Source of the DNA: Oculina patagonica
Lineage: Eukaryota
Assembly (NCBI RefSeq): GCF_052425735.1
Contig: NC_135764.1
Coordinates: forward strand, 10,354,001-10,418,000
Direction of reading: 5' to 3'
Length of the DNA stretch: 64,000 nucleotides
The notes beneath the pieces are model-generated. The model was not told the DNA's origin. It did not search any database and saw only the letters and a list, made by a program, of their open reading frames with translations. The translations under genes were made by a program, and so were the position numbers. The stretch's first letter is position 1; the number at the start of each line of letters is the position of its first letter. Shown here piece after piece: positions 1 to 64,000 of this stretch.

Positions 1-487
1 AGACACTGGCACGGATAGGTTATATGGAATAAAACTACATAGAACTCTCTTTTCAACTCGCATCAAAATTTAGCTTTAAGAAGTAAACATACTGTAAAAA
101 CTATGAGGAATGAAAATTTAAAGTGTTAAGTATAACAGCGCATTACATTACACGATTGATTGTCAAAATTTCTCTCAAACTTTCGATCTCTCCGTGTTTT
201 GACTTCATAGTGTGATGAATTGAAAAGAACGAAACTTAAAAGTGTAAAGTGTTACTCTATACAACTGTTTGTTTAAGTTTCGCGACCGTGACTTTTGATC
301 GATCTATGTTTTAACGCGTGGAACACATCATCGTTGCAAATCATTTGTACACGAAAGATAACTGAACTTAAGTGCCAAGTATTATCTTATAGTATAAATT
401 GTTTAAAGTTTTGTTGCTCGTTATTTTACGATCGCTCCATGTCTGACTGTCACTCATCGTACGGAAGGAAATGTTGACGGTACATAC

Positions 488-957
488 CTTTCCTTTTGGC
501 TTTGCTTTTGGCGTTTCTTTTGGTTTGCTTTTCTCCTTGTTGGGCTTCTGCTTTGCCTGTTTGCCTTTCGTCTTAGGTCTGGTCGTCTTCTTAGCCGCGG
601 GAAGTGAGTCTGAAATCTGCAAATTAACAGTGTTGTATGTGTAAGTCTAAAAAATCAGCACAATATCAATACAGATTGAAAATGAGCATGATTTGACTGC
701 AGTAAAACATAAATACTCACCAGTTTTCTTTTGGTTCTTGCACGGCGTGGCGGAGGGTCCTCCGGAGATTCTTGAGTTTCCTCGCCCTCGTCGATTGGAT
801 AACAACCCACGACCGCGCTCAACTCTTTTTTGGCCGTTCCCCAAATCACCTTAACTTTTTGCCCCTGTTTCAAAGGGGAAGGATCTATGACAGTCGAACG
901 GATTACATCTGAGTACGATCCACGGGTCCAGTTGATGCGAACTAATTTTTCCTCCAT
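488..957 (-). CDS. Spliced hypothetical protein with Lys-rich region (first two exons; 3' part not resolved), possibly cargo of the Tc1 element
   Basis: Exon 957-721 (ATG, 79 codons, donor CTG|GTGAGT) joins in phase 0 to exon 616-488 (acceptor TGCAG|, donor AAG|GTATGT). Product MEEKLVRINW...RTKRKL-ISDSLPAAKKTTRPK...KPKGK. Confidence 0.6.
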
Positions 958-1110
958 GTTGCCGGTGTTTGATGTGATTCAACAGTGTTAGAAACGGACA
1001 GTTTCAGCCTATTTATATTTTCCTTTCTTTAGAGGCGGATCCAAAGAGACTTTCATTTGATTGGCTTTTCAAGTAGGCATTGTTTTGCACACCGTCGCTA
1101 ATTAAGTTGC

Positions 1111-2120
1111 GCAACAATATATTTAGCATTTTCTCACATGCTATTGTTTTAAATTTCAAAAGAAAGCGAAAGCGTCGTTCTGCACGCGTCGTTCTGCACG
1201 TTCGTCGCGCATAGAAGTTAATGTTTTTATAACTGCGCATCAGAAAATATAATAATAGCTGTTATCCTGACGCTTCGCTAGTGAAAACCAGGCTTTAGAA
1301 AATGCTTAAAGAATGACATACCTGACACGCGACAACCATTCTTGTTTAAAATAAAAAAAAAATAAAGAAACCTCAAAGTGACACAAGACGCGGCAATTCC
1401 GCTTTATAAACGTCGCTTTATAAAACCCTCCCAAAACAAGTTGCACTAATGCTATTGATTACATTAAGTGACTTCCAGCTTCTTTAAACTAGCACAGAAC
1501 AAAACCTTTAATGCATCTACGGTTTTTGAGCAACAATATATTTAGCATTTTCTCACATGCTATTGTTTTTAATTTCAAAAGAAAGCGAAAGCGTCGTTCT
1601 GCACGCTTGTAGATTTTGACGTTTTTTTTCGTCGCGCGAAGAAGTAAATGTTTTTATAATTGCGCATCAGAAAGAGCTAATCATTTTCTGTTTTTTTTTT
1701 TATAATTATTTATTTATTTATTTATTTTACACTTAAATGAAAGTCTATGTATGTATCAGTGTGAGTTATCTGCTCCTACACAAAGAAAAACTCAATGTGT
1801 TTGTGCTTTAACTTGCAAAGAAGCCGTATTCACGGTGAAATAATAGCTGTTATCCTGACGCTTGTGTTTGTGCTCGCGTCGCTAGTGAAAACCAGGCTTT
1901 AGAAAGTTATTGAAGAATGACATAATTGACACGCGACAACCATTCTTTGTTAAAAAATAAAGAAATCTCAAAGTGACACAAGACGCGGTAGTTCCGCTTT
2001 ATAAAAGTCGCTTAAAAGCCTCCCAAAACAAGTTACACTAATGCTATTGATTACATTAAGTAACTGCCAGCTTCTATAAAAAAACACAGAACAAAACCTT
2101 AAATGCATCCGTACGGTTTT
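1111..2120. repeat. Imperfect tandem duplication (~420-bp and ~590-bp units) just left of the Maverick insertion
   Basis: GCAACAATATATTTAGCATTTTCTCACATG starts at 1111 and 1530. Both units contain CTAGTGAAAACCAGGCTTTA, which resembles a Harbinger-type terminus. Confidence 0.8.
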
Positions 2121-2233
2121 TTCAATTGAACTTAATAACAAAAGGCATGGCACGCGACAGTAGTAAAGGGCGCTTACGCACGGGCACAACCAATCACAGA
2201 GCAGCATTTCTGCGCATGCGTAGAAGAGAAAAT

Positions 2234-2525
2234 CACGTGACTAGGATGTGGATGACGTCATAAGAGTTGGTCCCAGGGTGTCCGAGTGTGGGTTCCAGGC
2301 CCCGGCGGCCAAAAGCGCTCGCCCCAGTCCTTGCGCGAAAAAAAAACGACAAGACAAGAAAATAGGCGTAAAAGGGAAAACCACGTGACTTAGGGGTGTG
2401 ATGACGTCATAGGAGTCGGCCCCAGGGTGTTTGGAGTGTCGGTCCCAGGCCCCGGACGGTTAGAATGAACTCGGTTCCAGTCCTCGCGCGGAAAAAAACG
2501 ACAAGACAAGAAAATAGGTGTAAAA
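2234..2525 (+). promoter_or_regulatory. Two ~148-bp direct repeats in the TIR, each with an E-box and an ATF/CRE palindrome
   Basis: CACGTG at 2234 and 2382; TGACGTCA at 2253 and 2402; shared CGACAAGACAAGAAAATAGG tail. CCAAT and NRF1-like TGCGCATGCG motifs lie nearby (2190-2220). Confidence 0.65.
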
Positions 2526-2597
2526 ACAGGTTTTTTAATAACAGGTTTTTTATGTTAAGGTACAAGACACTAAAAAACGGTAACAAGTGGTCCTAAA

Positions 2598-2669
2598 GCC
2601 CCGGTAGTGTAACGGGTATCACTCCTGCCGCTGAGGTAGGCAATCGAGGTTCGAGTCCTCGCTGGGGAT
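2598..2669 (+). tRNA. tRNA-like Pol III gene, anticodon CTG (Gln-like, atypical), left TIR copy
   Basis: Cloverleaf GCCCCGG-TA-GTGTAACGGGTATCAC-T-CCTGC-CG[CTG]AG-GTAGG-CAAT-CGAGG-TTCGAGT-CCTCG-CTGGGGA-T; A-box TAGTGTAACGG; B-box GGTTCGAGTCC; T9 terminator at 2671-2679. G33 and the G1:A72 mismatch are non-canonical. Confidence 0.8.
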
Positions 2670-3270
2670 ATTTTTTTTTCCTTGTGTCAATGTTCCCTAA
2701 GCCCTAGTGGCCGCGCACCCTGGGAATGAACGTGTACAAAGTTAGCAAGACCACCATCCTATAGATATGGTTCACAAAGTGCCATACTGTCCTTGTGGTA
2801 TCTGGAACTCAATACTTTGCACTAAACGCATGCGCAGATGAGTCTACGCGATACACTCACGATTGATAATTAGTTACCTCTCTTGTGAAGACCACAAAGG
2901 TTGTCTCAGAAAGCGCCATGCCTTCCTTATGGTATGGTTCTTCCTGGCACTAAACGCATGCGCAGATGAGTCTACATTGCTTCGGCGATTCTGAAAAAAC
3001 GCACGCTTGTGAAGTATTAAAAAAAACACGTCAGAGAGGGGGGATGAGGGGGTATCCCCCTTTCTCGGGTGTACTGGGAACGAGTACGAATCGAGCGGTG
3101 AGAGTGTTTATATCTCAAAAGATGTCGACAAGTAAGTTATTAAATATTCAGTTATGGAGAACGATCAACGTGGGTACGATTGAAACTATATCAACGTGTT
3201 GCGGTAGGTTTCCCATCTGGGGCATGCTGTTGGACACAACAGCATGCCCCATACGAGCTAGTGGGTAGAA

Positions 3271-6200
3271 CTAGGCGTTAAAGTAACCATAGGGGTATGA
3301 CATAAAGGTGTTGGCATCTACCACTCTCTTGTCGAAAACCACTTGATAGCGCTTGATCTCCGTCACAGTGTTCAGGGTTTTGGTCGTTTTGTCTCGGGTG
3401 ATCTTGTGAGGGTTGAACACGGCAATGCTCCTCGTTTCGGCCAAGGGTTCTTTCACTTCGGATTTGACGTTGTCTTTCAATGTCTCAAAGTTGAGATGGG
3501 CGGATCCTCTCACGTTCAAGGAAAAACCCCTTACTTTACAACAGGTTTTTCCCAGTTTCGTCTTGTAGGCATAGTTTTTAGGTCCGGCGGCGGCAAATTC
3601 CACAATGAAGTCATCATCGTCTAGTTCGTTGGTAAAGTCTCCCAGGTAATCACCCAGCGGTAAGGAGGGCTGACCTTCTCGATGTTTGTAGATGAGGGAA
3701 TCTGTGTCAAAATACAAGATCTGTTCGGGTTGCAGGATGGAAAGACCTTCTTGGTACAGCTTCAAACGGGCCCAGGTGGTCGTAAAGCAGGCCACAAAGA
3801 TGTTGATGTCTGGTTGAACGTTGGCGCAGTCCTCCTTGCACTTATGGACCACCTCCAACATCTCTGGATTGACGACCCGAATGTCGTGGATGTCTCGGGT
3901 CTCGTCTCTTAACAAGTCGTGAAACTCAGCTGCAGAGGTGAAGGCTTCGACTTGGGTCTTGTTGCCTCTCTGACCATACTTGCCCCAAAAACTATTGAGC
4001 ATGATCTTGGCCAGAGATCTGCGTCCGGGATTCTTTTCAATCTTGTCCGGATCCAACTGGAGGCCTTCTTTGAGAAAGAACTGTCTCAAGTATTCCTGGC
4101 GTTTGTCTGGATCGTCGCCCACCCACGAGGGCCAACCGCTCGCTTCCTGCTTCATCTTCAGGAAGGTGTTGACATACTCTTTAAACATGGTGTTGGATTT
4201 GCGGTCAAAGTGCCACACCTCGTGAATGTGTTCCACCACGTACCCTTGCTTGACGGCCTCTTCCAACTCGGGCGTGCACCACGTTCCGGTCAGTTGGCGT
4301 TCTTGAGGGCTGTGAGCGCATTTGGAGGATCGTTGGGTCAACGGCTTGGGCTGCTCCACTTCCACGCAGGTACGGCAGAGGGGGAATGTCAGTTTACCCC
4401 CTTGGCGATAGGGCAACACGGGGCTGTACAACCCGTAAGGTGGCGTCACCGTACACTTTGCCAGACCGAAGAATTGTGAAATGTTCGTGTGTCCCGGTTC
4501 TAGGATCACTTCCGGATGCCCTTGAGGGTAGTCACAGTTTTTGTTGACCCAGGGGTACAACGAGGTAAAGTCCACGTACCGGATCTCCTCTTCAGGTTCG
4601 GCAAGGTCATAGAGGCGGACGGCATTGGTTCTACCGCCAAAGAACGCGTCTCGGGGCTCCAAGCGGGAGTTGATCGACAACGAGTCCACGAACGATTTCA
4701 CCTCGGGATCACTGTCCTTGAGCGCTTTCCACTGGCATTCCCACATTTCTACCACGCGGTACCCCGCATCTCGGATCCGCTGCGTCTTTTGTTGCGTTTC
4801 CGCGTACACGTCCCTCAGACTTCTGTCGCCCATCTTCCGGTGCTTCTGATCGCGATTGGGAAAACAGTCAGGACAGCCGTGAAAGTAGCAGCCGTGGAAC
4901 TCGTAAACCGTGCGATCCTCGTACCCGTCGACGTTCATCAGACGGTGTCCAATCCACAAGGCTCGTTCTCCACCGTTCCTAGCGTGACGGATGGTGCCCT
5001 GCGTCTGGCTGTCTTGATAGAGCAACCATTCCAGCGACACCAGGGAGTGAGGTTTGCCCTTGCCTTCCCAGCCTCGTACCGGTTCAGAAGCCAAGGTCTC
5101 TTCTTGCATGCACTTGGTGCGGTAGAAGCGATTACAGGCGGAGGCAATGGTGAGGCATTGCTCCATGGGATCGAAGCCGGCAATGGCTTGAAACTCTGCC
5201 CGGAAGACCTTGCAACCTTCGTGCAACAGTTCCACGTCTGAGCGACAGTAGTCGACAAGTTCGTTCCGAAAGTGGAACTCGTAATTCTCCGCCACGCGTT
5301 CCTCGTACCACTTGTCGAATTCGGCTTTCCTGGCAGTGGACATTCCCTCTGGATCGTAATAGTCTCTGGCAGGCATGCTGCCCACATAGTTTTGGTGTTC
5401 CTTCGTGTTGAAAAAGTGGGGGAAAAACCCCTTCTTTTGTTCGGTGAGGCCAAAGGCTTTGGGAAAGGTAGCAAGGCTCATCTGTAGAAAACACATGGAG
5501 TCCTTAAAGGTGATGCGGGGGATGGTCATGCTGATTATTTTGGCACCATTGACGACTTGTTCAGGGCAGATGGCTTGGTCGTACAACTCGTTTAGTATGA
5601 AATACGAGTCGTAGCCTTGGAAGTTATGAGCGACAGCTATGACGCGGTGTTGTTCGGCGATCTCCCTCAGCCAAGCGAGAAAGTCTTTCACGCAAGTCTC
5701 TCCCTCAAAGGTTCTCCTCTCGTCGGTGTCTCCTCTCAGGGCGCAAATCAAGTTGGCCACGTGCTCGCCTTCTTCCTGCCTGGCTTCGGCGTCCCAACTG
5801 ACGAACACGGGTGGTTGGTCTTCTTTGCGTTGACCGGCGCTGGTTCTCTTGCGGTTCTGTTTTTGTTCCACCTTGAGAGGATTTTGTATGTAGCACTGGT
5901 GGTAACGAAGATCTTGGTATTCCTTGCAGGACGGACAGGAAGCATGGCCGCACTTGTGACTGTTTCTCAGTTCATAGTCACCGTAGGTCTTGAAACACCC
6001 CGTACACCGTTTGTGCTTGTCACACACACTGTTCTTCTTGTCTGGGGTCATGTCTTTACCGGTGTCGGTGCGACTCTTGTGCAATTGAAGACAGCGGGTT
6101 CCAAAAAAGTCCCGTTGACAGTCTGTACAGTTCACCCTGGGTACAGCGTGGGCTCTCTTCCATTCGTGGCAATCGGTCTGATGGCAGGCGGCGCACCTGG

Positions 6201-7137
6201 CACCCGGGCAGCGGTGTTGCCTCCGGTCATTGTGGCTGAAGCCCTTTTCGCATTGGGTACAATAGTAACTCTTTCCAAAAAATCCCCCTAGGGTGGTACA
6301 GCCGTGGTAATGGTCATGGTGTTTGATCAAGATCAAACGTTTGTCGTCGGGGCGTTGTGCTCCTTTGAAGATGATCTGGTAACCATGTTGGACAGACACC
6401 ACCACAATCTGGTAAGCGTTCAAGTGGGCTTGAAATTTGGCCAATTCGTCCAAGCCGCAAGGACCTTCTGGCACGTCTGACAAACGGTGTAGTTCCTTGG
6501 CTGCCCTTTCTTGCACCGTATCATGCCTCCTTAAGTTTCCATAGTACCAATGGTCGGTCCCGAAATCGGCCCGGGCCTTCATCATCACCAAGGCACGGGC
6601 ACAGCATAACTGGTCGGTGTTTTTGATCTTGAAGACACACCGTTTTTTCTGCAGGATGTCCTCGATGGGGTCCAAACCGGGTTTGTATTTCTGGTTGTCT
6701 CCCCCTCGGCCTGGATCTTGCACGTGAGACACGTTTAGGTTGAACGTGTCGTCCACTTGAAAAGTCTGATTACTGTTCAGCATGTCACTGATTTGTTTTA
6801 ACAGCTGTTGGGCAGCGACGGTGTTTTCTCGCCACTCTCCCACTCTCAGACGTCTGGAATGAAAGGCATTTTGAATTCTGTTACTGTTGATGTTGATCAA
6901 CAAGTGGTCGTCATCTCCAACCGCTCCATCATCCAAGATATGGCGCTGTACGGCTCTCTGCAAGGCTCGGGCAATCTGTTGTGGGAGTACGGGACGCGGT
7001 CCTAGGGGTGCGGATTCTACTGCGGCACCACCACCTGTCTGTATTAGGCGTCCGGTAAAGTTTCTGATATGGAGGCCAAATCTGCGCACTCTGCGGTCCA
7101 CGTGACCTCTCAGTTCAAATTCAAAAGGAGCTTCCAT
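3271..7137 (-). CDS. polB: Protein-primed family B DNA polymerase: N-terminal terminal-protein/OTU-like and Cys-rich regions, exonuclease, inserted Vsr-like nuclease, polymerase
   Basis: Exonuclease motifs WDAE, AHNFQGYD, YCRSDV; polymerase motifs YVDFTSLYP, KIMLNSFWGKYGQ, YFDTDS, GPKNY; insert YEFHGCYFHGCPDC...GYRVVEMWECQW; OTU-like DQLCCARAL...HDHY. The first ATG is at 7137 (the ORF track starts at a TTG at 7182). Confidence 0.97.
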   Translation of the reverse strand: MEAPFEFELRGHVDRRVRRFGLHIRNFTGRLIQTGGGAAVESAPLGPRPVLPQQIARALQRAVQRHILDDGAVGDDDHLLININSNRIQNAFHSRRLRVGEWRENTVAAQQLLKQISDMLNSNQTFQVDDTFNLNVSHVQDPGRGGDNQKYKPGLDPIEDILQKKRCVFKIKNTDQLCCARALVMMKARADFGTDHWYYGNLRRHDTVQERAAKELHRLSDVPEGPCGLDELAKFQAHLNAYQIVVVSVQHGYQIIFKGAQRPDDKRLILIKHHDHYHGCTTLGGFFGKSYYCTQCEKGFSHNDRRQHRCPGARCAACHQTDCHEWKRAHAVPRVNCTDCQRDFFGTRCLQLHKSRTDTGKDMTPDKKNSVCDKHKRCTGCFKTYGDYELRNSHKCGHASCPSCKEYQDLRYHQCYIQNPLKVEQKQNRKRTSAGQRKEDQPPVFVSWDAEARQEEGEHVANLICALRGDTDERRTFEGETCVKDFLAWLREIAEQHRVIAVAHNFQGYDSYFILNELYDQAICPEQVVNGAKIISMTIPRITFKDSMCFLQMSLATFPKAFGLTEQKKGFFPHFFNTKEHQNYVGSMPARDYYDPEGMSTARKAEFDKWYEERVAENYEFHFRNELVDYCRSDVELLHEGCKVFRAEFQAIAGFDPMEQCLTIASACNRFYRTKCMQEETLASEPVRGWEGKGKPHSLVSLEWLLYQDSQTQGTIRHARNGGERALWIGHRLMNVDGYEDRTVYEFHGCYFHGCPDCFPNRDQKHRKMGDRSLRDVYAETQQKTQRIRDAGYRVVEMWECQWKALKDSDPEVKSFVDSLSINSRLEPRDAFFGGRTNAVRLYDLAEPEEEIRYVDFTSLYPWVNKNCDYPQGHPEVILEPGHTNISQFFGLAKCTVTPPYGLYSPVLPYRQGGKLTFPLCRTCVEVEQPKPLTQRSSKCAHSPQERQLTGTWCTPELEEAVKQGYVVEHIHEVWHFDRKSNTMFKEYVNTFLKMKQEASGWPSWVGDDPDKRQEYLRQFFLKEGLQLDPDKIEKNPGRRSLAKIMLNSFWGKYGQRGNKTQVEAFTSAAEFHDLLRDETRDIHDIRVVNPEMLEVVHKCKEDCANVQPDINIFVACFTTTWARLKLYQEGLSILQPEQILYFDTDSLIYKHREGQPSLPLGDYLGDFTNELDDDDFIVEFAAAGPKNYAYKTKLGKTCCKVRGFSLNVRGSAHLNFETLKDNVKSEVKEPLAETRSIAVFNPHKITRDKTTKTLNTVTEIKRYQVVFDKRVVDANTFMSYPYGYFNA

Positions 7138-7522
7138 CTTGAAACAAAGGAAATAAGGCAATGAATGGATGGAAAAAAACAAATGTACGTTTTTTTTTAT
7201 CTATATGACTGCCATGTTCGGAGTCATCAGCACTCTTCCAAAGTACAGGGGTCTCGAACAAATCTGCGTACTCTCCGGTCAACGTGGCCTCTCAATTGAA
7301 AGTCAAAGGCAATAAGGCAATGAATGTACGTTTTTTTATCTATATGATGGCAATGATCGGAGTCATCAGTACTCGTGGAAAGTACAGTGGCCTTTAAAGT
7401 GACTACAAGAACATTTGTCCGTAATTTTCTGTTTTCCTGTACAGCTCATTAGAATATTACACAGCATAAAAGCACATGAAAAACGGGTTACACAAATTCA
7501 CTCTACTCTAATAACTAGTTAC

Positions 7523-7761
7523 CTCTTCATTGGACTCTCCTTCACTTGTGCTTGCACTCGGTTCGCCACCACCACTTGTACTTGCACTCTACGATGAAAA
7601 GAACATCGTATAAATAAAAAACATTGGCGAATCAAATATAACCCAACGCATCTCATCAACGTACCTCTTCCAATCTAGCTCTCTCCGGGCTCTCAGCCTC
7701 TATATCTTCTCCCAGTAGTAGTCTCATCTCCAACCATAGTAGTCTCATCTTCTTCTTCCAT
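7523..7761 (-). other. Two small upstream exons of the leftward (PolB-side) transcription unit
   Basis: Exon 7748/7761-7665 ends GAG|GTACGT; a 76-nt intron ends TTCTTTTCATCGTAG; exon 7588-7523 (SASTSGGGEPSASTSEGESNEE) ends GAG|GTAACT. TATAAAA on the minus strand at 7823-7817. Confidence 0.55.
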
Positions 7762-7934
7762 TGTAGCGCTCAGACCAAACAAAGTTTGCGAGTGAATAAA
7801 TGAGCAAAGTAGCTCCTTTTATACAACTTTTCCATCCCAGAAGAACTGGGCTCTAGTATTCCCATTGGTCAATCGAGGTGACCTGATACAGAATGAACCA
7901 ATGAGATCTCATGATCAATGTCACCCAAGGTGAC

Positions 7935-8075
7935 GGGATTTTCCCCACAAGGGTAAAATCCCAAGCTGACGGGATTTTCCCCACAAGGGTAAAATCCCGG
8001 GATTTCCCCCCAAGGGAAAAATCCCGACGCACGCGCGTGGAGAATCTTTCTCGGAATTCTCGGAATTCTAGGAAC
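7935..8075. promoter_or_regulatory. Cluster of NF-kB/Rel-like sites upstream of the PolB promoter
   Basis: GGGATTTTCC at 7935 and 7971 and GGGATTTCCC at 7999 fit GGGRNWYYCC. Opposite-strand near-matches GGGTAAAATCCC (7951, 7987) and GGGAAAAATCCC (8014); then GGAATTCT twice. Confidence 0.55.
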
Positions 8076-8614
8076 CCGCGTGTGTTCATTCTCGGAAAAG
8101 TACAGTAAAACGGACAAAGTTTTCTTGTCGGATTACAGCTCTTTTCAAGAAGGATATAAGCTTTAAGGTGAGCTAATGTCTCCATACTCTACTGTACAAG
8201 ACGAAGAGCGTTTGATAAATTGTATTTACTGCGAAAAATAAATTTGGTTACGTTGTAAATTTTGACGAGTGGTTTGTTTTTGTTCGTGCGGCCATCATGA
8301 ACCGTGCATAGTAAAGAAGAAGAAGGTTTTAGACCCGTTCATTTCGTTCAAGGTTTTTTGGTCTAGTTGTGTTTATGGTCAAAAAAAGAAGAAACCGAAC
8401 TTTACGAATAAACAAGTCGTTTTTGGTGGACTGAATTATTCTTTTAAGCGAAATTGCTCGCGCAGTTGTCGTTTTCTTTCGTAAACAACAACAACTTCAA
8501 ACGCCTTCATCTTTTTCTTTTCGCAGTCTTAAAAATATCGAGGGAACATCCCACTATGATTCAGAAAAAAAATAAAACCTAGCCACCTAGAAGTGAAGCT
8601 TAAACGTTGTAAAT

Positions 8615-9325
8615 CCTAAACAAGTGTGTCAACGACTTTGTTGTGATTTTTCACCGGTCGCGAAAAAATATAATTGTAGCGTGCAGTTCATTTGGCCGTT
8701 GTTCAAATGCATTTTTCTCGAAGAAAAATTTTTTTTGGCGGCCCTTATATCAAAGGGACGTCTAACCATGAATGATATTATTTCGATGAATGTAAGTGAG
8801 CAAAAAATTTCATATTTTTGGACTCTAAGCATAAGTGTCATCGACTTTGTTGTGATTTTCACCGTTCGCGAAAAAATATAATTTAGCGTACGGTATTTGT
8901 TGTTGTTTAAATGCGTTTGTTTGTTTGTTTTTGCGGCCCTGAAATGAAAGGGACGTCCAACCATGAATGATATTATTTTAGTAAATCTCAAAGCAAGTCA
9001 TTGAGCCGGATCTTCACATTTTTACACCCTAAACAAGTGTGTCAACGAGTTTGTTGTGATTTTTCACCGGCCGCTAAAAATATAATTGTTGTAGGTGGTT
9101 CATTCGGCCGTGTTCAAATGTTTTTTCTCGAAGAAAAATTATTTTTTTCGGCCCTTAAATCAAAAAGGACGTCCAACCATAAAAGATATTATTTCGATGA
9201 ATGTTATTGAGCCGAAAATTTCATATTTTTGGACTCTAAGCACAAGTGTCATCGACTTTGTTGTGATTTTCACCGTTCGCGAAAAAATATAATTTAGCGT
9301 GCGGTATTTGTTGTTGTTGTTGTTT
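8615..9325. repeat. AT-rich internal tandem array, ~205-210-bp monomers in a ~413-bp dimer
   Basis: CCTAAACAAGTGTGTCAACGA at 8615 and 9028; TTTGTTGTGATTTT(T)CACCG...AAAAATATAAT occurs four times. Confidence 0.85.
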
Positions 9326-9382
9326 AAGCGATTGAATCCCATACTCTCGTAATTCAGTTTCGGCATGGAGCAATTTGTAAAT

Positions 9383-9904
9383 TTATTTAACAACAAAAGT
9401 CTGGTACCATAACCAGAAAGCATGACATTCGGTCATTGGACAATGTCCTTCGTATAGATGAAAACCGCAACTAGGTAAAGGTTCTACAATTGTCTCTTTC
9501 AACACGTCGTATTTCGGACATCCGTACAGTTCTAAATTCACGCTAGGAATGTTCAGTTTGTTCAACAAGTCTCTTTCGACGTGTCCTCCCTTGTAAGCCA
9601 CCACGGTTCTCTCGGGGGTTTTGGTCTCCTCGTACAAATCCCACATCACCTCCTCCACCCTGTCATACTCGTAGGCCTTTTCTTCCTTTCTGGGTTGATA
9701 CGTCAGTCCGTGCACGTTGTATTTGACGTAAGACACGGTTTTTCTGTCTCTGGAAGATAAGTTGCACCACGACATTCTCATGTAGAAAGCATGGCGTCCG
9801 AACTTTTCTTGCCAAGTGTAATAACCCAACTCGCGTACTCGAAACGTCTTCTCCACAAAGTAACCTTCCAAGTCCAAGATCATGCACACGTTTTCCGGAG
9901 TCAT
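9383..9904 (-). CDS. DEDDh-fold 3'-5' exonuclease with ECHC-type Zn site (arenavirus NP exonuclease / Maelstrom-like)
   Basis: ILDLEG...VRELG, KYNVHGL, VAYKGGHVERDLL, SCGFH...GHCPMTEC; AATAAA overlaps the stop codon. Confidence 0.7.
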   Translation of the reverse strand: MTPENVCMILDLEGYFVEKTFRVRELGYYTWQEKFGRHAFYMRMSWCNLSSRDRKTVSYVKYNVHGLTYQPRKEEKAYEYDRVEEVMWDLYEETKTPERTVVAYKGGHVERDLLNKLNIPSVNLELYGCPKYDVLKETIVEPLPSCGFHLYEGHCPMTECHAFWLWYQTFVVK

Positions 9905-9969
9905 GCCAGAGCTAACTGCACTCTGATGCTTGACGTAGAAAATATATGAAAATGTTTAAACTGTAAATC

Positions 9970-10878
9970 TCAATGATCCAAATTAGGATATTGTTTCTGG
10001 GAAATGCATCTCAGATACAGTTGATTTCTCAGCATTTTCTCTTCATCCGAGTCGTACTTCACGCCAGCCAATTCCGGGGGAAGAATAATTTTCCCTTCTC
10101 CATCCACCCAAAACTTTTGCTCTTGACACTGTTTGACCAATGACTCGTCCAAGGGAAGATCACCAATCCAATCCTTGACCGGGGGTGGGTAGTGTTGTAC
10201 TTTGAAGGCGGGTCTCCCATCCAGAATTCGTTGCGGTCTATCCACCACGTCTTGTCCTCTTCTGGGGTATCCAAATTCGTCCCTAGAGTCCAGTCCAGAC
10301 CTTCTCGAGTAGAGGGGATCCTCGTTTCCCACATATTCCTTTCCTTCCAGCCAGGCTTTGATCTTGCCAAACGGAACACTGTCGGCCCATTGGAAGAACC
10401 GGCATTTCCCTTTTCTGCACTTCAAATAGATCCTGTTCGGGTTGCTCTCTGATTTCGACATGCTCAGAATGAGACTCTCGTTGCAGTAACATTTCATCTT
10501 ATCCATGTTCCAATAATAGTAAGCCGGTAATTGTTGATTGACCGCCACCACGTACTGGTCAATGTGGGCGCTACCGGTGCAAATGAAACAGATGGTGCCT
10601 TCGCTCGTGTGGGGGCAAAAGTAGAACTCCCATCCCCCGTCCGTCATTCTCTTGGTCAGCGGTTCTTTGTGGACGGGGCAAACCGGGTCGCGCTCCGTGT
10701 CGTCAAAGGTCTGTTGTAGGAACTGGTCGGGGTCGAAAATTTCACCCTCCTCCAACACTTCCTCTTTCAACTCCATCTTCTTCTTTGTAGGATGTCTCTT
10801 TTTACGGGGGACTTTGGGTTTCTTGGGGTTTCCAGTCCCTCTCCTCTGTCGCTTTTTTTGGGGTTCTGCTACGTCCAT
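9970..10878 (-). CDS. Nuclear zinc-finger protein: basic NLS, EEGEI motif, Cys/His finger and GRF-type zinc finger
   Basis: KKRQRR...PRKKRHPTKKK; LEEGEIFD; CPVH...FYFCP...CFIC; CYC-x13-NPNRIYLKC-x4-CRFFQWAD-type zf-GRF pattern. Confidence 0.75.
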   Translation of the reverse strand: MDVAEPQKKRQRRGTGNPKKPKVPRKKRHPTKKKMELKEEVLEEGEIFDPDQFLQQTFDDTERDPVCPVHKEPLTKRMTDGGWEFYFCPHTSEGTICFICTGSAHIDQYVVAVNQQLPAYYYWNMDKMKCYCNESLILSMSKSESNPNRIYLKCRKGKCRFFQWADSVPFGKIKAWLEGKEYVGNEDPLYSRRSGLDSRDEFGYPRRGQDVVDRPQRILDGRPAFKVQHYPPPVKDWIGDLPLDESLVKQCQEQKFWVDGEGKIILPPELAGVKYDSDEEKMLRNQLYLRCISQKQYPNLDH

Positions 10879-10926
10879 GGTGCTCTCGATGCTCCAACTG
10901 AGGACTAACAGGAGACAACACGGTGC

Positions 10927-11040
10927 TTTTATACTTTACTCTCGGATGACGTCAATACGCACGAACCAACCAGAGAGGTAACACGTGACCTCTTCCGACC
11001 AACCGGCAATGACCCAGGTGACGTCATCCAACGTATAAAA
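10927..11040. promoter_or_regulatory. Compact bidirectional promoter between the leftward and rightward gene blocks
   Basis: TATAAAA on - (10933-10927) and on + (11034-11040), enclosing TGACGTCA (10947, 11019) and CACGTG (10982). Divergent ATGs at 10878 and 11077. Confidence 0.7.
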
Positions 11041-11076
11041 AGAGCTGCGCGTCCATTTGTCGACTCAGTTGTAGCG

Positions 11077-11352
11077 ATGGAAAGCACAGACAGCGATTCC
11101 AGCCAAACTCAAACTCAAACCCCACAAGTCAACGGTGTCTTTGTACAAGGAGATCCCAAGGACTGGGAACCATTGCCTTACTATAGGGATCTAAAAAGGG
11201 GCGATTATCAATCGGACGAAGATTACCTATTGGAGCGCGCGAAACGTGGCATGGAAGCAGGCTACACGTTTATGCAGTGTCAAGAACATTGGATGTGCGA
11301 TCTGGAGAGTGCATTATACAAAGGTTCGGCCGAAGCAAGCCAAGAGCAGTGA
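11077..11352 (+). CDS. Hypothetical acidic protein (91 aa)
   Basis: First ATG after the TATA box, good initiation context (GCGATGG), tightly packed against the next ORF. Confidence 0.65.
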   Translation: MESTDSDSSQTQTQTPQVNGVFVQGDPKDWEPLPYYRDLKRGDYQSDEDYLLERAKRGMEAGYTFMQCQEHWMCDLESALYKGSAEASQEQ

Positions 11353-11353
11353 C

Positions 11354-12124
11354 ATGGGTACGAGAGAAAACTGGCTGGACCTGGAACAACGACTCTTCTA
11401 CACCAATTGTACAAAGCTAGAAAAAAAGATCCAGACCGACACGGGAATCACTGTGTTGTCGTTAGACTATCCCACCACCATACCCGAAAACATTCCAAGG
11501 AGAGTCTATGTCTTCGAGGACATGGTGAAAGAGCGCGGGTGTGCCAAGAACCGCGTCACCGAAAGTGAATGGCTCAAAGAGAACCCTCACTGGAAGGGAG
11601 CCGTGATGGCGACCATCAAAGACATTGGGCACGGTTATCTCTGGGATAGACATTGGAATGAATTTGTCTACGTGCCATTGCAGCGAGCCTTTTTCTTCGT
11701 GACGTCTCGCAAACCGCCGCCCATTGGCATCGGCGTCTCGTTCTGGTTGAACGCGAACGTCTGCGACTTTGACGACCGGAGTGGTTTAGAAGATCTCATC
11801 GCACCGTTGAGAGCGAGTGTAGCCCTAGGCCAGACATTGTCTGCCTACTTGAAACAACCTATCACGGTCGACGCAAACACGTACGAAGAACTGTGCAACC
11901 AACTGGCAACTCAAGTAAAATTGCAACGCCTAGAAAGCAATCGCTGGCAAGAAATAGCGGATAGATTGTTAGACAGAGATCTCTGCAACCGTTGCGCCAT
12001 GGATAAAGATGAAGCTTACCTGGGCGACGACTACCAAAAAGCCAAACTGTGGAGACCTAGAAGTTGCGAAACTTGTACAAAATCTTTTGATAACATATTT
12101 ATTGATGCAGGCTATTTAAATTGA
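11354..12124 (+). CDS. Hypothetical protein (~256 aa) with a C-terminal CxxC...CxxC motif
   Basis: ATG 1 nt after the upstream stop; CNRC...CETC; AATAAA at ~12134. Confidence 0.7.
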   Translation: MGTRENWLDLEQRLFYTNCTKLEKKIQTDTGITVLSLDYPTTIPENIPRRVYVFEDMVKERGCAKNRVTESEWLKENPHWKGAVMATIKDIGHGYLWDRHWNEFVYVPLQRAFFFVTSRKPPPIGIGVSFWLNANVCDFDDRSGLEDLIAPLRASVALGQTLSAYLKQPITVDANTYEELCNQLATQVKLQRLESNRWQEIADRLLDRDLCNRCAMDKDEAYLGDDYQKAKLWRPRSCETCTKSFDNIFIDAGYLN

Positions 12125-12151
12125 CGTTGTATAAATAAAAGTTCATTTGTC

Positions 12152-12463
12152 ATGGATCTGTATGGAAAGTGGGAGTGGTTGAAAAGATTGTGCGAGAAAG
12201 CGTATGCTGAATTTGGGAGGGGTATAGATATACCGGAAGATACGAGTGACTCCCCCTTGAGAGTGTTCGAAGCCACCCACATAGAACAAAACTATTTCAG
12301 ATTGATACCGTTTATATTATGGTTGAGACATTTCAAGGATCCAGCCGAGCTGTTTGCTTCTATTTACAAACTTCATCCGACCACGATCGAAGAGGCAGCT
12401 CATAAATTACACGTCACTTATATGAGGGTGGTCAGAGCGTCGTCGACATGCCAAAGAAGCTGA
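12152..12463 (+). CDS. Hypothetical protein (103 aa)
   Basis: ATG-initiated ORF filling the gap before the integrase and overlapping its start. Confidence 0.55.
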   Translation: MDLYGKWEWLKRLCEKAYAEFGRGIDIPEDTSDSPLRVFEATHIEQNYFRLIPFILWLRHFKDPAELFASIYKLHPTTIEEAAHKLHVTYMRVVRASSTCQRS

Positions 12464-13527
12464 AAAAGGATGAGAAGATACTTTTGGACTACCACGATCC
12501 CAGTCAACCGGGTAGCTTGGGCGGGATAACAAGATTCGCCAAAACGCACAAGATATCTGTCGACACAGCCAAAAAAGTATTGGAGCGCGATTTGGGTTAT
12601 ACCCTTCACAAACCGCGCAGACGTCGTTTCGCCACGTTACCGGTCCTGGTGTTTAATGTCGACCAACAGTGGGTAGCAGATTTAGTGGAAACGCAACCGT
12701 TGTCCAAATACAACAAGGGTCACAGATATCTACTCAACGTGATCGACGTCTTGTCTAAATATGCCTGGGTGGAACCCCTAAAAGACAAGACGGGAAAAAC
12801 GGTGTCGGACGCCTTTGCCAAGATTTTGAAACGAGCCGATGGACGCAAACCTCAGAACCTACAGACCGACGACGGGAAAGAATTTTACAACAAGACGTTT
12901 GCCGCGTTGATGAAACGGGAAGGCATCCACCACTTTTCCACGGCCGGAGATACCAAAGCCAGCATCGTGGAACGCTTCAACCGCACTCTCAAGGAACGCA
13001 TGTACCGATACTTTACCGCCAAGAACACGCTCAGTTACCTACCTGTACTCCAGGCCTTGGTGAGAGGGTACAACGGATCCCACCATCGTAGCATCGGCAC
13101 CAGCCCCGAGAAAGTGAATGCGAGCAACGAAGGAAAAGTGTGGGAACGTCTGTACGCGAAGAGGTTGTCGTCGCGTAAAAGAGAACGAAAAACCCCGCTA
13201 AAAGTAGGAGAACGCGTGAGATTGAACAAGAAATTTCGCACGTTCGAGAAAGGGTATTTACCCGGCTGGACCGAAGAAGTGTTTGTGATACGAGAGGTGC
13301 TTCGGGGACCACCCGTCACGACTTACAAGATCCAAGAGTTGGACGACACCCCCCTTCGCGGTACGTTTTACAAGGAAGATCTACAAAAAGTCGCAGTGTC
13401 CGACGACGATGTCTTCAGGGTGGACAAGATCGTCAAACGAAAAGGAAATAAAGTCTTGGTGCACTGGAAAGGCTGGCCAGACAAGTACGACAGCTGGATC
13501 GAGAAGACGGCTCTAAAAAAATCATGA
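12448..13527 (+). CDS. int: Retroviral-like (rve) integrase with a C-terminal chromodomain
   Basis: QWVADL, VIDVLSKYAW, LQTDDGKEF, VERFNRTLK (DDE); chromodomain FRVDKIV...VHWKGWPDKYDSWI. Confidence 0.96.
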   Translation: MPKKLKKDEKILLDYHDPSQPGSLGGITRFAKTHKISVDTAKKVLERDLGYTLHKPRRRRFATLPVLVFNVDQQWVADLVETQPLSKYNKGHRYLLNVIDVLSKYAWVEPLKDKTGKTVSDAFAKILKRADGRKPQNLQTDDGKEFYNKTFAALMKREGIHHFSTAGDTKASIVERFNRTLKERMYRYFTAKNTLSYLPVLQALVRGYNGSHHRSIGTSPEKVNASNEGKVWERLYAKRLSSRKRERKTPLKVGERVRLNKKFRTFEKGYLPGWTEEVFVIREVLRGPPVTTYKIQELDDTPLRGTFYKEDLQKVAVSDDDVFRVDKIVKRKGNKVLVHWKGWPDKYDSWIEKTALKKS

Positions 13528-14555
13528 GCCACGAGGAAGGATTTTACGTCACGTTACCCAGTCACAGCAGCGGAACCGAGTTTCCAGAGAATAGAGCAAA
13601 CTCTTTCAAGGTGCGATTACCTCACCCGCTACGATTGGAAGGAACCGGTTGGAAAGTGGGATTGAGTAGCATTTCCGTGCCAGATGCCAGCATCGACTTA
13701 ACTCGCTTTAAGTCGTTCAAGTTTCCTCTCTTGAGTGCTCAGTGGATGCTCAAGCGCAAAGACAACGAGGGTCGCGTGCAAAGCAAGTCGGTGACCACCG
13801 ATCTGACGTTCCAGGACATTCTATATGACGACAACATCGTGGATGGCCTCAGTTTCATGAAAGCCCTGGTCTTCAAGTTCGATCAAGTCAAAGAATACAA
13901 GCGTATCGTGGGAGACTTGACCAAGTCGCCCGATAATGGAAAGCAGTGGGAATATACGTTCAAGTGGGAAGGTGAAGAACTAGTCCTCGACAACTCGAAC
14001 TTGGACGTCTCGGAAGTGAAAACTGAAGGCGTCCCATATTACATGTCTTTCAACGAGGATTTGGCCTTTGACATGGGATGGGTAAAAAAGGACGAGAAAG
14101 AAAACGTGTTTCTCGGGCCGAACCTGAAGCCGGAATGCCACCACGCTACGATACCCGATCCCATAGACGTGGATGATTTTGGAGAGGGCAAGAAAAATTT
14201 CTGGGTTGTTGAGAATGGACAGCTTTTCTTGAGTTGCTATTGTAACTGGCGCTTTGTGAAACTCAACAGAGCCTTCCAAAAAGTGATTGGAGATGCATCG
14301 CGTACGCTTTTCGTTTACTCAGATGTGGGTGGTAGTTCCGTTGTGGGAAATCAAGTCACGGATCTGTTGCGGGAAATTCACTTTCAACGTGAAGGAAAAG
14401 GTATCAAGTACTTTGAACCTCTCCACATACAATATATTCCACTCCGCAACCAGATCGTGGACATTATTGAAACGCAAGTGAGCGAGACTACAGGTAAACT
14501 GGTGGATTTTGGCGAAGGCAACACGATCGTGACCTTACATATCAAGCGAACATGA
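13524..14555 (+). CDS. Minor capsid protein (penton; Polinton PX-like)
   Basis: N-terminus FYVTLPS...FPEN...FKVRLP...WKVGLSSI and C-terminus LFVYSD...VGNQVTDLLR...YIPL...VTLH, typical of Maverick pentons. Confidence 0.85.
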   Translation: MSHEEGFYVTLPSHSSGTEFPENRANSFKVRLPHPLRLEGTGWKVGLSSISVPDASIDLTRFKSFKFPLLSAQWMLKRKDNEGRVQSKSVTTDLTFQDILYDDNIVDGLSFMKALVFKFDQVKEYKRIVGDLTKSPDNGKQWEYTFKWEGEELVLDNSNLDVSEVKTEGVPYYMSFNEDLAFDMGWVKKDEKENVFLGPNLKPECHHATIPDPIDVDDFGEGKKNFWVVENGQLFLSCYCNWRFVKLNRAFQKVIGDASRTLFVYSDVGGSSVVGNQVTDLLREIHFQREGKGIKYFEPLHIQYIPLRNQIVDIIETQVSETTGKLVDFGEGNTIVTLHIKRT

Positions 14556-14809
14556 GAGGCGGTGCCCTGACGCGTTTCACACCGGATCCTCCACCTCAAG
14601 AGGGGAACGGATTTTTGGCCGACATCGTGAGAGAGTCTCTCGGTGGAGCCGTGAGAGGATTTAAGAGTGGGCGCGGCGTCGCGGACCGCATTCGTAAAGC
14701 GGGTCAAGGAGCCAAGAGTGGTCCTAAACGAGTCGTGAAACGCAAACTGAAAAACGTCATAGAACGAAACGTCAAGAGAAAACTGAACGACATCTTTGGC
14801 GAAAAATGA
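14552..14809 (+). CDS. Small basic virion-type protein with QEGNG motif and amphipathic helix
   Basis: QEGNG-FLADIVRESLGGAVRGFK; ATGA overlaps at both ends. Confidence 0.7.
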   Translation: MRGGALTRFTPDPPPQEGNGFLADIVRESLGGAVRGFKSGRGVADRIRKAGQGAKSGPKRVVKRKLKNVIERNVKRKLNDIFGEK

Positions 14810-15042
14810 ATCCCGTTTACTCGCGATCGTCCAGACTGGTCCGATCCAAACGCGCCCCCGTCAGACAGCGGGGAGAAGGATTCTCACTGGCACTTTTGAA
14901 CCAGGCCTTGTTGGGACAAAAGAGGCGACGACGAAAAGTACAAAAGGGCGGGTGGATAGGTCCCGAGGTCAGAAAGCCTCCTGGCTACGACTGGATACAG
15001 ACCTTACGGAAGCGCAGTGGAAGAAGGAAGAGAAGACGATGA
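14806..15042 (+). CDS. Small Arg-rich core-type protein with QRGEG and QKGG motifs
   Basis: RQRGEG-FSLALL and VQKGG-WIG; ATGA overlaps at both ends. Confidence 0.65.
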   Translation: MNPVYSRSSRLVRSKRAPVRQRGEGFSLALLNQALLGQKRRRRKVQKGGWIGPEVRKPPGYDWIQTLRKRSGRRKRRR

Positions 15043-16442
15043 CCGAAACCATCTCGAGCGCCTACCCGCAGTCGAGACGCGAGGCCAATCCTCGATTGGA
15101 TCTATTCGCCGTACCACCGACAGACGTCAGCGTCTCGTCGTATCGGATGGTCCCCGTTCAGACCTACACCACAGGCATCAATCCGGTGGAGTTTCAGATC
15201 GACCCCCAAGAAGATTACATCGATCTCAGCCGTAGCTTTTTCGAGGTAGAATTGCAACTGAAGAAAGACAACGATGAGAACGTGGCAGCTGCCGACAAGC
15301 TGTGGCCCGTCAACAATCTAGCCCATTCTCTGTTCAAGCAAATCAGCGTGCGTCTCAACGGTACTCTCATCAGTCCCCAGACGGACACGTACCATTACAG
15401 AGCCTTCTTGGAAACGTTGCTGAATTACGACAGGCGTGATGGAGAAACCATCTTGAAACCTCAAGGATGGTACAATCATATCGATTTCCCAGCCACGTGG
15501 ACGGACAATAACACGAACACTGCAGCCAACGCTGGAGCTGGACACGCAGACTATGTAGCCCTGACCACCAATCACAAGGAGGCTCTCAAGAACTCTAAAG
15601 CAGAACAAGCCAATTACACGGAAGGCAAGCGACACGTGTTGCGTTTCAAACCCCTCATCGAAGTGTTTCATCTGAGCAAGTTGTTGGTACCCAGAGTGCA
15701 GATAGGAATACAGATGTACTTCAATTCTCCCGACGTGTTCTTGAACGGAGTGGGTCTGGCAGGAAAGTTGACGGCCGAGGAAGTCAAAGTTCGAATGTAC
15801 CTGTGTCAAGTGCGTCTCAATCCCACGACGTACAGGAGACTGATGGATGAGATGACCACCAAGAGTCAAGTGGTGAGTTACCCGACCGTGAGAAGCGAGA
15901 TTCGGACCTTCAACATGCAGGGAGATCAACGACGGTACGAATGCACCAACTTGTTCCAAGGAAGAATTCCCAACCGCGTGATCGTGGGTATGGTACTGTC
16001 CACAGCCTTCACCGGGAACGTGGTCAACGATCCCTTCTGTTTTCAGAAGTTTGGAATGAGCAGCATAAAACAACTCGTGGGAGGAGAAGAGTATCCTTAC
16101 GAGACGCTAGAACTGGTTCACAACGATGCCACCAAAGATCTCAGAGGGTACCACCGTTTCTTGCAAGCCACCGGATGTCTGTGCAAGCAGCAAGGAAACA
16201 TGGTGAGAGGTGACGATTGGGGACAAGGAAAGAATTGCACGTTGTTCGTGTTCGACAACGTGGCCAATGGATGCGTGGACAGTTACAGGATGAACCCCAA
16301 GCAAGCCGGAAATCTACTAATAGAGCTGAACTTTGGAGCCAACCCAGCTGTGAACTTGACCATCATCGTGTACGGAGAGTTTGAGAATCTCTTGGAGATA
16401 GACAAGAACAAAGCCGTGTTGTACGACGTGTACCAGCGTTAG
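15039..16442 (+). CDS. Major capsid protein (double jelly-roll; Polinton PY-like), 467 aa
   Basis: LDLFAVPPT, YIDLSRS, NNLAHSLFKQISVRLNG, YRAFLETLL, IPNRVIVGMV...AFTG...DPFCF. The ATG at 15039 overlaps the upstream TGA. Confidence 0.92.
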   Translation: MTETISSAYPQSRREANPRLDLFAVPPTDVSVSSYRMVPVQTYTTGINPVEFQIDPQEDYIDLSRSFFEVELQLKKDNDENVAAADKLWPVNNLAHSLFKQISVRLNGTLISPQTDTYHYRAFLETLLNYDRRDGETILKPQGWYNHIDFPATWTDNNTNTAANAGAGHADYVALTTNHKEALKNSKAEQANYTEGKRHVLRFKPLIEVFHLSKLLVPRVQIGIQMYFNSPDVFLNGVGLAGKLTAEEVKVRMYLCQVRLNPTTYRRLMDEMTTKSQVVSYPTVRSEIRTFNMQGDQRRYECTNLFQGRIPNRVIVGMVLSTAFTGNVVNDPFCFQKFGMSSIKQLVGGEEYPYETLELVHNDATKDLRGYHRFLQATGCLCKQQGNMVRGDDWGQGKNCTLFVFDNVANGCVDSYRMNPKQAGNLLIELNFGANPAVNLTIIVYGEFENLLEIDKNKAVLYDVYQR

Positions 16443-16444
16443 TG

Positions 16445-17014
16445 ATGGAGAAAGTGACTTTGAATAACGTGCAATTGGATCAGTTGGCCAGACATCACCC
16501 GTCGTTGAAGCCTTACTTTTACGGGACGGTGGCCTGCGATCGATTACCTCGCAAACCACTCAAGACGGAAGCCCGCGGGTACATCGTCAACACCGATCCT
16601 CACTACATGCGCGGTCGGCATTGGATCGCGCTGTGGACGAATGGAAACGTGTGCGAAGTATTGGACAGTTACGCCTTACCCCTAGAAGTGTACCAGACGG
16701 CGCAACCGTTGCAAGATTGGTTGGACGATCATTGGAAGTACGTGGAGCGCAACGGACAGAGTCTACAATCGTTGTACAGTCAGAGCTGCGGCGATTACGC
16801 GTTGATGTATCTCATCGATAGGGCCGAAAGACGTAGCATGAGTCAATTCGAAGCGAGATTCAAGAAACACGATTACGTGTACAATGATCATAAAGTTGGG
16901 CAAATGTTGAAGCAATTGATCTCGAAGGAAAGGTCGTGGCACAAAATTTGTAAGATGGAATACCATCAGGATTGTGAACCGTCTCTCTGCGGTGTAAGAC
17001 ACTTGTTGTTGTGA
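16445..17014 (+). CDS. Adenain-like cysteine maturation protease
   Basis: YIVNTD...GRHWIAL (His), LDSY (Asp), LQSLYSQSCGDY (Gln/Cys); AATAAA signals at 17022-17045. Confidence 0.92.
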   Translation: MEKVTLNNVQLDQLARHHPSLKPYFYGTVACDRLPRKPLKTEARGYIVNTDPHYMRGRHWIALWTNGNVCEVLDSYALPLEVYQTAQPLQDWLDDHWKYVERNGQSLQSLYSQSCGDYALMYLIDRAERRSMSQFEARFKKHDYVYNDHKVGQMLKQLISKERSWHKICKMEYHQDCEPSLCGVRHLLL

Positions 17015-17146
17015 GATGACAAATAAAAACGTTGAAATAAATAAGGTGTGTGTCGTCTGTCGCTCGGGAGATCGGGATTCGTTGCAGACTTTTTTTCTGC
17101 AACATGCTTATATCATTGCTCGTTTTTTGACGAATGTCATTTCGCC

Positions 17147-17812
17147 ATGGAGCGCGGTGAAGCCTTTAGCTTTCGGATGCCCTCTAGCATTTTGATCGTG
17201 GGCCCCTCTAGCTGCGGAAAGACTTGTTTTACCGAGTCGGTACTTTTGAATCACTCAAAAGAGTTGTTTAGTACACCCCCTGAGACCATTCATTACTGTT
17301 TTGGGGCTTGGCAAGACGGTTTCGCGAACATGAAAAAGCGAGGCGTGAAATTTCACGAAGGGATTCCCGAAGAAGTAGATTTGACCAAATGGTTTCCCCG
17401 TGGAGGGGTGATGGTATTGGACGATCTGATGGAAGAAGGAGGAAACGACAAGAGAGTATTGGATCTGTTCACCAAACTTTCCCACCACAGGAACATCACC
17501 GTCCTGTACTTGTGTCAAGACATGTTTCCGCCGGGAAAATACGCCAAGAGCATTTCTCGAAATGCGCATTACATCGTGGCTTTCAAGAACCCTCGCGATC
17601 AATTGGGCATGAGGAATTTACTGTTACAAGCGTTTCCCTCCCGATGGCAAGATGTGATGGACGTCTACACCAAGACGACGGAAAGACCCTTTGGTTACAT
17701 GGTATTGGATCTACACCCTGCCAGTGGCGACGACAGACGGATTTTTAGCCACCTCTTAAAAGGCGAGGGATGCATGAGATGTTACAGATTCGTTCGAGAT
17801 GTTCGTACGTAA
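17147..17812 (+). CDS. FtsK/A32-like genome packaging ATPase
   Basis: Walker A GPSSCGKT, Walker B MVLDD, SHHRNITVLYLCQ, SRNAHYIVAFKNPRD. Confidence 0.93.
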   Translation: MERGEAFSFRMPSSILIVGPSSCGKTCFTESVLLNHSKELFSTPPETIHYCFGAWQDGFANMKKRGVKFHEGIPEEVDLTKWFPRGGVMVLDDLMEEGGNDKRVLDLFTKLSHHRNITVLYLCQDMFPPGKYAKSISRNAHYIVAFKNPRDQLGMRNLLLQAFPSRWQDVMDVYTKTTERPFGYMVLDLHPASGDDRRIFSHLLKGEGCMRCYRFVRDVRT

Positions 17813-18038
17813 CGATCACGTGTGGCTCGTGTTCTTGGACTTGTGCAGTCGTCATTTCGAGCGTATGAGAGAAGAGGACATGGACTACGACGCCATGCAA
17901 ACCGTGCTACATTTGGCCGAAAAGCGACAGATGTGGAAATTCGTGAGAGAATATAACGAGACTTACTTCAGCGAATTGATCCAGACATTAGAAGAGAGAG
18001 CTAGAAAGACATGTCAAGACATTCGCCAGCAGGAGTAG
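17799..18038 (+). CDS. Hypothetical protein (79 aa)
   Basis: ATG ORF overlapping both neighbours in the packed rightward block. Confidence 0.55.
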   Translation: MFVRNDHVWLVFLDLCSRHFERMREEDMDYDAMQTVLHLAEKRQMWKFVREYNETYFSELIQTLEERARKTCQDIRQQE

Positions 18039-18412
18039 GAACCAGTCCTAGTGCCATTCCGATCGTCAACGTCAACCGAGGGGGATTGAAACAGACATTG
18101 GATCGAATCGACCCCATAGTCCTAAGACGGTACTTGGATCAATTACCGTCTCCTGCAGTGGGTACGGGGACTTTGAGACCTTCTTCCTCGAGGTCCAACG
18201 TACCTGCAGGTCAAGGAACGCTAACGGGTGGTCCACACCAATTGAATCAAGACGACATGCAACGTCAATTGCAAATGCTGTTCAACGATCAACGTCAAGT
18301 GGCGGCTGGACGTCGCATCGCAGGCATCACCACGACAAACACCATCACTACGACCTATAAAGACGGGGGACGACCGACCGTTCGTCGTACCTCGACGAGA
18401 GTGAGCCATTAA
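18011..18412 (+). CDS. Hypothetical protein (133 aa), Thr/Arg-rich C-terminus
   Basis: ATG ORF in the packed block; ATTAAA at the stop. Confidence 0.6.
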   Translation: MSRHSPAGVGTSPSAIPIVNVNRGGLKQTLDRIDPIVLRRYLDQLPSPAVGTGTLRPSSSRSNVPAGQGTLTGGPHQLNQDDMQRQLQMLFNDQRQVAAGRRIAGITTTNTITTTYKDGGRPTVRRTSTRVSH

Positions 18413-18414
18413 AG

Positions 18415-18909
18415 ATGTCCCTACTAAACGGGTCGAAGACGAACTTGGATCCAGACCTGTTACACAGATTGGACGGATTGTATACCTTTTACCACAAAAA
18501 GTGGTGGTGTCATCGTCAAATGTTTTACCATTTTAAGTGGTGTCATGCTTCATTGAACGCTTTGGCTTTATTCATCGTGGCAGCGGGTGTCATTGCGGGT
18601 TCCCTTACAGAAAATAGTGTTATTGTGGCATGCCTAACTTCAGCTGGGACTGTCGTCAAGGGCTGGAACGATTTCAAGAAATATTCGTTCAAAGTGGACG
18701 TATGTCGTTTTGCCTACACCAGCTACGACAAGACGTTGATCGAATTGAGAACGTACGCGCGCGGTCTTCCGATGGACGAACTAGAAGGATTCTTGATCAA
18801 GATGCAAACTCTAGATGACACGATCACCGATTTCACGCCGCCCGTGGCCGACAAGTACGTGCAAGCGTACGAACGACAACACGATAAATCCGAAGGTACC
18901 CCCGTCTGA
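18415..18909 (+). CDS. Two-transmembrane protein, SLATT-like architecture
   Basis: Hydrophobic hairpin LNALALFIVAAGVIAGSL / VIVACLTSAGTVV followed by the helix FKKYSFKVDVCRFAYTSYDKTLIEL. Confidence 0.65.
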   Translation: MSLLNGSKTNLDPDLLHRLDGLYTFYHKKWWCHRQMFYHFKWCHASLNALALFIVAAGVIAGSLTENSVIVACLTSAGTVVKGWNDFKKYSFKVDVCRFAYTSYDKTLIELRTYARGLPMDELEGFLIKMQTLDDTITDFTPPVADKYVQAYERQHDKSEGTPV

Positions 18910-18927
18910 AGTGACAGTTATGGTAGG

Positions 18928-19149
18928 ATGGGAAGAACGAAACGTAAGGCCAGAAGAAAGAGGCAGCGAGGTGGGGCTCTCGCGAGACGTAAACATCGTT
19001 TGGTGGACAAGATAGCCGAGGGGGCCAGCATGTTTCTCTCGGGTCCTTCACCCACATTCTTCACGTTGGGTGGTAAATTGGCCAGTCAAGGATTTAAAGG
19101 GATAATGGATAATGTAAATCATTATAGACGTAGACCGCGACGACGATAG
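18928..19149 (+). CDS. Small Arg-rich protein with QRGG motif
   Basis: MGRTKRKARRKRQRGG-ALARR...GGKLASQGFKGIM...RRRPRRR. Confidence 0.7.
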   Translation: MGRTKRKARRKRQRGGALARRKHRLVDKIAEGASMFLSGPSPTFFTLGGKLASQGFKGIMDNVNHYRRRPRRR

Positions 19150-19153
19150 GACC

Positions 19154-19360
19154 ATGAGGAGAAAGAAACGTGTGACGCAAAGGCGGAGACGTGCTGGCAG
19201 GAGAAGAATAGGACAGAAGGGTGGTATTTTACCCTTAGCAGCCTTGATACCAGCTTTGATCGCGGGTGGAAAAGCAATCGCTTTGGGTGCTGCATCGGGT
19301 GCTGCAGGTTGGGGTGCAAAGAAAGCCTTGGATGCAGCCACTCGAAAGAAAAAGAGATAA
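19154..19360 (+). CDS. Adenovirus pX(mu)-like core protein
   Basis: Arg-rich N-terminus, then QKGG-ILPLAALIPALIAGG, resembling the pX xxGG-FLPALIPIIAAA pattern. Confidence 0.7.
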   Translation: MRRKKRVTQRRRRAGRRRIGQKGGILPLAALIPALIAGGKAIALGAASGAAGWGAKKALDAATRKKKR

Positions 19361-19428
19361 AAACACTATAAGAGGATGGGGGCATTGGGCGTCACCGGTA
19401 GTTACAACAGACTGCATTCTGTGACAAG

Positions 19429-19632
19429 ATGGTGCGAGGAAGAAAGATAGTAAGGAGAAGACGAAAACAACCTAAAAGAGGACCCGTGTGGAGAGGAGAG
19501 GGTTTATTGGACATACTCAAGTTTGCCGGCAAGTTGGGTTATAAATTGGGAAAGGACAAACGCTATAAGAGGATGGGGGCAAAGGGCGTCACCGGTAGTT
19601 ACAACCGACGTCCAGCCCCGTGGGAAGTATGA
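19429..19632 (+). CDS. Small basic protein with WRGEG motif and an antimicrobial-peptide-like amphipathic helix
   Basis: WRGE-GLLDILKFAGKLGYKLGK. Confidence 0.7.
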   Translation: MVRGRKIVRRRRKQPKRGPVWRGEGLLDILKFAGKLGYKLGKDKRYKRMGAKGVTGSYNRRPAPWEV

Positions 19633-19964
19633 ATCGATTACGTCGACAGCGTCCGTTCTTGGAGAGCATTCTGAGAGAAGCCAATCGGTTCAAGCGAGAA
19701 GAGATGTTACAGCACGCCAACGCCGATCAGATCAACGCCGTGAGTGAGATGGTATTGAATTTGCTCAAGAACCGCATTCCGCTCAGTCCACCGATCACCG
19801 CCAAGCTGCGACGATATAAGAAGGTCTTGCGCGAACTGGGTAAGCGCAGAAACTCGTTGAAGAGAAGGCGAGAAGGTCTCCTGTCACAGAAGGGTAGCGG
19901 GTTTTGGAAAGGACTGCAACAGATCTACCAAGCATGTCTCTGCAAAACACCCTCCAGACAATGA
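19629..19964 (+). CDS. Maverick-type small basic protein
   Basis: INAVSEMVLNLLKNRIPLS...KLRRYKKVLREL...SLKRRR...QKGSGFW, a pattern I recall from other Mavericks; ATGA overlaps at both ends. Confidence 0.75.
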   Translation: MNRLRRQRPFLESILREANRFKREEMLQHANADQINAVSEMVLNLLKNRIPLSPPITAKLRRYKKVLRELGKRRNSLKRRREGLLSQKGSGFWKGLQQIYQACLCKTPSRQ

Positions 19965-20296
19965 TGAAAATGTTACGCGAATCGGCGGACAGAGAAGCAG
20001 AGTGGGAAAAAAGAGCAGACCATTGGCACAAAGCCTACGCCCGCGTCAATCATGACTATTTGGCTTTAAAATACGACGCAGAGTGCGAAGATTGCATTCG
20101 AGAGAGGCAAGAGACTCCGGAAGGAAAGACCCTAGTACTGTGCAAGGAGTGTAGCGACAAGTGTACATCGAGAAGCGACTTGAAAAGGTGCATAGACAAG
20201 TTAGAAGAGGAAGTTCGTTACTGGCAAGGGTGTTACGAAAGCTTGTTAGAAGAATACTTCAAAGATGACCGAGGAAGTCGTGATGGTTCCCGCTAA
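19961..20296 (+). CDS. Hypothetical coiled-coil protein with CxxC...CxxC
   Basis: CEDC...CKEC flanked by heptad-like helices; the ATG overlaps the upstream TGA. Confidence 0.6.
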   Translation: MMKMLRESADREAEWEKRADHWHKAYARVNHDYLALKYDAECEDCIRERQETPEGKTLVLCKECSDKCTSRSDLKRCIDKLEEEVRYWQGCYESLLEEYFKDDRGSRDGSR

Positions 20297-20864
20297 AGAC
20301 TTGAATCGTTTGGTGCAATATTACAAAGGCGAAATCACGGACAATGCATTGTTGAACAAAGCGGCTCGCATAGCAGCCGAAAGTCACTTGCTGTTAAAAG
20401 ATAAATCCGTTCCCGACGGTATCGCCGTGGCACGAGTGAAACCTCTCGCTCGCGAACGGGCTCGTTTGACCAAACGGATACGTCAATTTCCCATGGGAGG
20501 AGTAACAGCCAGACGGCCGGGCGAAGAAGCGGAGGAGGAGGAGGAGGAGTTGGAGAATGTAGGTTTGGTGACGGGACCCGTGGAGACCATGTTGAAACAA
20601 CTCATAAAAGGGAGTGCCAAGAAATCACCTCCCACAGTCACCCCGAAGGCGACAAAGAAAGCAAAAACGGCACCTGCGGGCAAACCGACATTGGCAGAGA
20701 GATTCAAGAGTTTAGAAGAGAAACTAAAGACGAGGAAAAAGCCAGCTGTGCGGAAAACGGAAGCCGAGAAACTGAAACCATTACCCGGTTGGGAAGATTG
20801 GGCCAAAGGCAAAAAGTTGAGACGAAAATTGGAGTATGACGAAGACCAAGAAGAAGAGGACTGA
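20265..20864 (+). CDS. Hypothetical protein (199 aa) with acidic and Lys-rich tracts
   Basis: Long ATG ORF in the packed block. Confidence 0.7.
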   Translation: MTEEVVMVPAKDLNRLVQYYKGEITDNALLNKAARIAAESHLLLKDKSVPDGIAVARVKPLARERARLTKRIRQFPMGGVTARRPGEEAEEEEEELENVGLVTGPVETMLKQLIKGSAKKSPPTVTPKATKKAKTAPAGKPTLAERFKSLEEKLKTRKKPAVRKTEAEKLKPLPGWEDWAKGKKLRRKLEYDEDQEEED

Positions 20865-21201
20865 AAAAAAGACGACACGGCGACGACAACGCGGACGTGG
20901 GATCGACATTCAGAAGTGGCTCGGCAAGACTGGAATCGAATTTCACTGGCCCGGTTATCAGTACATGGGTCCCGGAACCAAATTGGCAAAGCGATTGAAA
21001 CGCGGGGACCCGGGCATCAATCGATTGGACAAGATCGCCAAACAGCACGACATCGATTACAGTCACGCCAAGAATCTAAAGGACAAGTGGAAAGCCGACG
21101 AGAAAATGATTAAAGCCATCAACAAATTACCTGGAAGTAAAACCACGACGGAACGCATCGTCAAACGAATCATGCAAGCCAAGAAAAAGTTGAAACTTTA
21201 A
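20836..21201 (+). CDS. Parvovirus VP1u-type phospholipase A2 protein
   Basis: PGYQYMGPG (Ca-binding loop) and LDKIAKQHDIDY (HDxxY catalytic motif), preceded by RQRGRG; AATAAA at ~21215. Confidence 0.9.
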   Translation: MTKTKKKRTEKKTTRRRQRGRGIDIQKWLGKTGIEFHWPGYQYMGPGTKLAKRLKRGDPGINRLDKIAKQHDIDYSHAKNLKDKWKADEKMIKAINKLPGSKTTTERIVKRIMQAKKKLKL

Positions 21202-21415
21202 TGTTGTTGAACACAATAAAGACGTGGTTAAACGTTTACATGTTGTCGTATGTGCATTCGATCACCGACTTGAGCAAACAAACAAAACTCTCGTACTCGT
21301 TCCCAGTACACCCGAGAAAGGGGGATACCCCCATCCCCCCTCTCTCACGTGATTTTTTAAAAAATAGCTTCACAAGCGTGTGTTTTCTCAGAATCGCCGA
21401 CCTAGAAAAAGCAAT

Positions 21416-22105
21416 GTAGACTCATCTGCGCATGCGTTTAGTGCAAAGTATTGAGTTCCAGATACCACAAGGACAGTATGGCACTTTGTGAACCATATCT
21501 ATAGGATGGTGGTCTTGCTAACTTTGTACACGTTCATTCCCAGGGTGCGCGGCCACTAGGGCTTAGGGAACATTGACACAAGGAAAAAAAAATATCCCCA
21601 GCGAGGACTCGAACCTCGATTGCCTACCTCAGCGGCAGGAGTGATACCCGTTACACTACCGGGGCTTTAGGACCACTTGTTACCGTTTTTTAGTGTCTTG
21701 TACCTTAACATAAAAAACCTGTTATTAAAAAACCTGTTTTTACACCTATTTTCTTGTCTTGTCGTTTTTTTCCGCGCGAGGACTGGAACCGAGTTCATTC
21801 TAACCGTCCGGGGCCTGGGACCGACACTCCAAACACCCTGGGGCCGACTCCTATGACGTCATCACACCCCTAAGTCACGTGGTTTTCCCTTTTACGCCTA
21901 TTTTCTTGTCTTGTCGTTTTTTTTTTCGCGCAAGGACTGGGGCGAGCGCTTTTGGCCGCCGGGGCCTGGAACCCACACTCGGACACCCTGGGACCAACTC
22001 TTATGACGTCATCCACATCCTAGTCACGTGATTTTCTCTTCTACGCATGCGCAGAAATGCTGCTCTGTGATTGGTTGTGCCCGTGCGTAAGCGCCCTTTA
22101 CTACT
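21416..22105 (-). repeat. Right terminal inverted repeat of the Maverick
   Basis: Reverse complement of 2159-2847. Confidence 0.97.
21594..21665 (-). tRNA. tRNA-like Pol III gene, anticodon CTG, right TIR copy
   Basis: Exact reverse complement of 2598-2669, followed on the minus strand by T9. Confidence 0.8.
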
Positions 22106-22940
22106 CGCGACGCTGCAATTTCCATTTATAAACCGCTTCTACAAGTTATCACACCTTTGCTGTTTTAATAGACCTCAAATCGTTGCTAATTATGAATAGA
22201 AATAATTTACGTTAAGTTTAAAAAGATGCGTGTCGCTATTTTTTCCCAGCAGAAATTCGCTTGGAAAAGCAGATTTTGTTCTAAACAAAGTTCAAAACAG
22301 ACCGTCATTTCGTTATTTACAGAGAACCATTGATTTTTTTGTTATCCTGTTTAGGAAATACATGATCAGACTCGTTTTAATTTATGTGTTTTCATGTTCA
22401 TAAGCAATGGAGGGATCAATTCATTTTATCCGAGAATGCGTCCAAATAAATCGGTTTTTTATATGTCAATAGACAAATAAAAAACATCTTAAAATGTTTT
22501 AGTTTTTTGGAGCACTTAGTACATTATCTCCGGGAAGAAACAAGACGAGACTTAATGTTTTCACTACTTGATAAACGCTGACTGACGAACTGCTATTCGC
22601 CGCACTATTTAGAAACGTAGACATGTTTTAATCTGTTTTGTTGTCAATGAACTGCGTTAAACGCGCTGACAAAGAGTATACTCGATTCGTGAAATTGTAG
22701 ACTTAATAGCGAACAGAATCTAAAATTCAAGCGGATATATTAATTCAAACCTTCCCGCTCTGAACCTTTTTCGATTCTCTTTATACTTTTGATGTTATAA
22801 TGTTTGGTTTTTGTTACCCGCCCGATCGAAGCCCTGTTTCCCAAAGAACTTTATTTAATTTTAAATGGTTAAGTGGACAAAAGAATGTTGATCATGACTT
22901 TCATAGATTTGGTGGCTCCTAAAGGAGCCGTTTTTATGTT

Positions 22941-23953
22941 TTAATGTTTGGTTGCTGCACCTTGGGCCTCCACCACAGCTGGAATCGCCTTGTACAAAAC
23001 ATGGTCGATATATTTTGCACACTTCTCTGGCGTTACTTTCCTCGCCCAGAACTTCTTGATGCCTTCAACCAGTTCTTGCTTGTTGCGTGGCTTGACTTTT
23101 GACTCCAAGTAAAACTTCAACTCATGCCACAGGTTTTCGATGGGATTGAGGTCAGGACTTTCCGGGGGACAACGCCACCAGTTGATGTTTTTCTCCTCGA
23201 AGAAGGCCCGCGCTCGCCGAGACGTATGTTTCGGGTCGTTATCCTGAGTAAACCGGTGATCAGGAAGCTTTTCTCGGACGAAGGGCACGAGTGTAGTATC
23301 CAAGACGTTGCAAAAGAGATCAGCATCCATGATACCATCAAAGATGCAAATCTTTGTGGCACCATGTTTGCTGATTCCCGCCCAGACATGAACTTTGAGG
23401 GGATGTTTTGGTTTGGGCTTTCGCTTCATCGGCTCGTCGACCTTTCTGTAGCAGGTGCGCCGGAACTGCTGTAGGGAAATAGTGCTCTCGTCGCTAAAAA
23501 TTACATCATGAAAATCATCACGACTCTCCAAGACGCGTTGAGCAAACTCTAACCGCTTGACCTTGTTTGCCTCTCGGATGAGTTGACAATATGCGGTGCG
23601 CTGTAGAGTCCACCCCAGTTCCTTTCTACATCTTCGCACGGTACATGAATTCACGACGACGCCATGTTTTGCAAGCCTCTTTTGGATTTGGCGACTTGTT
23701 GTCTCGTCGTCTTTGCGCATTTGCTGATCTATAAAAGCCTTAGCTTCTACAGACAGCTTTGTCGGTCTTCCGGAACGCGACAGATTTGCCATGGATCCGG
23801 TAGTTTTCAGCTTCTTGATGATGCGAACGACGCTAGCAAGGCTGACAGTTAAATCTTCGGATTTCAATGACTTGAGGATTCCAGCTGGGCGGAGACCTTG
23901 CTTGTGAAGAATTTCAATACGAGTCCTCGTATAACTTGAAAAACTTTTGGCAT
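22941..23953 (-). pseudogene. Tc1-family DD34E transposase with an apparent 1-nt frameshift near the start
   Basis: RSGRP, FSDES, QDNDPKH-(34 aa)-SPDLNPIE. The long frame extends upstream as SSYTRTRIEILHKQGL, but the ATG at 23953 (ATGCCAAAAGTTTT) is out of frame by 1 nt. Confidence 0.88.
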
Positions 23954-24378
23954 GATTACCGTTAGTGTTCTTCGAAGCAAATGACTTTTAACTACCAAAT
24001 GGCTGATACTAAACGAAACTGTTGCTATGGTAGCAAACAAAGCACAGAGCCTGTAAAGGGGACTGGGCTACATCGGGAAACATCGTGTGTGTTTACATAC
24101 AGTTATCATGGCGTTCGACAAAAAAAGTTTGCTTTCGAATGAGTAACAACTAGTTTTTGTTAGAATTGGGATGCTTATGATTTGTGGAATCGCTTTGACA
24201 GTTAAGTTCCTGCTGGAAACTAGCCAGGTGAGTTTGTTTTAACCTTTGGTATAGATTGTGACATGAATTTACAAAAAAAAATCGCCCATGTTTTTAAGCT
24301 AGCTGTGGAGAACGTAAGATTGTGTATTTCTCTTACAGCGAACTTTGCCGTAAAAGCAAACACCGACAGAAAGAAATG

Positions 24379-24590
24379 TCGCGCGAATGTTCGCAGCGAA
24401 TTGTCGAGGTGAGCGAAGTATCGCGCGAAAGGTCGCAGCGAATTGTCGAGTTGAGCGAAATGTCGCGCGAAAGATCGAAGCGAATTGTCGAGGTGAGCGA
24501 AGTATCGCGCGAAAAATCGCAGCGAATTGTCGAGGTGAGCGAACTATCGCGCGAAAGATCGCAATGAATTGTCGAGGTGAGCGAACTATC
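24379..24590. repeat. Five 42-bp tandem subterminal repeats of the Tc1 element
   Basis: Units TCGCGCGAAAxxTCGCAGCGAATTGTCGAGGTGAGCGAAxTA at 24379, 24421, 24463, 24505 and 24547. Confidence 0.9.
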
Positions 24591-24744
24591 ACTTCGACAT
24601 TTCGCGCAGTTCCAAACAATAGGTGTCACGATAATTCGCTGAAATTTCGAAGAAATATCGCATCGCGCGAAATTTCTTCGAAAAGCTCCGAAAAGCCAGG
24701 AAATTCGTCGAAATTCGTTTGCATAACTTTTGCACAATACTGTA

Positions 24745-24784
24745 GATAGCCAATGAGGCGCGTAGCGCCTCGTTGGCTATAACG

Positions 24785-24818
<34 letters not shown>

Positions 24819-24983
24819 TTTTATTAAAACGCCCAAAGAAGTGCAATATTTTAGCTCCCAAGCTGTTTTCGTTGACACGTATCGGCTACCATATTTTGGT
24901 CAATGGTATATGAGCTCATATACCATTGCCTGTTAACCAATCAAAACGCAGGAATTGCAATATACCATTGCTAGTTTTTAATA
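24745..24983. repeat. Partial interspersed repeat/MITE; same family as 40858-41733
   Basis: GAGGCGCGTAGCGCC...TCTCATATCCAACAAGCGCGAGTGGAATAATTG...GCTAGTTTTTAATAAT is shared with 40915-40941 + 41525-41733. Confidence 0.8.
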
Positions 24984-25192
24984 ATGGTCAGTATATATCG
25001 GATCTTTCACCTTTAATCCTTTAAGTTCCAATATCCACATACAAATTCTCCTGACTGGTGTCCATACATTTTTTAAGTTTTAGTTGGGAGAATTTGTTTA
25101 AAGATCAAAACAATTGGCTTGGTAATCACTTTATTAATTCTCGTAAACTTTTCTCCGTGCGCATTTTCACGAAAATAAGTATTTTAACGTAC

Positions 25193-28100
25193 CTCCTCGT
25201 GCCTTGACTCTCTTGATCTTTCCAACCTCTTTTAAACTTTCGCCAAATTCGTTTGTTGCCGTAATCACAAATTCGTATGCCTTGCTTTTCTTCAACTCAA
25301 CTTTCAATTCTCTAACTGAGACATCTGTAACTGTCTTTAACTTGAACCACTGTCCTGGTTTACCATTAGTTACTCTTCTTTGATACACAGTGTACTGTGT
25401 GATTGCTTTTCCATTATTTTCTGGCTCAATCCACTTGAGAGATATCGTGTTATCTGTTACTTCACTGGCCGGATCGTAAACTGTCGCTGCTTCTGGGACT
25501 CCTTAATTAAATAAAAATAAATATTATTATTATAACCTCATCCACACTAACCCGGAGCTTTCGCCCCGAAAACGGATAAAATGCTTTCGAAAAGCTCCGT
25601 TTTGGGTCGTCCACACTACACCACGCCGCCGCCTCCTCCTCCTCCTCCTCGATCGTTCAGTCCGACGGGCCGCCATCTTTATCTTAACTCTCCCCAGTTT
25701 TCGCTCGCGTGTGTAAACCAAGATGGCGGCCCGTCGGACTGAACGATCGATCTCTACGCCTTCACGGAAAAATAGGGGACTGTGAACAGTCTACTGCTGT
25801 CTAAGACGAAACAACTTTAACAACACAATTTTCTATTATGAAATCTTCTTTGAGATTGCTATATATGGCTGGTTTAATTATTTGTTACAAAAGGTCCTAT
25901 AATACCAATAGGTAAGCAATATGCGACAATTGACAAGTCTCTACCTTCATACTTAGTCTTAACTGCTTCTTCTTCAGCGGGTCCCTCAAAAACGGCATTC
26001 CTGGCAAACACCTTCACAGTGTACTCGTTATCTCTCGAAAGACCTCCAACAGACAGAATTCTTGTACCAGAGTTAGTTATATTTACATTCTTTATCTCAA
26101 TGTCACCCTTTGCTACGATCACGCCGTATGCTGTAATAGGACTCCCTCCATCATCAGCTGGTGCAGTCCATTTTACTGATAGTGAAGTGGCTTGGATGTC
26201 TGATGGAACGATAATCGGGGAGCTTGGTTTCTCTGCGAAAAGAAATGTACACAACATAAATTCTGAAAAATTCAAATAAAAGCTATTGCCAAGGCTATTG
26301 TAACAATTACCTGCAGCTGAAAAATTCTTTACGCCAGTGTTCCTTCAGGCTGTTTACGAATTCCATTATATTAATATACTAAAGCAAAATCAGCCTAGTC
26401 CGCATAAAAAGGCTTGATTAAACGCCTGCCGTCGAGAATTTCCACCGAATGTTGACGTTGCGTTACTTTGGTTAAATCTACTCAACAAGGAATGATTGAA
26501 GTTACGCTCATTTTTTAAAAAAAGAAATCAACGTCAGTAAAAAAAATCTCGATGATTTGGTAAGTGCAGAATGCAATATGGAACAATTGAAAGTATGTTG
26601 TTTTATATATGTTCGTGTTTATTTGCTTTATTTTACTTTCGGAAAAACTGTTCACAGGCTACTTGTATTCTTTCCCAGGTGTTCCTTACGCTAATCTTTG
26701 CAAACGTAACACGACACTTTTGTTCGTTTGTAACAAAATACTTTTGTCTTCCTTGAAAATGCGATAACATGAAACTTTTGTTTTTTGTTTGTTTTACGGC
26801 GGCATCGATGACATTTGTTTAATTTAATTAAGTTACGGTTTAGACTGCACGAAAGACGATTCTCAAAAACTAAAGAAACAAATCTAATCAAAAAACATAT
26901 TTTTCGACAGGTTTTTTAAAACGCAGTACAGCTAGGATATTTGTTTCCTGGTTATCAGGTGTTCACGCCGAAAATCCCGGTGCAAGTTTTTGCATACCTA
27001 ATTACGAAAGCGCCGTGAAAGTCTCAAAATCTAATTTAATTAATTTGCGGTTTTTACTTGGCGCCAAGAAGTCTGCAGGAAGCCTACCGCAAACACGCAA
27101 TACAAGCGATGTTCATGATAGTTCCAGAAAACAACGTAGACTAATCTGCGCATGCGTTTGGTGTAAATTACGTTGAGTAGTACCACAAGGAGAGCAAAGG
27201 GTTTTCTGAAACAAATATATACGTTTGAGATCTTCATGTGAAAGTAACGTAGATGTGCTCCAGGTTTTACCTAGGGGTACGGTCAGGTGCTCCCCACCCC
27301 CACCCCCTCCACAAGGAATAATTAATTAATTGATATTAATTAATTAATTGGTGATTAAAAGTTTACACCATAGTGCTTTAGCGCCTGAGGGGTTTAGCAA
27401 ACGACAACCCACCAAACCATCACAATAGTGCATTCTGCACTAAAAATACAATTTCGAAATAACTACAAACATCACTTACTGATTTGTTTTACTTTTACTA
27501 TATTGTAATGAGCAGTAGTGAGTCCATTGTCAGCGGTGCACTTGTAATCACCAAAATCTTGATCCTCGTTCATCTTTACATTTACTATGTTTTGCGAAGC
27601 TGTGACGCTGTTTATTTGACTTCCATAAGGGTTGTACCAGGTAAGTGTTGGTGTAGGAATACCATCTGACACACAGTTCAACGTTACTGTCTGACCAACC
27701 CATGACTTAGCACCTGATGCGGTGACTTGTTGTATTAATGCCGCGTCTGAAAAATAAATATGACATCGAAAATAATACTAAGGACAGATAATGATGGCCA
27801 GTAACAATATGAATATTTCATTTCCGACAAGTTAAGCACCCTAAGCCACCAAGGGCATAAAGGGTTGATAATTCGACAAATCCTAATTGTCGAAGGAAAA
27901 GGTAGATCTATGTGTGAAACGACAAAATTAATGAACATTACAAAGACATGCGGCTTGTTCGTAGTCAAACCTACAATAATTCAGTCCTTCGTTGAACCCT
28001 CTTTTAGTGATATGATTTTTTAGAGGCAGCTGACTAGTGGTAGTGAGGAGCCAGGGTTGGAAGCTGTATCAGGAATCGCTCGCAAATGTTGTAAGTGGGA

Positions 28101-31100
28101 TCTTCCTGCTAGCCTACAGCGGATGCGATGAAATCAATCGGACAGACATATCGAATAGACGAATTGGCCGGTCAAACTGCACACGGATCCTTCACAAGCG
28201 TTTTGAAACAAGATGGCCGAAAGCGTGTCATTTGCCAGACCGCCAGAACCGCTGGAAATTTCGACTGTAAATCCTGGTCACTCGTGGGAAAAGTCGAAAC
28301 AAAAAATTGAAATTTACCTCAAGGCAGTTGAAACTTCTAAAAAGAGGCGTTGGCTATCACGTGATCACTTGAACACTGGGCAGATTGCTTGTATTGATCG
28401 GAATGAGATTTTAGGTAGAAACCGATCACAAGACATTGATCCCCTTATTTTCCATTAAGATGATAGACGAGCTTCTAGTGCGCATTCAACACCTCAGGAT
28501 GAGACTGATGAGGTTTAACTTTGCCACCGCTATGTTCCTGGTAAACTCCTGTGCCCAGCTGATTCACGGTCTCGATCCCCTCAAGAAGGCAAATTAAGCT
28601 CAGGAGCCTAAGTCGTAGAATGACCTACATGACGAGGTCGAGTGCTATGTTAATGCTGTGCTTGTGTCTTTACCTGCGTCTGACCAGCGATTGGGTGAAA
28701 TGCGCTCCGACCTAAAGAATGACGGCACACTCAAACTGTGCTGCAGTATGTACAGAATGGGTGGCCTTAGAGAAACGAAGGGTCAATGGGCCAATAGCTA
28801 AATACTGGAGCGAACGTGTCATAGGACCTTCAAGACCACATGTATTAAATTGTCTACGCAATAGTAAGCAGGGGGTAACCAAATTGCGTGGAATACCGCC
28901 TTCTCGGTATGGTGGCCTGGAATCTCCCAAGGAGTCATGAAGGTTGTGCGAAATTGTGGCATGTTCGAGGAATATCGCAGAGAATGCAATTAGTCGTTGT
29001 GTTTAGTTAGCCACCTACATGGGGACTGGGAGGCGCGGTGGCCTAATGGTTAGTGCGCCGGACTTCGGATCGAGCAGTCCGGGTTCGAGCACTGGCCAGG
29101 GTCACGGTGTTGTGTTCTTGGGCAAGACACTTTACTCTCATAAACAATTCGTGTTGTGGAACCCGAAGTCAAGCTGTTGCCTCTTTGGACCCTAGGCTTC
29201 GAAACGACTTCATTTTCCTTTTATTGTCAATATTGTTTAGAAAACAACTCGTACATCTGCAAAGACATCAACTCGCGAGTCTTGGCATTTTGTTTTCAAT
29301 GAACGTTTCATCCTTCAATTCAGGAGACACTTTCTTGAATGCGATCGATGAAATGGTCATCACACTTGTGTTTGCAATTTAAGCGATTGTAAAAGTAAAG
29401 GTTTTAAGGTATCACGGAAGGAAAATTGGCGTTTTCATTCCAAGTCAAAATGTGTGCAAACTATCAATCGTAACCCCAATAAAGTATATATTTTCTGAAA
29501 GCTTATTGAATAAAGATTGTAATTGTGGATTTTGTTTACATGATATAGACCATAATAAGCAACGTCAGCTTTTGTTTTCAATTATGATGTTGCGCAACTT
29601 AAGGTTTATTTAAGAACACATTTACATGAGAGCCAAAATTTTTATGTGGAATGTGATCTACATATGTTGGTCTAAAACACGGTGTCTCAGTTTTTTCTTT
29701 TCTGTCTTCATTAATTTTTTATGAACTTTTAATCCTAAAGAAGCCCTAAAAACGCCACTTTGATGTTTAAAAATTCATAAAAAAAATTATGGAGCAAGAA
29801 AAGAAAAATCTGAGACACCGTTTTTTAGACCAATATATGTAGATCAAATTCCAAATAAAAGTTTTGGCTCTGATGTAAATGTGTTCTCAAATAAACCTAA
29901 AGTTGCGCAACATCATAATTGCAGACAAAATGCTGACGTTGCTTATTATGGTCTTTATGATAAAAAAAATCGAAAAATGCAATCTTTATTCAATAGGCTT
30001 TTAGAAAATATATACTTTATTGGGGTTACCACTGATAGTTTGCACACAATTTGACCTGGAACGAAAACGCCAATTTTCCTTCCGTGATACCTTAAGACAA
30101 TTACTGTTCCGATAACTAAACTACGAGCGACGAATATTAGAGCCATTTATGAGTTTGTGTGTTCATATGCTCCCGTGCGAGGAGAAAAAGGACGAAATTT
30201 CCGGATAGGCCATGAAGCAGAGTCGGCGTAGACTTCTTTAAACATGGTGTAGATTACCTTTTAAGAGATGAAGAGATTTTCCAAGTGTCCAAGAATGCAA
30301 ACTCTGCCGGCCAAACTATTTTACAGTTCAGTACGGCATGGGATCCCGGATAGCTTATTTACCGGCAGCGGCCCTTGTTTGAGTCACGCAAGTATACCAC
30401 CTTTTTCACCGACTGACAGTATCAGCACATAACCTCATTTCCAAAATTTCCCCAGTCCAACGGAGAGGTGGAAAGGGCAGTCCAGATTATGACGATGGCC
30501 TTAAAAGGGCACGGTCACAAGCTTCACTTCAAAAATTCGAAAGCCTAAAGACGCATGGAAACCTATAAATAGTGGTCCAGTTTTATTTAAAATAAATTAC
30601 TATGCTAGTGTACTAAAGCTATTAACAAGTGACCTTATTGAGATGCCATCAGGAACTTAAATATCAACTTGAAAAAGTTAGGCTGACTTATTCAAGTTCT
30701 GCTCTTGTGACCTATAAAACAGCTTAAAACTTGCAACGGCTCCCCTCTTCCTTCAACAACAATTCACTTTATATCTTCACCTTGATGTTCTAGACGCATT
30801 TCGTGAAGAAGCGAGAGTACTTCGCCAGTTTTAGTACTTTTACTGAAAAGCAGTAAAAGCCTCTTGACAGTGTCCCTTTAAACAAGAGTACCGACGAATA
30901 CTTAGCTCTCCTAAACTACAGAGATGTTCCATGGCATCTCCACTCCTCTCCAGCACAACAAGGCATGGACCAAAAACTACGCACTAGAGTCCCTGACACG
31001 TACACTAATGAGCTGAAGCCGTACCGTGCAAAACTGAAATTCGTTTATAACCGCAGACACAGGGTTTGGATTCCCGACCTGAAAGTAGAAGGCACAGTAA

Positions 31101-34100
31101 TCAAGCAGCAGGAACCTTCAAGTTCCGTAGTTAATACAGACCTCGAATGCCAAATGAGGAGAAACCAGAAAATGACGCAAGGAGCCGGAGGGAACGGCCT
31201 CCAGTCTCACCACAGAATGTTGGGCTGTGAGAGTCTGGAACCACTGCCAACAAAAGATATGACAACAGATGTTCTCTCAGTACCCGGAGGCAGCCAAGAA
31301 GCAGTTAAAGCCGTACTGTTTCCCTAAGGACCATCCGACATTAAAAAAGCCCTCACGGTCGGAACCGTGACTAACCCGGTTTTGACTATGAGGAGCCCTA
31401 AGAAGACGGCAAAGATTTATCGAAGAATACTAAAATTTGTATTCACTAAGGATACAAAAGAGCAATTGACGCTTTAGTTGAGTTTTTTTTTAAAAAAAAA
31501 AAAAGCATGAGAGCTATAGCAACATGAATTCCTAATAGACCGCTGACCAACGGTAGTGAGGCGCCGGGGTTGAAAGCTGTATAAATTGATTCCATTATAC
31601 GTCTTATACGACTCTTGTTTTTAAACTCTGCACCTACTCCTGCACCGATTCAAAGCGGCTCTTTGATTGGCTGATTTTGGCTGATTTTATAAATTCTGTA
31701 CCGAGACGTACCGGACCAATCACACGCGAGCTTTGGTTGTGAAGTCAAAGTTGGTCGGCGAAACGAACGGTTGGTGTCATTTGGCTATGTTCGTCTGTTC
31801 GACGAGATGCATCGTTTTGTACGATATTTCAGTTGAGATTGTCAGTTTTGTAAGCTTTGGACGTTTTCTTGTTATTGTGTTGGAACTGTTTGAGTTATAT
31901 CGCGTTGTTTATGGTACACCCGGTACAGTCGGTACGGCCGGTACACTCGGTACACTCGGTACGCCCGGTACACTCGGTACACCCAGTACAGTCGGTACGG
32001 CCGGTACAGTCGGTACAGTCGGTACTATTTTTGCATGAAGTTATAATGAGTAGAAGGTTTATCCTGGGCGTTGTTGTTCGAACATATCATGGAAGAATTC
32101 AAATGTCATTCAGTTCAAGCATTTTTTTTTTATTTTCGCGGAGGAACCGCTGAATTTGTCAGTCGCGACGGCTGGGCGCTTTGCGACTCATATATTTTAA
32201 CTTGGTTAAAAATGGTAAACTTTGACGCTTGCCTTTAATCGAAATAGTTGTTTCCTTTCGAGTTAGAAAGATTTCTACTCGGCTTAATGCAAGGTTCGCG
32301 ATAAAGGTTACGCACGACAGAGTTACCTTTTGTCTCGTCACGCAATCTTAAACCCACATTGAGAAGTAAATTTTCGTTTGGATATTACCAAAAGCCGCTT
32401 CTCCTCGCGTTATTCTTTACCTTACGGCTACACATGCCATTTCTAACGACTACATTTCCAGTAAAACAGTTGCTGTTTTTTTTTCTAATGGCGATGCATT
32501 AACTTCTGAACAGAAGCAAAAACTTTTAGTGTTTACTGCTTCCACCAGAAGTAATTTCACAACAGGCTACAAAAAAAACTTGTAAATATCACTTCACACC
32601 TGCATTGAATGTTGCAATTCTAAATTGTGCAACTCAGCAGAAATAATCAATTGCCACGAAATGAGTTCCCTTTGGTTAACTATTAGCAACGTTTTAGTGT
32701 GTGAAAGACTTGTACCAGTACAAATTTGCGTTGTTTATCGTTTTAGGTTAAATTAATATTAGCGCCTAAAGACTTGTACCAGTACAAATTGCGTTCTTAA
32801 TCGTTTTAAACTTCGCTGCCTTCGAGCGCTGAACCCCTCACATTCTTAATTGGTTATGTCACGTAAGATTTGGGCTACTTGCGTTTTTAATTGTTATATA
32901 ACGTTTGTAAATTTGACAAGTCACGTTTTTCCTACAAGAACGGAAGTGCTGAAGCACAACTATAGAGTGACACTTTACAAGTCACGCGCTTTGATCACCC
33001 ACAGCGGAAAATATTCCCTTGAGAAATTAAAACAGTCCCTTGAGAGTTAACAAGAATGTGGTTCGAGATTACCCAACTTAACCGCTATTCTCCTTCCTTT
33101 TGCTTGTAAACAAGCAAAAAAACTCGAAAAAATCATCCGTGTCCAACTTACTGTATACATTACGTTTGTACATAACATCTGAACACGGAAGATGGACGTA
33201 AATATTTTTTTCAAGTTTGTCGTAGATATTTATGTACGCCTAACTGCAATGACGTTGCCATATTAACCCTATATATTCAGACCGGGCTTTTTTTGACCTT
33301 CTCAGACCGGAGGGGGGGGGGGGTTCGGAAGCCCCCCCTATGTAACTTCCAGAATATTTAAGCAATCACCATGAAACTTATAGGATGTATTGTAGGTCCG
33401 AAACTCTTTTTTTTGGTATACGTCAGGTGGGATGGTGACGTCACATCACGTGACAGTTACATCATGATGTCAAAACAGCCGCCATCTTGGATCCGCCATC
33501 TTGGATTTTAAAATTTTTCCAAAATGCCAGAAAACCACCCAAAATTACTGCAAAGTACTCAAAATAAATAAAAATGTGCTTTAAACCCGTAAAAATGTAA
33601 AAATAATTCCATTTAAGTTGATTTTTATTAACAGAAACACGCAAAATTACAAATTTGGGAAAACATGCCTGTCAAAATGCCGTTGCCATGGTGATGTCAA
33701 GTTTCTGACACATCACCCAACCCTACCAAATTGTTACCAGATAAATTTTAGGAAAACGCAGAAAGTTTGGCAGCGTTTGGTTAAATCTTAAAAAAGTTAT
33801 AAAAGTTCAAAGTTAGCGGGGGCCTCAAAAGCCCCCCACCCCCCCGGTCTGAATAGGGAGGGTTAAAAGAGAAATTAAACAAAGATTAATATGGATTCAT
33901 TATCTTAATCATCATAACTGGTAGCATTAACAGCAAACCCACGAGTTAATATCCTGTACACCAGCTCCTGTGTACACCGAGATAATCTAATCGGCGCGTG
34001 TCGCGTGTCGCGGGTAAAATGTCGCGGGTCGCGGGTAAAATGTCGCGGGTACACAAAATTGTCGCGGGTAAAATGTCGCGGGTACAAAAAATTGTCGCGG

Positions 34101-36056
34101 GTACACATAATTGTCGCGGGTCCAAAAAAAAGTTATATTTTTTGTTTTATAGTTTTTCTTAAGTTCAATACCTCATTACAGATGATAGAATAACAATAAC
34201 AAGTGCTTGAAAGTAGGTGGACGAAAAATTGAACTTTACTAGCTTTTGAACAGCAAATACTACACCAACGTTCAAGATAATAAAATAATAATACAATAGC
34301 AATAACTTGTTGACATTGTGTATGTATCATAATTTGATTTCCCATCGCCACTTTTATAACTCTTTTTTTACGAAAGACTTGCACACATTTCTGTCAAACT
34401 TTAGCTAAGTTACGTTTGACCGCTGTGAATCGCCTTTAACATTAGTCACTCCTCCACTTTGCGACAGATTGTTCATTCATGTTTACAGCTCTATACTTCG
34501 TGGTACAAGCTCTATATTTCGTGGTATCGTTCAGACTTTTTTACTTTGATCACCGTACTCAAGAATCTCTCAGTGGAATTATTTCGAAAGGGCGAAGCCG
34601 GCGACAATCTTTCTTCGACCACGCAGAGTTGGCACTGTCTGGAATCTTTTCCATAACCTTGCTGTATACAACACCTGTCTACTACTTCTACTTGGTCTAA
34701 AGCTGGTTCTACTTGTATTTTGTTTATTACAAATAAAACGAAAATTCAACCATTGGAATCTCGTTTACGCGATGTAAGCTTACCTTTGACACAGCTGTGC
34801 GCAGCGGGTCGAAAAAACAAAGCTGCAAAGGTGCACATCGCTTCGTTTAAAATTACACAGAGACATACACATACATGCTACCGACAACCTCTACTAGACA
34901 AAAAAGTATGGAATAAATACCCTGTGTTACTTTTTAAAGGCATAAGTATTGGTATAGCACCGAGAAAAAATCGCTTCAATCGAATCAACTAAATTCGCTG
35001 GTGAGTTCGAGAAAACAGTTGTGATGATACCGGTTCCCACTAGCGACGTACCGGTAAAGCGGAATCGGAAGCGTTTAAAAAACCATAAAATTTTAATAGT
35101 CGAAGTCAAAACGACGAACGCGATGGAAGATGAATCGGAATAGAAATGATAAGGAGACCTGCACCCTTGAATGTGTAAGCCTTTAGAATTAGCCACCTGA
35201 ATGTATTTCTTATGGGCTACTTGTGTCCTTGGCACAGGCGATTTCCATAGCAGCGAAAATATCCGCACAATTGTAATTTATGAACTTTTATTTGAGAATA
35301 CATTTTTCTTCCCAAATCTCTCTTGGAAATTTAAAATAGTGATGTATCATAAAATTCAGAAAGCTCATTGGACAAATTTAAAACCGTCTGTTAGTATCAG
35401 AGCGGACAGCTCGATAAATGACGCGAAAATAGCAACTCTGAAAGCGGATGGTTTGCCTTTGTAATTACTGTGAAGTGGTAAAAATAAATAGGGATCAATG
35501 TCCTTGAACTTCGTAGGTTTTTGTTTGTTTAATTGAACGGCTGTGTTGGAATTATGTTAGTTAGTTGTTTGTCTAATTTTGTTCTTTCTTTATGCAAGCA
35601 GAAGTATTTATTCCATTTCAGGAAGCAAATACATTTTAAAATCTATTACAAGTTATACACTATTGGCTAAGTTTTGAGATATTGTTTTTGGTGCTATAGT
35701 TAACGTCAATTTATCATTTATAACGTTCAACTATTTTTGGAAAAATATAAAAGAAAATAACGTTAGAGTAGTATACTGTTCGAAAATTGCCCATGGAAAA
35801 CTAGAAAACTAAAGTAAAGTTTAATTTACATTGAAGTACTTGTTATTGTCATTCTATTATCTTTAATGAGGTTTAGTAAAAACTCAGCTGTGTTCTATTG
35901 GAAATCCGCGAATCTGATTGGTTCTCCCCCTGTTTTCTATTCGCCGATAGAAAACAGCCGCGCGCGCGAGTAGCTCTTTAAGCGGTAAATTTTCCTGATT
36001 TTTGTCTTCAAAGTGCACAATATTGAAGGTTTTGGACTGCAATCCTTTAAAGTTTC

Positions 36057-36088
<32 letters not shown>

Positions 36089-36093
36089 CCTAT

Positions 36094-36129
<36 letters not shown>

Positions 36130-39100
36130 TTGCTCATAGAAAACTCGGGATCGTAGTCTAATTGTTAAATAGAACTTAAGAAAAACTATAAAACAAAAAA
36201 TAAAACTTTTTTCGGACCCGCGACAATTTTGTGTACCCGCGACAATTTTTTGTACCCGCGACAATTTACCCGCGACAATTTTGTGTACCCGCGACGTTTT
36301 ACCCGCGACACGCGACATTTTACCCGCGACACGCGACACGCGCCGATTAGATTACGACATTTTACCCGCGACACGCGACACGCGCCAATTAGATTATCTC
36401 GTGTACACCTATTATAAATCGTGTAATAAAATAAATTGATTTATGTGTATTTTCAGACGTTTTGAAGCCATTTCTTCGAGTGAATTTTAAACATACGCCT
36501 AATTAATTTATATTTTCCTTTTCTTTTTCATCTTTTTTCCTATGACAACGTTATTGCAATTTGGTGTAACTGCCAGAAATTACAAAAATAAATTTAGTAC
36601 TACTTACAGTGAACTACAAGCGTCACGTGATGTTCATCATGTCCTGCTGAGTTGTTGGCTTTACATGTATACTGTCCATCATCTGCTCTGCTTATGCCAT
36701 TGAACATCAGAAACGTCGTGTTCGTACCTGAATTTTTCACAATTCCATTTCTGATCCATCGCACATCAGGGACTGGTGTCCCTGACGCAGTACAGCTGAT
36801 ATTGACTAAGGATCCCTCATTGTAACTTGCTTGCACTGATGATATGTTAAGCTGTGGTTTCACTGCAATAATCATCGTGTTCGTGAAAAGCTGATTACAG
36901 TTATTTCTTCATTCATTCATTCATTCATATTTAAGTGAGAACGAGAGGATTAAGTACCTACTTAGAGCTGAAAATAAACATACATCAAAAATAGTAGGTA
37001 AATATATACATTCAATGTTTCAAAAAAGGAAAGAGCTTCTTAACTTACAAGCACAATGAACATTATAATTTATTTAATTTTTACATATATTGACATTATG
37101 AATTGTTATATTTTGTCGGCATTTTTTGTTGTTTTTGCCCCCTCGCTAGTAGCTTTTACTCAACTCAAAAAACCGGCGAGCCGAGAAAAATTTTCATAAT
37201 GCCCGGTCATTACAAGAAAATAATGCCCGCTCAGCAGCCAATCAGAGCGCGCGTACTATTGTAGCCATATAATAATAATATTTAATAGCACAAACAAAGC
37301 ATGATAATAATTGAATCGATCTACAGTCAACTCGCTCTGAAACGGACTAGCTAGGAAAGATCATCTCATAGACTGCTCTTATAGACCATAGACTGCATAG
37401 AGGTGCCTCATACCGTTGCCCAGTACAGAAACATGTCCATTTTAGAAAGATGCCCCTTCGAAGAGCTTTCCTTAAGAGTTTTTTGACCTTGAAAAGAGGC
37501 CTGTCCTGGAGTAGAAATTATGAGAATTTTTCCCAATGAAAGCAAACCACTAGTCTAGAAATGTTATTTGGGACCTAGTAGACATGAAAAGTTTTGGTGG
37601 CAACTTTGCAACTTGCTCAGACGGGAATTATGGGCGTTCGAAATTCTGACACCTGAAGACCAGCATGGAAACGAGGCTGGAATATAAAATCCTTTATAAC
37701 TCGCATGAAACTAGACCGTTACTCACCAAACTTGCCTACAATATGTCATTCTCTTCTCTTAATCGGGTTTTTGCTGGATTTTTATTTAATTAGTGGTCAC
37801 GTGACCTTGTAGCATGGAAACGAGGCTGAAATAGAAAATTCCTTGTAACTCACGTGAATGTACACCGTTACTCACCAAACTTGCCTACAATATGTTATTC
37901 TCTGCTCTCCTGCTTTCATTCGTGATCAATCACAACTTATACGTCATAATCAATTAAATGAACGAACGAACAAACGAACCAATGCATGCATGCATGCATT
38001 GAATGAANNNNNNNNNNNNNNNNNNNNNNNNNNNNNNNNNNNNNNNNNNNNNNNNNNNNNNNNNNNNNNNNNNNNNNNNNNNNNNNNNNNNNNNNNNNNN
38101 NNNNNNNNNNNNNNNNNNNNNNNNNNNNNNNNNNNNNNNNNNNNNNNNNNNNNNNNNNNNNNNNNNNNTCTTTATTGCGCCTTACTCTCCAAAGGGAGGT
38201 ATTGGTCCGTTTACAACAAAGGTTTTAACATTTACTAATACATTTAAGAAATAACAAAAATTTGATTCTTATACTATCTTTTCAATAACTGAAAGAAAAA
38301 TATAAGCATACCGATACTTCTTTAGTATGAGCGACGAAGAGAGCCACAGAGAGCGAGAGCGAGAGCGAGTTTTACCTCCAGTGTTTTTCCCTTGATTTTT
38401 TTGAATAGTGCTTAAAGGCCATATAATAAATAACTTATTAACCTCGTCCGTTCGGTCATTACAGGGGAATCTCAGACCTCAACCTTGATGTATTGACCTC
38501 GCTGTCGCTCGGTCAATACATCAAGACCTCGGTCTGAGATTCCCCTGTAATGACCTCACTCTCGGTTAATAAGTAGTATATCTTTATTTACCATTTAATA
38601 TTAATGTTGAGGTTAAAATCACTTTACGTCACTCGAATTAACTCAATGTTAAAGACCGGGCGCTATTTGGAAGCAACAAAAGAAAATGTTTTCTTGCATC
38701 ACTCAAAGTGATTGTCACTGACATGAAATATTTTCATCACCGACAATCGCCTACAGACCTTCAACTTCGCAGGCAAGCCGGCGGTTGATGCCTAGGACAG
38801 ATTACGATGGCATGCGACGATAAATGTTCACTTAGGGACGGACCATTATTTTCTTGGAGGGGGGGGGGGGGTGAAAAATTTTCCTCTGCAAACTTTTTAT
38901 TTTATTTTATGCACCTCTGCAAACAATTTTTTTCGAAATTCTTACTATTTTTTGTTATACATATCGTGTTTGCAAACAATTTATTTTGTCTTTCCAGGCC
39001 CTGCAAACAATATTTTTCATCCCCCCCCCCCCTCCAAAAAAATAATGGTCCGTCCCTTATGCTGTAACGATACTTTGTTCCAGGCTTGTCGGCGGCATAT

Positions 39101-41530
39101 GAGAACCAGGATTAAGGGCCTGTTTACATGAAAGTAGGGTAACCTCCTAAAAGGGTTACCCTTTTCGGGTTGGTACAAAACGAAGGGATGGTACAAAACG
39201 AAAACCCAAGACCCAAAACCCAAAAACGAAGACCCCCGCCAAAATTGTTTGAAAACAGGTTCGAACATGATTCTTGACCGAAGCAGAAACAAGAAGCAAC
39301 AAGATCTGCGGTTATCATCGAATTTTACCAGGGTCTTCGTTTTGTACATAACCACACCAAAAGTACAAATCGAAGACCCCGTCAGATTCGTCTGGAAATC
39401 ACTTGAAAAAGGCTCGAACATGATTCTCGACCAAAGAAAAAACGAGGAGTAACACGATTTGCAGTTGTCATCGAAATTTTATCAAGGTCTCTCTGTAAAT
39501 AAGTTTTGTCGGAAGTGCAAATGATTTTTTTTTGTTTTTATGTTAACGCATGCTTAATTTAGATTTTACCTGATCTGCAGCTTGTTTGCGCATGCAAGAG
39601 ATGCAATGATACCAAATCGAAGGTGACCAGTGCTGGTGCCAGGCCCCTTCCGTTTAAAATCGTTTTTTTGTCTGCCTTGATATGAATTAAAGACGACCAA
39701 AACAAGACGACTTGTCCGTCTTGTTTTCACACGAGACGAACAAATTGTCCGACGACTTGTCCGTCTAGACGGTTTGTCCGTCTTCCCTTCTTTCTAAGTG
39801 TTGACAGCTTTAATTTTTATTGCAAACACTCGCCATCAAACAGCAAGTGTTCATCACGCGTTCGTATTTCCTTGGAGTGATCACGAATTCATCACCCAAA
39901 GCGGAAAACTATTCCCTTGGGAAACATCTTGTTTTACAGGAACTGACGGATCGAGTGATGGAGTGAAATTGAGGCCCCAATAACGATACTTCAACTTGCC
40001 GCCCGGAACTACAAGTTAGTATTATCTCAGCTTAAAAAATTCCTGTTATAGCGTAAAATTTATAAATATGGGACAATGAAGTTTTTGGAGAAAAAAACTT
40101 GCAAATATTTCAGAATGCCGGAGTGTTACTTAGACAACTTGAAGTGTTTGCATGAAGTTATACATACCTGTCACGATAAGCCGGACGTCGCTTATTTGAT
40201 GTACATTTAAAGCAAAGGGAGTTGCTAATAGTGTGCACCGAAAAATAGTGTTGTCTTGATGAGTTATGTTTTCAATAACAAGAGAAGCGTTTCCTTCAAT
40301 CCCAATTCTTTCCTTATACGCAGCAGGTAATCCTGGATTTTTCTTTACAGTACCGTTATTCAGTAGCATCACTATCCCAGTGAAAGCTCCGCTTGATTCT
40401 TGCCTACTATAGAGAACAGCGTTTAGTTCTATTTCTTTGTAATCCACACTGTAGTCCCACACCAGTTTGGCATTGTTTCCAATTCTAGCATAGCTTGGAT
40501 TAGGAGGTTCCAAGGTGAACCTTAAAACGCCTTCTAGATGGGTAAGATTGAAAACTTATTTAGTAAATTAATAAACCCCTTCAGGCGGCTTCTATCTTGG
40601 AGGATAATGCCTGAGGCTAAAAGATTTTCCGAAAAAAGAACAGTTGGCCGAGAACGCGCGTTATCGCCGATTAATAGGAAAAAAGCTACAGTGATAACCA
40701 CGGCGTAACTGCGGTTGAAATAAATGCAAGTTGATTGGTTTAGGTAATTTTTCAACACTGTACTCTGATTAAAAAGTTAGACCTGAAAAGGTAAATTTTT
40801 TGTTTGTTTTGCACTGCTTTATTTAATGGGGCGACGGCTATCAAATTGGACGGGGTATATATTTAACAATTATTCCACGAGCGCGCGATGGATATGAGAT
40901 GGTAAATAGTCAACGAGGCGCGTAGCGCCGAGTTGGCTATAGGGGGTTTTCACTGTCACGCCACTGTCACGCCGCGAAAAAAAAATCCAAAACTATTGAG
41001 TCAAAATACTACAGATTGTAGAAAACTACTATATAAACAACTTGTCCAAGTCTCAGGTCTGTACGATATTCCGTACTCGAGTTATCCTTCAAAATGTTTC
41101 ACACAAATTTAGAGAGCAGTATGGAATCGCCATGTTGGAGCCCAACTGCTTGGGCTCCAACATGGCGGCCGGAAATCAATGAAAACATCTGGCATTAAAT
41201 TCTGCCACAAAAAGCGGTCAAATCACCCTCATGAACAAGTAAACATTCACATAAACAATTCTCGCAAAACCTCAACTGTCCAGATTGTTAAAAAGCGCAG
41301 GATGAGGCAAAACGTGACAGCCTTCAAACGGCCAACTTTGATCTCGTGTGGCGTGAAACTCCAAAATTCAAAATGCTCTATCTTAAAGACGGCGAATGCT
41401 ATTGAGCTAAAACCCTTCAAAAGGATCTATATTAAGGACGTCTTATAGCCAGTGAAGGATAAAAATTCAGGGGTCTTGCGATCCTGGGTTTTAGAATTTT
41501 GATGACGTCACGTGAAAACCAAGAATAACG

Positions 41531-41564
<34 letters not shown>

Positions 41565-43735
41565 TTTTATTAAAAACGCCCAAAGAATTGCAATATTTGA
41601 GCTCCCCAGCCATTTTTCATTGACGCGTATCGGCTACCAAATTTGTAGTCAATGGTATATGAGCTCATATACCATTGCCTGTTAACCAATCAAAATGCAG
41701 GAATTGCAATATACCATTGCTAGTTTTTAATAATATCTGATACCCGTCGTCCGATTTTGTACCACGTGATTTGTTTTGTCCAATGAGCGCGCGCGGAAAT
41801 TAATCGGTGGGTTAGAAAAACGTACATTCACAGTTAATTTCTTTGCGTTACAGCTTATTCTGTCGTGTAAATAAAAGAAGAAACATATTAGGGCACGTAA
41901 CGTGGTTACAATTGTCGTGATCCTCCTCAACATGAGTTTTGTACAAAAAACAAAAGCAAAGAAACAAATTAGTTTACAAAAGTATGATCTAATAAATTAC
42001 TAATAACTAAAATAACTAGGTCGGTGTCCATTAAATATTTAAAAATTAGGAAATAAGGTCAAGTACTGAAGCAAGTAAATGGATTAATGGACTATGTAAC
42101 AGTCGTTAGATAGATATTTTCCACGGCATAAAATCGATTTAGGATAAAACTTATGTGAAAAACTATTTTTATTTTGATAAATAAGCGGCCAAAGCACTAA
42201 ATCGCTCACGGTTAAACTAAATGTTATGTTTGCTTATCACAACAAGAATAATAATCTCGAGGCAGAACAAATTAAACTCATGGCACAAAAATTACTTAAT
42301 TTTGTTCTCTCACTTTACAATACAGTCGCGCCAAATTCAAATGATATCAGAAACAACAAAAAGCAGCAATAAATTAATATCCATTATTATTCATTCAAAA
42401 TATTTCTCCGTTTCTGATTGGCTGTCAATCCCCGTTTAATTCCAGCTAACCGGCTAGCGCTGACCAAATTTGGAAGAAGGTCCTATTATACGACGATTGA
42501 CGTCATTTAAATGACGTATCCAATATCAAAAATTAACCGATCGCAACCTCGTTCCCACGTTACACGGCAACTGCTTTGATGCACAACGACTGGGAAAATG
42601 GCGAGATTTGTGCAGTTCGACGAGCAGAAAATCACCAAATTATTAGAAGACAAGGGGGAGAAAGCAACGAAGGCGAGTCAAACGATTTTTAAAGCGAATT
42701 TTAAGAAAATACAATTTCTGAACCAGCCACAGTGGAGGACTTGGCGCAGTTTTACAAAAATTCTACGTCGAAGTTAGCAAGAACGATGGAAACCTGTACT
42801 CGAAAAAGTCGCTTTGTGTCATCAGAATTGGCTTCACTAGACACTTCAAGCAACTGCTCAATATCGACATTATAAATGACAGGGAATTTTAATCTAGGTA
42901 ACCGAGTTGTGAAGTTTAAATCAAATTTTAAAGCGAACATTGTTGTGTATTTGTGTACTTTGCGTTCTGTGAAAACCATATTAAATTCATTTTCTGCATT
43001 TGGAGCTCTGGAAATACTTTAAATGAATAATAAAACAATTATTGAATTCGGCCTCGTATGATATGAAGAATTATGCAGATCTCGGAGGGTGTTATCCGCC
43101 GAAGCCGAATACTTAGCCTCATCCAATAATTGCTTAGGCCTGGTTCACACTAGCGACATAACGACATAACGGCAAGGTCACGCAAATGCAAAAAGCACCT
43201 CACACTGATGTTTTATGTCACCAATGTGAACAACATAACATAACGACATAGTTGAAACATAATGACATAAGGAAAGAACTGAACTTTTCTTTATGTCGTT
43301 ATGTCCATGTCGTTATGTCGCTAGTGTGAACCAGGCCTTATACCGTATATTGTGAATTTAGTTCGGCACGACAAGAGCACGCCGTGCGGCACGGCAAAGG
43401 CTGCCGTGCAAAGTAGTAGTACCGAAATTAATTCAGCCCGCCGAACTCAATGGTTTCAAACGTCGTGCTACCGCCGTGCTTTAATAAAGGCCCATTTTCG
43501 GCACGGCAGTAGCAACAACGTTTGAAACAGGCATGAGATATTGTTGATAAATTAAAAGCATCGCTAATTAAAAAGTAACATAATACCTTATAACAATTTA
43601 TATTAATATGTACAGTCAATTAGTTAATGTGAGGTTCATCGACAGTGCCAATAATTAGGTCTGTATTAAACCTGTGATGAGGCTAAATTTCAGTTTCGCT
43701 TTGAAAACCACAGCCAGAAAAGAGAATAACAGCAT
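25193..43735 (-). CDS. Ig/FN3 cell-surface receptor or adhesion protein (signal peptide, 3 Ig, 2 FN3); continues beyond the window start
   Basis: Phase-1 GT-AG exons: 43735-43672 (putative signal peptide, weaker), 40533-40168 (Ig V-like), 36862-36608 (Ig), 27746-27480 (Ig), 26232-25945 (FN3), 25501-25193 (FN3, ends G|GTACG with no stop). Confidence 0.85.
29028..29140 (+). mobile_element. tRNA-derived SINE, 5' part
   Basis: A-box GGTGGCCTAATGG and B-box GGTTCGAG, then TTGTGTTCTTGGGCAAGACACTTTACTCTCA shared with the SINE at 63645-63950. Confidence 0.85.
29408..30091. mobile_element. Long palindromic MITE with TTAA TSD (Kolobok/T2-like GG...CC ends)
   Basis: TTAA|GGTATCACGGAAGGAAAATTGGCG...CGCCAATTTTCCTTCCGTGATACC|TTAA; arms complementary over ~300 bp. 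Confidence 0.9.
30505..30877. mobile_element. Probable TTAA-type MITE
   Basis: TTAAAAGGGCACGGTCA...TGACAGTGTCCCTTTAA imperfect TIRs interrupting the Gypsy remnant. Confidence 0.5.
31913..32025. repeat. 9-bp minisatellite
   Basis: About 12 units of GGTAC(A/G)(C/G)(T/C)C. Confidence 0.9.
33267..33862. mobile_element. piggyBac-like MITE
   Basis: TTAA|CCCT...TATTCAGACCGGG and CCCGGTCTGAATA...AGGG|TTAA. Confidence 0.75.
33979..36400. mobile_element. Non-autonomous Mutator/foldback-like element with a 9-bp TSD
   Basis: GTGTACACC at 33970-33978 and 36401-36409; TIRs GAGATAATCTAAT.GGCGCG with subterminal GTCGCGGG arrays; a nested repeat at ~35873-36165 also occurs at ~61775-62047. Confidence 0.9.
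38008..38168. other. Assembly gap (161 N)
   Basis: Run of N. Confidence 1.
38433..38574. repeat. Short palindromic MITE
   Basis: ACTTATTAACC...GGTCATTACAGGGGAATCTCAGACC...GGTCTGAGATTCCCCTGTAATGACC...GGTTAATAAGT. Confidence 0.8.
38835..39056. mobile_element. PIF/Harbinger-like MITE
   Basis: TTA|GGGACGGACCATTATTTT...AAAATAATGGTCCGTCCC|TTA. Confidence 0.8.
43137..43337. mobile_element. Harbinger-like MITE
   Basis: TTA|GGCCTGGTTCACACTAGCGACATAACGACAT...ATGTCGTTATGTCGCTAGTGTGAACCAGGCC|TTA. Confidence 0.85.
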
Positions 43736-44353
43736 ATCTCTCGTCGCCAGCGCTCCCAGGCTGCATTCGTAAGGCTAGGAAAAGCATAACGTACTCGGCG
43801 TCGCACTCGCTCAAACGCACAAACGGGTAACGGAACGAAGATTAAATATAAAGAAACACAATAACATCACGTCTTATCGCAGGCTATACTGCTCAAACTA
43901 AGTTCTGCCTTTCAGCCGGACTGATGAAAAATTATAGATACAAACCTGCATGCGGAAGTAACAGCAATGCAAGGAAAATACAGCAGTTTGTTGGTATTCG
44001 TAGCAAGTTTACAAAACACATCTCATCAAAGTTTATGCCAACTGCAAGACCTTTGTCTGATATCAAACAGTTGCTCAACAAGGTATGGTTTCTAAACAAC
44101 ACGGTTTGTGTATCGTAGAACTCTTGTGCACCTATCAGATCGGTACCACGTGACTAATATAGTCTTAGTCACGCACGTGGTTCAGGAAAATTCTTGCAAA
44201 CAATTTCTTTCGCAGCCACCCAGGAGCAAAATAAACTATATATTATAGCAAAACCATGAGTATAAAAAAGCAACGAGAGATAGGCGGATTGTAAAGACTG
44301 ACAATAATTATATTCTAACGTGAGTGAACTACCGTTCATGTAGATCGCGAATA

Positions 44354-44749
44354 CAGCAAAAACCCGCGTATAAGAACCTAGGTTTTTTCAAGTTAGCTTA
44401 AACAGGTTCTTATATAAATGGTATTTAGTGTAAAATTAGACTAACTAGGTTCTTAATTAGGTTCTTAACTTTTGTTCAAGAAATAATAATATAATAATTA
44501 TATTCAAGGAGGACAAGTTTTATGTAACTATGCTGTAACTATAATGTGTACAGACTGTGTTATAAATATATTTTTGAGAAGATTTTTTTATTCTATATTT
44601 TTGGGAAGATTAGATTTTTCTTTTTTTGAAAATAAGAACCTGTTTTAGAATTTTAGCCTAAAATGGTTCTTATGTGAAGGGTGCTTAAAAATGAAATTTT
44701 AGCCTAACAGGTTCTTAAATGTTAGGTTCTTATACGCGGGTTTTTACTG
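44354..44749. mobile_element. Tc1/mariner-like MITE
   Basis: TA|CAGCAAAAACCCGCGTATAAGAACCTA...TAGGTTCTTATACGCGGGTTTTTACTG|TA. Confidence 0.85.
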
Positions 44750-47065
44750 TATGTCTCTCAGGGGAAAGCGACGAGAGAAGAATTCGAGGTTAAAGTGTAT
44801 ATGACAGATATTTTTTTATTTGCTTGTTAGAATCTACTTGGGATGCTGATTTGAATATCGAAAAAAAAGCAGAAACCTAGTCCCTTAATCGGTTAAAAAA
44901 TAGATAATTTTTTTGACACAACTGTGGCCGAGGAAATTCTAACCGCATAAACAGCGACTGGGTACGAGTTAGATATTGCCCAATAACGTAATAGAGTCAA
45001 TTAAAAATTACAACTTTTTGCGAGTCGGTTTTTTATTGTCTTCCCGAAACTACTAATCAGAAGTTAAACGTCACAATCGTCCTAAACAAATAGTTCAGTC
45101 GAGAAGAAAAGCTCAAATAAAAAAAAAGCACCCGAGCTCAATTTACATGTACTATATCCCACCTGTGTTCTCAAACCGACCCTCTCAATATTCAAGACAC
45201 CTAAATTTAAAAATAGATTTTTGTAACAATTAAATTCATCTACTTATTTTAGCTGCGCCTTCCTAACTACCGGCAAAATATTTTCAGCCGGTGACGGACT
45301 GTAATGGCAAACTCGTCATTAAACCAACAGCGATGAAATGTCTACGTTTTAAAATAAATTTTCACAACGTCACTTGGCCGTAGGACACCGAAAAGGCCAC
45401 GTGATATCTTTCGGAAGTCCTCGGCAAATTCTCGGACAATCTTCGCAATTTGTCGGAAGATACACAGGAATCAATAAGAAAAGCGACGTTAAACGAACTA
45501 ACCTTTTCAAGTGTAGAGTAATAAATAAAATTTGCCCTAGGTTTGTTTCTCGCGTCTGGCTTTGAATTCTTCTGCTTTCTTGAAGACTTTACAGATTACA
45601 AAAAACGAGCGCCAAGGCCAAAAAAAAAAAGTTTGTTCTCAGTATTAGCATGAGAGCGCCAGCTCAGTTTTATAAAATAAGTACATGCATTGGCCAAAGC
45701 AATGAATTAAAGGAAACTGTACGGGTTGCTTACCATTTACATTAGCAAAGGATTTGCCCTTTAATTCTGAATTAGAACAAACGCCCTTATCGCCAACCCT
45801 CGTAGTGATATCGCAAGAACTCCGAAGAGTTTACGTCACAAAAATACGTCATCGTTTCTACTGAAAACTGCGGGCTCACTGCATCCTAAGTGGAAGCAAC
45901 AAGCAACATCTACAAGATTAAAAAGGGTTTTTCGTAAAGCATCAAGTTTAATTTACTGGGAAATACTTGGGAACTTTGCCTGCAAATCATATTTCGTGAA
46001 AGGCTTGAATATCGTCTGATGACATCGGGCAATCCAATTAGGTTATGGAAGAGTAAACTGAAAAGTAATATGTCTCTGGAAAGCTTTGTTGTTGAGCAAA
46101 ACCAAATATAGGCTGCACCTATCTCTTCGGTAAACCGTAAACAACCCGTGAAAATGAAAACAAAGGCAAATATCTTTTACAGTGCTGATTATAGGCCACA
46201 GTTCTTCAAAGCCAGACATATTACTAAATTGGCCCGCCTTCTTTTAAATTAATAAAGCAAACAAAACAAAAAAGAGACCGAGTAAAATTATTTACACATA
46301 ATGCAATTAAGAAGACGGGAAGTAAAATAAATCGAAATTATACCAATAAACTACGATATTTCTCCATTGGAACAAATAAGTGTTTAAATATGACTCAAAG
46401 TACACAAAATAACGCATCACTTTGCACGACACCATTTTCTTTTTTTTCTATCTGAAATTTACCCTACCAAAATCCCATTCCCTCTACCACCGCCTCTGAA
46501 TACAACGTGGGTATAGGGAAGTCTCCCCAGGGATGATTTCCCAGGGATATTTCCCTATATAAGGGCATAAGGAGCTAAGGGAGGTCTCCTGACGGAATTT
46601 ATATAAGGATAAGGGAAATCTTCCCAAGTGTTCCAAGAGAACATACAAGGGCTAATTTCCTGCTCTATTCCCCGTGTCCCTGTACAAGGACGTAGAAGAA
46701 ACATCCCCCGAGGGAACATCTACTACACTTACTACATATCTTTTCTTCTCCCACTTCCCCTTCCTCCCTCCCCCCCCCCCCACCATTTTTCCTGTACTCG
46801 ATATATGCGTTTGTCTCTATCCAAAAAAACTCGTTTGTCATATTTGTATCTTCAATTTTTTCTCGTATTCTTCTAACGTCGAGTTGTGTGTCATGGAATT
46901 AACAATGTCAATAACTAGATCATTTTAGCAGCATTTGATCTGATGTGGCACTCTTGGGAAGCTGTTACTTGAATAATTCGACTAAAGTCACGCGTAACGC
47001 AATAGAGGAAAATAATTCTCATCCGTAACGCAACTTGTCTCCTCTTGGAGCCAGACATTTAGACT

Positions 47066-50000
47066 TTATGACGCTGATTGCTTTCTCATCTCCCATGGTC
47101 CACCTACGTGAAAAATAAACAGACAAAATTAGACCATACAGTGTTAAGCCCTGGCCAAACGGGAATGCAAGTTTACTCGCAAGTGCACGCAAGTTGTCAA
47201 AAAAGCCCTTTCAATGCTACTGCGCGCGCTACAAGTCAGTACTTGAAGCAAACAGTAAGACTTGCGTTGACTTGCGTTGGGTGGCCAAACAGCGAAAAAG
47301 TTGTGTTGACTTGCGTGCAACTTTGATCTCGACCAAAGCGAACGCAAGTCATCGCAAGTGCACGCAAGTCCTCGCCAAACGGAGACGCAAGTAGACGCGA
47401 GTCATAAGAGCGCTTACAGCCTTGTGAAAATTAAAAATCGGAGTCATAAAAAAAACGTCGGTTTGATTTTCACTAGATCGTAACGCTCTGCGCTTCCGAT
47501 AACGACTGCGATTTTTAAAATTCTTATTGATCCGAAAACCAGACTTCTTGATTCTTATTGATCTTCTGAGAGAATTTTGGGTCATATGGAAACATTCCCC
47601 TCCACCCCCCCCCCCCCCCCCCCCCCCCCCCGGGGGGGGGGGGGGGGGGGGGGGAGTAAAATCGTACAAATCTATGCTATTTAAAATAATATAAAACCAC
47701 AAAACAAGAACAACTGCTTACCATCAGTACTATTTACTAAATTGTGCGAGGACGCTGACCGCCGATTACTTCTCTTCAAAGCTGCTATTTCTCCTTCACG
47801 ACCTGAAATCTTCATTGGCGACCGCTGCATTGAGTCCGGCATAGACGGCAATTTTCGCCCAGAATTCCCTTCGCCCATCATGTTGAGCCGGTCCACGCTG
47901 GCTGCAGCGCGCATGTGCGCATTTGAAGAGTGAGTAACCGCGCCAGCTGATGCTGCTGAGCCGCGCCTTCTTTCATAATCTGGCGAAGAATGGGCGCCAT
48001 TCAAACTGAAAGAACCAATCAGAGGAAGTTATTTCAAAAGAATTTAAAATACCTATTCCTTGGCCGAAGAGAACAATATCAAGTACAATATTTTAACTTT
48101 TTATTGAGCATTGCTACAGGTTAAACCTCAACGCTAAGCACTCGAAGAGTTTTGGGGTTGGATCTACATACTCTTGCAACATTGCACGACGTAGAATATT
48201 TACAGCATTTTATTTTGTACATCACTACAACATCACAAAATAGGTTGTTACACGGTTCCTCTGTTCAGCCAGGCTTGACCATGTTACACACGGGATAAAC
48301 ACTGAATTTCATTGTCACACGAAAGCGACCTGGTTGTGCTTGTCCTTCCGTAAACGACGGCTTACATTCCGCTTTCTGCACTAGCAAACGTTCCTTTCCC
48401 GCTAGCCAAGGTCGCGACCAAATCTCAAAAGCGCAACATTTCTCGCGCTCTAAAACGTCAGGCTTTAGAAAATCCACTGCACAAGCTTCGATGCCTTCCC
48501 GCGTCTCGTTCAAAGCGTTCGGACACTTAGACGGCGCAATTTTCACGTTCACGCAGTACATTGTTCCTTGAACAACTTGGCTAGACGCGTCGAGTGTGTA
48601 CGGCAGATAAACGAATTTGAACGACGGTTTGGGCTCTCGTGTGTTTTCCAGTCGCACGGCCTGTTTAAGTCCCTCTAAAAGCTCCTTGTGACTCCACAAC
48701 TTGTCCTGGTCGATCTTTGTAACACCACCGGCTAATGTGGCACTGTGGACAACGCGAAAAACGGCGAAGACAACACAAAAAGCGAGCGGGAACTTCGTGT
48801 AACGGTAAGCCATATTAACCCCCTGGAGTTGACGACTTTGGAGTTTCATAATTTATTATCTCAATTCTAGTTCATCCGTAATGACATTTGACAGTTTGGC
48901 AAGCGTCCGGTATTTCTAGATACCAGACTACCAGTCTATCTACCAGAATTCCGCGCCTTCCAGGAAATACCATTAAGAAAAAAAGGCGCAACCGCGATTG
49001 AAAAAAAAATTACTCTAACCGATCGAAAAAATTCTTGATATTTCCCGATTTTTTACGATTTCTACGGAAAACAAAATGAAGTCAAGTGAAACATTGGACA
49101 TTTTAAACGTTAAAGCAGGGCAGGTAGATAATCGACGTATCGCACAGCAGGTAGATAAGCGTCCCTTTGCGAGTCACGGCCTTTTGTCTACCAAACTACA
49201 GGTGTCAAGTCTGTAAGATACGAAGATACATAGAAATGCCTAGCCTTACAACTAATTTACTCCAAAGAAATCCTTTCAAACCGGAGAAACGCAATATGGT
49301 GTTAATATACCATTCATTGGCGTTTTAGAGCAGTTTTCAATTGAGTGTCGTAAAACCAAAACCAAAACCAAAGTTATCACTCTAGCCAATCCCAAAGAAC
49401 ACAGACAATCCAGTGAACCAATGCAATGAAAAACTCGAAGCAAATACTTGAAGCCGGCACGAAGCGCGGGAAAACGTGCGCGAGCGATTCACAATTGGTT
49501 TTGGTTTTAGTTCTGATTGGCTGAGAAAGTGGCGCGAGATTTTTAAGCCAATCACTAAGCGAAGCAATGCAAAACCAAAGCAAACGCAATAAACTTTCGA
49601 CACTCAAGTGAAAACCGCTCTAGTTGAGAATTCTGGTAACGGTCCTAGCACTTAAAGCCTCGTCATAAATGCATGGCACCCGTTACATTCATAAATTTAA
49701 ATTTGCCTTCGTGATTAAGTTTGTTTTGTTGTTAAGATAGTTTTAAGTTTGACTACACTCAATGGAGCAAAATAGTCACAGCACAAATTAAGATCTGAAG
49801 AAACATGCAACCGGTTCTAAGCGCGGGAAAAGCCACGTGACCTAGGAGAAAAGTTTTAAAACTCACCTAGGGCTCCCCTGTGGTAGGGGGCGATTAAGAG
49901 ACTCTGTACTGACTGCATTTCGTATCCTCTTGCTGTACGAGACCACAGGTTCCGAGCTTTTCCCGCCACGAATCACAGGCGTCACTATTGTGGCTCCGTT

Positions 50001-53000
50001 GGGGGAGCTGGGTAAACTGGGCGTGCTAGGACTGTTGGGAACGTTGGAACCCATGACTGCTCCGCCAGCCAAACGGGTCATTCCTAATAAGGCACTGCCG
50101 ATGCCCGCGCTACTGCCGGGACGGACGCTGGGTGATGTGGGTTGCTGGCCTGGGCGGATAGGTTTGGCTGGAATAGAAAATGAAAGATGATTGATGTGTG
50201 TTTGACATGGAGTGAAAAGATCTTTATAACAGATTGGGACCGCTACCTTTTAGCGATCTACAGTGTTAAGGCTGATTTAAACGATATCTACGTGCAAATC
50301 GTATGCAGAAATGTTGGTTTGATTTACAAGAAGCAATTCGTGTCCTAGGGCGCTTTACATTAGTCAGAACTCGGGCCGGCCGGCACTGTAGTTTTGAATG
50401 TAAAATTGGCCTTTTCCACGCGATTATCCCAGAAATCCACCACAACAGTGTACACATGCATTAGTATAATATTTATGCATTTATTGATTTGACAGGACAA
50501 ATGAGAATTATACTAGGGCCGCCAAGCGGCCTGAAGTAATAATTCGGATTATATAAACAGACGAAGTGAGAAATATATGAGGTTCCCACCCTTCACCCTT
50601 CCCTGGTGTATTTATAGGGTGTTGCTTTGCCTGTCTATTTCACGGCGTCAAAAAGCCAGCGAAGGATCATGGGTCCGCGGGACCTAGGCACCAGGGCCTT
50701 ATGGGTAGACCCAGGCCCTTGTTTTGCTTTTAAGGGGGTACCCCTTATATTTTTAGCGTTAAAAAGTGGTTTGAAGCACTAACTGGGAAATTCCTACCAT
50801 TTGTTTTCTCATATATTTCGAACGGAGTCTGTGAAATATAATCTGATCGACTAACAACGGAATTCTGTCCTCGAGAAGACCGGTCTGACCGGCCAGTTCT
50901 GACTAATGGTAAGCGCCCCTAGAAGTGCCAGTGATACCGTCTTAATTGACCCTTCGTTTCATCGATGATCAGAGAAATGTCAGGTAAAGTTCTTCATTTT
51001 AGAATATGCCAACATAGAAAAAAAAGTCGAAAAAACAGAGGAATCCTTATTTCAGTTTTCGAACTTCCAAGGAAAACGAAAATAGTTTCGGGAAATTGAG
51101 TGGGGGAGTGGAGGGGGGAGGGGGTGGGGGAGGGAAAAATTGAAGATCCAAAGGAAACGACTTTTGTTTCGAGTTATCGGGAGGTTGAAAAAATCGAGGA
51201 TATGCGGAATCGGAATCTACTGCATAACCAGCAACGTAATATTCTATGAAACCATTAGCTGATAACTACTAATTTCTCAAATAACACGAAACGACAATGT
51301 GTCCTAAAAGTTGGTTAACCCAGGGTAGCTCTGTTATAGAGAATTTAACATTTGATCCGTACCGATATGTCCCTGAGCTCCCTTTCTAGCCTGCGCCTGT
51401 TTCTGTCTCATTGATTCCCGGATTCTCTCGACCTCCTTCTGGTATCGTGCCCGGTCCCTCTGCGCGCCTTCCTTGGCCTCTTTTAGAGCCTGCTCTAATG
51501 ACTTCACCCGCTCTTGTGTTGCTCGCAGGCGCTTCTCTAGCTTGGGCAATTCACACCTCAGGTCGGCATTATCTCTAACGAGCTGTCAAAAATAGAAAAG
51601 TAATATTCAAATCAGATTAAGAAACTGCTACGTCGAAGTAGTTATGGTACTCCAGAGCCTATATGAGGGAATTAAACACTTATTAGTACAATATAGTCAA
51701 TAACATTTACCTCTGGTATGCGACCAATATTGATTCTATATAAAAACTAACCTCGGCACCAAAGTTAAATCCATTTTCATTCGGTTGCGCTGAGCAGATA
51801 GCTCGTGATTGATCAGGGTAATAATTCGTTAGCATTGAGCGGCTTTTTGGGCGTCAAGGGTACAGCATACTAAAATGTCTCTTGTCTTGTGTTGTAGTGT
51901 TCAAAAACAAGTTGTTTATGGAAAGAAAATGTCCGAAAATTCGGACAAAAATTCTTTAATGCGGATGATGAGTTCTTAACACAGATTCGCCAAAAACGCA
52001 AGCTAAAGGGATTTCTCTATCGAAAAATACTTTAAGGGACGGAATGTTTCCTTTCCGATTTCTCTATAAAACTAAATTGATCGCTGATTGTTTCCTAAAG
52101 GTGAAGAATTTTCCATGCAATGACATAAATGTTTCATTTTATTAAAAACTTCCCTTATTCATTTAATTACAAGAACTATATCAAAGTATTGATCCATTGT
52201 TAACTTTTAGAATATCGTTATATTATAAAAAAAAAAAACAATATCTCGTTTCAATTACCTGGCCTTTAAGTTCACAAGCTTTTGGCACGAAAAAAAAAAA
52301 CAATCGAAAGCAAAACTATGAACTTTGAAACTACTTACAAGTACAACAATTCTCGACAGGATTAAGGGTTAAAATTGCAGGCAGTTAACTACACTACTTA
52401 GAAATCTACTCAGTAAATACCAAAATACCATTTTATATTGATCTCAAAGAGAATCATTGAGTGTTGTCTTCATTTCTTTCTTTCGAAAACAAAAAAAATA
52501 GAAACTTCCCCCAAATAGAACCCATATCAAGACGCGTAAAAAAATGAAACTTCCCCCAAAATAGAAACCATTTCAAGACGCATGGAAAAAAATTCCACCA
52601 ATAATAGAAACCAATTTTAAGTCGCATTAAAAACAAGAAAAAATATTTCCCCAAATAGTAAAAACCCATTTCAAGTCGCATCCAATCGGATAGGAGTATT
52701 TCACTACCTTTTATTGATTAAAAAAACTTCAATGCGAATGCGTGAAATATAAAAATATTTTACAACTGCGATTTCTCGGAAATTGTAAACTGTATTAAAT
52801 ATCAAAATACATCCAAAACTGTCCTTAATGAGGATTAATTTATGTTGCCCCACTTCTTAATGGCGTTTAAATAAATAAAATGTCCCGTAAATAAAAAAAA
52901 CCATTTAACACGTCTATCACGCGAGTGAAAGAACTTTGATTTTCTGCTTCAACATCTTGACCTTCTGCAAGGCTTTCCGCTGTTTGGAATAAAACATTTA

Positions 53001-56000
53001 CATAATTATTTACTGCTACAGCCTTACGCCATAAACAAGGACAACACTTATAACGTTGAGGGACTTTAACTTGTACATAGTCTTGGCCAGAATATAACTT
53101 ACATACATTCGTTGACAACTAAGAAAGCACAGAAAACAAAAATTCCTAGCTAAATTTCATCACTAACGGCAATATTTATTTTCTACTTTTATACGTCTTT
53201 CTCGTCTCATTTACCAAGCCAATCGCATTAGTATGCTGGCAGTAAACGGTTAGCATTTGCACAAGAGGAAAACGTGAATATTTTTTTACAGAATTTTTTT
53301 TCTAGTAAGTTGTATAACACAAATCAATTTATTTCTTCCTATATACAAATATTGAAATTAGTATAAAATCAAATATATGAAAATCGTTGCCTGCCATCAA
53401 GTGAATAATAACGAGAGGGCAAATACTTTAGTCTCAGAAATTAAAATTTATTCAAGTGATCAAAAACGTATTTCGTCTTAAAATATCAGTAAAGTTGTCA
53501 AAGACGGATAATGAGAAAAAAATGAAATTATCACCTCGGAGATATTGCCTGGCAGATGTAACACTAATTTCTCTGAACAAACATTAAAGGGAATGTATGG
53601 GAAATAGTAAGGGGAATTAAGTTTTTGAGCTTGGGACCGACTGCAATACTCACTTGTTTATGGACCTTCGTTAGCTGGTCCAAATTATTCTCTAAAAAAG
53701 CAATCTTCTGTTTTTGTGCTTGACTTCCCCCTTCCTCCTCTGCGTCCGTATCCGCGTTGGTCTGGGGAGGAGTTATAGCAATGTGTCAGTCAACCAATCA
53801 ACGTTCTAATTATCACGTGCTAGATACGCGCACTGTATGATTGGAAAAGAGGAGATGTCACACAACGTTGCGTGACATGAAATGGCGTAAAGCAATGAGC
53901 CGCAACATACAAGAGGTAGGGAACGTTAAGTGAATCGAAGAAGGGAAACGGTAAAGAAAATCAAGTAAAGAAACGTTGAAGGTGAAATATCAGAATGTGA
54001 AAATGGTTCAGGGACGGAAAAAGAAAATGAATGAAACATGGTCATAAAATGACATCACTTTCACTGAAGTACAATAAAAACAATTAAGATAGAGACTTAC
54101 CACTTTTAACCGAGCCTGCAAATCTTTGACGAACAACTGCCGAAGTCGGTAAAGCGTCGCCAACTCTTTATGCTAAAAAGAAATAATATAAATCCAGTTA
54201 AAATCAATTTTTGCCTAATTGAACAGCTCTACAATGACATAACTACAAAAGGACTTTAAACTGACAAATACACTGACTGCATCAGTTAGAGCAGAAGCAA
54301 AGTTATAACTCTGGCTAATCACAAAGGACACAAACAATCCAGTGAGCCAATCAAAACTCGAAGCAAATACATGTCGCAGGCACGAAGCACGGGAAAACGT
54401 ACGCGAGCGAGACACGATTAGTTTTGGTTTCACTTCTGATTGGCTGAGAAAGTGGCGCGAGATTTTTAAATCAATCATTAAGCGTAGTAATGCAAAACCA
54501 AAGCAAACGCAAATTAGTGAATTGAAAACCGCTTTATTTTACTATTAATCATCGTACATACCACAGTCTCTTCGAGTCCTTTTAGATCGTTCTTTGCTTG
54601 TTCTCTCTTCTCCGCTTGCACACTGAAGGGGAAAAAATGGATGTTAGCGCGGCTTACATTAAAACTCGATAACATTTTTCCAGTTCGCCAGACGTGCTTT
54701 CGACTATATTCTTATTGGCTGTTTTTAGATCGGATAATCTTCGAAGTCTCCAAATTGAGAGTCGAACAGCTTCGGAAAGATCTCGGGTAATGGTCGGCTT
54801 ATGCTTGGCCAATTCTCGACTATTCTTATTGCTCGTGTCACGCAGTAATTAAACACAAGTTCCTTCTTTGCCAACTGATTTTTAAATACCACGAAATTTA
54901 AAAATACTTACTTCAGGTCGATCAATCGAGATGATTTCTCTTCAAGTTCTCGCTTCAAAGATTCATTTTCAAGCTGAAAAACGGAAGACAATTCCAAAAA
55001 TATTAGAATCCAACTAATTACCGAGAATTTTACAACATTTACTTGCGATAATTTATTGAGTACAAAAGCTAAAGATAACTAATTATGGACGAAATCCCAC
55101 AAAAGAACATGAAGTACTAACCATAAGGTGATCCCTTTCTAAAGTCTGCTTCTGATTGGTTCTGAAGAAATAAACTTGCACAATTAGAGTTTAACAAACA
55201 CGTCGTTTAACAATCACAGAATGTTACGAAAGGAAAAACGAAGTATTTCAATAGATTGCATTCGCCAACGATCAAGAAAGAAAAACGCGGGAAAATAAAA
55301 ACGCGGCTGGCTCCCCTGGAATATGATTGGTTAAGATGGTGGCTGCTCTATTCTGATTGGCTAAAGTGGGTTACCTTTACCCACAAACGTCATGGATGGA
55401 AAAACCACAAAACGGAAAGGCAATTTAAAATTTTATGACGAAAAACTTACTCCTTGATTGTTGCAATAATGCCGTGCTGTGATTCAATCTCGTCTCTCAG
55501 GAGCGACAGTTGTTTCTGGTGCGCCTCGCGATGACTGATCATTTGCATCTCCAGTTCAGACTACAAAAAAAAACGTCAAGATTAAGACAAGTGTCCTGCA
55601 ATCTAACAACATCTAAATTCTTCTTTATGCAATGGCTAAACACGGTTAAACAGACAGAAGAGGAAAATAAAGAAATTATGGGAGATACTTCCTGTGCTTT
55701 TTAGAAATATCAAGTATTAAAGGGACCTAAGAAATTGAAAAGGCAAAAACACGCCTTTCTTCATAAAAATTTACGTTACATCTTGACATGAGAACGAGTC
55801 ATTGATGAAAAATAATAAACCTACATTCGAGTTCTGTTGGCTGACAGAACTGAAGTTGAGAGTTCTGCAATCCGCATAATCATTTTCAATGTTCAACAGT
55901 TCAATTTCCGTATTGCTTTTTAGTTTTCTGATTCACCAGTTTAAATCGTTTATCTCTTTGATCTCAAGACAATTTTGCCTGCCTAAAAGAATCGCGTGAC

Positions 56001-59000
56001 TAAAAGTAGCCTTAAATCCTGGGTCCCATTTACCCCCTGCTAAGGTTAACAGATTCGACAAATTGGAAAAATCAACAAATCATCAATAATGATAATAGAA
56101 TTGCCATTCTATTTCAAGCAAAACAATTCGCATAATCAGTTGGAGCTCTCATTACAATAAAATTAAATCTCATGGCTTTTGACTTTAGACTGTCGTGTTA
56201 CGATTTAAAATAGATTGGAGAACGATTAGCTATCCCTGTAGGAACTTTATTAAACAGATAAGAACAATAATAAAGAAACACAAGCAAGTATTGGCGATTG
56301 AACAACACAATCATATTTCAAACAATTATACATTTCTTTAGAGCCTATTACCGGAATATGATAACAAAAATTGCACAATAAGAACTAAACAATCAACTCG
56401 TAGGAAATCAAGTAAATAAAAGGTTATTGCAATGATTGTCCCGTTTAACATCCATACTAGCTATATTTTTCTAGTGTGTTTGGTCAGTAAGACAAAATGC
56501 AAATCGAGGCTCTTAAAAACAAGAAAACAAATTCACAAGCGCCTTAATTCCAGGACAGATATTCTCGAGAATGTTCGGAAATTCAAGCATAAAAACTTTA
56601 AAATCACTAAATCCTCCAATCCAGTTTCGAATTTTCAAAATAGATAGATCGATTATTAGTATTTTTCATAAAAACCATAGTCCAGCTAATTAAGGTCACC
56701 TCCTTAAACTGACATTTAAAATGAAAACTAAACATTACAAATTGTTCAAAAACGAAAACAAATTTTACGTGCATCGTCCCGGCGAAAATGAAACAATAGC
56801 AGAAATTTTTGTCTTTTGAAACTTGCCAAAACAGACCAATGTGTATTCGACTCTCTCCAAAATAAAGTAAGTTGACCCGGCTTTTAGGCAGCGAACATGC
56901 AAAACAAACCGGTATAATTAGCTTGACAAGTAATATTCAAATTTGGGTAGAAAGCCTTGATGTTAAGAAACTCTCAGTAAGATTTTTCTGCCTTACAGAA
57001 ACCGCTACAATTAATAATTCAAAACTATTTTTTTCTCGAAGCATCGAGAATCCAAATGTTTTAGAAAACAAATTTTCGCCCCGAGAAATGTTTGGCACGG
57101 GTTATACACAAACGTGCCCACGCACATTGTTTTTGTTCAAGTTCACGCGTGTTTAATCCAATGTTCGTTTTATAAATTCGAATCGCTTCCCGCGAGATCT
57201 CACACACTAAGCATGTCGCTAAAAGCGCGCGTTAAAATCGAGCTACAAAATCAAGATTTTTAAAATACAAACCCTTGGCATCGCGTTTTGCAGCACTTCT
57301 TCTATAACGTCGTTTAACGAATCAAGAATATTTTCAATTGACGATTCGCTGCAATCGGAAAATCGCCAACCACATTTCACGTTTGTAAAACTCACGCCAG
57401 AATCCCGAATGTGTTTACCCATGTCGTCAAAGATCACGCAAAATCACGCGAGATCACGCTCCGCTGTAGCGATCACGATTCACACAAAATTACAGTTCGC
57501 TGTTATTTCGCGTAAACTCCGACGCGAGCTTTCTGATTTATATGCGGCGAATAATGTCTGGTGTCTTCCAAAAACTACTAGCAAGCTAAAATGACATCAT
57601 TTGCAATTCAAATCGGTCAAGAAGGCGTTTTTAAACAACAGACGTTCAGGCGAAATGTGTCGCTTAAAGCACATACAATAATTCGAGTTGAAGTGTTCAA
57701 CCTCAAACCATTAAACCTTAATCTTTTCATTCTTAAGTGAGGAACTACCAATTAATGACTTTAGTCGCACTCAATCTCTCTGCCTATTGTACACTTTTCA
57801 CAAACGAAACGAAAAGTACATTAGCGCAATACTTAAAACAAAAACACATTGGCCATAAAGTTTATTAAGCGCTTGAAAACAATTGGCGAGTATCCTCATC
57901 CGACGAAATGAAAATTTATTTCGCATTCTTTAAAGAAAACCTGAATATTATTTTGCGTTTATTGGCGTGACGTTCCTTTTAATAGCCAAGGGCAAAATGG
58001 AATTAAAAAAGCTTCTATTTGTTGGTTATATCCGTAAGAACCACTCCCAAAAGACAGGGATATGGAAATGCAATAAAAATTGCTTTAGGTCTAACTGTTT
58101 GTTTGTAGCTGATGTAAAAAATAAACCCCACCACAATTGCATTTTTCAAAAAATTTATTGCATTTTACAAAAATCTTCTTCGGCTATTACTTTCGTAAAA
58201 GACTGAAAGAACTTTGTTTTGCGATATGCCACAATTTTACAAAAGAAAAATCATAAAACTTAAGCGCTATTAAAAAACAAAACTTGATTTTCTTGAAAAT
58301 TAAATTTCGCGTTGGTAAACACTAAAATTTATTTAGCCTCGTCTAGACAGGATCTATCACAGTTGTAATCTGTCATTTTTCACATTATTTTATTTAATCC
58401 ATTGTTATTAAAATGGTCGGCGAACACCCTGTGCGGTAGATCGAAAAAGCCAACCTCAATTTCACTTGTGTGCTGGTGCAAAAAGTATAGACAATAAATC
58501 CCTTCCCCCTCCACCCCTTTAAAAATTGTATTTTGAAAAATATAACTGGAAAACAAAGTAAGGCACCAGTCTCTCTCCATTTAAGTTGAGAATGACGTCA
58601 CCAAACTCTTACGGTGACGTCAGGGTCTCGCTGAAGAAATTCTAGCTGTATCTTTCTACCTAACTTTCTCCTATCTTATGTTATTGCAGAACAAAAACGC
58701 ACAAAAAAACTCCTTTTATTTTACTTTACTGAATCAATGTTATAAAAGAGCCAATATCACTAGCTGCAACAAACGTAACGAGTGAAATAAAATTTGCCTC
58801 AAAGACATATATCCAGCAACACGCGCGGGAAATCATGTCACCGCGTACCGATGGCAAGCGCGGTAAAACTTGCGAGACCTACGTCACCTGATTGGTCGAA
58901 AAAAACGACAGCTTCGCTCTGATTGGCTAACGCATCTGTCACAAGTGTTTTAAACTGGTTTCAAAGCTGAGCAAATGCTAAATCAAAGGTTAACTCGAAT

Positions 59001-62000
59001 TCTTCTCCAGCCATTAGAAGAACGCTGTCATAAAAAGAAGACGTTTTAGTAACATACCTGTATTTCACCCGCTGTGTGAAGCAGGCCAGCATGTTCCTCT
59101 TCCTTGTCTTTGAGAGCCAGAGCATGCATCTGGGCTGTAAAATCGCCAAAAAATACTTCTGTTAGTTATCACTCAATCACATTACATGTACTTTTTTGGA
59201 CAACTTGTATGACTCTAGTTTGCAAGGTATCGTTTCGCCGAGCTCGCAAGAAACACGCAATAACACGAAATTACAGACAATGAGAACTTCAATGATTGAT
59301 CTCGCGCCAACGCAGAATTCCAAAGATGAAATATGACAAAATAAGAATTATATCGTTTATTTTAAACGATAAGAACTGATTACTTGAACCTTTGTCAACT
59401 TAATTTTAGTAGGTCTCCTGCAAATAAATGACATACCATAGCGAAGGAAGGTTCTTAAATGGCGAAAGTCACCGCAAATACGTTCTCCCAAGTTTTAGAG
59501 TTTTTTTTTCCTGTGATATTTTCACGGCTAAAAATAGTAAAGACAATTCTCGCTTATCATTTATCGCGGGATTAGCCAATCAGGATGACGCATTTCGTCA
59601 CGTGCAATGCGAGAACAAATCATGATAGCCAATCATAATGGAGGAAGAACGATCTTGATCTGTCATATGATTGGATATCAAGATAAAATAACTTTCTTGC
59701 AGCAAATAATTGAAAATATTAAAGGAGCATTCAATACAAGACATATCACCTCTCATTTATCGTCAATTAAAATTATGCTGAAAATGCAACTGTTTAAACC
59801 CAATAAGATTACAATCGAAATCTTAACTCCGTGGCCTGTATTTTCAAAACAAAATATAACGAAATTCGCAATTGTCTCAAAGTCTTTAAAGAGATCAATA
59901 ACAAAAATATATTGAAGTTCTCACTGCCTTTCACCACAAGCGCTTGATATTGTTGTCCTGTAAAGGTGTTGTGTTGGTTTGAATCCTATTTTTAAAAGCT
60001 ATAATGTATTACAATTCATAACTGCTACTTTCACTTCTTCAAACAAGAAGAAAATATAACATGTGGCAAACGATTTAGAACAAAGTGCTTAAAGAGAATA
60101 GGTTTGTTTGCGATGCCCAGCAAACTAAGCTTAAGAATTTGTACTGTGGAATTTTGGCTGTTTCTCAACTACTTGAACGCATAACGCCACAATAGGTAAA
60201 CAAATTAAAACTCCCTCTCTCACACACTCGAAGTGAGCGTCTGAATTCATTCCGCCCTCTGAGTTCGAGAAGAGAAACATCAGTGTGTTTACTTGGACTA
60301 AATTAACAAGAGATAATGGAGCCCACTAAAAAATGACGCCCGTTACCTTTTGCCTTCAGTTTTGCTATTTCTTCGTTCAATGAATCGACAGCTTCTTCTA
60401 AAATCCTCTTCTTGGACTCCATCTCTTTCATGTTTGCCTCGAGGGTCTTCATTTTCGCTTCATACTGAAAATAAAACAACGCCACTTAGCAACAAGAGAA
60501 GAACAGATTAACAGGGGTTTGATAAATCATCGAATTCCCACAACTTTCGTTTAAAGAAATGTATGGTTATCCAAAAGGAGAATTGATATTTCAATCAATA
60601 CTAACCTGTGATATGAGAAGCATTGACTGGTTAAGCTCTTTGTTCTTTCCATCGAGTGACGACTTCAAATCACTTTCTGTCAATTCCAAGGTGCTGGAGC
60701 GCTGAAAGACAACAACAACAAAATTGAGCAAAACATTTGATTCTTGCCTCCCTCCCTTTATATCTTGGTTTTGCACTGCAAAGAATGGGACAGCAATCAT
60801 GCCCAAAGTAATCAAAAGATCCACCTAACAGCATGAAAGTTCCAATGCTTTAATGTTTACAAATTTGAGACCCTAGTCTCTTTCGCAGCCGTTGTTTGAA
60901 CTTGTCACGCAGCGCTGGGAGAGGGAGCGTTGCGTGATGAGTCCGGACTACGGCAACCACCTGGGTGATTCCATACACTTACCACAGAGAGAGTTTTAAC
61001 TTCTGACTTGATTTTATTCACGTAAAGTCGGGCAACTGTGAAATCTTCGTCCAACTTGCCACTGCAGTCAATATTGGGTTTCTGCCAATCATATCAAAAA
61101 CACAATTAGTAAGTCTAAGGACAAAGTATACTTCAAGCTTCATAACAACGAGCTGACACAACAGTTCAAAAAAAAAAGCTTGTCCATGGATTATTGAGGA
61201 AAAAAATATTTCCCACAAAAAGTGAAATAGCCACTTACCTTAATTTCAGCTGCATTTCCTCCAATGACGTTACCAATTTCACCCTGAAAATGAAAAGAAA
61301 TAAACAGATCCTCATATTATGAGCAGCAGTAGTCAAGGTGGACAAATGAAAACGATATAAGTGGCAGGACTAGCTTTGAGACACCAAAATAATCCCTTGA
61401 CCCCCTTCCCCCCTATTTTTCCTTTCACTTCTTGCTCTCGAATATTTTTGCTGGCATTAAGTTCACGCTTTCACGCTTTTTCCCTGTAGCTACTGTACAC
61501 TGTACATGTAGTGCACGAAACTCGGTATATGAGCCTATGACCCTACGCACAGCCACTCACCAGATCAGACAGCAGACTGTTCATCATTTCAGCCAGTCTC
61601 TTTCTTAACACTGATGTACTGTCTTTGATCTCCACCAATTCTTTGGAAGCTTTGTTGAGCTGTGTCTGTTGAGAGGAATGGACAGTTGTACATCATTTCT
61701 TACGAACTGAGATTTATGGTCAAATGGATATGAACAACTCTAAAGCATGCAACACATAATGATAATTACTATTGGTAGAAACTCAGCTGTGTTCTATTGA
61801 AAATCCGCAAATCTGATTGGTTCTCCCACTGTTTTATATTTGCTGATAGAAAACGATCGCGCGCTCGTTGCTCATTTAAAGATTAATTTTTCTTCTTTTT
61901 TGACTTATAAATACGTAAAATTGTAGGTTTTTGGACTGCAGTCCTTTAAGAGTTTCTACTAAACCAATAAGACTACTCGCCCTCGTTTTCTATAAGCGAT

Positions 62001-63603
62001 AGTCAACTCAGCATTCGCTTAAAACTCGGGCTTGTAGTCTAATTGTTAATTATTCATTCAAAATAATATAAATATTTCTCCGTTTCTGATTGGCTTTCAA
62101 TCCCCAGGTAATTCCAGCTAACATAATTCTTCATATCTTACTCAGCCTCATCCAATAATTGCTTACTATGTGTGCAGGAAGCTACATGCAGATATAGAGG
62201 ATAATACATGGTTGCCCGGAGATATAGGTTTTGAACACGAGAAGATAAATTTCATATATCTAAGCAACAATGTATTATTCTGTTTATTATATAAACCTAC
62301 TAATTACGATGTTTTTGACGATTTTTCGAAGATTTCCGGCCATTTTCCGAAGATTTCCGAAGATTTTCAAAATTTTGTCCGAAGGTCGTACGAATGATTC
62401 CGAACATTTTCCGAACTTTTCCGAAAATGTCCGAAGTTTTCCGACCATAACCGAAGATTGCCAAGGAAGATCCAAAGATTTTTCGACTTAATATATCGAT
62501 AAAACTTGGCTCATTGAACATTGAAACACGGCAAACTCTGCGATCTGATTCATGTGTGGATACCGTTTTTATCCACACGTGTGATACCATTTTTCTCGAT
62601 TTGCTACCACTCACTATACCACTGAAATTTATATAATAAAATATCATTCATCACATAATCAATCTTAAAAAGAAATTCATACCCCATTCACACCAGCAAA
62701 ACATGTTAAGTTAAAACAGGTTTAACAAATCCAGCAATAGAAAACTAAAAGAATGAATTTTACATAGGGTTCAAGTAAGCTCTTACTTGTGCTTTCACTG
62801 TGCAAAATTTAAAGTTGACAAACATCAGTTAGCAACCTCAGCGAAGAAAATAATTTAAACCGTTGTTAACTGTGTTTAGCTAAACACATGGTTTCCACAT
62901 ACCTAGGCATCAATTTTCAAAATTTCCTGACTTTTCCCTGACTATTCCCTGATAAAAACCAAATATCCCTGACCAAATCATTACAAAAATATTAATTAAT
63001 GTCAGATAAAGTCACGGCCTCCGACCTCCGCTTCAAAACGAAAAGCATGGCTGTGATCAGATTGACCTGAAACATTTCTTCTGTCCTTCAATGGCATTCA
63101 GTGATGTTATAATTTCAATTTCCCTGACTTTCCTTCATAATCTCAATTTTCCCTGACTCAAAATAAAATTCCCTGACATTTCCTTGACTTCCTGACCTGT
63201 AGGGCAACCCTGTAAAAAAACTTTTAAACATGTTTAAGCTTTGGTGTAAATAGCATATAAGAGAAGTTTACAAGATGTAACAAATTGGAGTTGCAAATCG
63301 AAACTTCAATATCACTTTAGCACCAACCTGCTTCTGTGATAATTCTTCAGAAAGCTTCTCGTTATCCTTAGTTTTGGTCTCAACCTCTTGCAGTTTCTGG
63401 TCATAATTTACAGCGAGTTCTTCAAGAGCTTGGAGCACTTCCTTGACCTCCGTTTTGGACGTCTCACTCTCGCTCTGCATGGAGCTTATCTGTGACTGTA
63501 GCTTCTCACTGTCAAATTGAGTTGTCTTCAGAGCTTCCTCTTGTTCACCCAGTTGCTCCTTCAGTTGGTTAATTAACCGTGCTTGATTCTGAATTTCATC
63601 ATC
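47066..63603 (-). CDS. KIF5: Kinesin-1 heavy chain, stalk and tail exons (motor domain lies beyond the window end)
   Basis: Frame-consistent GT-AG exons: 63603-63328, 61665-61561, 61283-61239, 61081-60983, 60701-60606, 60464-60347, 59134-59058, 55560-55451, 55161-55122, 54973-54912, 54622-54562, 54172-54101, 53761-53654, 51582-51363, 50167-49867, 48005-47722, 47103-47066 (TAA). KHC signatures [62 protein letters not shown] and IAKPIRPG. Confidence 0.95.
48265..48813 (-). CDS. Secreted cystatin-like protein, intronless, nested in a kinesin intron
   Basis: Signal peptide ([17 protein letters not shown]), N-terminal LAGG, QVVQG (QxVxG), Cys pairs and PW motif; AATAAA downstream on the minus strand. 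Confidence 0.82.
   Translation of the reverse strand: MAYRYTKFPLAFCVVFAVFRVVHSATLAGGVTKIDQDKLWSHKELLEGLKQAVRLENTREPKPSFKFVYLPYTLDASSQVVQGTMYCVNVKIAPSKCPNALNETREGIEACAVDFLKPDVLEREKCCAFEIWSRPWLAGKERLLVQKAECKPSFTEGQAQPGRFRVTMKFSVYPVCNMVKPG
49328..49620. mobile_element. MITE; second, partial copy at ~54300-54532
   Basis: TA|GAGCAGTTTTCAATTGAGTGTCG...CGACACTCAAGTGAAAACCGCTC|TA; internal TCTGATTGGCTGAGAAAGTGGCGCGAGATTTTTAA is shared with the second copy. Confidence 0.8.
50348..50920. mobile_element. Harbinger-like MITE
   Basis: GGGCGCTTTACATTAGTCAGAACT...AGTTCTGACTAATGGTAAGCGCCC inverted ends. Confidence 0.7.
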
Positions 63604-63644
63604 CTGTAAACAAATCACATAAGGTCATGACTGGTTTGCAATGA

Positions 63645-63950
63645 AAGGTAAAGGTAAGGTAAAGTCTGTGTCCAAGCCAAGTGGCCCATACAGCTGGAGC
63701 TTATCCTGGTTTCCGTAGCATTAAGCGACTAGGAGTATTGCTACTCCCCCTGGATGGAATGCTAGTCCATCGCAGGGTTACTCCCCAGCAGTAAATTCGC
63801 CGGTACCCATTTATACACCTGGGTGCATAGAGGCACTGTGAGAGTAAAGTGTCTTGCCCAAGAACACAATGCAGTGCCCCGGCCAGGCCTCGAGCCCGGG
63901 CCGTTTGACTCGGAGTCAAGTGCGCTAACCATTAGGCCACCATGCCTCAC
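63645..63950 (-). mobile_element. Full-length tRNA-derived SINE
   Basis: tRNA-like head (GGTGGCCTAATGGTTAG), body ...CTTGGGCAAGACACTTTACTCTCAC...CCCTGCGATGGACTAGC... and a (TTTACC)n-type tail. Confidence 0.88.
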
Positions 63951-64000
63951 ACGGTTTGCAAGGTCAAGGGTTCAAAAACACAAAATCAAGCAAACATACC

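Follow-up and report, generated by a model that had tools for sequence, protein, structure and literature searches.

A tRNA-like gene in both terminal inverted repeats of an Oculina patagonica Maverick, a putative non-decoding tRNA mimic

For protist Polinton-like viruses and virophages, 558 tRNA calls have been published across 8,300 genomes, and the supplement of that study contains 37 occurrences of tRNA-Gln (PMC12220804, as excerpted). A figure legend also flags tRNA genes in MELD viruses (PMC8502044, as excerpted). These 558 calls soften the premise of a preliminary description of the DNA analysed here, under which tRNA genes would be out of the ordinary in such viruses. The MHV68 vtRNAs are Pol III products encoded at the genome end; according to the available part of PMC4337559, they are not aminoacylated and one of them alone partly restores virulence. 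Mavericks occur widely across animal genomes, where annotation covers hardly more than their proteins. The word 'tRNA' has 0 occurrences in the main text of a coral polintovirus survey (PMC11131425), and in the open-access literature we found no paper on tRNA-like genes in animal Maverick terminal inverted repeats (TIRs).

The window, that is, the whole stretch of 64,000 nucleotides of Oculina patagonica DNA that was analysed, contains a Maverick whose TIRs each carry a tRNA-like gene (Table 1). The element has the features by which Mavericks are recognised: pPolB and an rve integrase, long TIRs, AG...CT ends, a 6-bp target site duplication (TSD) and a length within 15-25 kb. In its capsid/ATPase/protease module, the protease match lies below the Pfam cut-off, and the capsid and ATPase were named from size and order alone. 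The left TIR also contains, outside the tRNA-like gene, what we take to be a CCAAT motif (2190), E-boxes (2234, 2382) and CREs (2253, 2402). Elsewhere in the window, a histone 3' stem-loop match (22890-22934) lies directly downstream of a Tc1/mariner-type transposase ORF (22941-23792, minus strand), and 33978-36401 holds an element with repeat-rich inverted ends of ~165 bp about 2 kb apart.

Table 1. Coordinates, within the window, of the Maverick, its tRNA-like genes and its main coding regions
Feature	Position	Strand	Remarks
Intact Maverick/Polinton, PLA2X-type adintovirus layout	2159..22105	.	19,947 bp, AGTAGT termini
Left 6-bp TSD, CGCGAC	2153..2158	.	right copy 22106-22111
Left terminal inverted repeat	2159..2847	+	TIR ~690 bp
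tRNA-like gene, type A	2598..2669	+	faces inward; anticodon loop 2629-2635, G33, CTG; G1.A72 unpaired
Pol III A box	2605..2616	+	inside type-A gene
Pol III B box	2648..2658	+	inside type-A gene
T9 run, predicted Pol III terminator	2671..2679	+	one base past discriminator (starts 2 nt after position 73)
Protein-primed DNA polymerase B (pPolB), 1288 aa	3271..7137	-	
rve integrase with chromodomain	12448..13527	+	
Likely major capsid protein, 467 aa	15039..16442	+	named by size and place ahead of protease; no Pfam match
Adenovirus-type protease	16445..17014	+	weak Pfam match, below cut-off
Likely relic of Asp-like tRNA gene, after protease gene	17057..17096	+	GTC loop, variable loop and T run left; A box and most of T arm gone
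PLA2-like (PLA2X) gene	20836..21201	+	PMC8502044 (excerpt)
Right terminal inverted repeat	21416..22105	-	TIR ~690 bp
Identical second copy of tRNA-like gene, right TIR	21594..21665	-	inward-facing; own T9 at 21584-21592

Both copies were called tRNA-Gln(CTG) by ARAGORN, which reported exactly these two genes in the 64-kb window. In a local scan of 1.1 kb, the Rfam tRNA model, whose gathering score is 29, matched at 36.0 bits (E = 1.2e-5), and the whole-window Rfam scan at the gathering score gave no match to the type-A gene. The 72-nt cloverleaf with A and B boxes, CTG anticodon and T9 run given in the preliminary description was thus recovered, as were the two inward-facing copies in the Maverick TIRs; these are one feature duplicated with the TIR and count as a single observation. 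Both boxes and a terminator of at least four T's, the sequence elements that define type-2 Pol III genes, are present. The T stem (5/5) and the anticodon stem (5/5, including one G.U) pair as had been claimed, the D stem pairs 3/3 with position 13/22 unpaired, and the acceptor stem 6/7 with G1.A72 open. Measured against a canonical tRNA, the gene has a cloverleaf above the Rfam threshold and lacks both U33 and a paired 1:72, with G33 and G1.A72 in their place as originally noted. The folding energy of type A showed no advantage over shuffles (z -1.08), so the evidence lies in the tRNA model match and in conservation rather than in stability. Over a mascRNA-like reading (Rfam, E 5.2), Pol III is favoured by the boxes and T9, and a reading of the anticodon loop one base off (GCT/ACT, both Ser) was dropped because the variable arm is short and one transition yields the pattern by chance. 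The labels that ARAGORN assigns in this animal genome, tRNA-Gln and tRNA-Pyl, are an annotation pitfall.

A DNA search of the 529-Mb genome of the same organism gave 33 matches at E<=1, which, like all genome copy counts here, is a lower bound: 25 of type A, identical across the 72-nt gene, 7 of type B and one decayed copy with indels (C12). All 32 copies of types A and B lie at Maverick ends. Fifteen inward-facing pairs, spaced 15-20 kb apart, account for 30 of the 33 matches, and of 30 loci retrieved, 29 have a Maverick terminus upstream. A SINE would be expected to have dispersed copies with a body and tail, and none were found outside Mavericks in these own-genome searches; the earlier statement that there is no SINE body was borne out. 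Type C was first picked up by ARAGORN, a structure-aware tool, near a capsid match, and is represented by 3 copies: both TIRs of one TSD-flanked element and one partial element end. A search of the own genome with type B and a purine-33 pattern search (58 matches, control 48) yielded no further tRNA-shaped copy beyond types A-C.

The three types are mutually 68-85% identical (A versus C, 74-76%). The anticodon is CTG in types A and C and CTA in type B; types A and C have G at position 33, type B has A, and 66/66 host tRNA calls in the sampled loci have U. With 9 host isotypes and one Arg-like repeat compared, the closest sampled host tRNA to type A was Asp (64%), with Gln at 57%. The candidate parent isotype is Gln by anticodon, D arm and phage matches, the best of which were tRNA-Gln genes (77% over 70 nt), and Asp by best host identity (64-69%). 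One dispersed tRNA-derived repeat of the host, with a D arm like that of type A, reached no more than 61% identity to type A and carries a separate body. A tRNA-derived host repeat of ~165 bp, dispersed at loci L227-L254, has an 8-nt anticodon loop and often occurs in tandem 300 bp apart. RNA-model matches at 29033-29104 and 63874-63946 of the window resemble a host tRNA-Arg-like dispersed repeat. A search of IMG/VR found no relatives of the element's polymerase or capsid, and the lone pattern match there, a tRNA of unrelated sequence within a tRNA cluster on an 83-kb contig, was discarded.

Comparison with related Maverick TIRs, suggested earlier as a check, showed that the sequence recurs as types A-C with the stems kept. 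Among the 5 distinct variants of these types, the D, anticodon and T stems were 100% paired and the acceptor stem 80%, with pair 1:72 open in 4/5 variants and the acceptor stem of type B paired 7/7. Overall pairing was 93%, compared to 89.0 ± 1.4% in shuffles (2/500) and 42-55% in slid controls, a count over related copies that left out the decayed, fold-breaking C12 copy and included type C, found with the structure-aware tool. Seven one-sided changes fall in the D, anticodon or T stem, and pairing survives every one of them (rough chance 5e-4 at 50% transitions, 0.013 at 80%); 4 of these 7 are in the anticodon stem, outside the promoter boxes. Two-sided pair changes numbered 2, a figure reached by 144/500 shuffles, and the covariation score was reached by 17/500. 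As a result, of the compensatory changes sought, the one-sided, pairing-preserving kind was found throughout, whereas formal two-sided covariation was weak. Between types A and B, the gene was identical at 61/72 positions, and the flanks matched at 17/60 and 19/60 and were not alignable. Across the 25 type-A copies, which are not independent, 0/72 columns varied in the gene versus 12/120 in the flanks (Fisher p 0.004). Contigs from public runs contained T-stem changes that would break pairs at 2646 and 2649 (X15) and at 2661 (X8), perhaps because they derive from decayed copies.

The distribution of the cassette among Mavericks was examined from a capsid search of the own genome, which gave 67 matches. 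The close-relative set comprised 30 elements with 89-100% capsid identity, a 91% family being left out. Cassette A, B or C was present in 18/30; 3/30 had a different, outward-facing degenerate unit in both TIRs; 8/30, all intact and TSD-flanked, had no cassette (unfiltered search, one end of 7 of the 8); and in the remaining 1/30 the ends were unresolved. One TSD-flanked element combines a type-A cassette at one end with a type-B cassette at the opposite end (C10:13.93 Mb), another has the cassette at a single end (C8:28.88 Mb), and a B-type TIR at C3:3.6 Mb is without one. This indicates that the cassette is an optional, exchangeable TIR module. At 16 more distant Maverick loci, the outward unit occurred in both TIRs of 1; the other model matches there were host-repeat-like and lay outside the element where ends were resolved. 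The outward-facing D/E units, which occupy both TIRs in 4 elements, retain their boxes and T runs, with only 8-13/20 pairs left. They belong to other TIR types (L033/L034, L045/L046, L055/L056, L071/L220, L199), one with a ~50-nt insertion. Module shuffling was strong: across the 30 elements, near-identical capsid modules were paired with at least 6 TIR types and with pPolB 37-100% identical. In all three B/B elements (C14:13.54 Mb, C2:13.13 Mb, C1:26.76 Mb), pPolB is cut to ~155 N-terminal amino acids with the TSDs kept, and the TIRs, of 2.1-2.4 kb, hold a second PLA2-like gene. These elements are likely non-autonomous satellites.

Other tRNA-derived genes were found inside related Mavericks. 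At the site matching the likely relic in our element, directly after the protease, the C7:26.6 Mb element (L060), a 91%-capsid relative, carries a full-length Asp(GTC)-like gene; it stands back-to-back with a divergent, box-only Pol III-type unit (L060:9804-9964). A metagenome scan gave 33 related loci, mostly short, in which we identified no TIRs. The tRNA model matched in 6 of them. Four have Met(CAT)-like genes (L190:1564-1636, L166:4591-4663, L165, L189), placed behind the protease in three loci and ahead of the integrase block in one; of the other two, one has an Arg(ACG)-like gene and one an Asp-like unit that lacks a T arm. The internal tRNA-like genes of the metagenome loci carry U33. 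Two complete Met-like genes differ at 9 sites, with 3 pairs changed on both sides, 2 changed on one side with pairing kept and 1 broken. In one Met-like gene the anticodon stem includes three G-C pairs, an initiator-like trait. A search of the 529-Mb genome with the Met-like gene gave no match, which does not prove absence. Taken together, the internal genes, the relic and the varied units indicate that these Mavericks repeatedly gain, keep and lose tRNA-derived genes.

The type-A gene was covered by contigs of all four public runs, which bear four organism codes, not necessarily four species; being assembled, such contigs do not reveal where an RNA begins or stops. In run X2, A>G conversion across the TIR is nearly complete: a contig of 199 nt spanning 2587-2760 carries 33 differences against 36 A's in that stretch, and A>G accounts for 21/38 of the changed places, compared to 2/14, 1/7 and 4/26 in the remaining runs. 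The pattern resembles ADAR hyper-editing of sense RNA, seen in one run of four and with no matched DNA; the process is known in coral (PMC5850803, as excerpted). Since the X2 RNA runs through T9, it differs from the predicted Pol III product and is no proof of expression of the gene. PolyA-like hexamers beyond the pPolB stop occur at 3112 (TATAAA) and next only past the gene, at 2554 and 2539, so that antisense read-through could supply the partner strand.

How the gene might act can be weighed from these observations. In the explanation that we favour, with the scales about level, the TIR-borne gene would give a ~75-nt Pol III RNA that mimics a tRNA or acts as a decoy without itself decoding, a reading prompted by a shape that is conserved while charging and decoding features drift. 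TFIIIC and Pol III would transcribe it off the integrated or replicating genome, its presence in both TIRs would double the RNA dose, and the RNA would fold into the tRNA L shape with poor charging or decoding. It might then bind host factors that recognise tRNA shape, and here we can only guess among tRNA-cutting defence nucleases, La, and uncharged-tRNA or dsRNA sensors. The boxes, the terminator, the confinement to Maverick ends, the stems kept in three types, the purine 33, the loose acceptor and the optional gain and loss all support the mimic. Against it count the dispensability of the cassette (8/30 intact relatives lack it), the persistence of box-only D/E units in TIRs, the compatibility of G33/A33 with decoding and the modest covariation from 5 distinct variants. 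We consider it rather unlikely that the gene works instead in cis, with TFIIIC/Pol III binding keeping the TIR open or stopping silencing chromatin that would enter from the host side; the RNA would then be a by-product. Barrier activity of tDNA is established, the cassette lies near the element ends, and boxes and T run survive in the D/E units although their stems have decayed. A barrier would not need the anticodon stem, however, which pairs 5/5 in all A/B/C variants though outside the boxes; intact elements exist with no, one-sided or mixed cassettes; and the CCAAT/CRE/E-box motifs lie outside the gene, unshielded. CpG o/e was alike with (1.02-1.10) and without the cassette (1.02-1.09), a weak proxy for silencing since all copies are young. 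Of the two functions first proposed, paired insulators are accordingly weakened, and a virus-owned small RNA is supported by the absence of dispersed SINE-like copies, the recurrence in TIRs and the anticodon stem kept outside the boxes.

The remaining explanations seem to us less probable still. A captured tRNA gene could be neutral cargo, copied to both TIRs by end-homogenisation and spreading with successful TIR types until deleted, and the modular, recombining TIRs (the mixed A/B element), the cassette's loss from a B-type TIR and from one TIR at C8:28.88 Mb, the second tRNA-gene relic and the gradation of units from intact to degenerate would all fit. What makes this unlikely is that all D, anticodon and T pairs are kept by types up to 32% apart, that the gene is invariant among type-A copies while flanks vary, and that the Met-like pair of related Mavericks shows 3 two-sided and 2 one-sided pairing-preserving changes versus 1 break. 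Somewhat more doubtful yet is a damped decoding tRNA, with A and C reading CAG as Gln inefficiently and B (CTA) acting as a weak amber suppressor. CAG made up 0.35-0.40 of the Gln codons in elements that have a cassette and 0.34-0.44 in those that lack one (19 elements in all), no shift; tblastn alignments of integrase, capsid, protease and ATPase in 7 A/B elements contained no in-frame stops; the capsid TAG is immediately followed by TGA; the host has many tRNA-Gln(CTG) genes; and G1.A72 is found in A and C. For the lack of a codon shift and of in-frame stops, and with TAG backed by TGA, we rejected both codon compensation and any amber read-through in genes of the element itself. The decoder would nonetheless agree with the full cloverleaf, the CTG common to A and C despite 74-76% likeness, the complete type-B acceptor and the tRNA-Gln phage matches. 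G33/A33 also occur in natural mistranslating tRNAs of low decoding efficiency, in which decoding is damped, not abolished (PMC11415595, as excerpted), leaving room for a weak decoder. By far the least probable source is a recent insertion, into the TIR, of a SINE head or tRNA pseudogene from the host. tRNA-derived repeats are indeed dispersed in the host, and the D arm of one resembles that of type A, but this repeat shares no more than 61% identity with type A and brings a body of its own, Asp is the closest host tRNA sampled (64%), and the own-genome searches found no dispersed copies outside Mavericks. Confinement to Maverick ends and low identity to host repeats thus largely refute this explanation.

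If the gene is expressed, these viruses would own small-RNA genes under structural selection, like adenoviruses and gammaherpesviruses. The genome itself offers a natural comparison: its near-identical elements carry a cassette at both ends, at one end, of mixed types or not at all, so that expression and silencing can be contrasted between individual copies. A bolder picture, speculative and in our view improbable as a whole, is that animal Mavericks have their own counterpart of VA RNA: purine-33 TIR mimics would provide bulk Pol III RNA that jams tRNA- or dsRNA-sensing defence, beside internal, normal-looking Met, Asp and Arg tRNAs, and type B would be a damped amber-reading tRNA spread by polymerase-less satellites.

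Among known systems, tRNA-derived SINEs share with our gene a tRNA-like head with A and B boxes; the Maverick unit is without body or tail, has no dispersed copies and keeps its stems. The mistranslating G33/A33 tRNAs likewise have a purine replacing the near-invariant U33, but as presented in the excerpted PMC11415595 they are cellular, have intact acceptor identity and were shown decoding, whereas in the Maverick gene 1:72 is mostly open and we found no codon target. Adenovirus VA RNAs come from type-2 Pol III small-RNA genes of a related protein-primed linear DNA virus, with decoy action as a model; they are ~160 nt, internal and dsRNA-like, in contrast to a cloverleaf unit of ~75 nt (PMC4378190, as excerpted), and the Rfam VA model did not match the Maverick unit at E<=10. 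Protist Polinton-like viruses, virophages and MELD viruses resemble our element in having tRNA genes, including tRNA-Gln, within one broad virus group. Their tRNAs were read as codon-compensating, and the available portions of PMC12220804 and PMC8502044 describe no TIR location, purine-33 family or animal Maverick. In the nuclear dsDNA virus MHV68, the vtRNAs/TMERs are tRNA-like too, have internal Pol III promoters and lie close to a genome end; besides being uncharged, the vtRNAs are dispensable for basic replication (PMC4337559, PMC4378190, both as excerpted). The Maverick gene differs as a single, TIR-duplicated unit in an unrelated virus, known here from sequence. A TMER-like pre-miRNA hairpin between tRNA and terminator was sought and rejected (extended fold z 0.2); with T9 adjoining the cloverleaf, Pol III could co-transcribe no miRNA hairpins. 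By this comparison, the MHV68 vtRNAs appear to be the closest working likeness, yet the gene does not qualify as a TMER, for want of a downstream hairpin, or as a VA RNA, by size and fold. tRNA genes are already known in protist Polinton-like viruses. The gene in the Maverick TIRs is likely a non-decoding tRNA mimic, similar to the vtRNAs of MHV68.

Follow-up and report, generated by a model that had tools for sequence, protein, structure and literature searches.

Do two small genes that lie side by side on one strand of a Maverick/Polinton element work as a single countermeasure against RNA surveillance, or is the nuclease that one of them encodes an accessory gene in its own right, and against what would it act? 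The first-pass annotation of the window (the whole 64,000-nucleotide stretch analysed here) had proposed one leftward unit. It comprised a GRF zinc-finger gene and an exonuclease gene behind a common TATA, co-expressed by alternative splicing and possibly fused, with the tRNA-like RNA of the terminal repeats as a further part. The features on which the question turns are as follows.

2159 to 22105 (no strand): intact Maverick/Polinton element with terminal inverted repeats of about 690 nt (AGTAGT...ACTACT) and a 6-bp target duplication (CGCGAC)
2597 to 2670 (+): tRNA-like gene of the left terminal repeat, with a T run after it (ARAGORN Gln-CTG; Rfam tRNA, 36 bits)
9382 to 9387 (−): AATAAA overlapping the nuclease stop codon
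9383 to 9904 (−): predicted Maelstrom/arenavirus-NP-type DEDDh nuclease, 173 aa
9905 to 9969 (−): spacer, 65 nt, out of frame
9915 to 9919 (−): putative initiator-like GCAGT, its A (9917) 13 nt before the nuclease ATG
9943 to 9948 (−): TATA-like CATATA, by its position a candidate own promoter of the nuclease, 44 nt before the ATG
9970 to 10878 (−): ORF of the GRF zinc-finger protein, 302 aa
10927 to 10933 (−): TATAAAA, putative promoter element of the GRF gene
21593 to 21666 (−): tRNA-like gene of the right terminal repeat, second copy

The element is 19.9 kb long and has the features of a Maverick/Polinton: near-perfect terminal inverted repeats with AGT ends, the 6-bp target duplication, a protein-primed PolB (PF03175) and a retroviral-type integrase (PF00665). 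A PLA2-like domain (PF08398) is also matched in Pfam; the protease (PF00770) and the packaging ATPase (PF04665) score below the Pfam cut-offs, and the capsid ORFs, which have no Pfam match, are named from size and position only. Both leftward ORFs were found where the first-pass annotation had placed them, the zf-GRF domain (PF06839) in the first. Scoring 50 candidates for the nuclease gene in the host genome (G000) gave 44 matches, 25 of them copies at 95–100% identity, all with an open frame, so the nuclease family in this genome is young. Among named database proteins, those closest to it are gene models assigned to Oculina patagonica, a stony coral. One public gene model (P0248) runs from the nuclease start into a PolB and contains no GRF, a join that we read as a product of automatic annotation.

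Single-sequence and profile searches with the nuclease ORF returned no Pfam match and no PDB sequence match, and a sequence search found no relative in viral_contigs or in phage records. The family comprises 108 close homologues and 1,611 clusters of relatives at 50% identity; median length is 177 aa among 247 retrieved homologues, two long ones set aside. The dN/dS ratio is 0.16–0.21 in six of seven pairs (one pair is saturated), and the gene is clearly under purifying selection. Conservation was counted in 106 diverse homologues. The predicted catalytic set consists of D11 (kept in 96), E13 (E or D in 98), E110 (103), H154 (96) and E159 (95), with Glu in place of Asp at the third and fourth acidic positions; the predicted zinc ligands, proposed from the sequence and the model, are E25 (102), C146 (105), H149 (105) and C155 (106). 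D112 was tried as the third catalytic acid and dropped (55/106, versus 103/106 for E110).

The AlphaFold model of the nuclease (pLDDT 95.2) predicts an RNase H-like DEDD fold. Its best Foldseek match in the PDB is the C-terminal domain of LCMV NP (E 7.5e-4); of 424 matches it alone reaches E ≤ 0.001. In VIA-align many DEDD nucleases, including ERI1/ERI2, TREX-like and DnaQ, reach Z 10–11.9 over 139–158 aligned residues. Lassa NP stands at Z 11.5 (rmsd 3.5, 144 aligned), the DNA-cutting DinG at 11.9, a TREX1 homologue at 11.4, Pol III epsilon at 10.9, ERI2 (7n8v) at 10.0 (rmsd 3.9, 156 aligned, 5% identity) and Maelstrom at 9.3–10.8; RNase T and ISG20 are tied with these as well. As the Z scores of so many DEDD nucleases lie within about 1 of each other, the fold by itself decides neither the subfamily nor the substrate; it is the residue pattern that sets the subfamily apart. 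The highest identity in two VIA-align lists belongs to arenavirus chains (15–18%, versus 5–14% for others). Neighbours in the Atlas are mostly unnamed eukaryotic clusters, arthropods being commonest, together with a Maelstrom cluster (90% PF13017) whose score of 0.88, below 0.9, makes it a lead only. In a comparison with predicted viral structures, the strongest matches that carry a name are four ichnovirus ORFs and, at E 1.1e-7 and TM 0.73, an uncharacterised protein of Drosophila-associated adintovirus 2.

Residue equivalences were predicted from the end offsets of the structural alignments, assuming no gap between those ends and the residues concerned. By this reckoning D11, E13, G14, H154 and E159 would align with Lassa D389, E391, G392, H528 and D533 (numbers from the accessible part of PMC3429428), and D11, C155 and E159 with Bombyx Maelstrom D122, C302 and R306 (numbers from the accessible part of PMC4408791). 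E110 is equated with Lassa D466 from motif position only, the other four catalytic residues by the offsets. The His-Cys-x3-acid motif is in register with arenavirus NP, and E25, C146, H149 and C155 are spaced like the Bombyx Maelstrom ECHC ligands E137, C290, H293 and C302 (PMC4408791, same portion). The available text of PMC7968707 reports an ECHC zinc motif in both Maelstrom and arenavirus NP. The portion of PMC4408791 at hand describes animal Maelstrom as having lost its catalytic DEDD residues, and amoeba MAEL as keeping them and being an active exoribonuclease. Within the literature covered, and to the extent that PMC4408791 and PMC3429428 are accessible, only amoeba MAEL and arenavirus NP have both the ECHC motif and the catalytic set. 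On sequence and model, the product of the small gene is very probably an ECHC-type DEDDh nuclease, so the earlier assignment to the DEDDh type holds through the predicted fold and the conserved catalytic residues, with no Pfam match. Somewhat less firmly, we predict that it is probably an active RNase.

Likeness to Maelstrom also invites a role by binding instead of cutting, in which the protein would compete with host Maelstrom in Piwi complexes or sequester transcripts of the element. The Piwi-complex Maelstrom aligns at Z 10.8, Glu replaces Asp at two catalytic positions, and the host genome carries Maelstrom-like exons; a PF13017 search of that genome scored three candidates and gave two matches, neither at a nuclease copy. 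The five catalytic positions, however, are kept in 90–97% of the 106 homologues, unlike in animal Maelstrom (PMC4408791, as far as available), and the protein has no HMG box and only 173 aa, compared with about 240–250 residues in solved MAEL chains. None of the 50 and none of the 106 members of two nuclease alignments matches PF13017. We regard mimicry by binding as very unlikely.

How closely is the nuclease tied to the GRF gene? The zf-GRF domain occupies residues 130–167 of the 302-aa protein (30.5 bits, cut-off 25.9), with its four Cys conserved. The N-terminus is basic and disordered, a conserved Cys/His cluster is formed by C67, H70, C88 and C97, and the structure model has a pLDDT of 72.2. 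Across 79 metagenome loci, the GRF gene lies directly upstream of the nuclease in 26, which fall into 6 of 19 sequence clusters and have GRF identities of about 25–50%. The other 53 divide into 22 with no GRF within at least 1.2 kb upstream, one with GRF elsewhere and 30 that are too short; two sequence clusters hold both states. A tree of 37 rows, from which 17 of 54 labelled loci (a single match below 100 aa, or identical) and the loci too short to label were omitted, requires six changes of the GRF-upstream label, five of them forced by starred branches. In the clade that holds the window's nuclease gene, GRF-upstream is the majority state (22/30 rows), so the linkage is old and not accidental.

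Linkage in this clade coexists with repeated separation. All five GRF-bearing elements fetched from the host genome lack a nuclease within 30 kb, although two of the five are 91–100% identical to the window's element in the capsid and integrase genes, and both fetched elements of a third family in that genome have the nuclease and no GRF; these elements were picked from match lists to test uncoupling and show occurrence, not frequency. The two genes stand tail to tail in another family (L034, L035, L038), and five further GRF-like matches (L125–L128, L131) have no Maverick gene within 10 kb. The distribution is patchy and unlinked in the metagenome loci, the host-genome elements and the tree alike, and it does not support the idea of an obligate module. 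Judged from these sequences, the GRF gene often neighbours the nuclease but is dispensable and separable, not a fusion partner, and the nuclease is quite probably independent of it. The nuclease is a real, selected, mobile accessory gene with conserved catalytic and zinc residues, repeatedly uncoupled from GRF and without a fused frame.

A looser partnership would leave the proteins separate, with the GRF protein binding single-stranded nucleic acid and helping the nuclease when both are present, which would keep the genes together in one large lineage. The persistence of adjacency at 33–40% GRF identity, and in 22 of 30 rows of that clade, fits such a partnership, as does a distantly related nuclease that adjoins GRF, in opposite orientation, in another family; NEIL3 is the closest solved relative of the GRF domain. 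Yet GRF stays beside the integrase/capsid block in all five nuclease-less elements, a nearly identical nuclease occurs without GRF in a different element type (L049), and the position next to GRF resembles a general site for cargo. A partnership of this kind seems to us unlikely.

The tightest arrangement is the one first proposed, in which both genes depend on one TATA and splicing into the spacer yields either the nuclease or an ERI2-like GRF fusion, the tRNA-like RNA being a constant third component. ERI2 itself combines a DEDDh nuclease and a zf-GRF in one protein. No poly(A) signal lies between the two genes, and the spacer, confirmed at 65 nt with the string quoted for it, contains no AATAAA. 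It offers AGs at 9930, 9924, 9922, 9917 and 9913, the nuclease frame is open for 17 codons upstream of its ATG, relatives L045, L046 and L051 have TTTTCAG shortly before the ATG, and same-strand adjacency recurs in the 26 metagenome loci. Against this, none of 25 genome copies and none of 25 metagenome loci has GRF and nuclease in one frame, the spacer of the genome copies (56–88 nt) is never a multiple of 3, and no GRF motif occurs in 249 homologous nuclease proteins. Only two homologues of 521–2,000 aa were found, neither with GRF; proteins of 304–520 aa were covered only by a search of 50%-identity clusters.

The splice sites that such a fusion would use fare no better. The pyrimidine tract and AG noted in the spacer are present but at chance level, 49% of 5,000 shuffled spacers matching or exceeding its YAG context, and among 47 upstream GT sites even the best agree with only 6 of 9 donor consensus letters. 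In relatives L043, L053 and L061 GRF lies upstream, yet the final 40 nt contain no YAG. Public contigs from eight runs (15 of 20 runs are only guessed to be RNA) contain no listed joint into 9905–9969; they are unspliced across the spacer, the divergent promoter and the intergenic repeats, but may be DNA and are mute on splicing and expression. With the genes convergent or unlinked in other families, the low identity to ERI2 and a tRNA-like gene in a minority of loci, we consider this spliced arrangement the hardest of all to credit, and neither the splicing nor the fusion claim was upheld.

That both genes lie downstream of one TATA is correct as far as the TATAAAA at 10933–10927 goes, but a second, TATA-like CATATA (9948–9943) in the spacer had been overlooked. 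The TATAAAA has an initiator-like TCAGT 34 nt downstream and may belong to a divergent promoter common to the GRF gene and ORF 11077. CATATA lies 31 nt before GCAGT (A at 9917), a pair that arises in 0.4% of 20,000 shuffles, and the TATA-like/initiator pair stands at −44/−13 in the window versus −43/−10 in relatives and in the neighbouring ORF 11077. Of the 79 loci, 45 have a usable ATG and 130 nt upstream, and these were reduced to 17 non-redundant regions. TATA-like words occur in 6 of them, initiator-like words in 8, CCAAT in 7 and the TATA-initiator pair in 4 (shuffle means 0.7, 1.3, 1.7 and 0.09), an enrichment that is optimistic because the motifs were defined after inspecting relatives. 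The three kinds of word stand at fixed distances in relatives, including some in which GRF is directly upstream and an acceptor AG is lacking. As a TATA, CATATA is weak, and no CCAAT box accompanies it in the window; of the six non-redundant relatives with GRF upstream, two (L043, whose spacer is 31 nt long, and L108) have no such motifs, and in L025, whose spacer is 12 nt shorter, the TATA-initiator distance is broken. Given the post-hoc motifs, the missing CCAAT and the misfits L043, L108 and L025, a promoter of the nuclease's own is only likely; the spacer does hold promoter-like motifs of its own, contrary to a unit without an independent nuclease promoter. Independent promoters and an unlinked, patchy distribution are two of the outcomes that the first-pass annotation had named as speaking against its unit, and at sequence level both point that way.

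The AATAAA ascribed to the region after the nuclease stop exists (9387–9382) but overlaps the stop codon instead of following it. It is the only AATAAA on the minus strand from 12098 to the element's left end and, by its position, is likely to be common to the GRF and nuclease genes. Neighbours without a poly(A) signal between them are usual in the element, making up 11 of its 14 rightward gene pairs. The simplest layout would be two nested messages ending at the same AATAAA.

The third proposed component, the tRNA-like gene, has 33 matches in the host genome. An Rfam scan of the whole element at gathering level listed nothing, and the 36 bits given by a local scan are weak. In the 79 metagenome loci, 13 of 15 ARAGORN tRNA calls fall within 1 kb downstream of the nuclease (90–827 nt), in 19% of the bases. 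The genes near the nuclease have three unrelated backbones, lie on either strand and are followed by T runs; the Arg-like backbone has the anticodons ACG, ACA and ATG. Nine matches in 7 of 10 scanned loci pass the Rfam tRNA score, and the folding z-scores of seven of the sequences are unremarkable (−0.03 to −1.4). Some of these genes could be host tRNA-derived insertions. Besides the copies in both terminal repeats, such a gene lies just downstream of the nuclease in 14 of the 63 related loci whose flanks are long enough (near-copies in many cases), but it is absent from the two nuclease-only elements of the host genome. It is a recurring cargo of nuclease loci and no fixed part.

The nuclease could also serve in housekeeping or host shut-off unrelated to silencing, trimming the 3′ ends of tRNA-like RNAs, degrading host messages or processing single-stranded DNA ends. 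The crowding of tRNA calls downstream of the nuclease speaks for it, and so does a fold tied with DNA exonucleases, RNase T and ISG20. Complete elements without a nuclease gene exist, however, so the nuclease is not needed for replication. Moreover, the characterised nucleases with both motifs are ribonucleases, according to the sections of PMC4408791 and PMC3429428 available, and G14 matches the glycine (G392) that Lassa NP needs for RNA digestion (PMC3429428, likewise in part). We think such a role improbable.

Our main reading, at a probability of about 0.55, is a stand-alone ECHC-type DEDDh nuclease that keeps its catalytic residues, likely has its own promoter and likely acts as a 3′–5′ exoribonuclease against defence-triggering RNA, with GRF as a separable gene. 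The Maverick would transcribe the nuclease from the promoter in the spacer, and the GRF transcript would run through to the shared AATAAA, giving nested 3′-coterminal messages. Inverted repeats and convergent genes of the element would yield double-stranded or precursor RNA, which the nuclease, as a metal-dependent 3′–5′ exoribonuclease, would remove before host piRNA, RNAi or dsRNA sensors act. RNA as the substrate is suggested by analogy, and a countermeasure against RNA-based defence is the most likely role because of the analogy to arenavirus NP (PMC13483370, in the part available) and amoeba MAEL. A broader proposal is possible but speculative: that the Mavericks of animals harbour a large and mobile family of Maelstrom/arenavirus-type exoribonucleases with intact catalytic sites, which suppress defence by piRNA, siRNA or dsRNA, accompanied in some lineages by a decoy RNA of tRNA origin, and which form a missing link between host Maelstrom, the arenavirus NP nuclease and the ichnovirus genes.

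Little is understood of the ways in which large, active DNA transposons and viruses integrated in animal genomes evade the piRNA and dsRNA defences of their hosts. The nuclease is a small, well-folding and, by analogy, good candidate for a Maverick countermeasure, testable through the clear prediction of a metal-dependent 3′–5′ ribonuclease, and it would bear on the origin of the arenavirus immune-evasion nuclease and on the role of Maelstrom before catalysis was lost. In the open literature, with subscription journals mostly outside, we found no described suppressor of RNA defence in Mavericks and no discussion of a Maverick Maelstrom-like nuclease, its residues or its link to GRF. The accessible parts of PMC11161782, 10.1101/697771, 10.1101/2023.08.22.554363, PMC8363768, PMC11296320 and PMC2628886 do not mention a Maverick nuclease of the MAEL type. 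Absent from the open literature covered, and apparently new, are the retention of the catalytic residues, the resemblance to arenavirus NP, the extent of the family and the tRNA-like genes close by.

A Maelstrom-like gene is itself already annotated in adintoviruses, that is, as an accessory gene in the same class of element (Maverick/Polinton). The label MAEL stands four times in the adintovirus maps of Supplementary Fig. S2 of Starrett et al. (2021; PMC8502044), near insect virus names, and has no occurrence in the main text as available; in the available part of a 2026 leafhopper preprint (bioRxiv 10.64898/2026.07.28.741253) a MAEL gene is merely listed. These genes likely belong to the window's nuclease family, a match by label and not by sequence; they differ in that the accessible sources give labels only, with no statement on catalytic residues, NP likeness or function. 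The arenavirus NP exoribonuclease (Lassa 4g9z and 3q7c, LCMV 4o6h) has the same DEDDh fold, ECHC residues and kept catalytic set. The Maverick nuclease, in contrast, is a stand-alone protein in a DNA element, not one domain of a nucleocapsid protein, and has Glu in place of Asp at two positions; for the Maverick protein, specificity for dsRNA and a part in immune suppression would follow by analogy. The MAEL domain of Maelstrom (PF13017; Drosophila 4ybg, Bombyx 5af0) has the same fold and the same E, C-x2-H, C spacing, and the Entamoeba MAEL nuclease keeps both motifs as the Maverick nuclease does. Unlike Maelstrom, the latter has no PF13017 match, is smaller, lacks an HMG box and is carried by a parasite, not a host; the catalytic residues that it keeps are lost in the animal proteins.

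ERI2 shares the common DEDD fold and has both domain types side by side, but the Maverick genes are two and separable, and the nuclease, with no RNase_T match in Pfam, has 5% identity to ERI2 in the structural alignment and the ECHC residues of another subfamily; the analogy drawn at first does not carry over. Adenovirus VA RNAs and other viral tRNA-like Pol III RNAs are likewise short genes with a tRNA-type promoter and a T-run end, in a related class of DNA virus. The Maverick tRNA-like genes differ from them in being tRNA-derived, on several unrelated backbones with drifting anticodons, and in being known from their sequence.

Maverick elements related to the one in the window combine genes of very different identity, as seen in three mosaic elements from the searched genome (G000) and one related locus (L138):

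G000:C10:14103500-14133499, mosaic element
G000:C8:8175000-8204999, mosaic element
G000:C1176:14000-33999, mosaic element
L138, mosaic element

Their capsid and integrase genes are 91-100% identical to those of the window, whereas the gene for the zinc-finger protein GRF, ORF 11354 and the polymerase gene PolB reach just 43-72%, and the nuclease gene is absent, inverted or swapped. These identity levels, together with the fate of the nuclease gene, point to frequent exchange of modules among Maverick families. None of the matches listed in searches of G000 for the nuclease and GRF genes lies in a 16.3-kb element (G000:C5:16197023-16213349) whose terminal repeats carry the tRNA-like gene; this element is possibly an internal deletion. 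In G000 the beginning of the Maelstrom profile is matched at two distinct places, possibly two host Maelstrom-like genes:

G000:C8:30176071-30176196, Maelstrom-profile match
G000:C8:16576358-16576465, Maelstrom-profile match

Within the window element, a ~205-nt repeat, present in two alternating types, occurs about four times in the interval between nuclease and PolB (8607-9318); its copy number seems to vary among public contigs. Two further features were found:

10927-11040, putative compact divergent promoter, with the word TGACGTCA twice and, on either side, a TATA box
18415-18909, SLATT-like ORF with two membrane segments (PF18181, below cut-off)

The promoter would be common to GRF and the divergent ORF 11077. 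The SLATT label also appears on published coral and Hydra adintovirus maps (PMC8502044).

At several related loci, tRNA-derived genes lie 90-830 nt 3' of the nuclease gene (the five below and others). They have three unrelated backbones and drifting anticodons, and end in T runs.

L045:2968-3040, tRNA-derived gene downstream of nuclease
L061:1235-1309, the same
L054:5623-5695, the same
L088:1272-1345, the same
L108:2452-2526, the same

L108 has an additional, inverted tRNA match at 2548-2620.

In some nuclease homologues (proteins P0089 and P0094; locus L091), the nuclease is preceded by an N-terminal extension that contains a Cys-rich segment as well as an F-box-like motif, hinting at a link to ubiquitin ligases. 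The F-box-like profile of Pfam gives a weak match (E 0.083), in 1 of 50 members of the homologue alignment. Another homologue, P0109 (340 aa), carries the nuclease domain twice in tandem, the second copy apparently degenerate.

A BFVD search with the AlphaFold model of the nuclease matched four ORFs of parasitoid-wasp ichnoviruses (A2PZZ9, A2PZT5, S5DRE3 and S5DMS0; E 5e-8 to 5e-5), suggesting that the family is also present in polydnaviruses.

Follow-up and report, generated by a model that had tools for sequence, protein, structure and literature searches.

Most non-structural genes of Mavericks/Polintons, a widespread type of virus-like element, are unassigned. Protein-primed replicons are served by single-stranded DNA-binding proteins such as phage phi29 p5 and adenovirus DBP, the latter of which has a zinc-dependent fold and a nuclear-targeting N-terminal region. 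Single-stranded DNA (ssDNA) is also bound by GRF zinc fingers, and the tandem GRF fingers of NEIL3 prefer forks (PMC9561275). A further point of comparison is provided by the adintovirus 'Oncoid' accessory proteins, which are encoded upstream of the polymerase gene (PolB) and carry short linear motifs in addition to zinc-binding residues (Starrett et al. 2021, PMC8502044).

The host protein ARS2 recruits its effectors through the consensus (E/D)(D/E)G(E)(L/I/V), of which EEGEI is the variant present in FLASH (PMC9402713; bioRxiv 10.1101/2023.07.25.550453). In the crystal structure of Red1 with Ars2, only 5-6 motif residues are ordered, and the four residues that were mutated (all but the Gly) are each needed for binding. 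Host motifs bind with Kd values of about 0.5-5 uM to a docking patch that has been described as conserved across species (PMC9402713), and interactions of this kind are known in plants and flies too. The effectors compete for one ARS2 site and the motif is common to productive factors, one of which, PHAX, carries Q at motif position 4 as a functional host variant (bioRxiv 10.1101/2023.07.25.550453). So far, the CBC-ARS2 sorting hub is known to be read through this motif by host effectors only. Nuclear DNA viruses face ARS2-dependent RNA decay, which ORF57 of the nuclear DNA virus KSHV counters by blocking MTR4 recruitment, partly via ALYREF, rather than via an ARS2 motif (PMC6398867).

Here we describe a coral gene in which a pair of zinc ribbons is preceded by an ARS2-type motif. 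Our preferred reading, to which we assign a probability of roughly 0.4, is that its product is a nuclear DNA-binding replication or early protein of a Maverick and carries an ARS2-docking peptide. The literature searched contains no report of an ARS2-recruitment motif in a viral protein, and nowhere mentions GRF zinc fingers alongside Polintons, Mavericks or adintoviruses.

A complete Maverick/Polinton element in a coral genome

The window, by which we mean the entire 64,000-nucleotide stretch of Oculina patagonica DNA that was analysed, contains a complete, adintovirus-like Maverick/Polinton element of 19.9 kb (positions 2159..22105), which is bounded by a 6-bp target-site duplication, CGCGAC, at 2153-2158 and 22106-22111. 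Its terminal inverted repeats (TIRs) of ~690 bp (left, 2159..2847; right, 21416..22105) pair in two perfect blocks of 188 and 510 nt. A protein-primed family B polymerase (pPolB) is encoded on the minus strand at 3271..7182 (PF03175, E 6.3e-48), and aligns in a single piece with the polymerase of the related locus L001 at 65% identity over 1295 aa. The plus strand carries an rve integrase with a C-terminal chromodomain at 12448..13527 (PF00665, E 4e-13; PF00385, E 1.8e-5), which is the first gene of the morphogenesis block and is oriented opposite to the polymerase side of the element.

The remainder of this block (13524..17812, plus strand) consists of ORFs of 343, 548, 190 and 254 aa. The 343-aa and 548-aa ORFs are capsid candidates solely on the basis of their position, size and conservation, whereas the other two gave weak matches below the respective cut-offs, the 190-aa ORF to adenain-like proteases (Peptidase_C5, E 0.0078) and the 254-aa ORF to Pox_A32/AAA_16 (E 0.04-0.07). 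A phospholipase A2-like ORF on the same strand (20836..21201; PF08398, E 5.2e-12) is an accessory gene of the type found in adintovirus genomes. No ORF had a match in PHROGs. Given the TIRs, the target-site duplication, the pPolB, integrase and phospholipase A2-like genes and the synteny with related elements, this is a virus-like Maverick/Polinton residing in a stony-coral genome.

The GRF gene, its neighbours and its relatives

A 302-aa tandem zinc-ribbon (GRF-type) protein is encoded at 9970..10878 on the minus strand by an intact ATG-to-stop ORF with 0 stops and 0 frameshifts. Its ATG lies in the context CACCATGG, and a TATAAAA sequence, read directly from the DNA, is located ~50 nt 5' of this codon (10927..10933, minus strand). 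Two copies of the palindrome TGACGTCA (10947-10954 and 11019-11026) fall inside a 198-bp divergent promoter region. The order along one strand is GRF gene, 173-aa ORF, repeats and PolB, and this series diverges from the integrase/capsid block.

The 173-aa ORF (9383..9904, minus strand) is directly downstream of the GRF gene. An AATAAA at 9382-9387 overlaps its stop codon, and none is present from the GRF stop to the ATG of the 173-aa ORF. This ORF has a counterpart in the same position in L006 (38% identity) and none that we found in L001, is without a match in Pfam, PHROGs or the PDB, and gave a single-sequence AF2 model that is useless (mean pLDDT 31.8). For a Stylophora polinton, a separate terminal protein has been reported (PMC11161782). 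Between this ORF and PolB are four copies of a ~205-bp repeat (8607..9318), which the Oculina copy of the element has as well.

The closest relatives are found in Oculina patagonica and in other scleractinian corals. The GRF family comprises 286 matches at E<=1e-3 and 98 at E<=1e-10, with coverage mostly of residues ~60-180. An Oculina patagonica homologue is positioned between integrase and PolB, this neighbourhood recurs in L005, L006, L007, L008 and L009, and a family member adjoins a Maverick integrase or PolB in every related locus with enough flank. No relative was found among the IMG/VR viral contigs scanned. Identities for the GRF gene are 30-39%, compared with 55-72% for the integrase, capsid-block and ATPase genes of the same elements. 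Two near-identical copies, L002 and L003, differ from the GRF ORF at 5 and 4 nucleotides, all synonymous (5/5 and 4/4), which indicates purifying selection. It is nearly certain that the ORF belongs, as a conserved gene maintained by selection, to an adintovirus-like Maverick lineage in scleractinian corals, and that it has the architecture described here.

Tandem zinc ribbons of the encoded protein

The second of the two ribbons (residues 130-167; 10378..10491, minus strand) matches the Pfam family Zn_ribbon_GRF (PF06839) with E 3.9e-7 and 30.5 bits, above the gathering score of 25.9 bits. Residues C130, C132, C154, C159, R149, F162 and W164 are each kept in at least 90% of 90 relatives. At the G-R-x-F signature, the sequence reads N-R-I-Y, such that the Gly and Phe are replaced, and R149 and N146 are kept in at least 90% of relatives. 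The GRF segment of the protein has a net charge of +5, and the strands at residues 135-140, 150-154 and 162-164 of the AF2 model form a three-stranded zinc ribbon.

Ribbon 1 (residues 67-100; 10579..10680, minus strand) is likewise three-stranded. Its likeness to GRF is confined to the fold: it has no Pfam match and yields no BLASTP alignment with ribbon 2. None of its candidate ligands, C67, H70, C88 and C97, varies among the four closest homologues. The AF2 model comprises two three-stranded zinc ribbons and a tethered C-terminal alpha/beta domain, with pLDDT >90 for residues 61-180 and >95 for residues 241-296. The latter domain (9991..10158, minus strand) has no named relative, and is preceded by a low-confidence linker (residues 185-240; 10159..10326, minus strand) whose length varies among relatives.

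When this model was compared with the PDB by Foldseek, the best matches were the tandem GRF fingers of NEIL3 (7omk and 7jl5; probability 0.98, ~110 columns, both fingers), and the APE2 GRF (5u6z) was found with probability 0.90. NEIL3 was also matched by the family profile (E 9.6e-5), and the NEIL3 and APE2 GRF domains are the sole sequence or profile matches in the PDB. The likeness extends to the helical segment that joins the two ribbons, to the GRF arginine (R149) and to the Trp of the C-terminal F-F-x-W element (equivalent to W164). However, the coral protein stands alone, without a glycosylase or nuclease domain, and is encoded by a virus-like element; its ribbon 1 uses Cys-His-Cys-Cys and lacks detectable similarity to ribbon 2; and the β1 arginines that NEIL3 uses to contact DNA are not kept, the retained positions being R149 and W164 only. 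By analogy with these fingers, DNA binding by the GRF protein is likely.

A search of BFVD gave no significant viral relative by fold, and neither adenovirus DBP nor any viral ssDNA-binding protein (SSB) was matched by sequence or fold in the PDB or BFVD. Any resemblance to DBP or phi29 p5 is one of functional analogy only: the GRF gene is located within the polymerase block of a linear dsDNA element with protein-primed replication, its product combines, like DBP, zinc-dependent folds with a putative nuclear-targeting N-terminal region, and no SSB is otherwise assigned in that element.

A first-pass annotation, which was made from the letters of the sequence alone, had described the product as a GRF protein with a basic N-terminus and an additional Cys/His finger. 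These features are borne out by the Pfam score, by the 15 K/R among residues 1-36, and by the invariant ligands and GRF-like fold of ribbon 1. It had also taken the gene to be viral, which holds in that the gene belongs to a virus-like Maverick, but it had not recognised that the gene is part of a Maverick/Polinton in a coral genome.

An ARS2-type motif in the N-terminal region

Residues 1-36 of the protein have a net charge of +12, and include a basic tract with three K/R runs (residues 8-35; 10774..10857, minus strand) that we infer to be a nuclear localization signal or a nucleic-acid-binding tail. The N-terminal tails of relatives are also basic, without being alignable to this tract. EEGEI, an exact match to the ARS2-recruitment consensus, occupies residues 43-47 (10738..10752, minus strand). 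It is followed immediately by a predicted short helix (residues 48-58; 10705..10737, minus strand) that starts with FDPDQFL and is modelled by AF2 at residues 50-58. Residues 1-49 are without predicted secondary structure and have pLDDT values of 51-79. With values of 70-79 around residues 31-60, the motif peptide may be packed against the protein's own body.

The relaxed motif [ED][ED]GE[ILV] arises in 0.5% of shuffles of the GRF protein (probability 0.005), and across the window's open frames of 100 aa or more, 13,690 residues in all, EEGEI is its only match. Within the family, the motif is present in 11 of 68 members when 0.155 are expected, the maximum in 2000 shuffles being 3. The four closest homologues (39-60% identical) share no invariant run longer than V41-P50. 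In every related locus with the motif, it is restricted to the GRF gene. To judge from these sequence comparisons, the ARS2-type motif is not a chance occurrence. The first-pass annotation had assigned EEGEI to a 12-residue stretch at 10733-10768, which is correct to within one base, and had cautioned that such a short motif could arise by chance, a concern that the shuffles and the homologues rule against. The conservation that it proposed to look for is present in the closest homologues, though not family-wide.

A word-indexed search with the N-terminal 45 residues returned the query alone, and is uninformative, with 4 candidates indexed. The motif is absent from a duplicated subfamily of ~415 aa, whose motif-free members make up most of the 58 among 66 proteins that are without it, and it occurs in none of the ORFs of at least 80 aa of L005, L008 and L009. 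It is thus not essential to the family. Some relatives have variants outside the strict consensus, or have lost G-E-I while keeping V-L-E-E and the helix. Of the two N-terminal elements, the helix is conserved more widely in the family: its pattern is found in 48 relatives, of which 25 have the 5-mer no more than 12 residues upstream (24 of these at 0-1 residue) and 23 are without it. Conversely, the 5-mer is found without an adjacent helix and with varied flanks in six relatives (P0024, P0028, P0116, P0131, P0138 and P0231). The right-hand flanks differ among the relatives that carry the motif, and P0028 has a tandem duplicate, an arrangement that recalls the tandem copies in ZC3H18 and ZFC3H1.

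The same acidic 5-residue motif is shared with FLASH, ZFC3H1/Red1, ZC3H18, ZC3H4, NCBP3 and PHAX (ELM LIG_ARS2_EDGEI_1), and, as in these host effectors, it appears to reside in an acidic disordered N-terminal region of an (inferred) nuclear zinc-finger protein. The coral motif differs in that it is putative, is encoded by a Maverick, is fused to zinc fingers of DNA type rather than RNA type, and has no homology to the host proteins beyond the motif itself. We consider docking of the EEGEI peptide on ARS2 to be plausible. Given that the ARS2-type peptide is strongly conserved, the protein is a credible putative case of a virus-like element tapping a host RNA-sorting hub.

Possible functions of the GRF protein

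In the mechanism that we propose, the basic tail would permit nuclear entry of the GRF protein, and the tandem ribbons would hold ssDNA or fork DNA in the manner of NEIL3's tandem GRF fingers. Such DNA is abundant during strand-displacement replication by a protein-primed polymerase, and thus the protein may serve as a DNA-side accessory in replication or early expression. The exposed EEGEI would bind host ARS2 at its basic effector domain (C-terminal leg). Docking could occupy the site that is contested by decay adaptors (ZFC3H1, ZC3H18 and ZC3H4) and by productive factors (PHAX, NCBP3 and FLASH), or could bring CBC-ARS2 to the templates of the element, and either option would bias what becomes of the element's capped transcripts. 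This downstream effect on RNA fate is speculative. The complete scheme, wherein a DNA-bound tandem-GRF protein docks CBC-ARS2 via EEGEI and so controls the nuclear fate of element transcripts, must be viewed as rather unlikely in its entirety.

The conserved N-terminal block might be read in another way. Because the adjacent helix is more widespread than the 5-mer, the block is longer than the motif and another partner is possible: the acidic stretch, EEGEI and the helix may together form a longer docking or activation element for a protein other than ARS2, with the consensus match being a by-product of composition. Such a partner could be the polymerase or terminal protein of the element, the C-terminal domain of the GRF protein itself, or a replication or transcription factor of the host that recognizes acidic-hydrophobic helices. 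The 23 helix-pattern relatives without the 5-mer favour this interpretation, as do those that keep V-L-E-E and the helix without G-E-I. The block spans ~10-17 residues, and its ten consecutive invariant columns exceed the 5-6 residues contacted by ARS2; the pLDDT of 70-79 is also rather high for a free linear motif. Yet the 5-mer survives independently of the helix in the six relatives named above and was duplicated as a unit in P0028, near-variants with Q at position 4 resemble the functional PHAX form, and no other partner for the 5-mer emerged from the literature searched. We give this interpretation a real but minority chance of being correct; it would leave unaltered the assignment of the product as a nuclear DNA-binding replication or early protein.

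In its pure form, the proposal of the first-pass annotation is that the protein is mainly a decoy, which would mimic the ARS2-binding factors of the host, titrate ARS2 from NEXT/PAXT/ZC3H4 and so shield element transcripts from the nuclear exosome, with fingers that bind RNA or are secondary. The exact consensus match and its conservation suit this idea, as do the competition of effectors for one ARS2 site and the faster evolution of the gene relative to its neighbours, which is frequent in host-interaction genes. There is also precedent in the requirement of a nuclear herpesvirus for a protein against ARS2-dependent decay (PMC6398867), although ORF57 is an analogue in function only, with neither sequence nor fold relation to the GRF protein. 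A single motif peptide of micromolar affinity, however, would be a weak competitor unless locally concentrated, blockage of the site would also impair the functions of PHAX, NCBP3 and FLASH, and many family members are without the motif. Moreover, conservation resides mostly in the zinc-ribbon core, relatives of which bind ssDNA, and the tandem ribbons together with the gene's location next to PolB point towards a DNA-side function, in replication or fork binding, rather than to an RNA-decay decoy only. We judge a pure decoy to be improbable. Far less probable still is an early protein of 'Oncoid' type with a role in the Rb/cell-cycle axis. In its position upstream of PolB and its pairing of zinc sites with linear motifs, the coral protein does recall these proteins (PMC8502044), but its zinc sites are GRF ribbons and not paired CxxC, and its linear motif is of the ARS2 type instead of LxCxE or CR1. 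Among 262 family sequences, 25 contain LxCxE, close to a rough, uncomputed chance estimate for Cys-rich proteins. As it lacks the LxCxE and CR1 motifs that define the 'Oncoid' group, the protein was not assigned to it. Finally, the notion of a chance ORF or a decaying remnant without function, for which one can invoke the generic caveat that 5-residue motifs arise by chance, has a negligible likelihood and is refuted by conservation: hundreds of family members occupy a syntenic position, near-identical copies differ synonymously only, AF2 predicts the fold with high confidence, the gene has a TATA box and a start codon in good context, and the element has perfect TIRs and a target-site duplication.

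Concluding remarks

With the preferred reading of a DNA-binding replication or early protein in mind, the GRF gene becomes a candidate for the ssDNA- or fork-binding protein of Maverick protein-primed replication. The ARS2-type peptide, as predicted from sequence, would tie a DNA virus-like element to the CBC-ARS2 sorting hub in a concrete, testable manner. If this link is true, a virus-like element would for the first time have yielded an ARS2-motif mimic, and ARS2-centred nuclear RNA surveillance would already have hindered DNA viruses and transposons in cnidarians. Short-motif mimicry would then extend to nuclear RNA surveillance, and the conflict would date to early animals.

A conserved gene of a Maverick/Polinton element

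The GRF gene is an uninterrupted ORF on the minus strand (9970..10878; 302 aa from ATG to stop, with 0 stops and 0 frameshifts), and it is not a free-standing host gene, being located inside a 19,947-bp Maverick/Polinton element (2159..22105) recognized from its terminal inverted repeats (TIRs), target duplication and gene content. The inverted repeats that bound the element extend over ~690 bp and consist of a perfect 188-nt block and a perfect 510-nt block, and the 6-bp direct duplication CGCGAC is present on both sides. Among its genes are a protein-primed family B polymerase (PolB; PF03175, E 6.3e-48), an rve integrase with a chromodomain, and weak adenain-like and A32-like ORFs. A PLA2-like ORF near the right end (20836-21201, plus strand; PF08398, E 5.2e-12) resembles adintovirus virion-accessory genes. 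The element belongs with the adintovirus-type Mavericks/Polintons of Starrett et al. (PMC8502044). PLA2-like homologues are also on record in the related loci L005 and L008.

The GRF gene is followed on one strand by a 173-aa ORF, four ~205-bp repeats and PolB; TATAAAA is situated ~50 nt ahead of its ATG, which has a CACCATGG context. The 173-aa ORF (9383-9904, minus strand) lies directly after the GRF gene, and its stop codon is overlapped by the sole AATAAA that follows the latter. This ORF has no match in Pfam, PHROG or PDB; it is identical in the near-identical copies L002 and L003, while locus L006 has a counterpart with 38% identity and the Oculina patagonica copy L001 has none. A possible identity for it is the separate terminal protein that has been reported for a Stylophora polinton. 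The repeats (8607-9318), in which two variants alternate, occupy a stretch of low GC that separates the 173-aa ORF from PolB, and L001 has similar repeats at the same place (~11500-11820).

The other ORFs that were compared each align in one piece to their relatives, with no breaks seen. One ORF of 164 aa (18415-18909, plus strand) matches SLATT_1 below threshold (E 3e-4), and a homologue at 19089-19619 of L008 is recorded under that Pfam family as well. SLATT_1, an effector domain with two transmembrane segments that is familiar from bacterial defence systems, is unexpected in a Maverick. A run of N occupies 38008-38168 of the window (assembly gap or masked).

Family distribution and mosaic structure

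When 1.8 billion representatives were searched in full with phmmer, the GRF protein had 286 matches at E<=1e-3, of which 98 reached E<=1e-10; the majority span residues ~60-180, which include both zinc sites. The closest full-length homologue is an Oculina patagonica protein with 60% identity; a partial protein from the same species is 94-96% identical, and further members occur in Desmophyllum pertusum and Stylophora pistillata. By these relatives and the near-identity to L001 given below, the element's host is a stony coral, most likely O. patagonica or a species close to it. In all related loci with enough flank (L001, L005, L006, L007 and L008/L009), the gene adjoins the integrase/morphogenesis block or the PolB of a Maverick. 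It diverges faster than its neighbours, with 30-39% identity between elements, whereas the integrase, a 548-aa capsid-block ORF and the ATPase of the same elements are 55-72% identical. In L008 and L009, a protein-kinase gene (8231-8926; PF00069) is located just upstream of a GRF gene whose ~420-aa product is without the motif described below. Compared with the near-identical copies L002 and L003, which come from public read assemblies, the GRF ORF shows 5 and 4 nucleotide differences, all of them synonymous; this is in line with purifying selection, if only modest evidence of it. The GRF gene, on the element's polymerase side, is an intact and conserved Maverick gene.

Similarity to L001 is unevenly distributed. 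Over 8.9 kb of the integrase/morphogenesis block (window 12128-21032, L001 1-8924), nucleotide identity is 97.8% and protein identity 92-100%, whereas the 292-aa ORF, the GRF gene and the PolB side (window 3317-10779, L001 10140-18000) reach only 44-65% protein identity. The element is in this respect a mosaic, and the disparity implies that Maverick lineages have recombined recently, the junction being a short way upstream of the integrase gene.

Against an expectation of 1.2, the window contains 11 copies of the palindrome TGACGTCA. Six copies fall within the element (8-mer starts at 2253, 2402, 10947, 11019, 21854 and 22004): each TIR holds two, and the other two lie in the divergent promoter that separates the GRF gene from a 91-aa ORF. 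As TGACGTCA is the CRE/ATF-type site, it may be a shared promoter element.

Architecture of the GRF protein

From N- to C-terminus, the protein consists of a basic tail, the acidic ARS2-type peptide and the helix next to it, a pair of GRF-type ribbons, a linker and lastly a C-terminal domain. Residues 1-36 contain 15 Lys/Arg (net +12). The acidic segment that follows (residues 37-66; net -9) includes EEGEI (residues 43-47; 10738..10752, minus strand). C-terminal to this segment is a Cys/His cluster (C67, H70, C88 and C97), and Pfam Zn_ribbon_GRF matches residues 130-167 (E 3.9e-7; 30.5 bits against a gathering score of 25.9). These features bear out the first-pass annotation's description of the ORF as a protein with a basic tail, EEGEI, a Cys/His finger and a GRF finger, and we assign a probability of about 0.9 to this gene identity and architecture.

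With 90 relatives as input, AF2 gave a model of mean pLDDT 79.6 that is most confident for residues 61-180 (>90) and 241-296 (>95). Residues 1-49 are without secondary structure, residues 50-58 form a helix within the segment that starts FDPDQFL directly after EEGEI, and residues ~185-240 are a low-confidence linker. Both zinc sites are modelled as three-stranded ribbons, which in fold best resemble NEIL3's tandem GRF fingers (PDB 7omk and 7jl5; probability 0.98, ~110 columns), with the APE2 GRF finger also among the best matches; a PDB sequence search with the family profile found NEIL3 only (E 9.6e-5). Ribbon 1 appears GRF-like by predicted fold only, having no Pfam match and no similarity to ribbon 2 by BLASTP. 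The GRF signature reads N-R-I-Y rather than the family's G-R-x-F, R149 and W164 are kept in at least 90% of relatives, and the β1 arginines through which NEIL3 contacts DNA are not conserved. A BFVD fold search gave no significant viral relative and no adenovirus-DBP-like match. An 'Oncoid' reading was rejected, as its defining motifs are missing in the GRF protein.

Conservation and possible partners of the EEGEI motif

The ARS2-recruitment motif (EDGEI/EEGEI), with the consensus (E/D)(D/E)G(E)(L/I/V), binds the basic zinc-finger leg of ARS2 (PMC9402713; bioRxiv 10.1101/2023.07.25.550453; ELM LIG_ARS2_EDGEI_1, PMC10767929), and FLASH carries it as EEGEI (bioRxiv 10.1101/2023.07.25.550453). 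In the Red1-Ars2 crystal, six peptide residues only are ordered; mutation of E32, D33, E35 or I36 of the motif each abolishes binding, Gly not being among the residues mutated, 12 residues are enough for binding, and host motif affinities are 0.5-5 uM (PMC9402713).

Chance origin of the motif is ruled out by its conservation. The relaxed form [ED][ED]GE[ILV] arises in 0.5% of shuffles of the GRF protein and has no second occurrence among the 13,690 residues of window open frames of at least 100 aa. In the four closest homologues (39-60% identical), which have unalignable basic tails, every one of the ten columns from V41 to P50 is invariant; this is the longest such run in the protein and exceeds any in the zinc sites. 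The motif is present in 11 of the 68 family members with enough N-terminal sequence, against 0.155 expected by shuffling N-terminal parts (maximum 3 in 2000 shuffles), a figure that, for related sequences, is an enrichment and not a probability. The conservation in homologues that had been proposed as a check is evident within one subfamily, but the ~415-aa subfamily, which has a duplicated finger unit, is without the motif, and so is every ORF of at least 80 aa in the L005, L008 and L009 elements. In one family set it occurs in 8 of 66 proteins, where P0231 (412 aa) is the sole one of the ~415-aa class and the other seven have 157-282 aa. Related loci that have the 5-mer have it in the GRF gene only.

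As the main rival to ARS2 docking, the whole 10-17-residue block might serve to dock a different partner, with an incidental match to the ARS2 motif; we hold this rival to be less likely than not. The adjacent helix is more widespread than the 5-mer: 48 proteins match its pattern, 25 of them with the 5-mer at most 12 residues upstream (0-1 residue in 24). Several relatives carry near-variants, or keep V-L-E-E before and the helix after while G-E-I is lost. On the other side, several relatives keep the 5-mer with differing right-hand neighbours, and P0028, the relative encoded in L006, has two tandem EEGEI (10172-10230) with different flanks and a Gln run before each, and is without an adjacent FDPD-type helix. 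Tandem copies likewise occur in the host effectors ZC3H18 and ZFC3H1 (PMC9402713). We regard ARS2 docking through EEGEI as a tentative proposal, somewhat short of even odds.

Proposed role

The basic tail would direct nuclear import, and the ribbons may place the GRF protein on the single-stranded or fork DNA that arises when a protein-primed element replicates by strand displacement. GRF fingers bind single strands, and the tandem NEIL3 pair favours forks (PMC9561275); we judge DNA binding moderately probable. In this the GRF protein would play a part like that of the SSB or DBP in other protein-primed replicons, although it falls outside those families. EEGEI, in turn, might dock host ARS2 and thereby skew what becomes of the element's capped transcripts. 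ARS2 has one such site, which is contested by decay adaptors and productive factors (bioRxiv 10.1101/2023.07.25.550453), and a nuclear herpesvirus requires protection against ARS2-dependent decay (PMC6398867). Protection of the element's transcripts from the exosome is improbable in our estimation, and the earlier functional proposal, viral mimicry that competes for ARS2, is only partly supported.

Literature searches returned no report of an ARS2-recruitment motif in a viral protein, no link of GRF fingers to Polintons, Mavericks or adintoviruses, and no description of the two together. The GRF domain and the ARS2-type motif are each of an already known kind; what is new to that literature is their combination in a conserved gene of the virus-like element of an early-branching animal.
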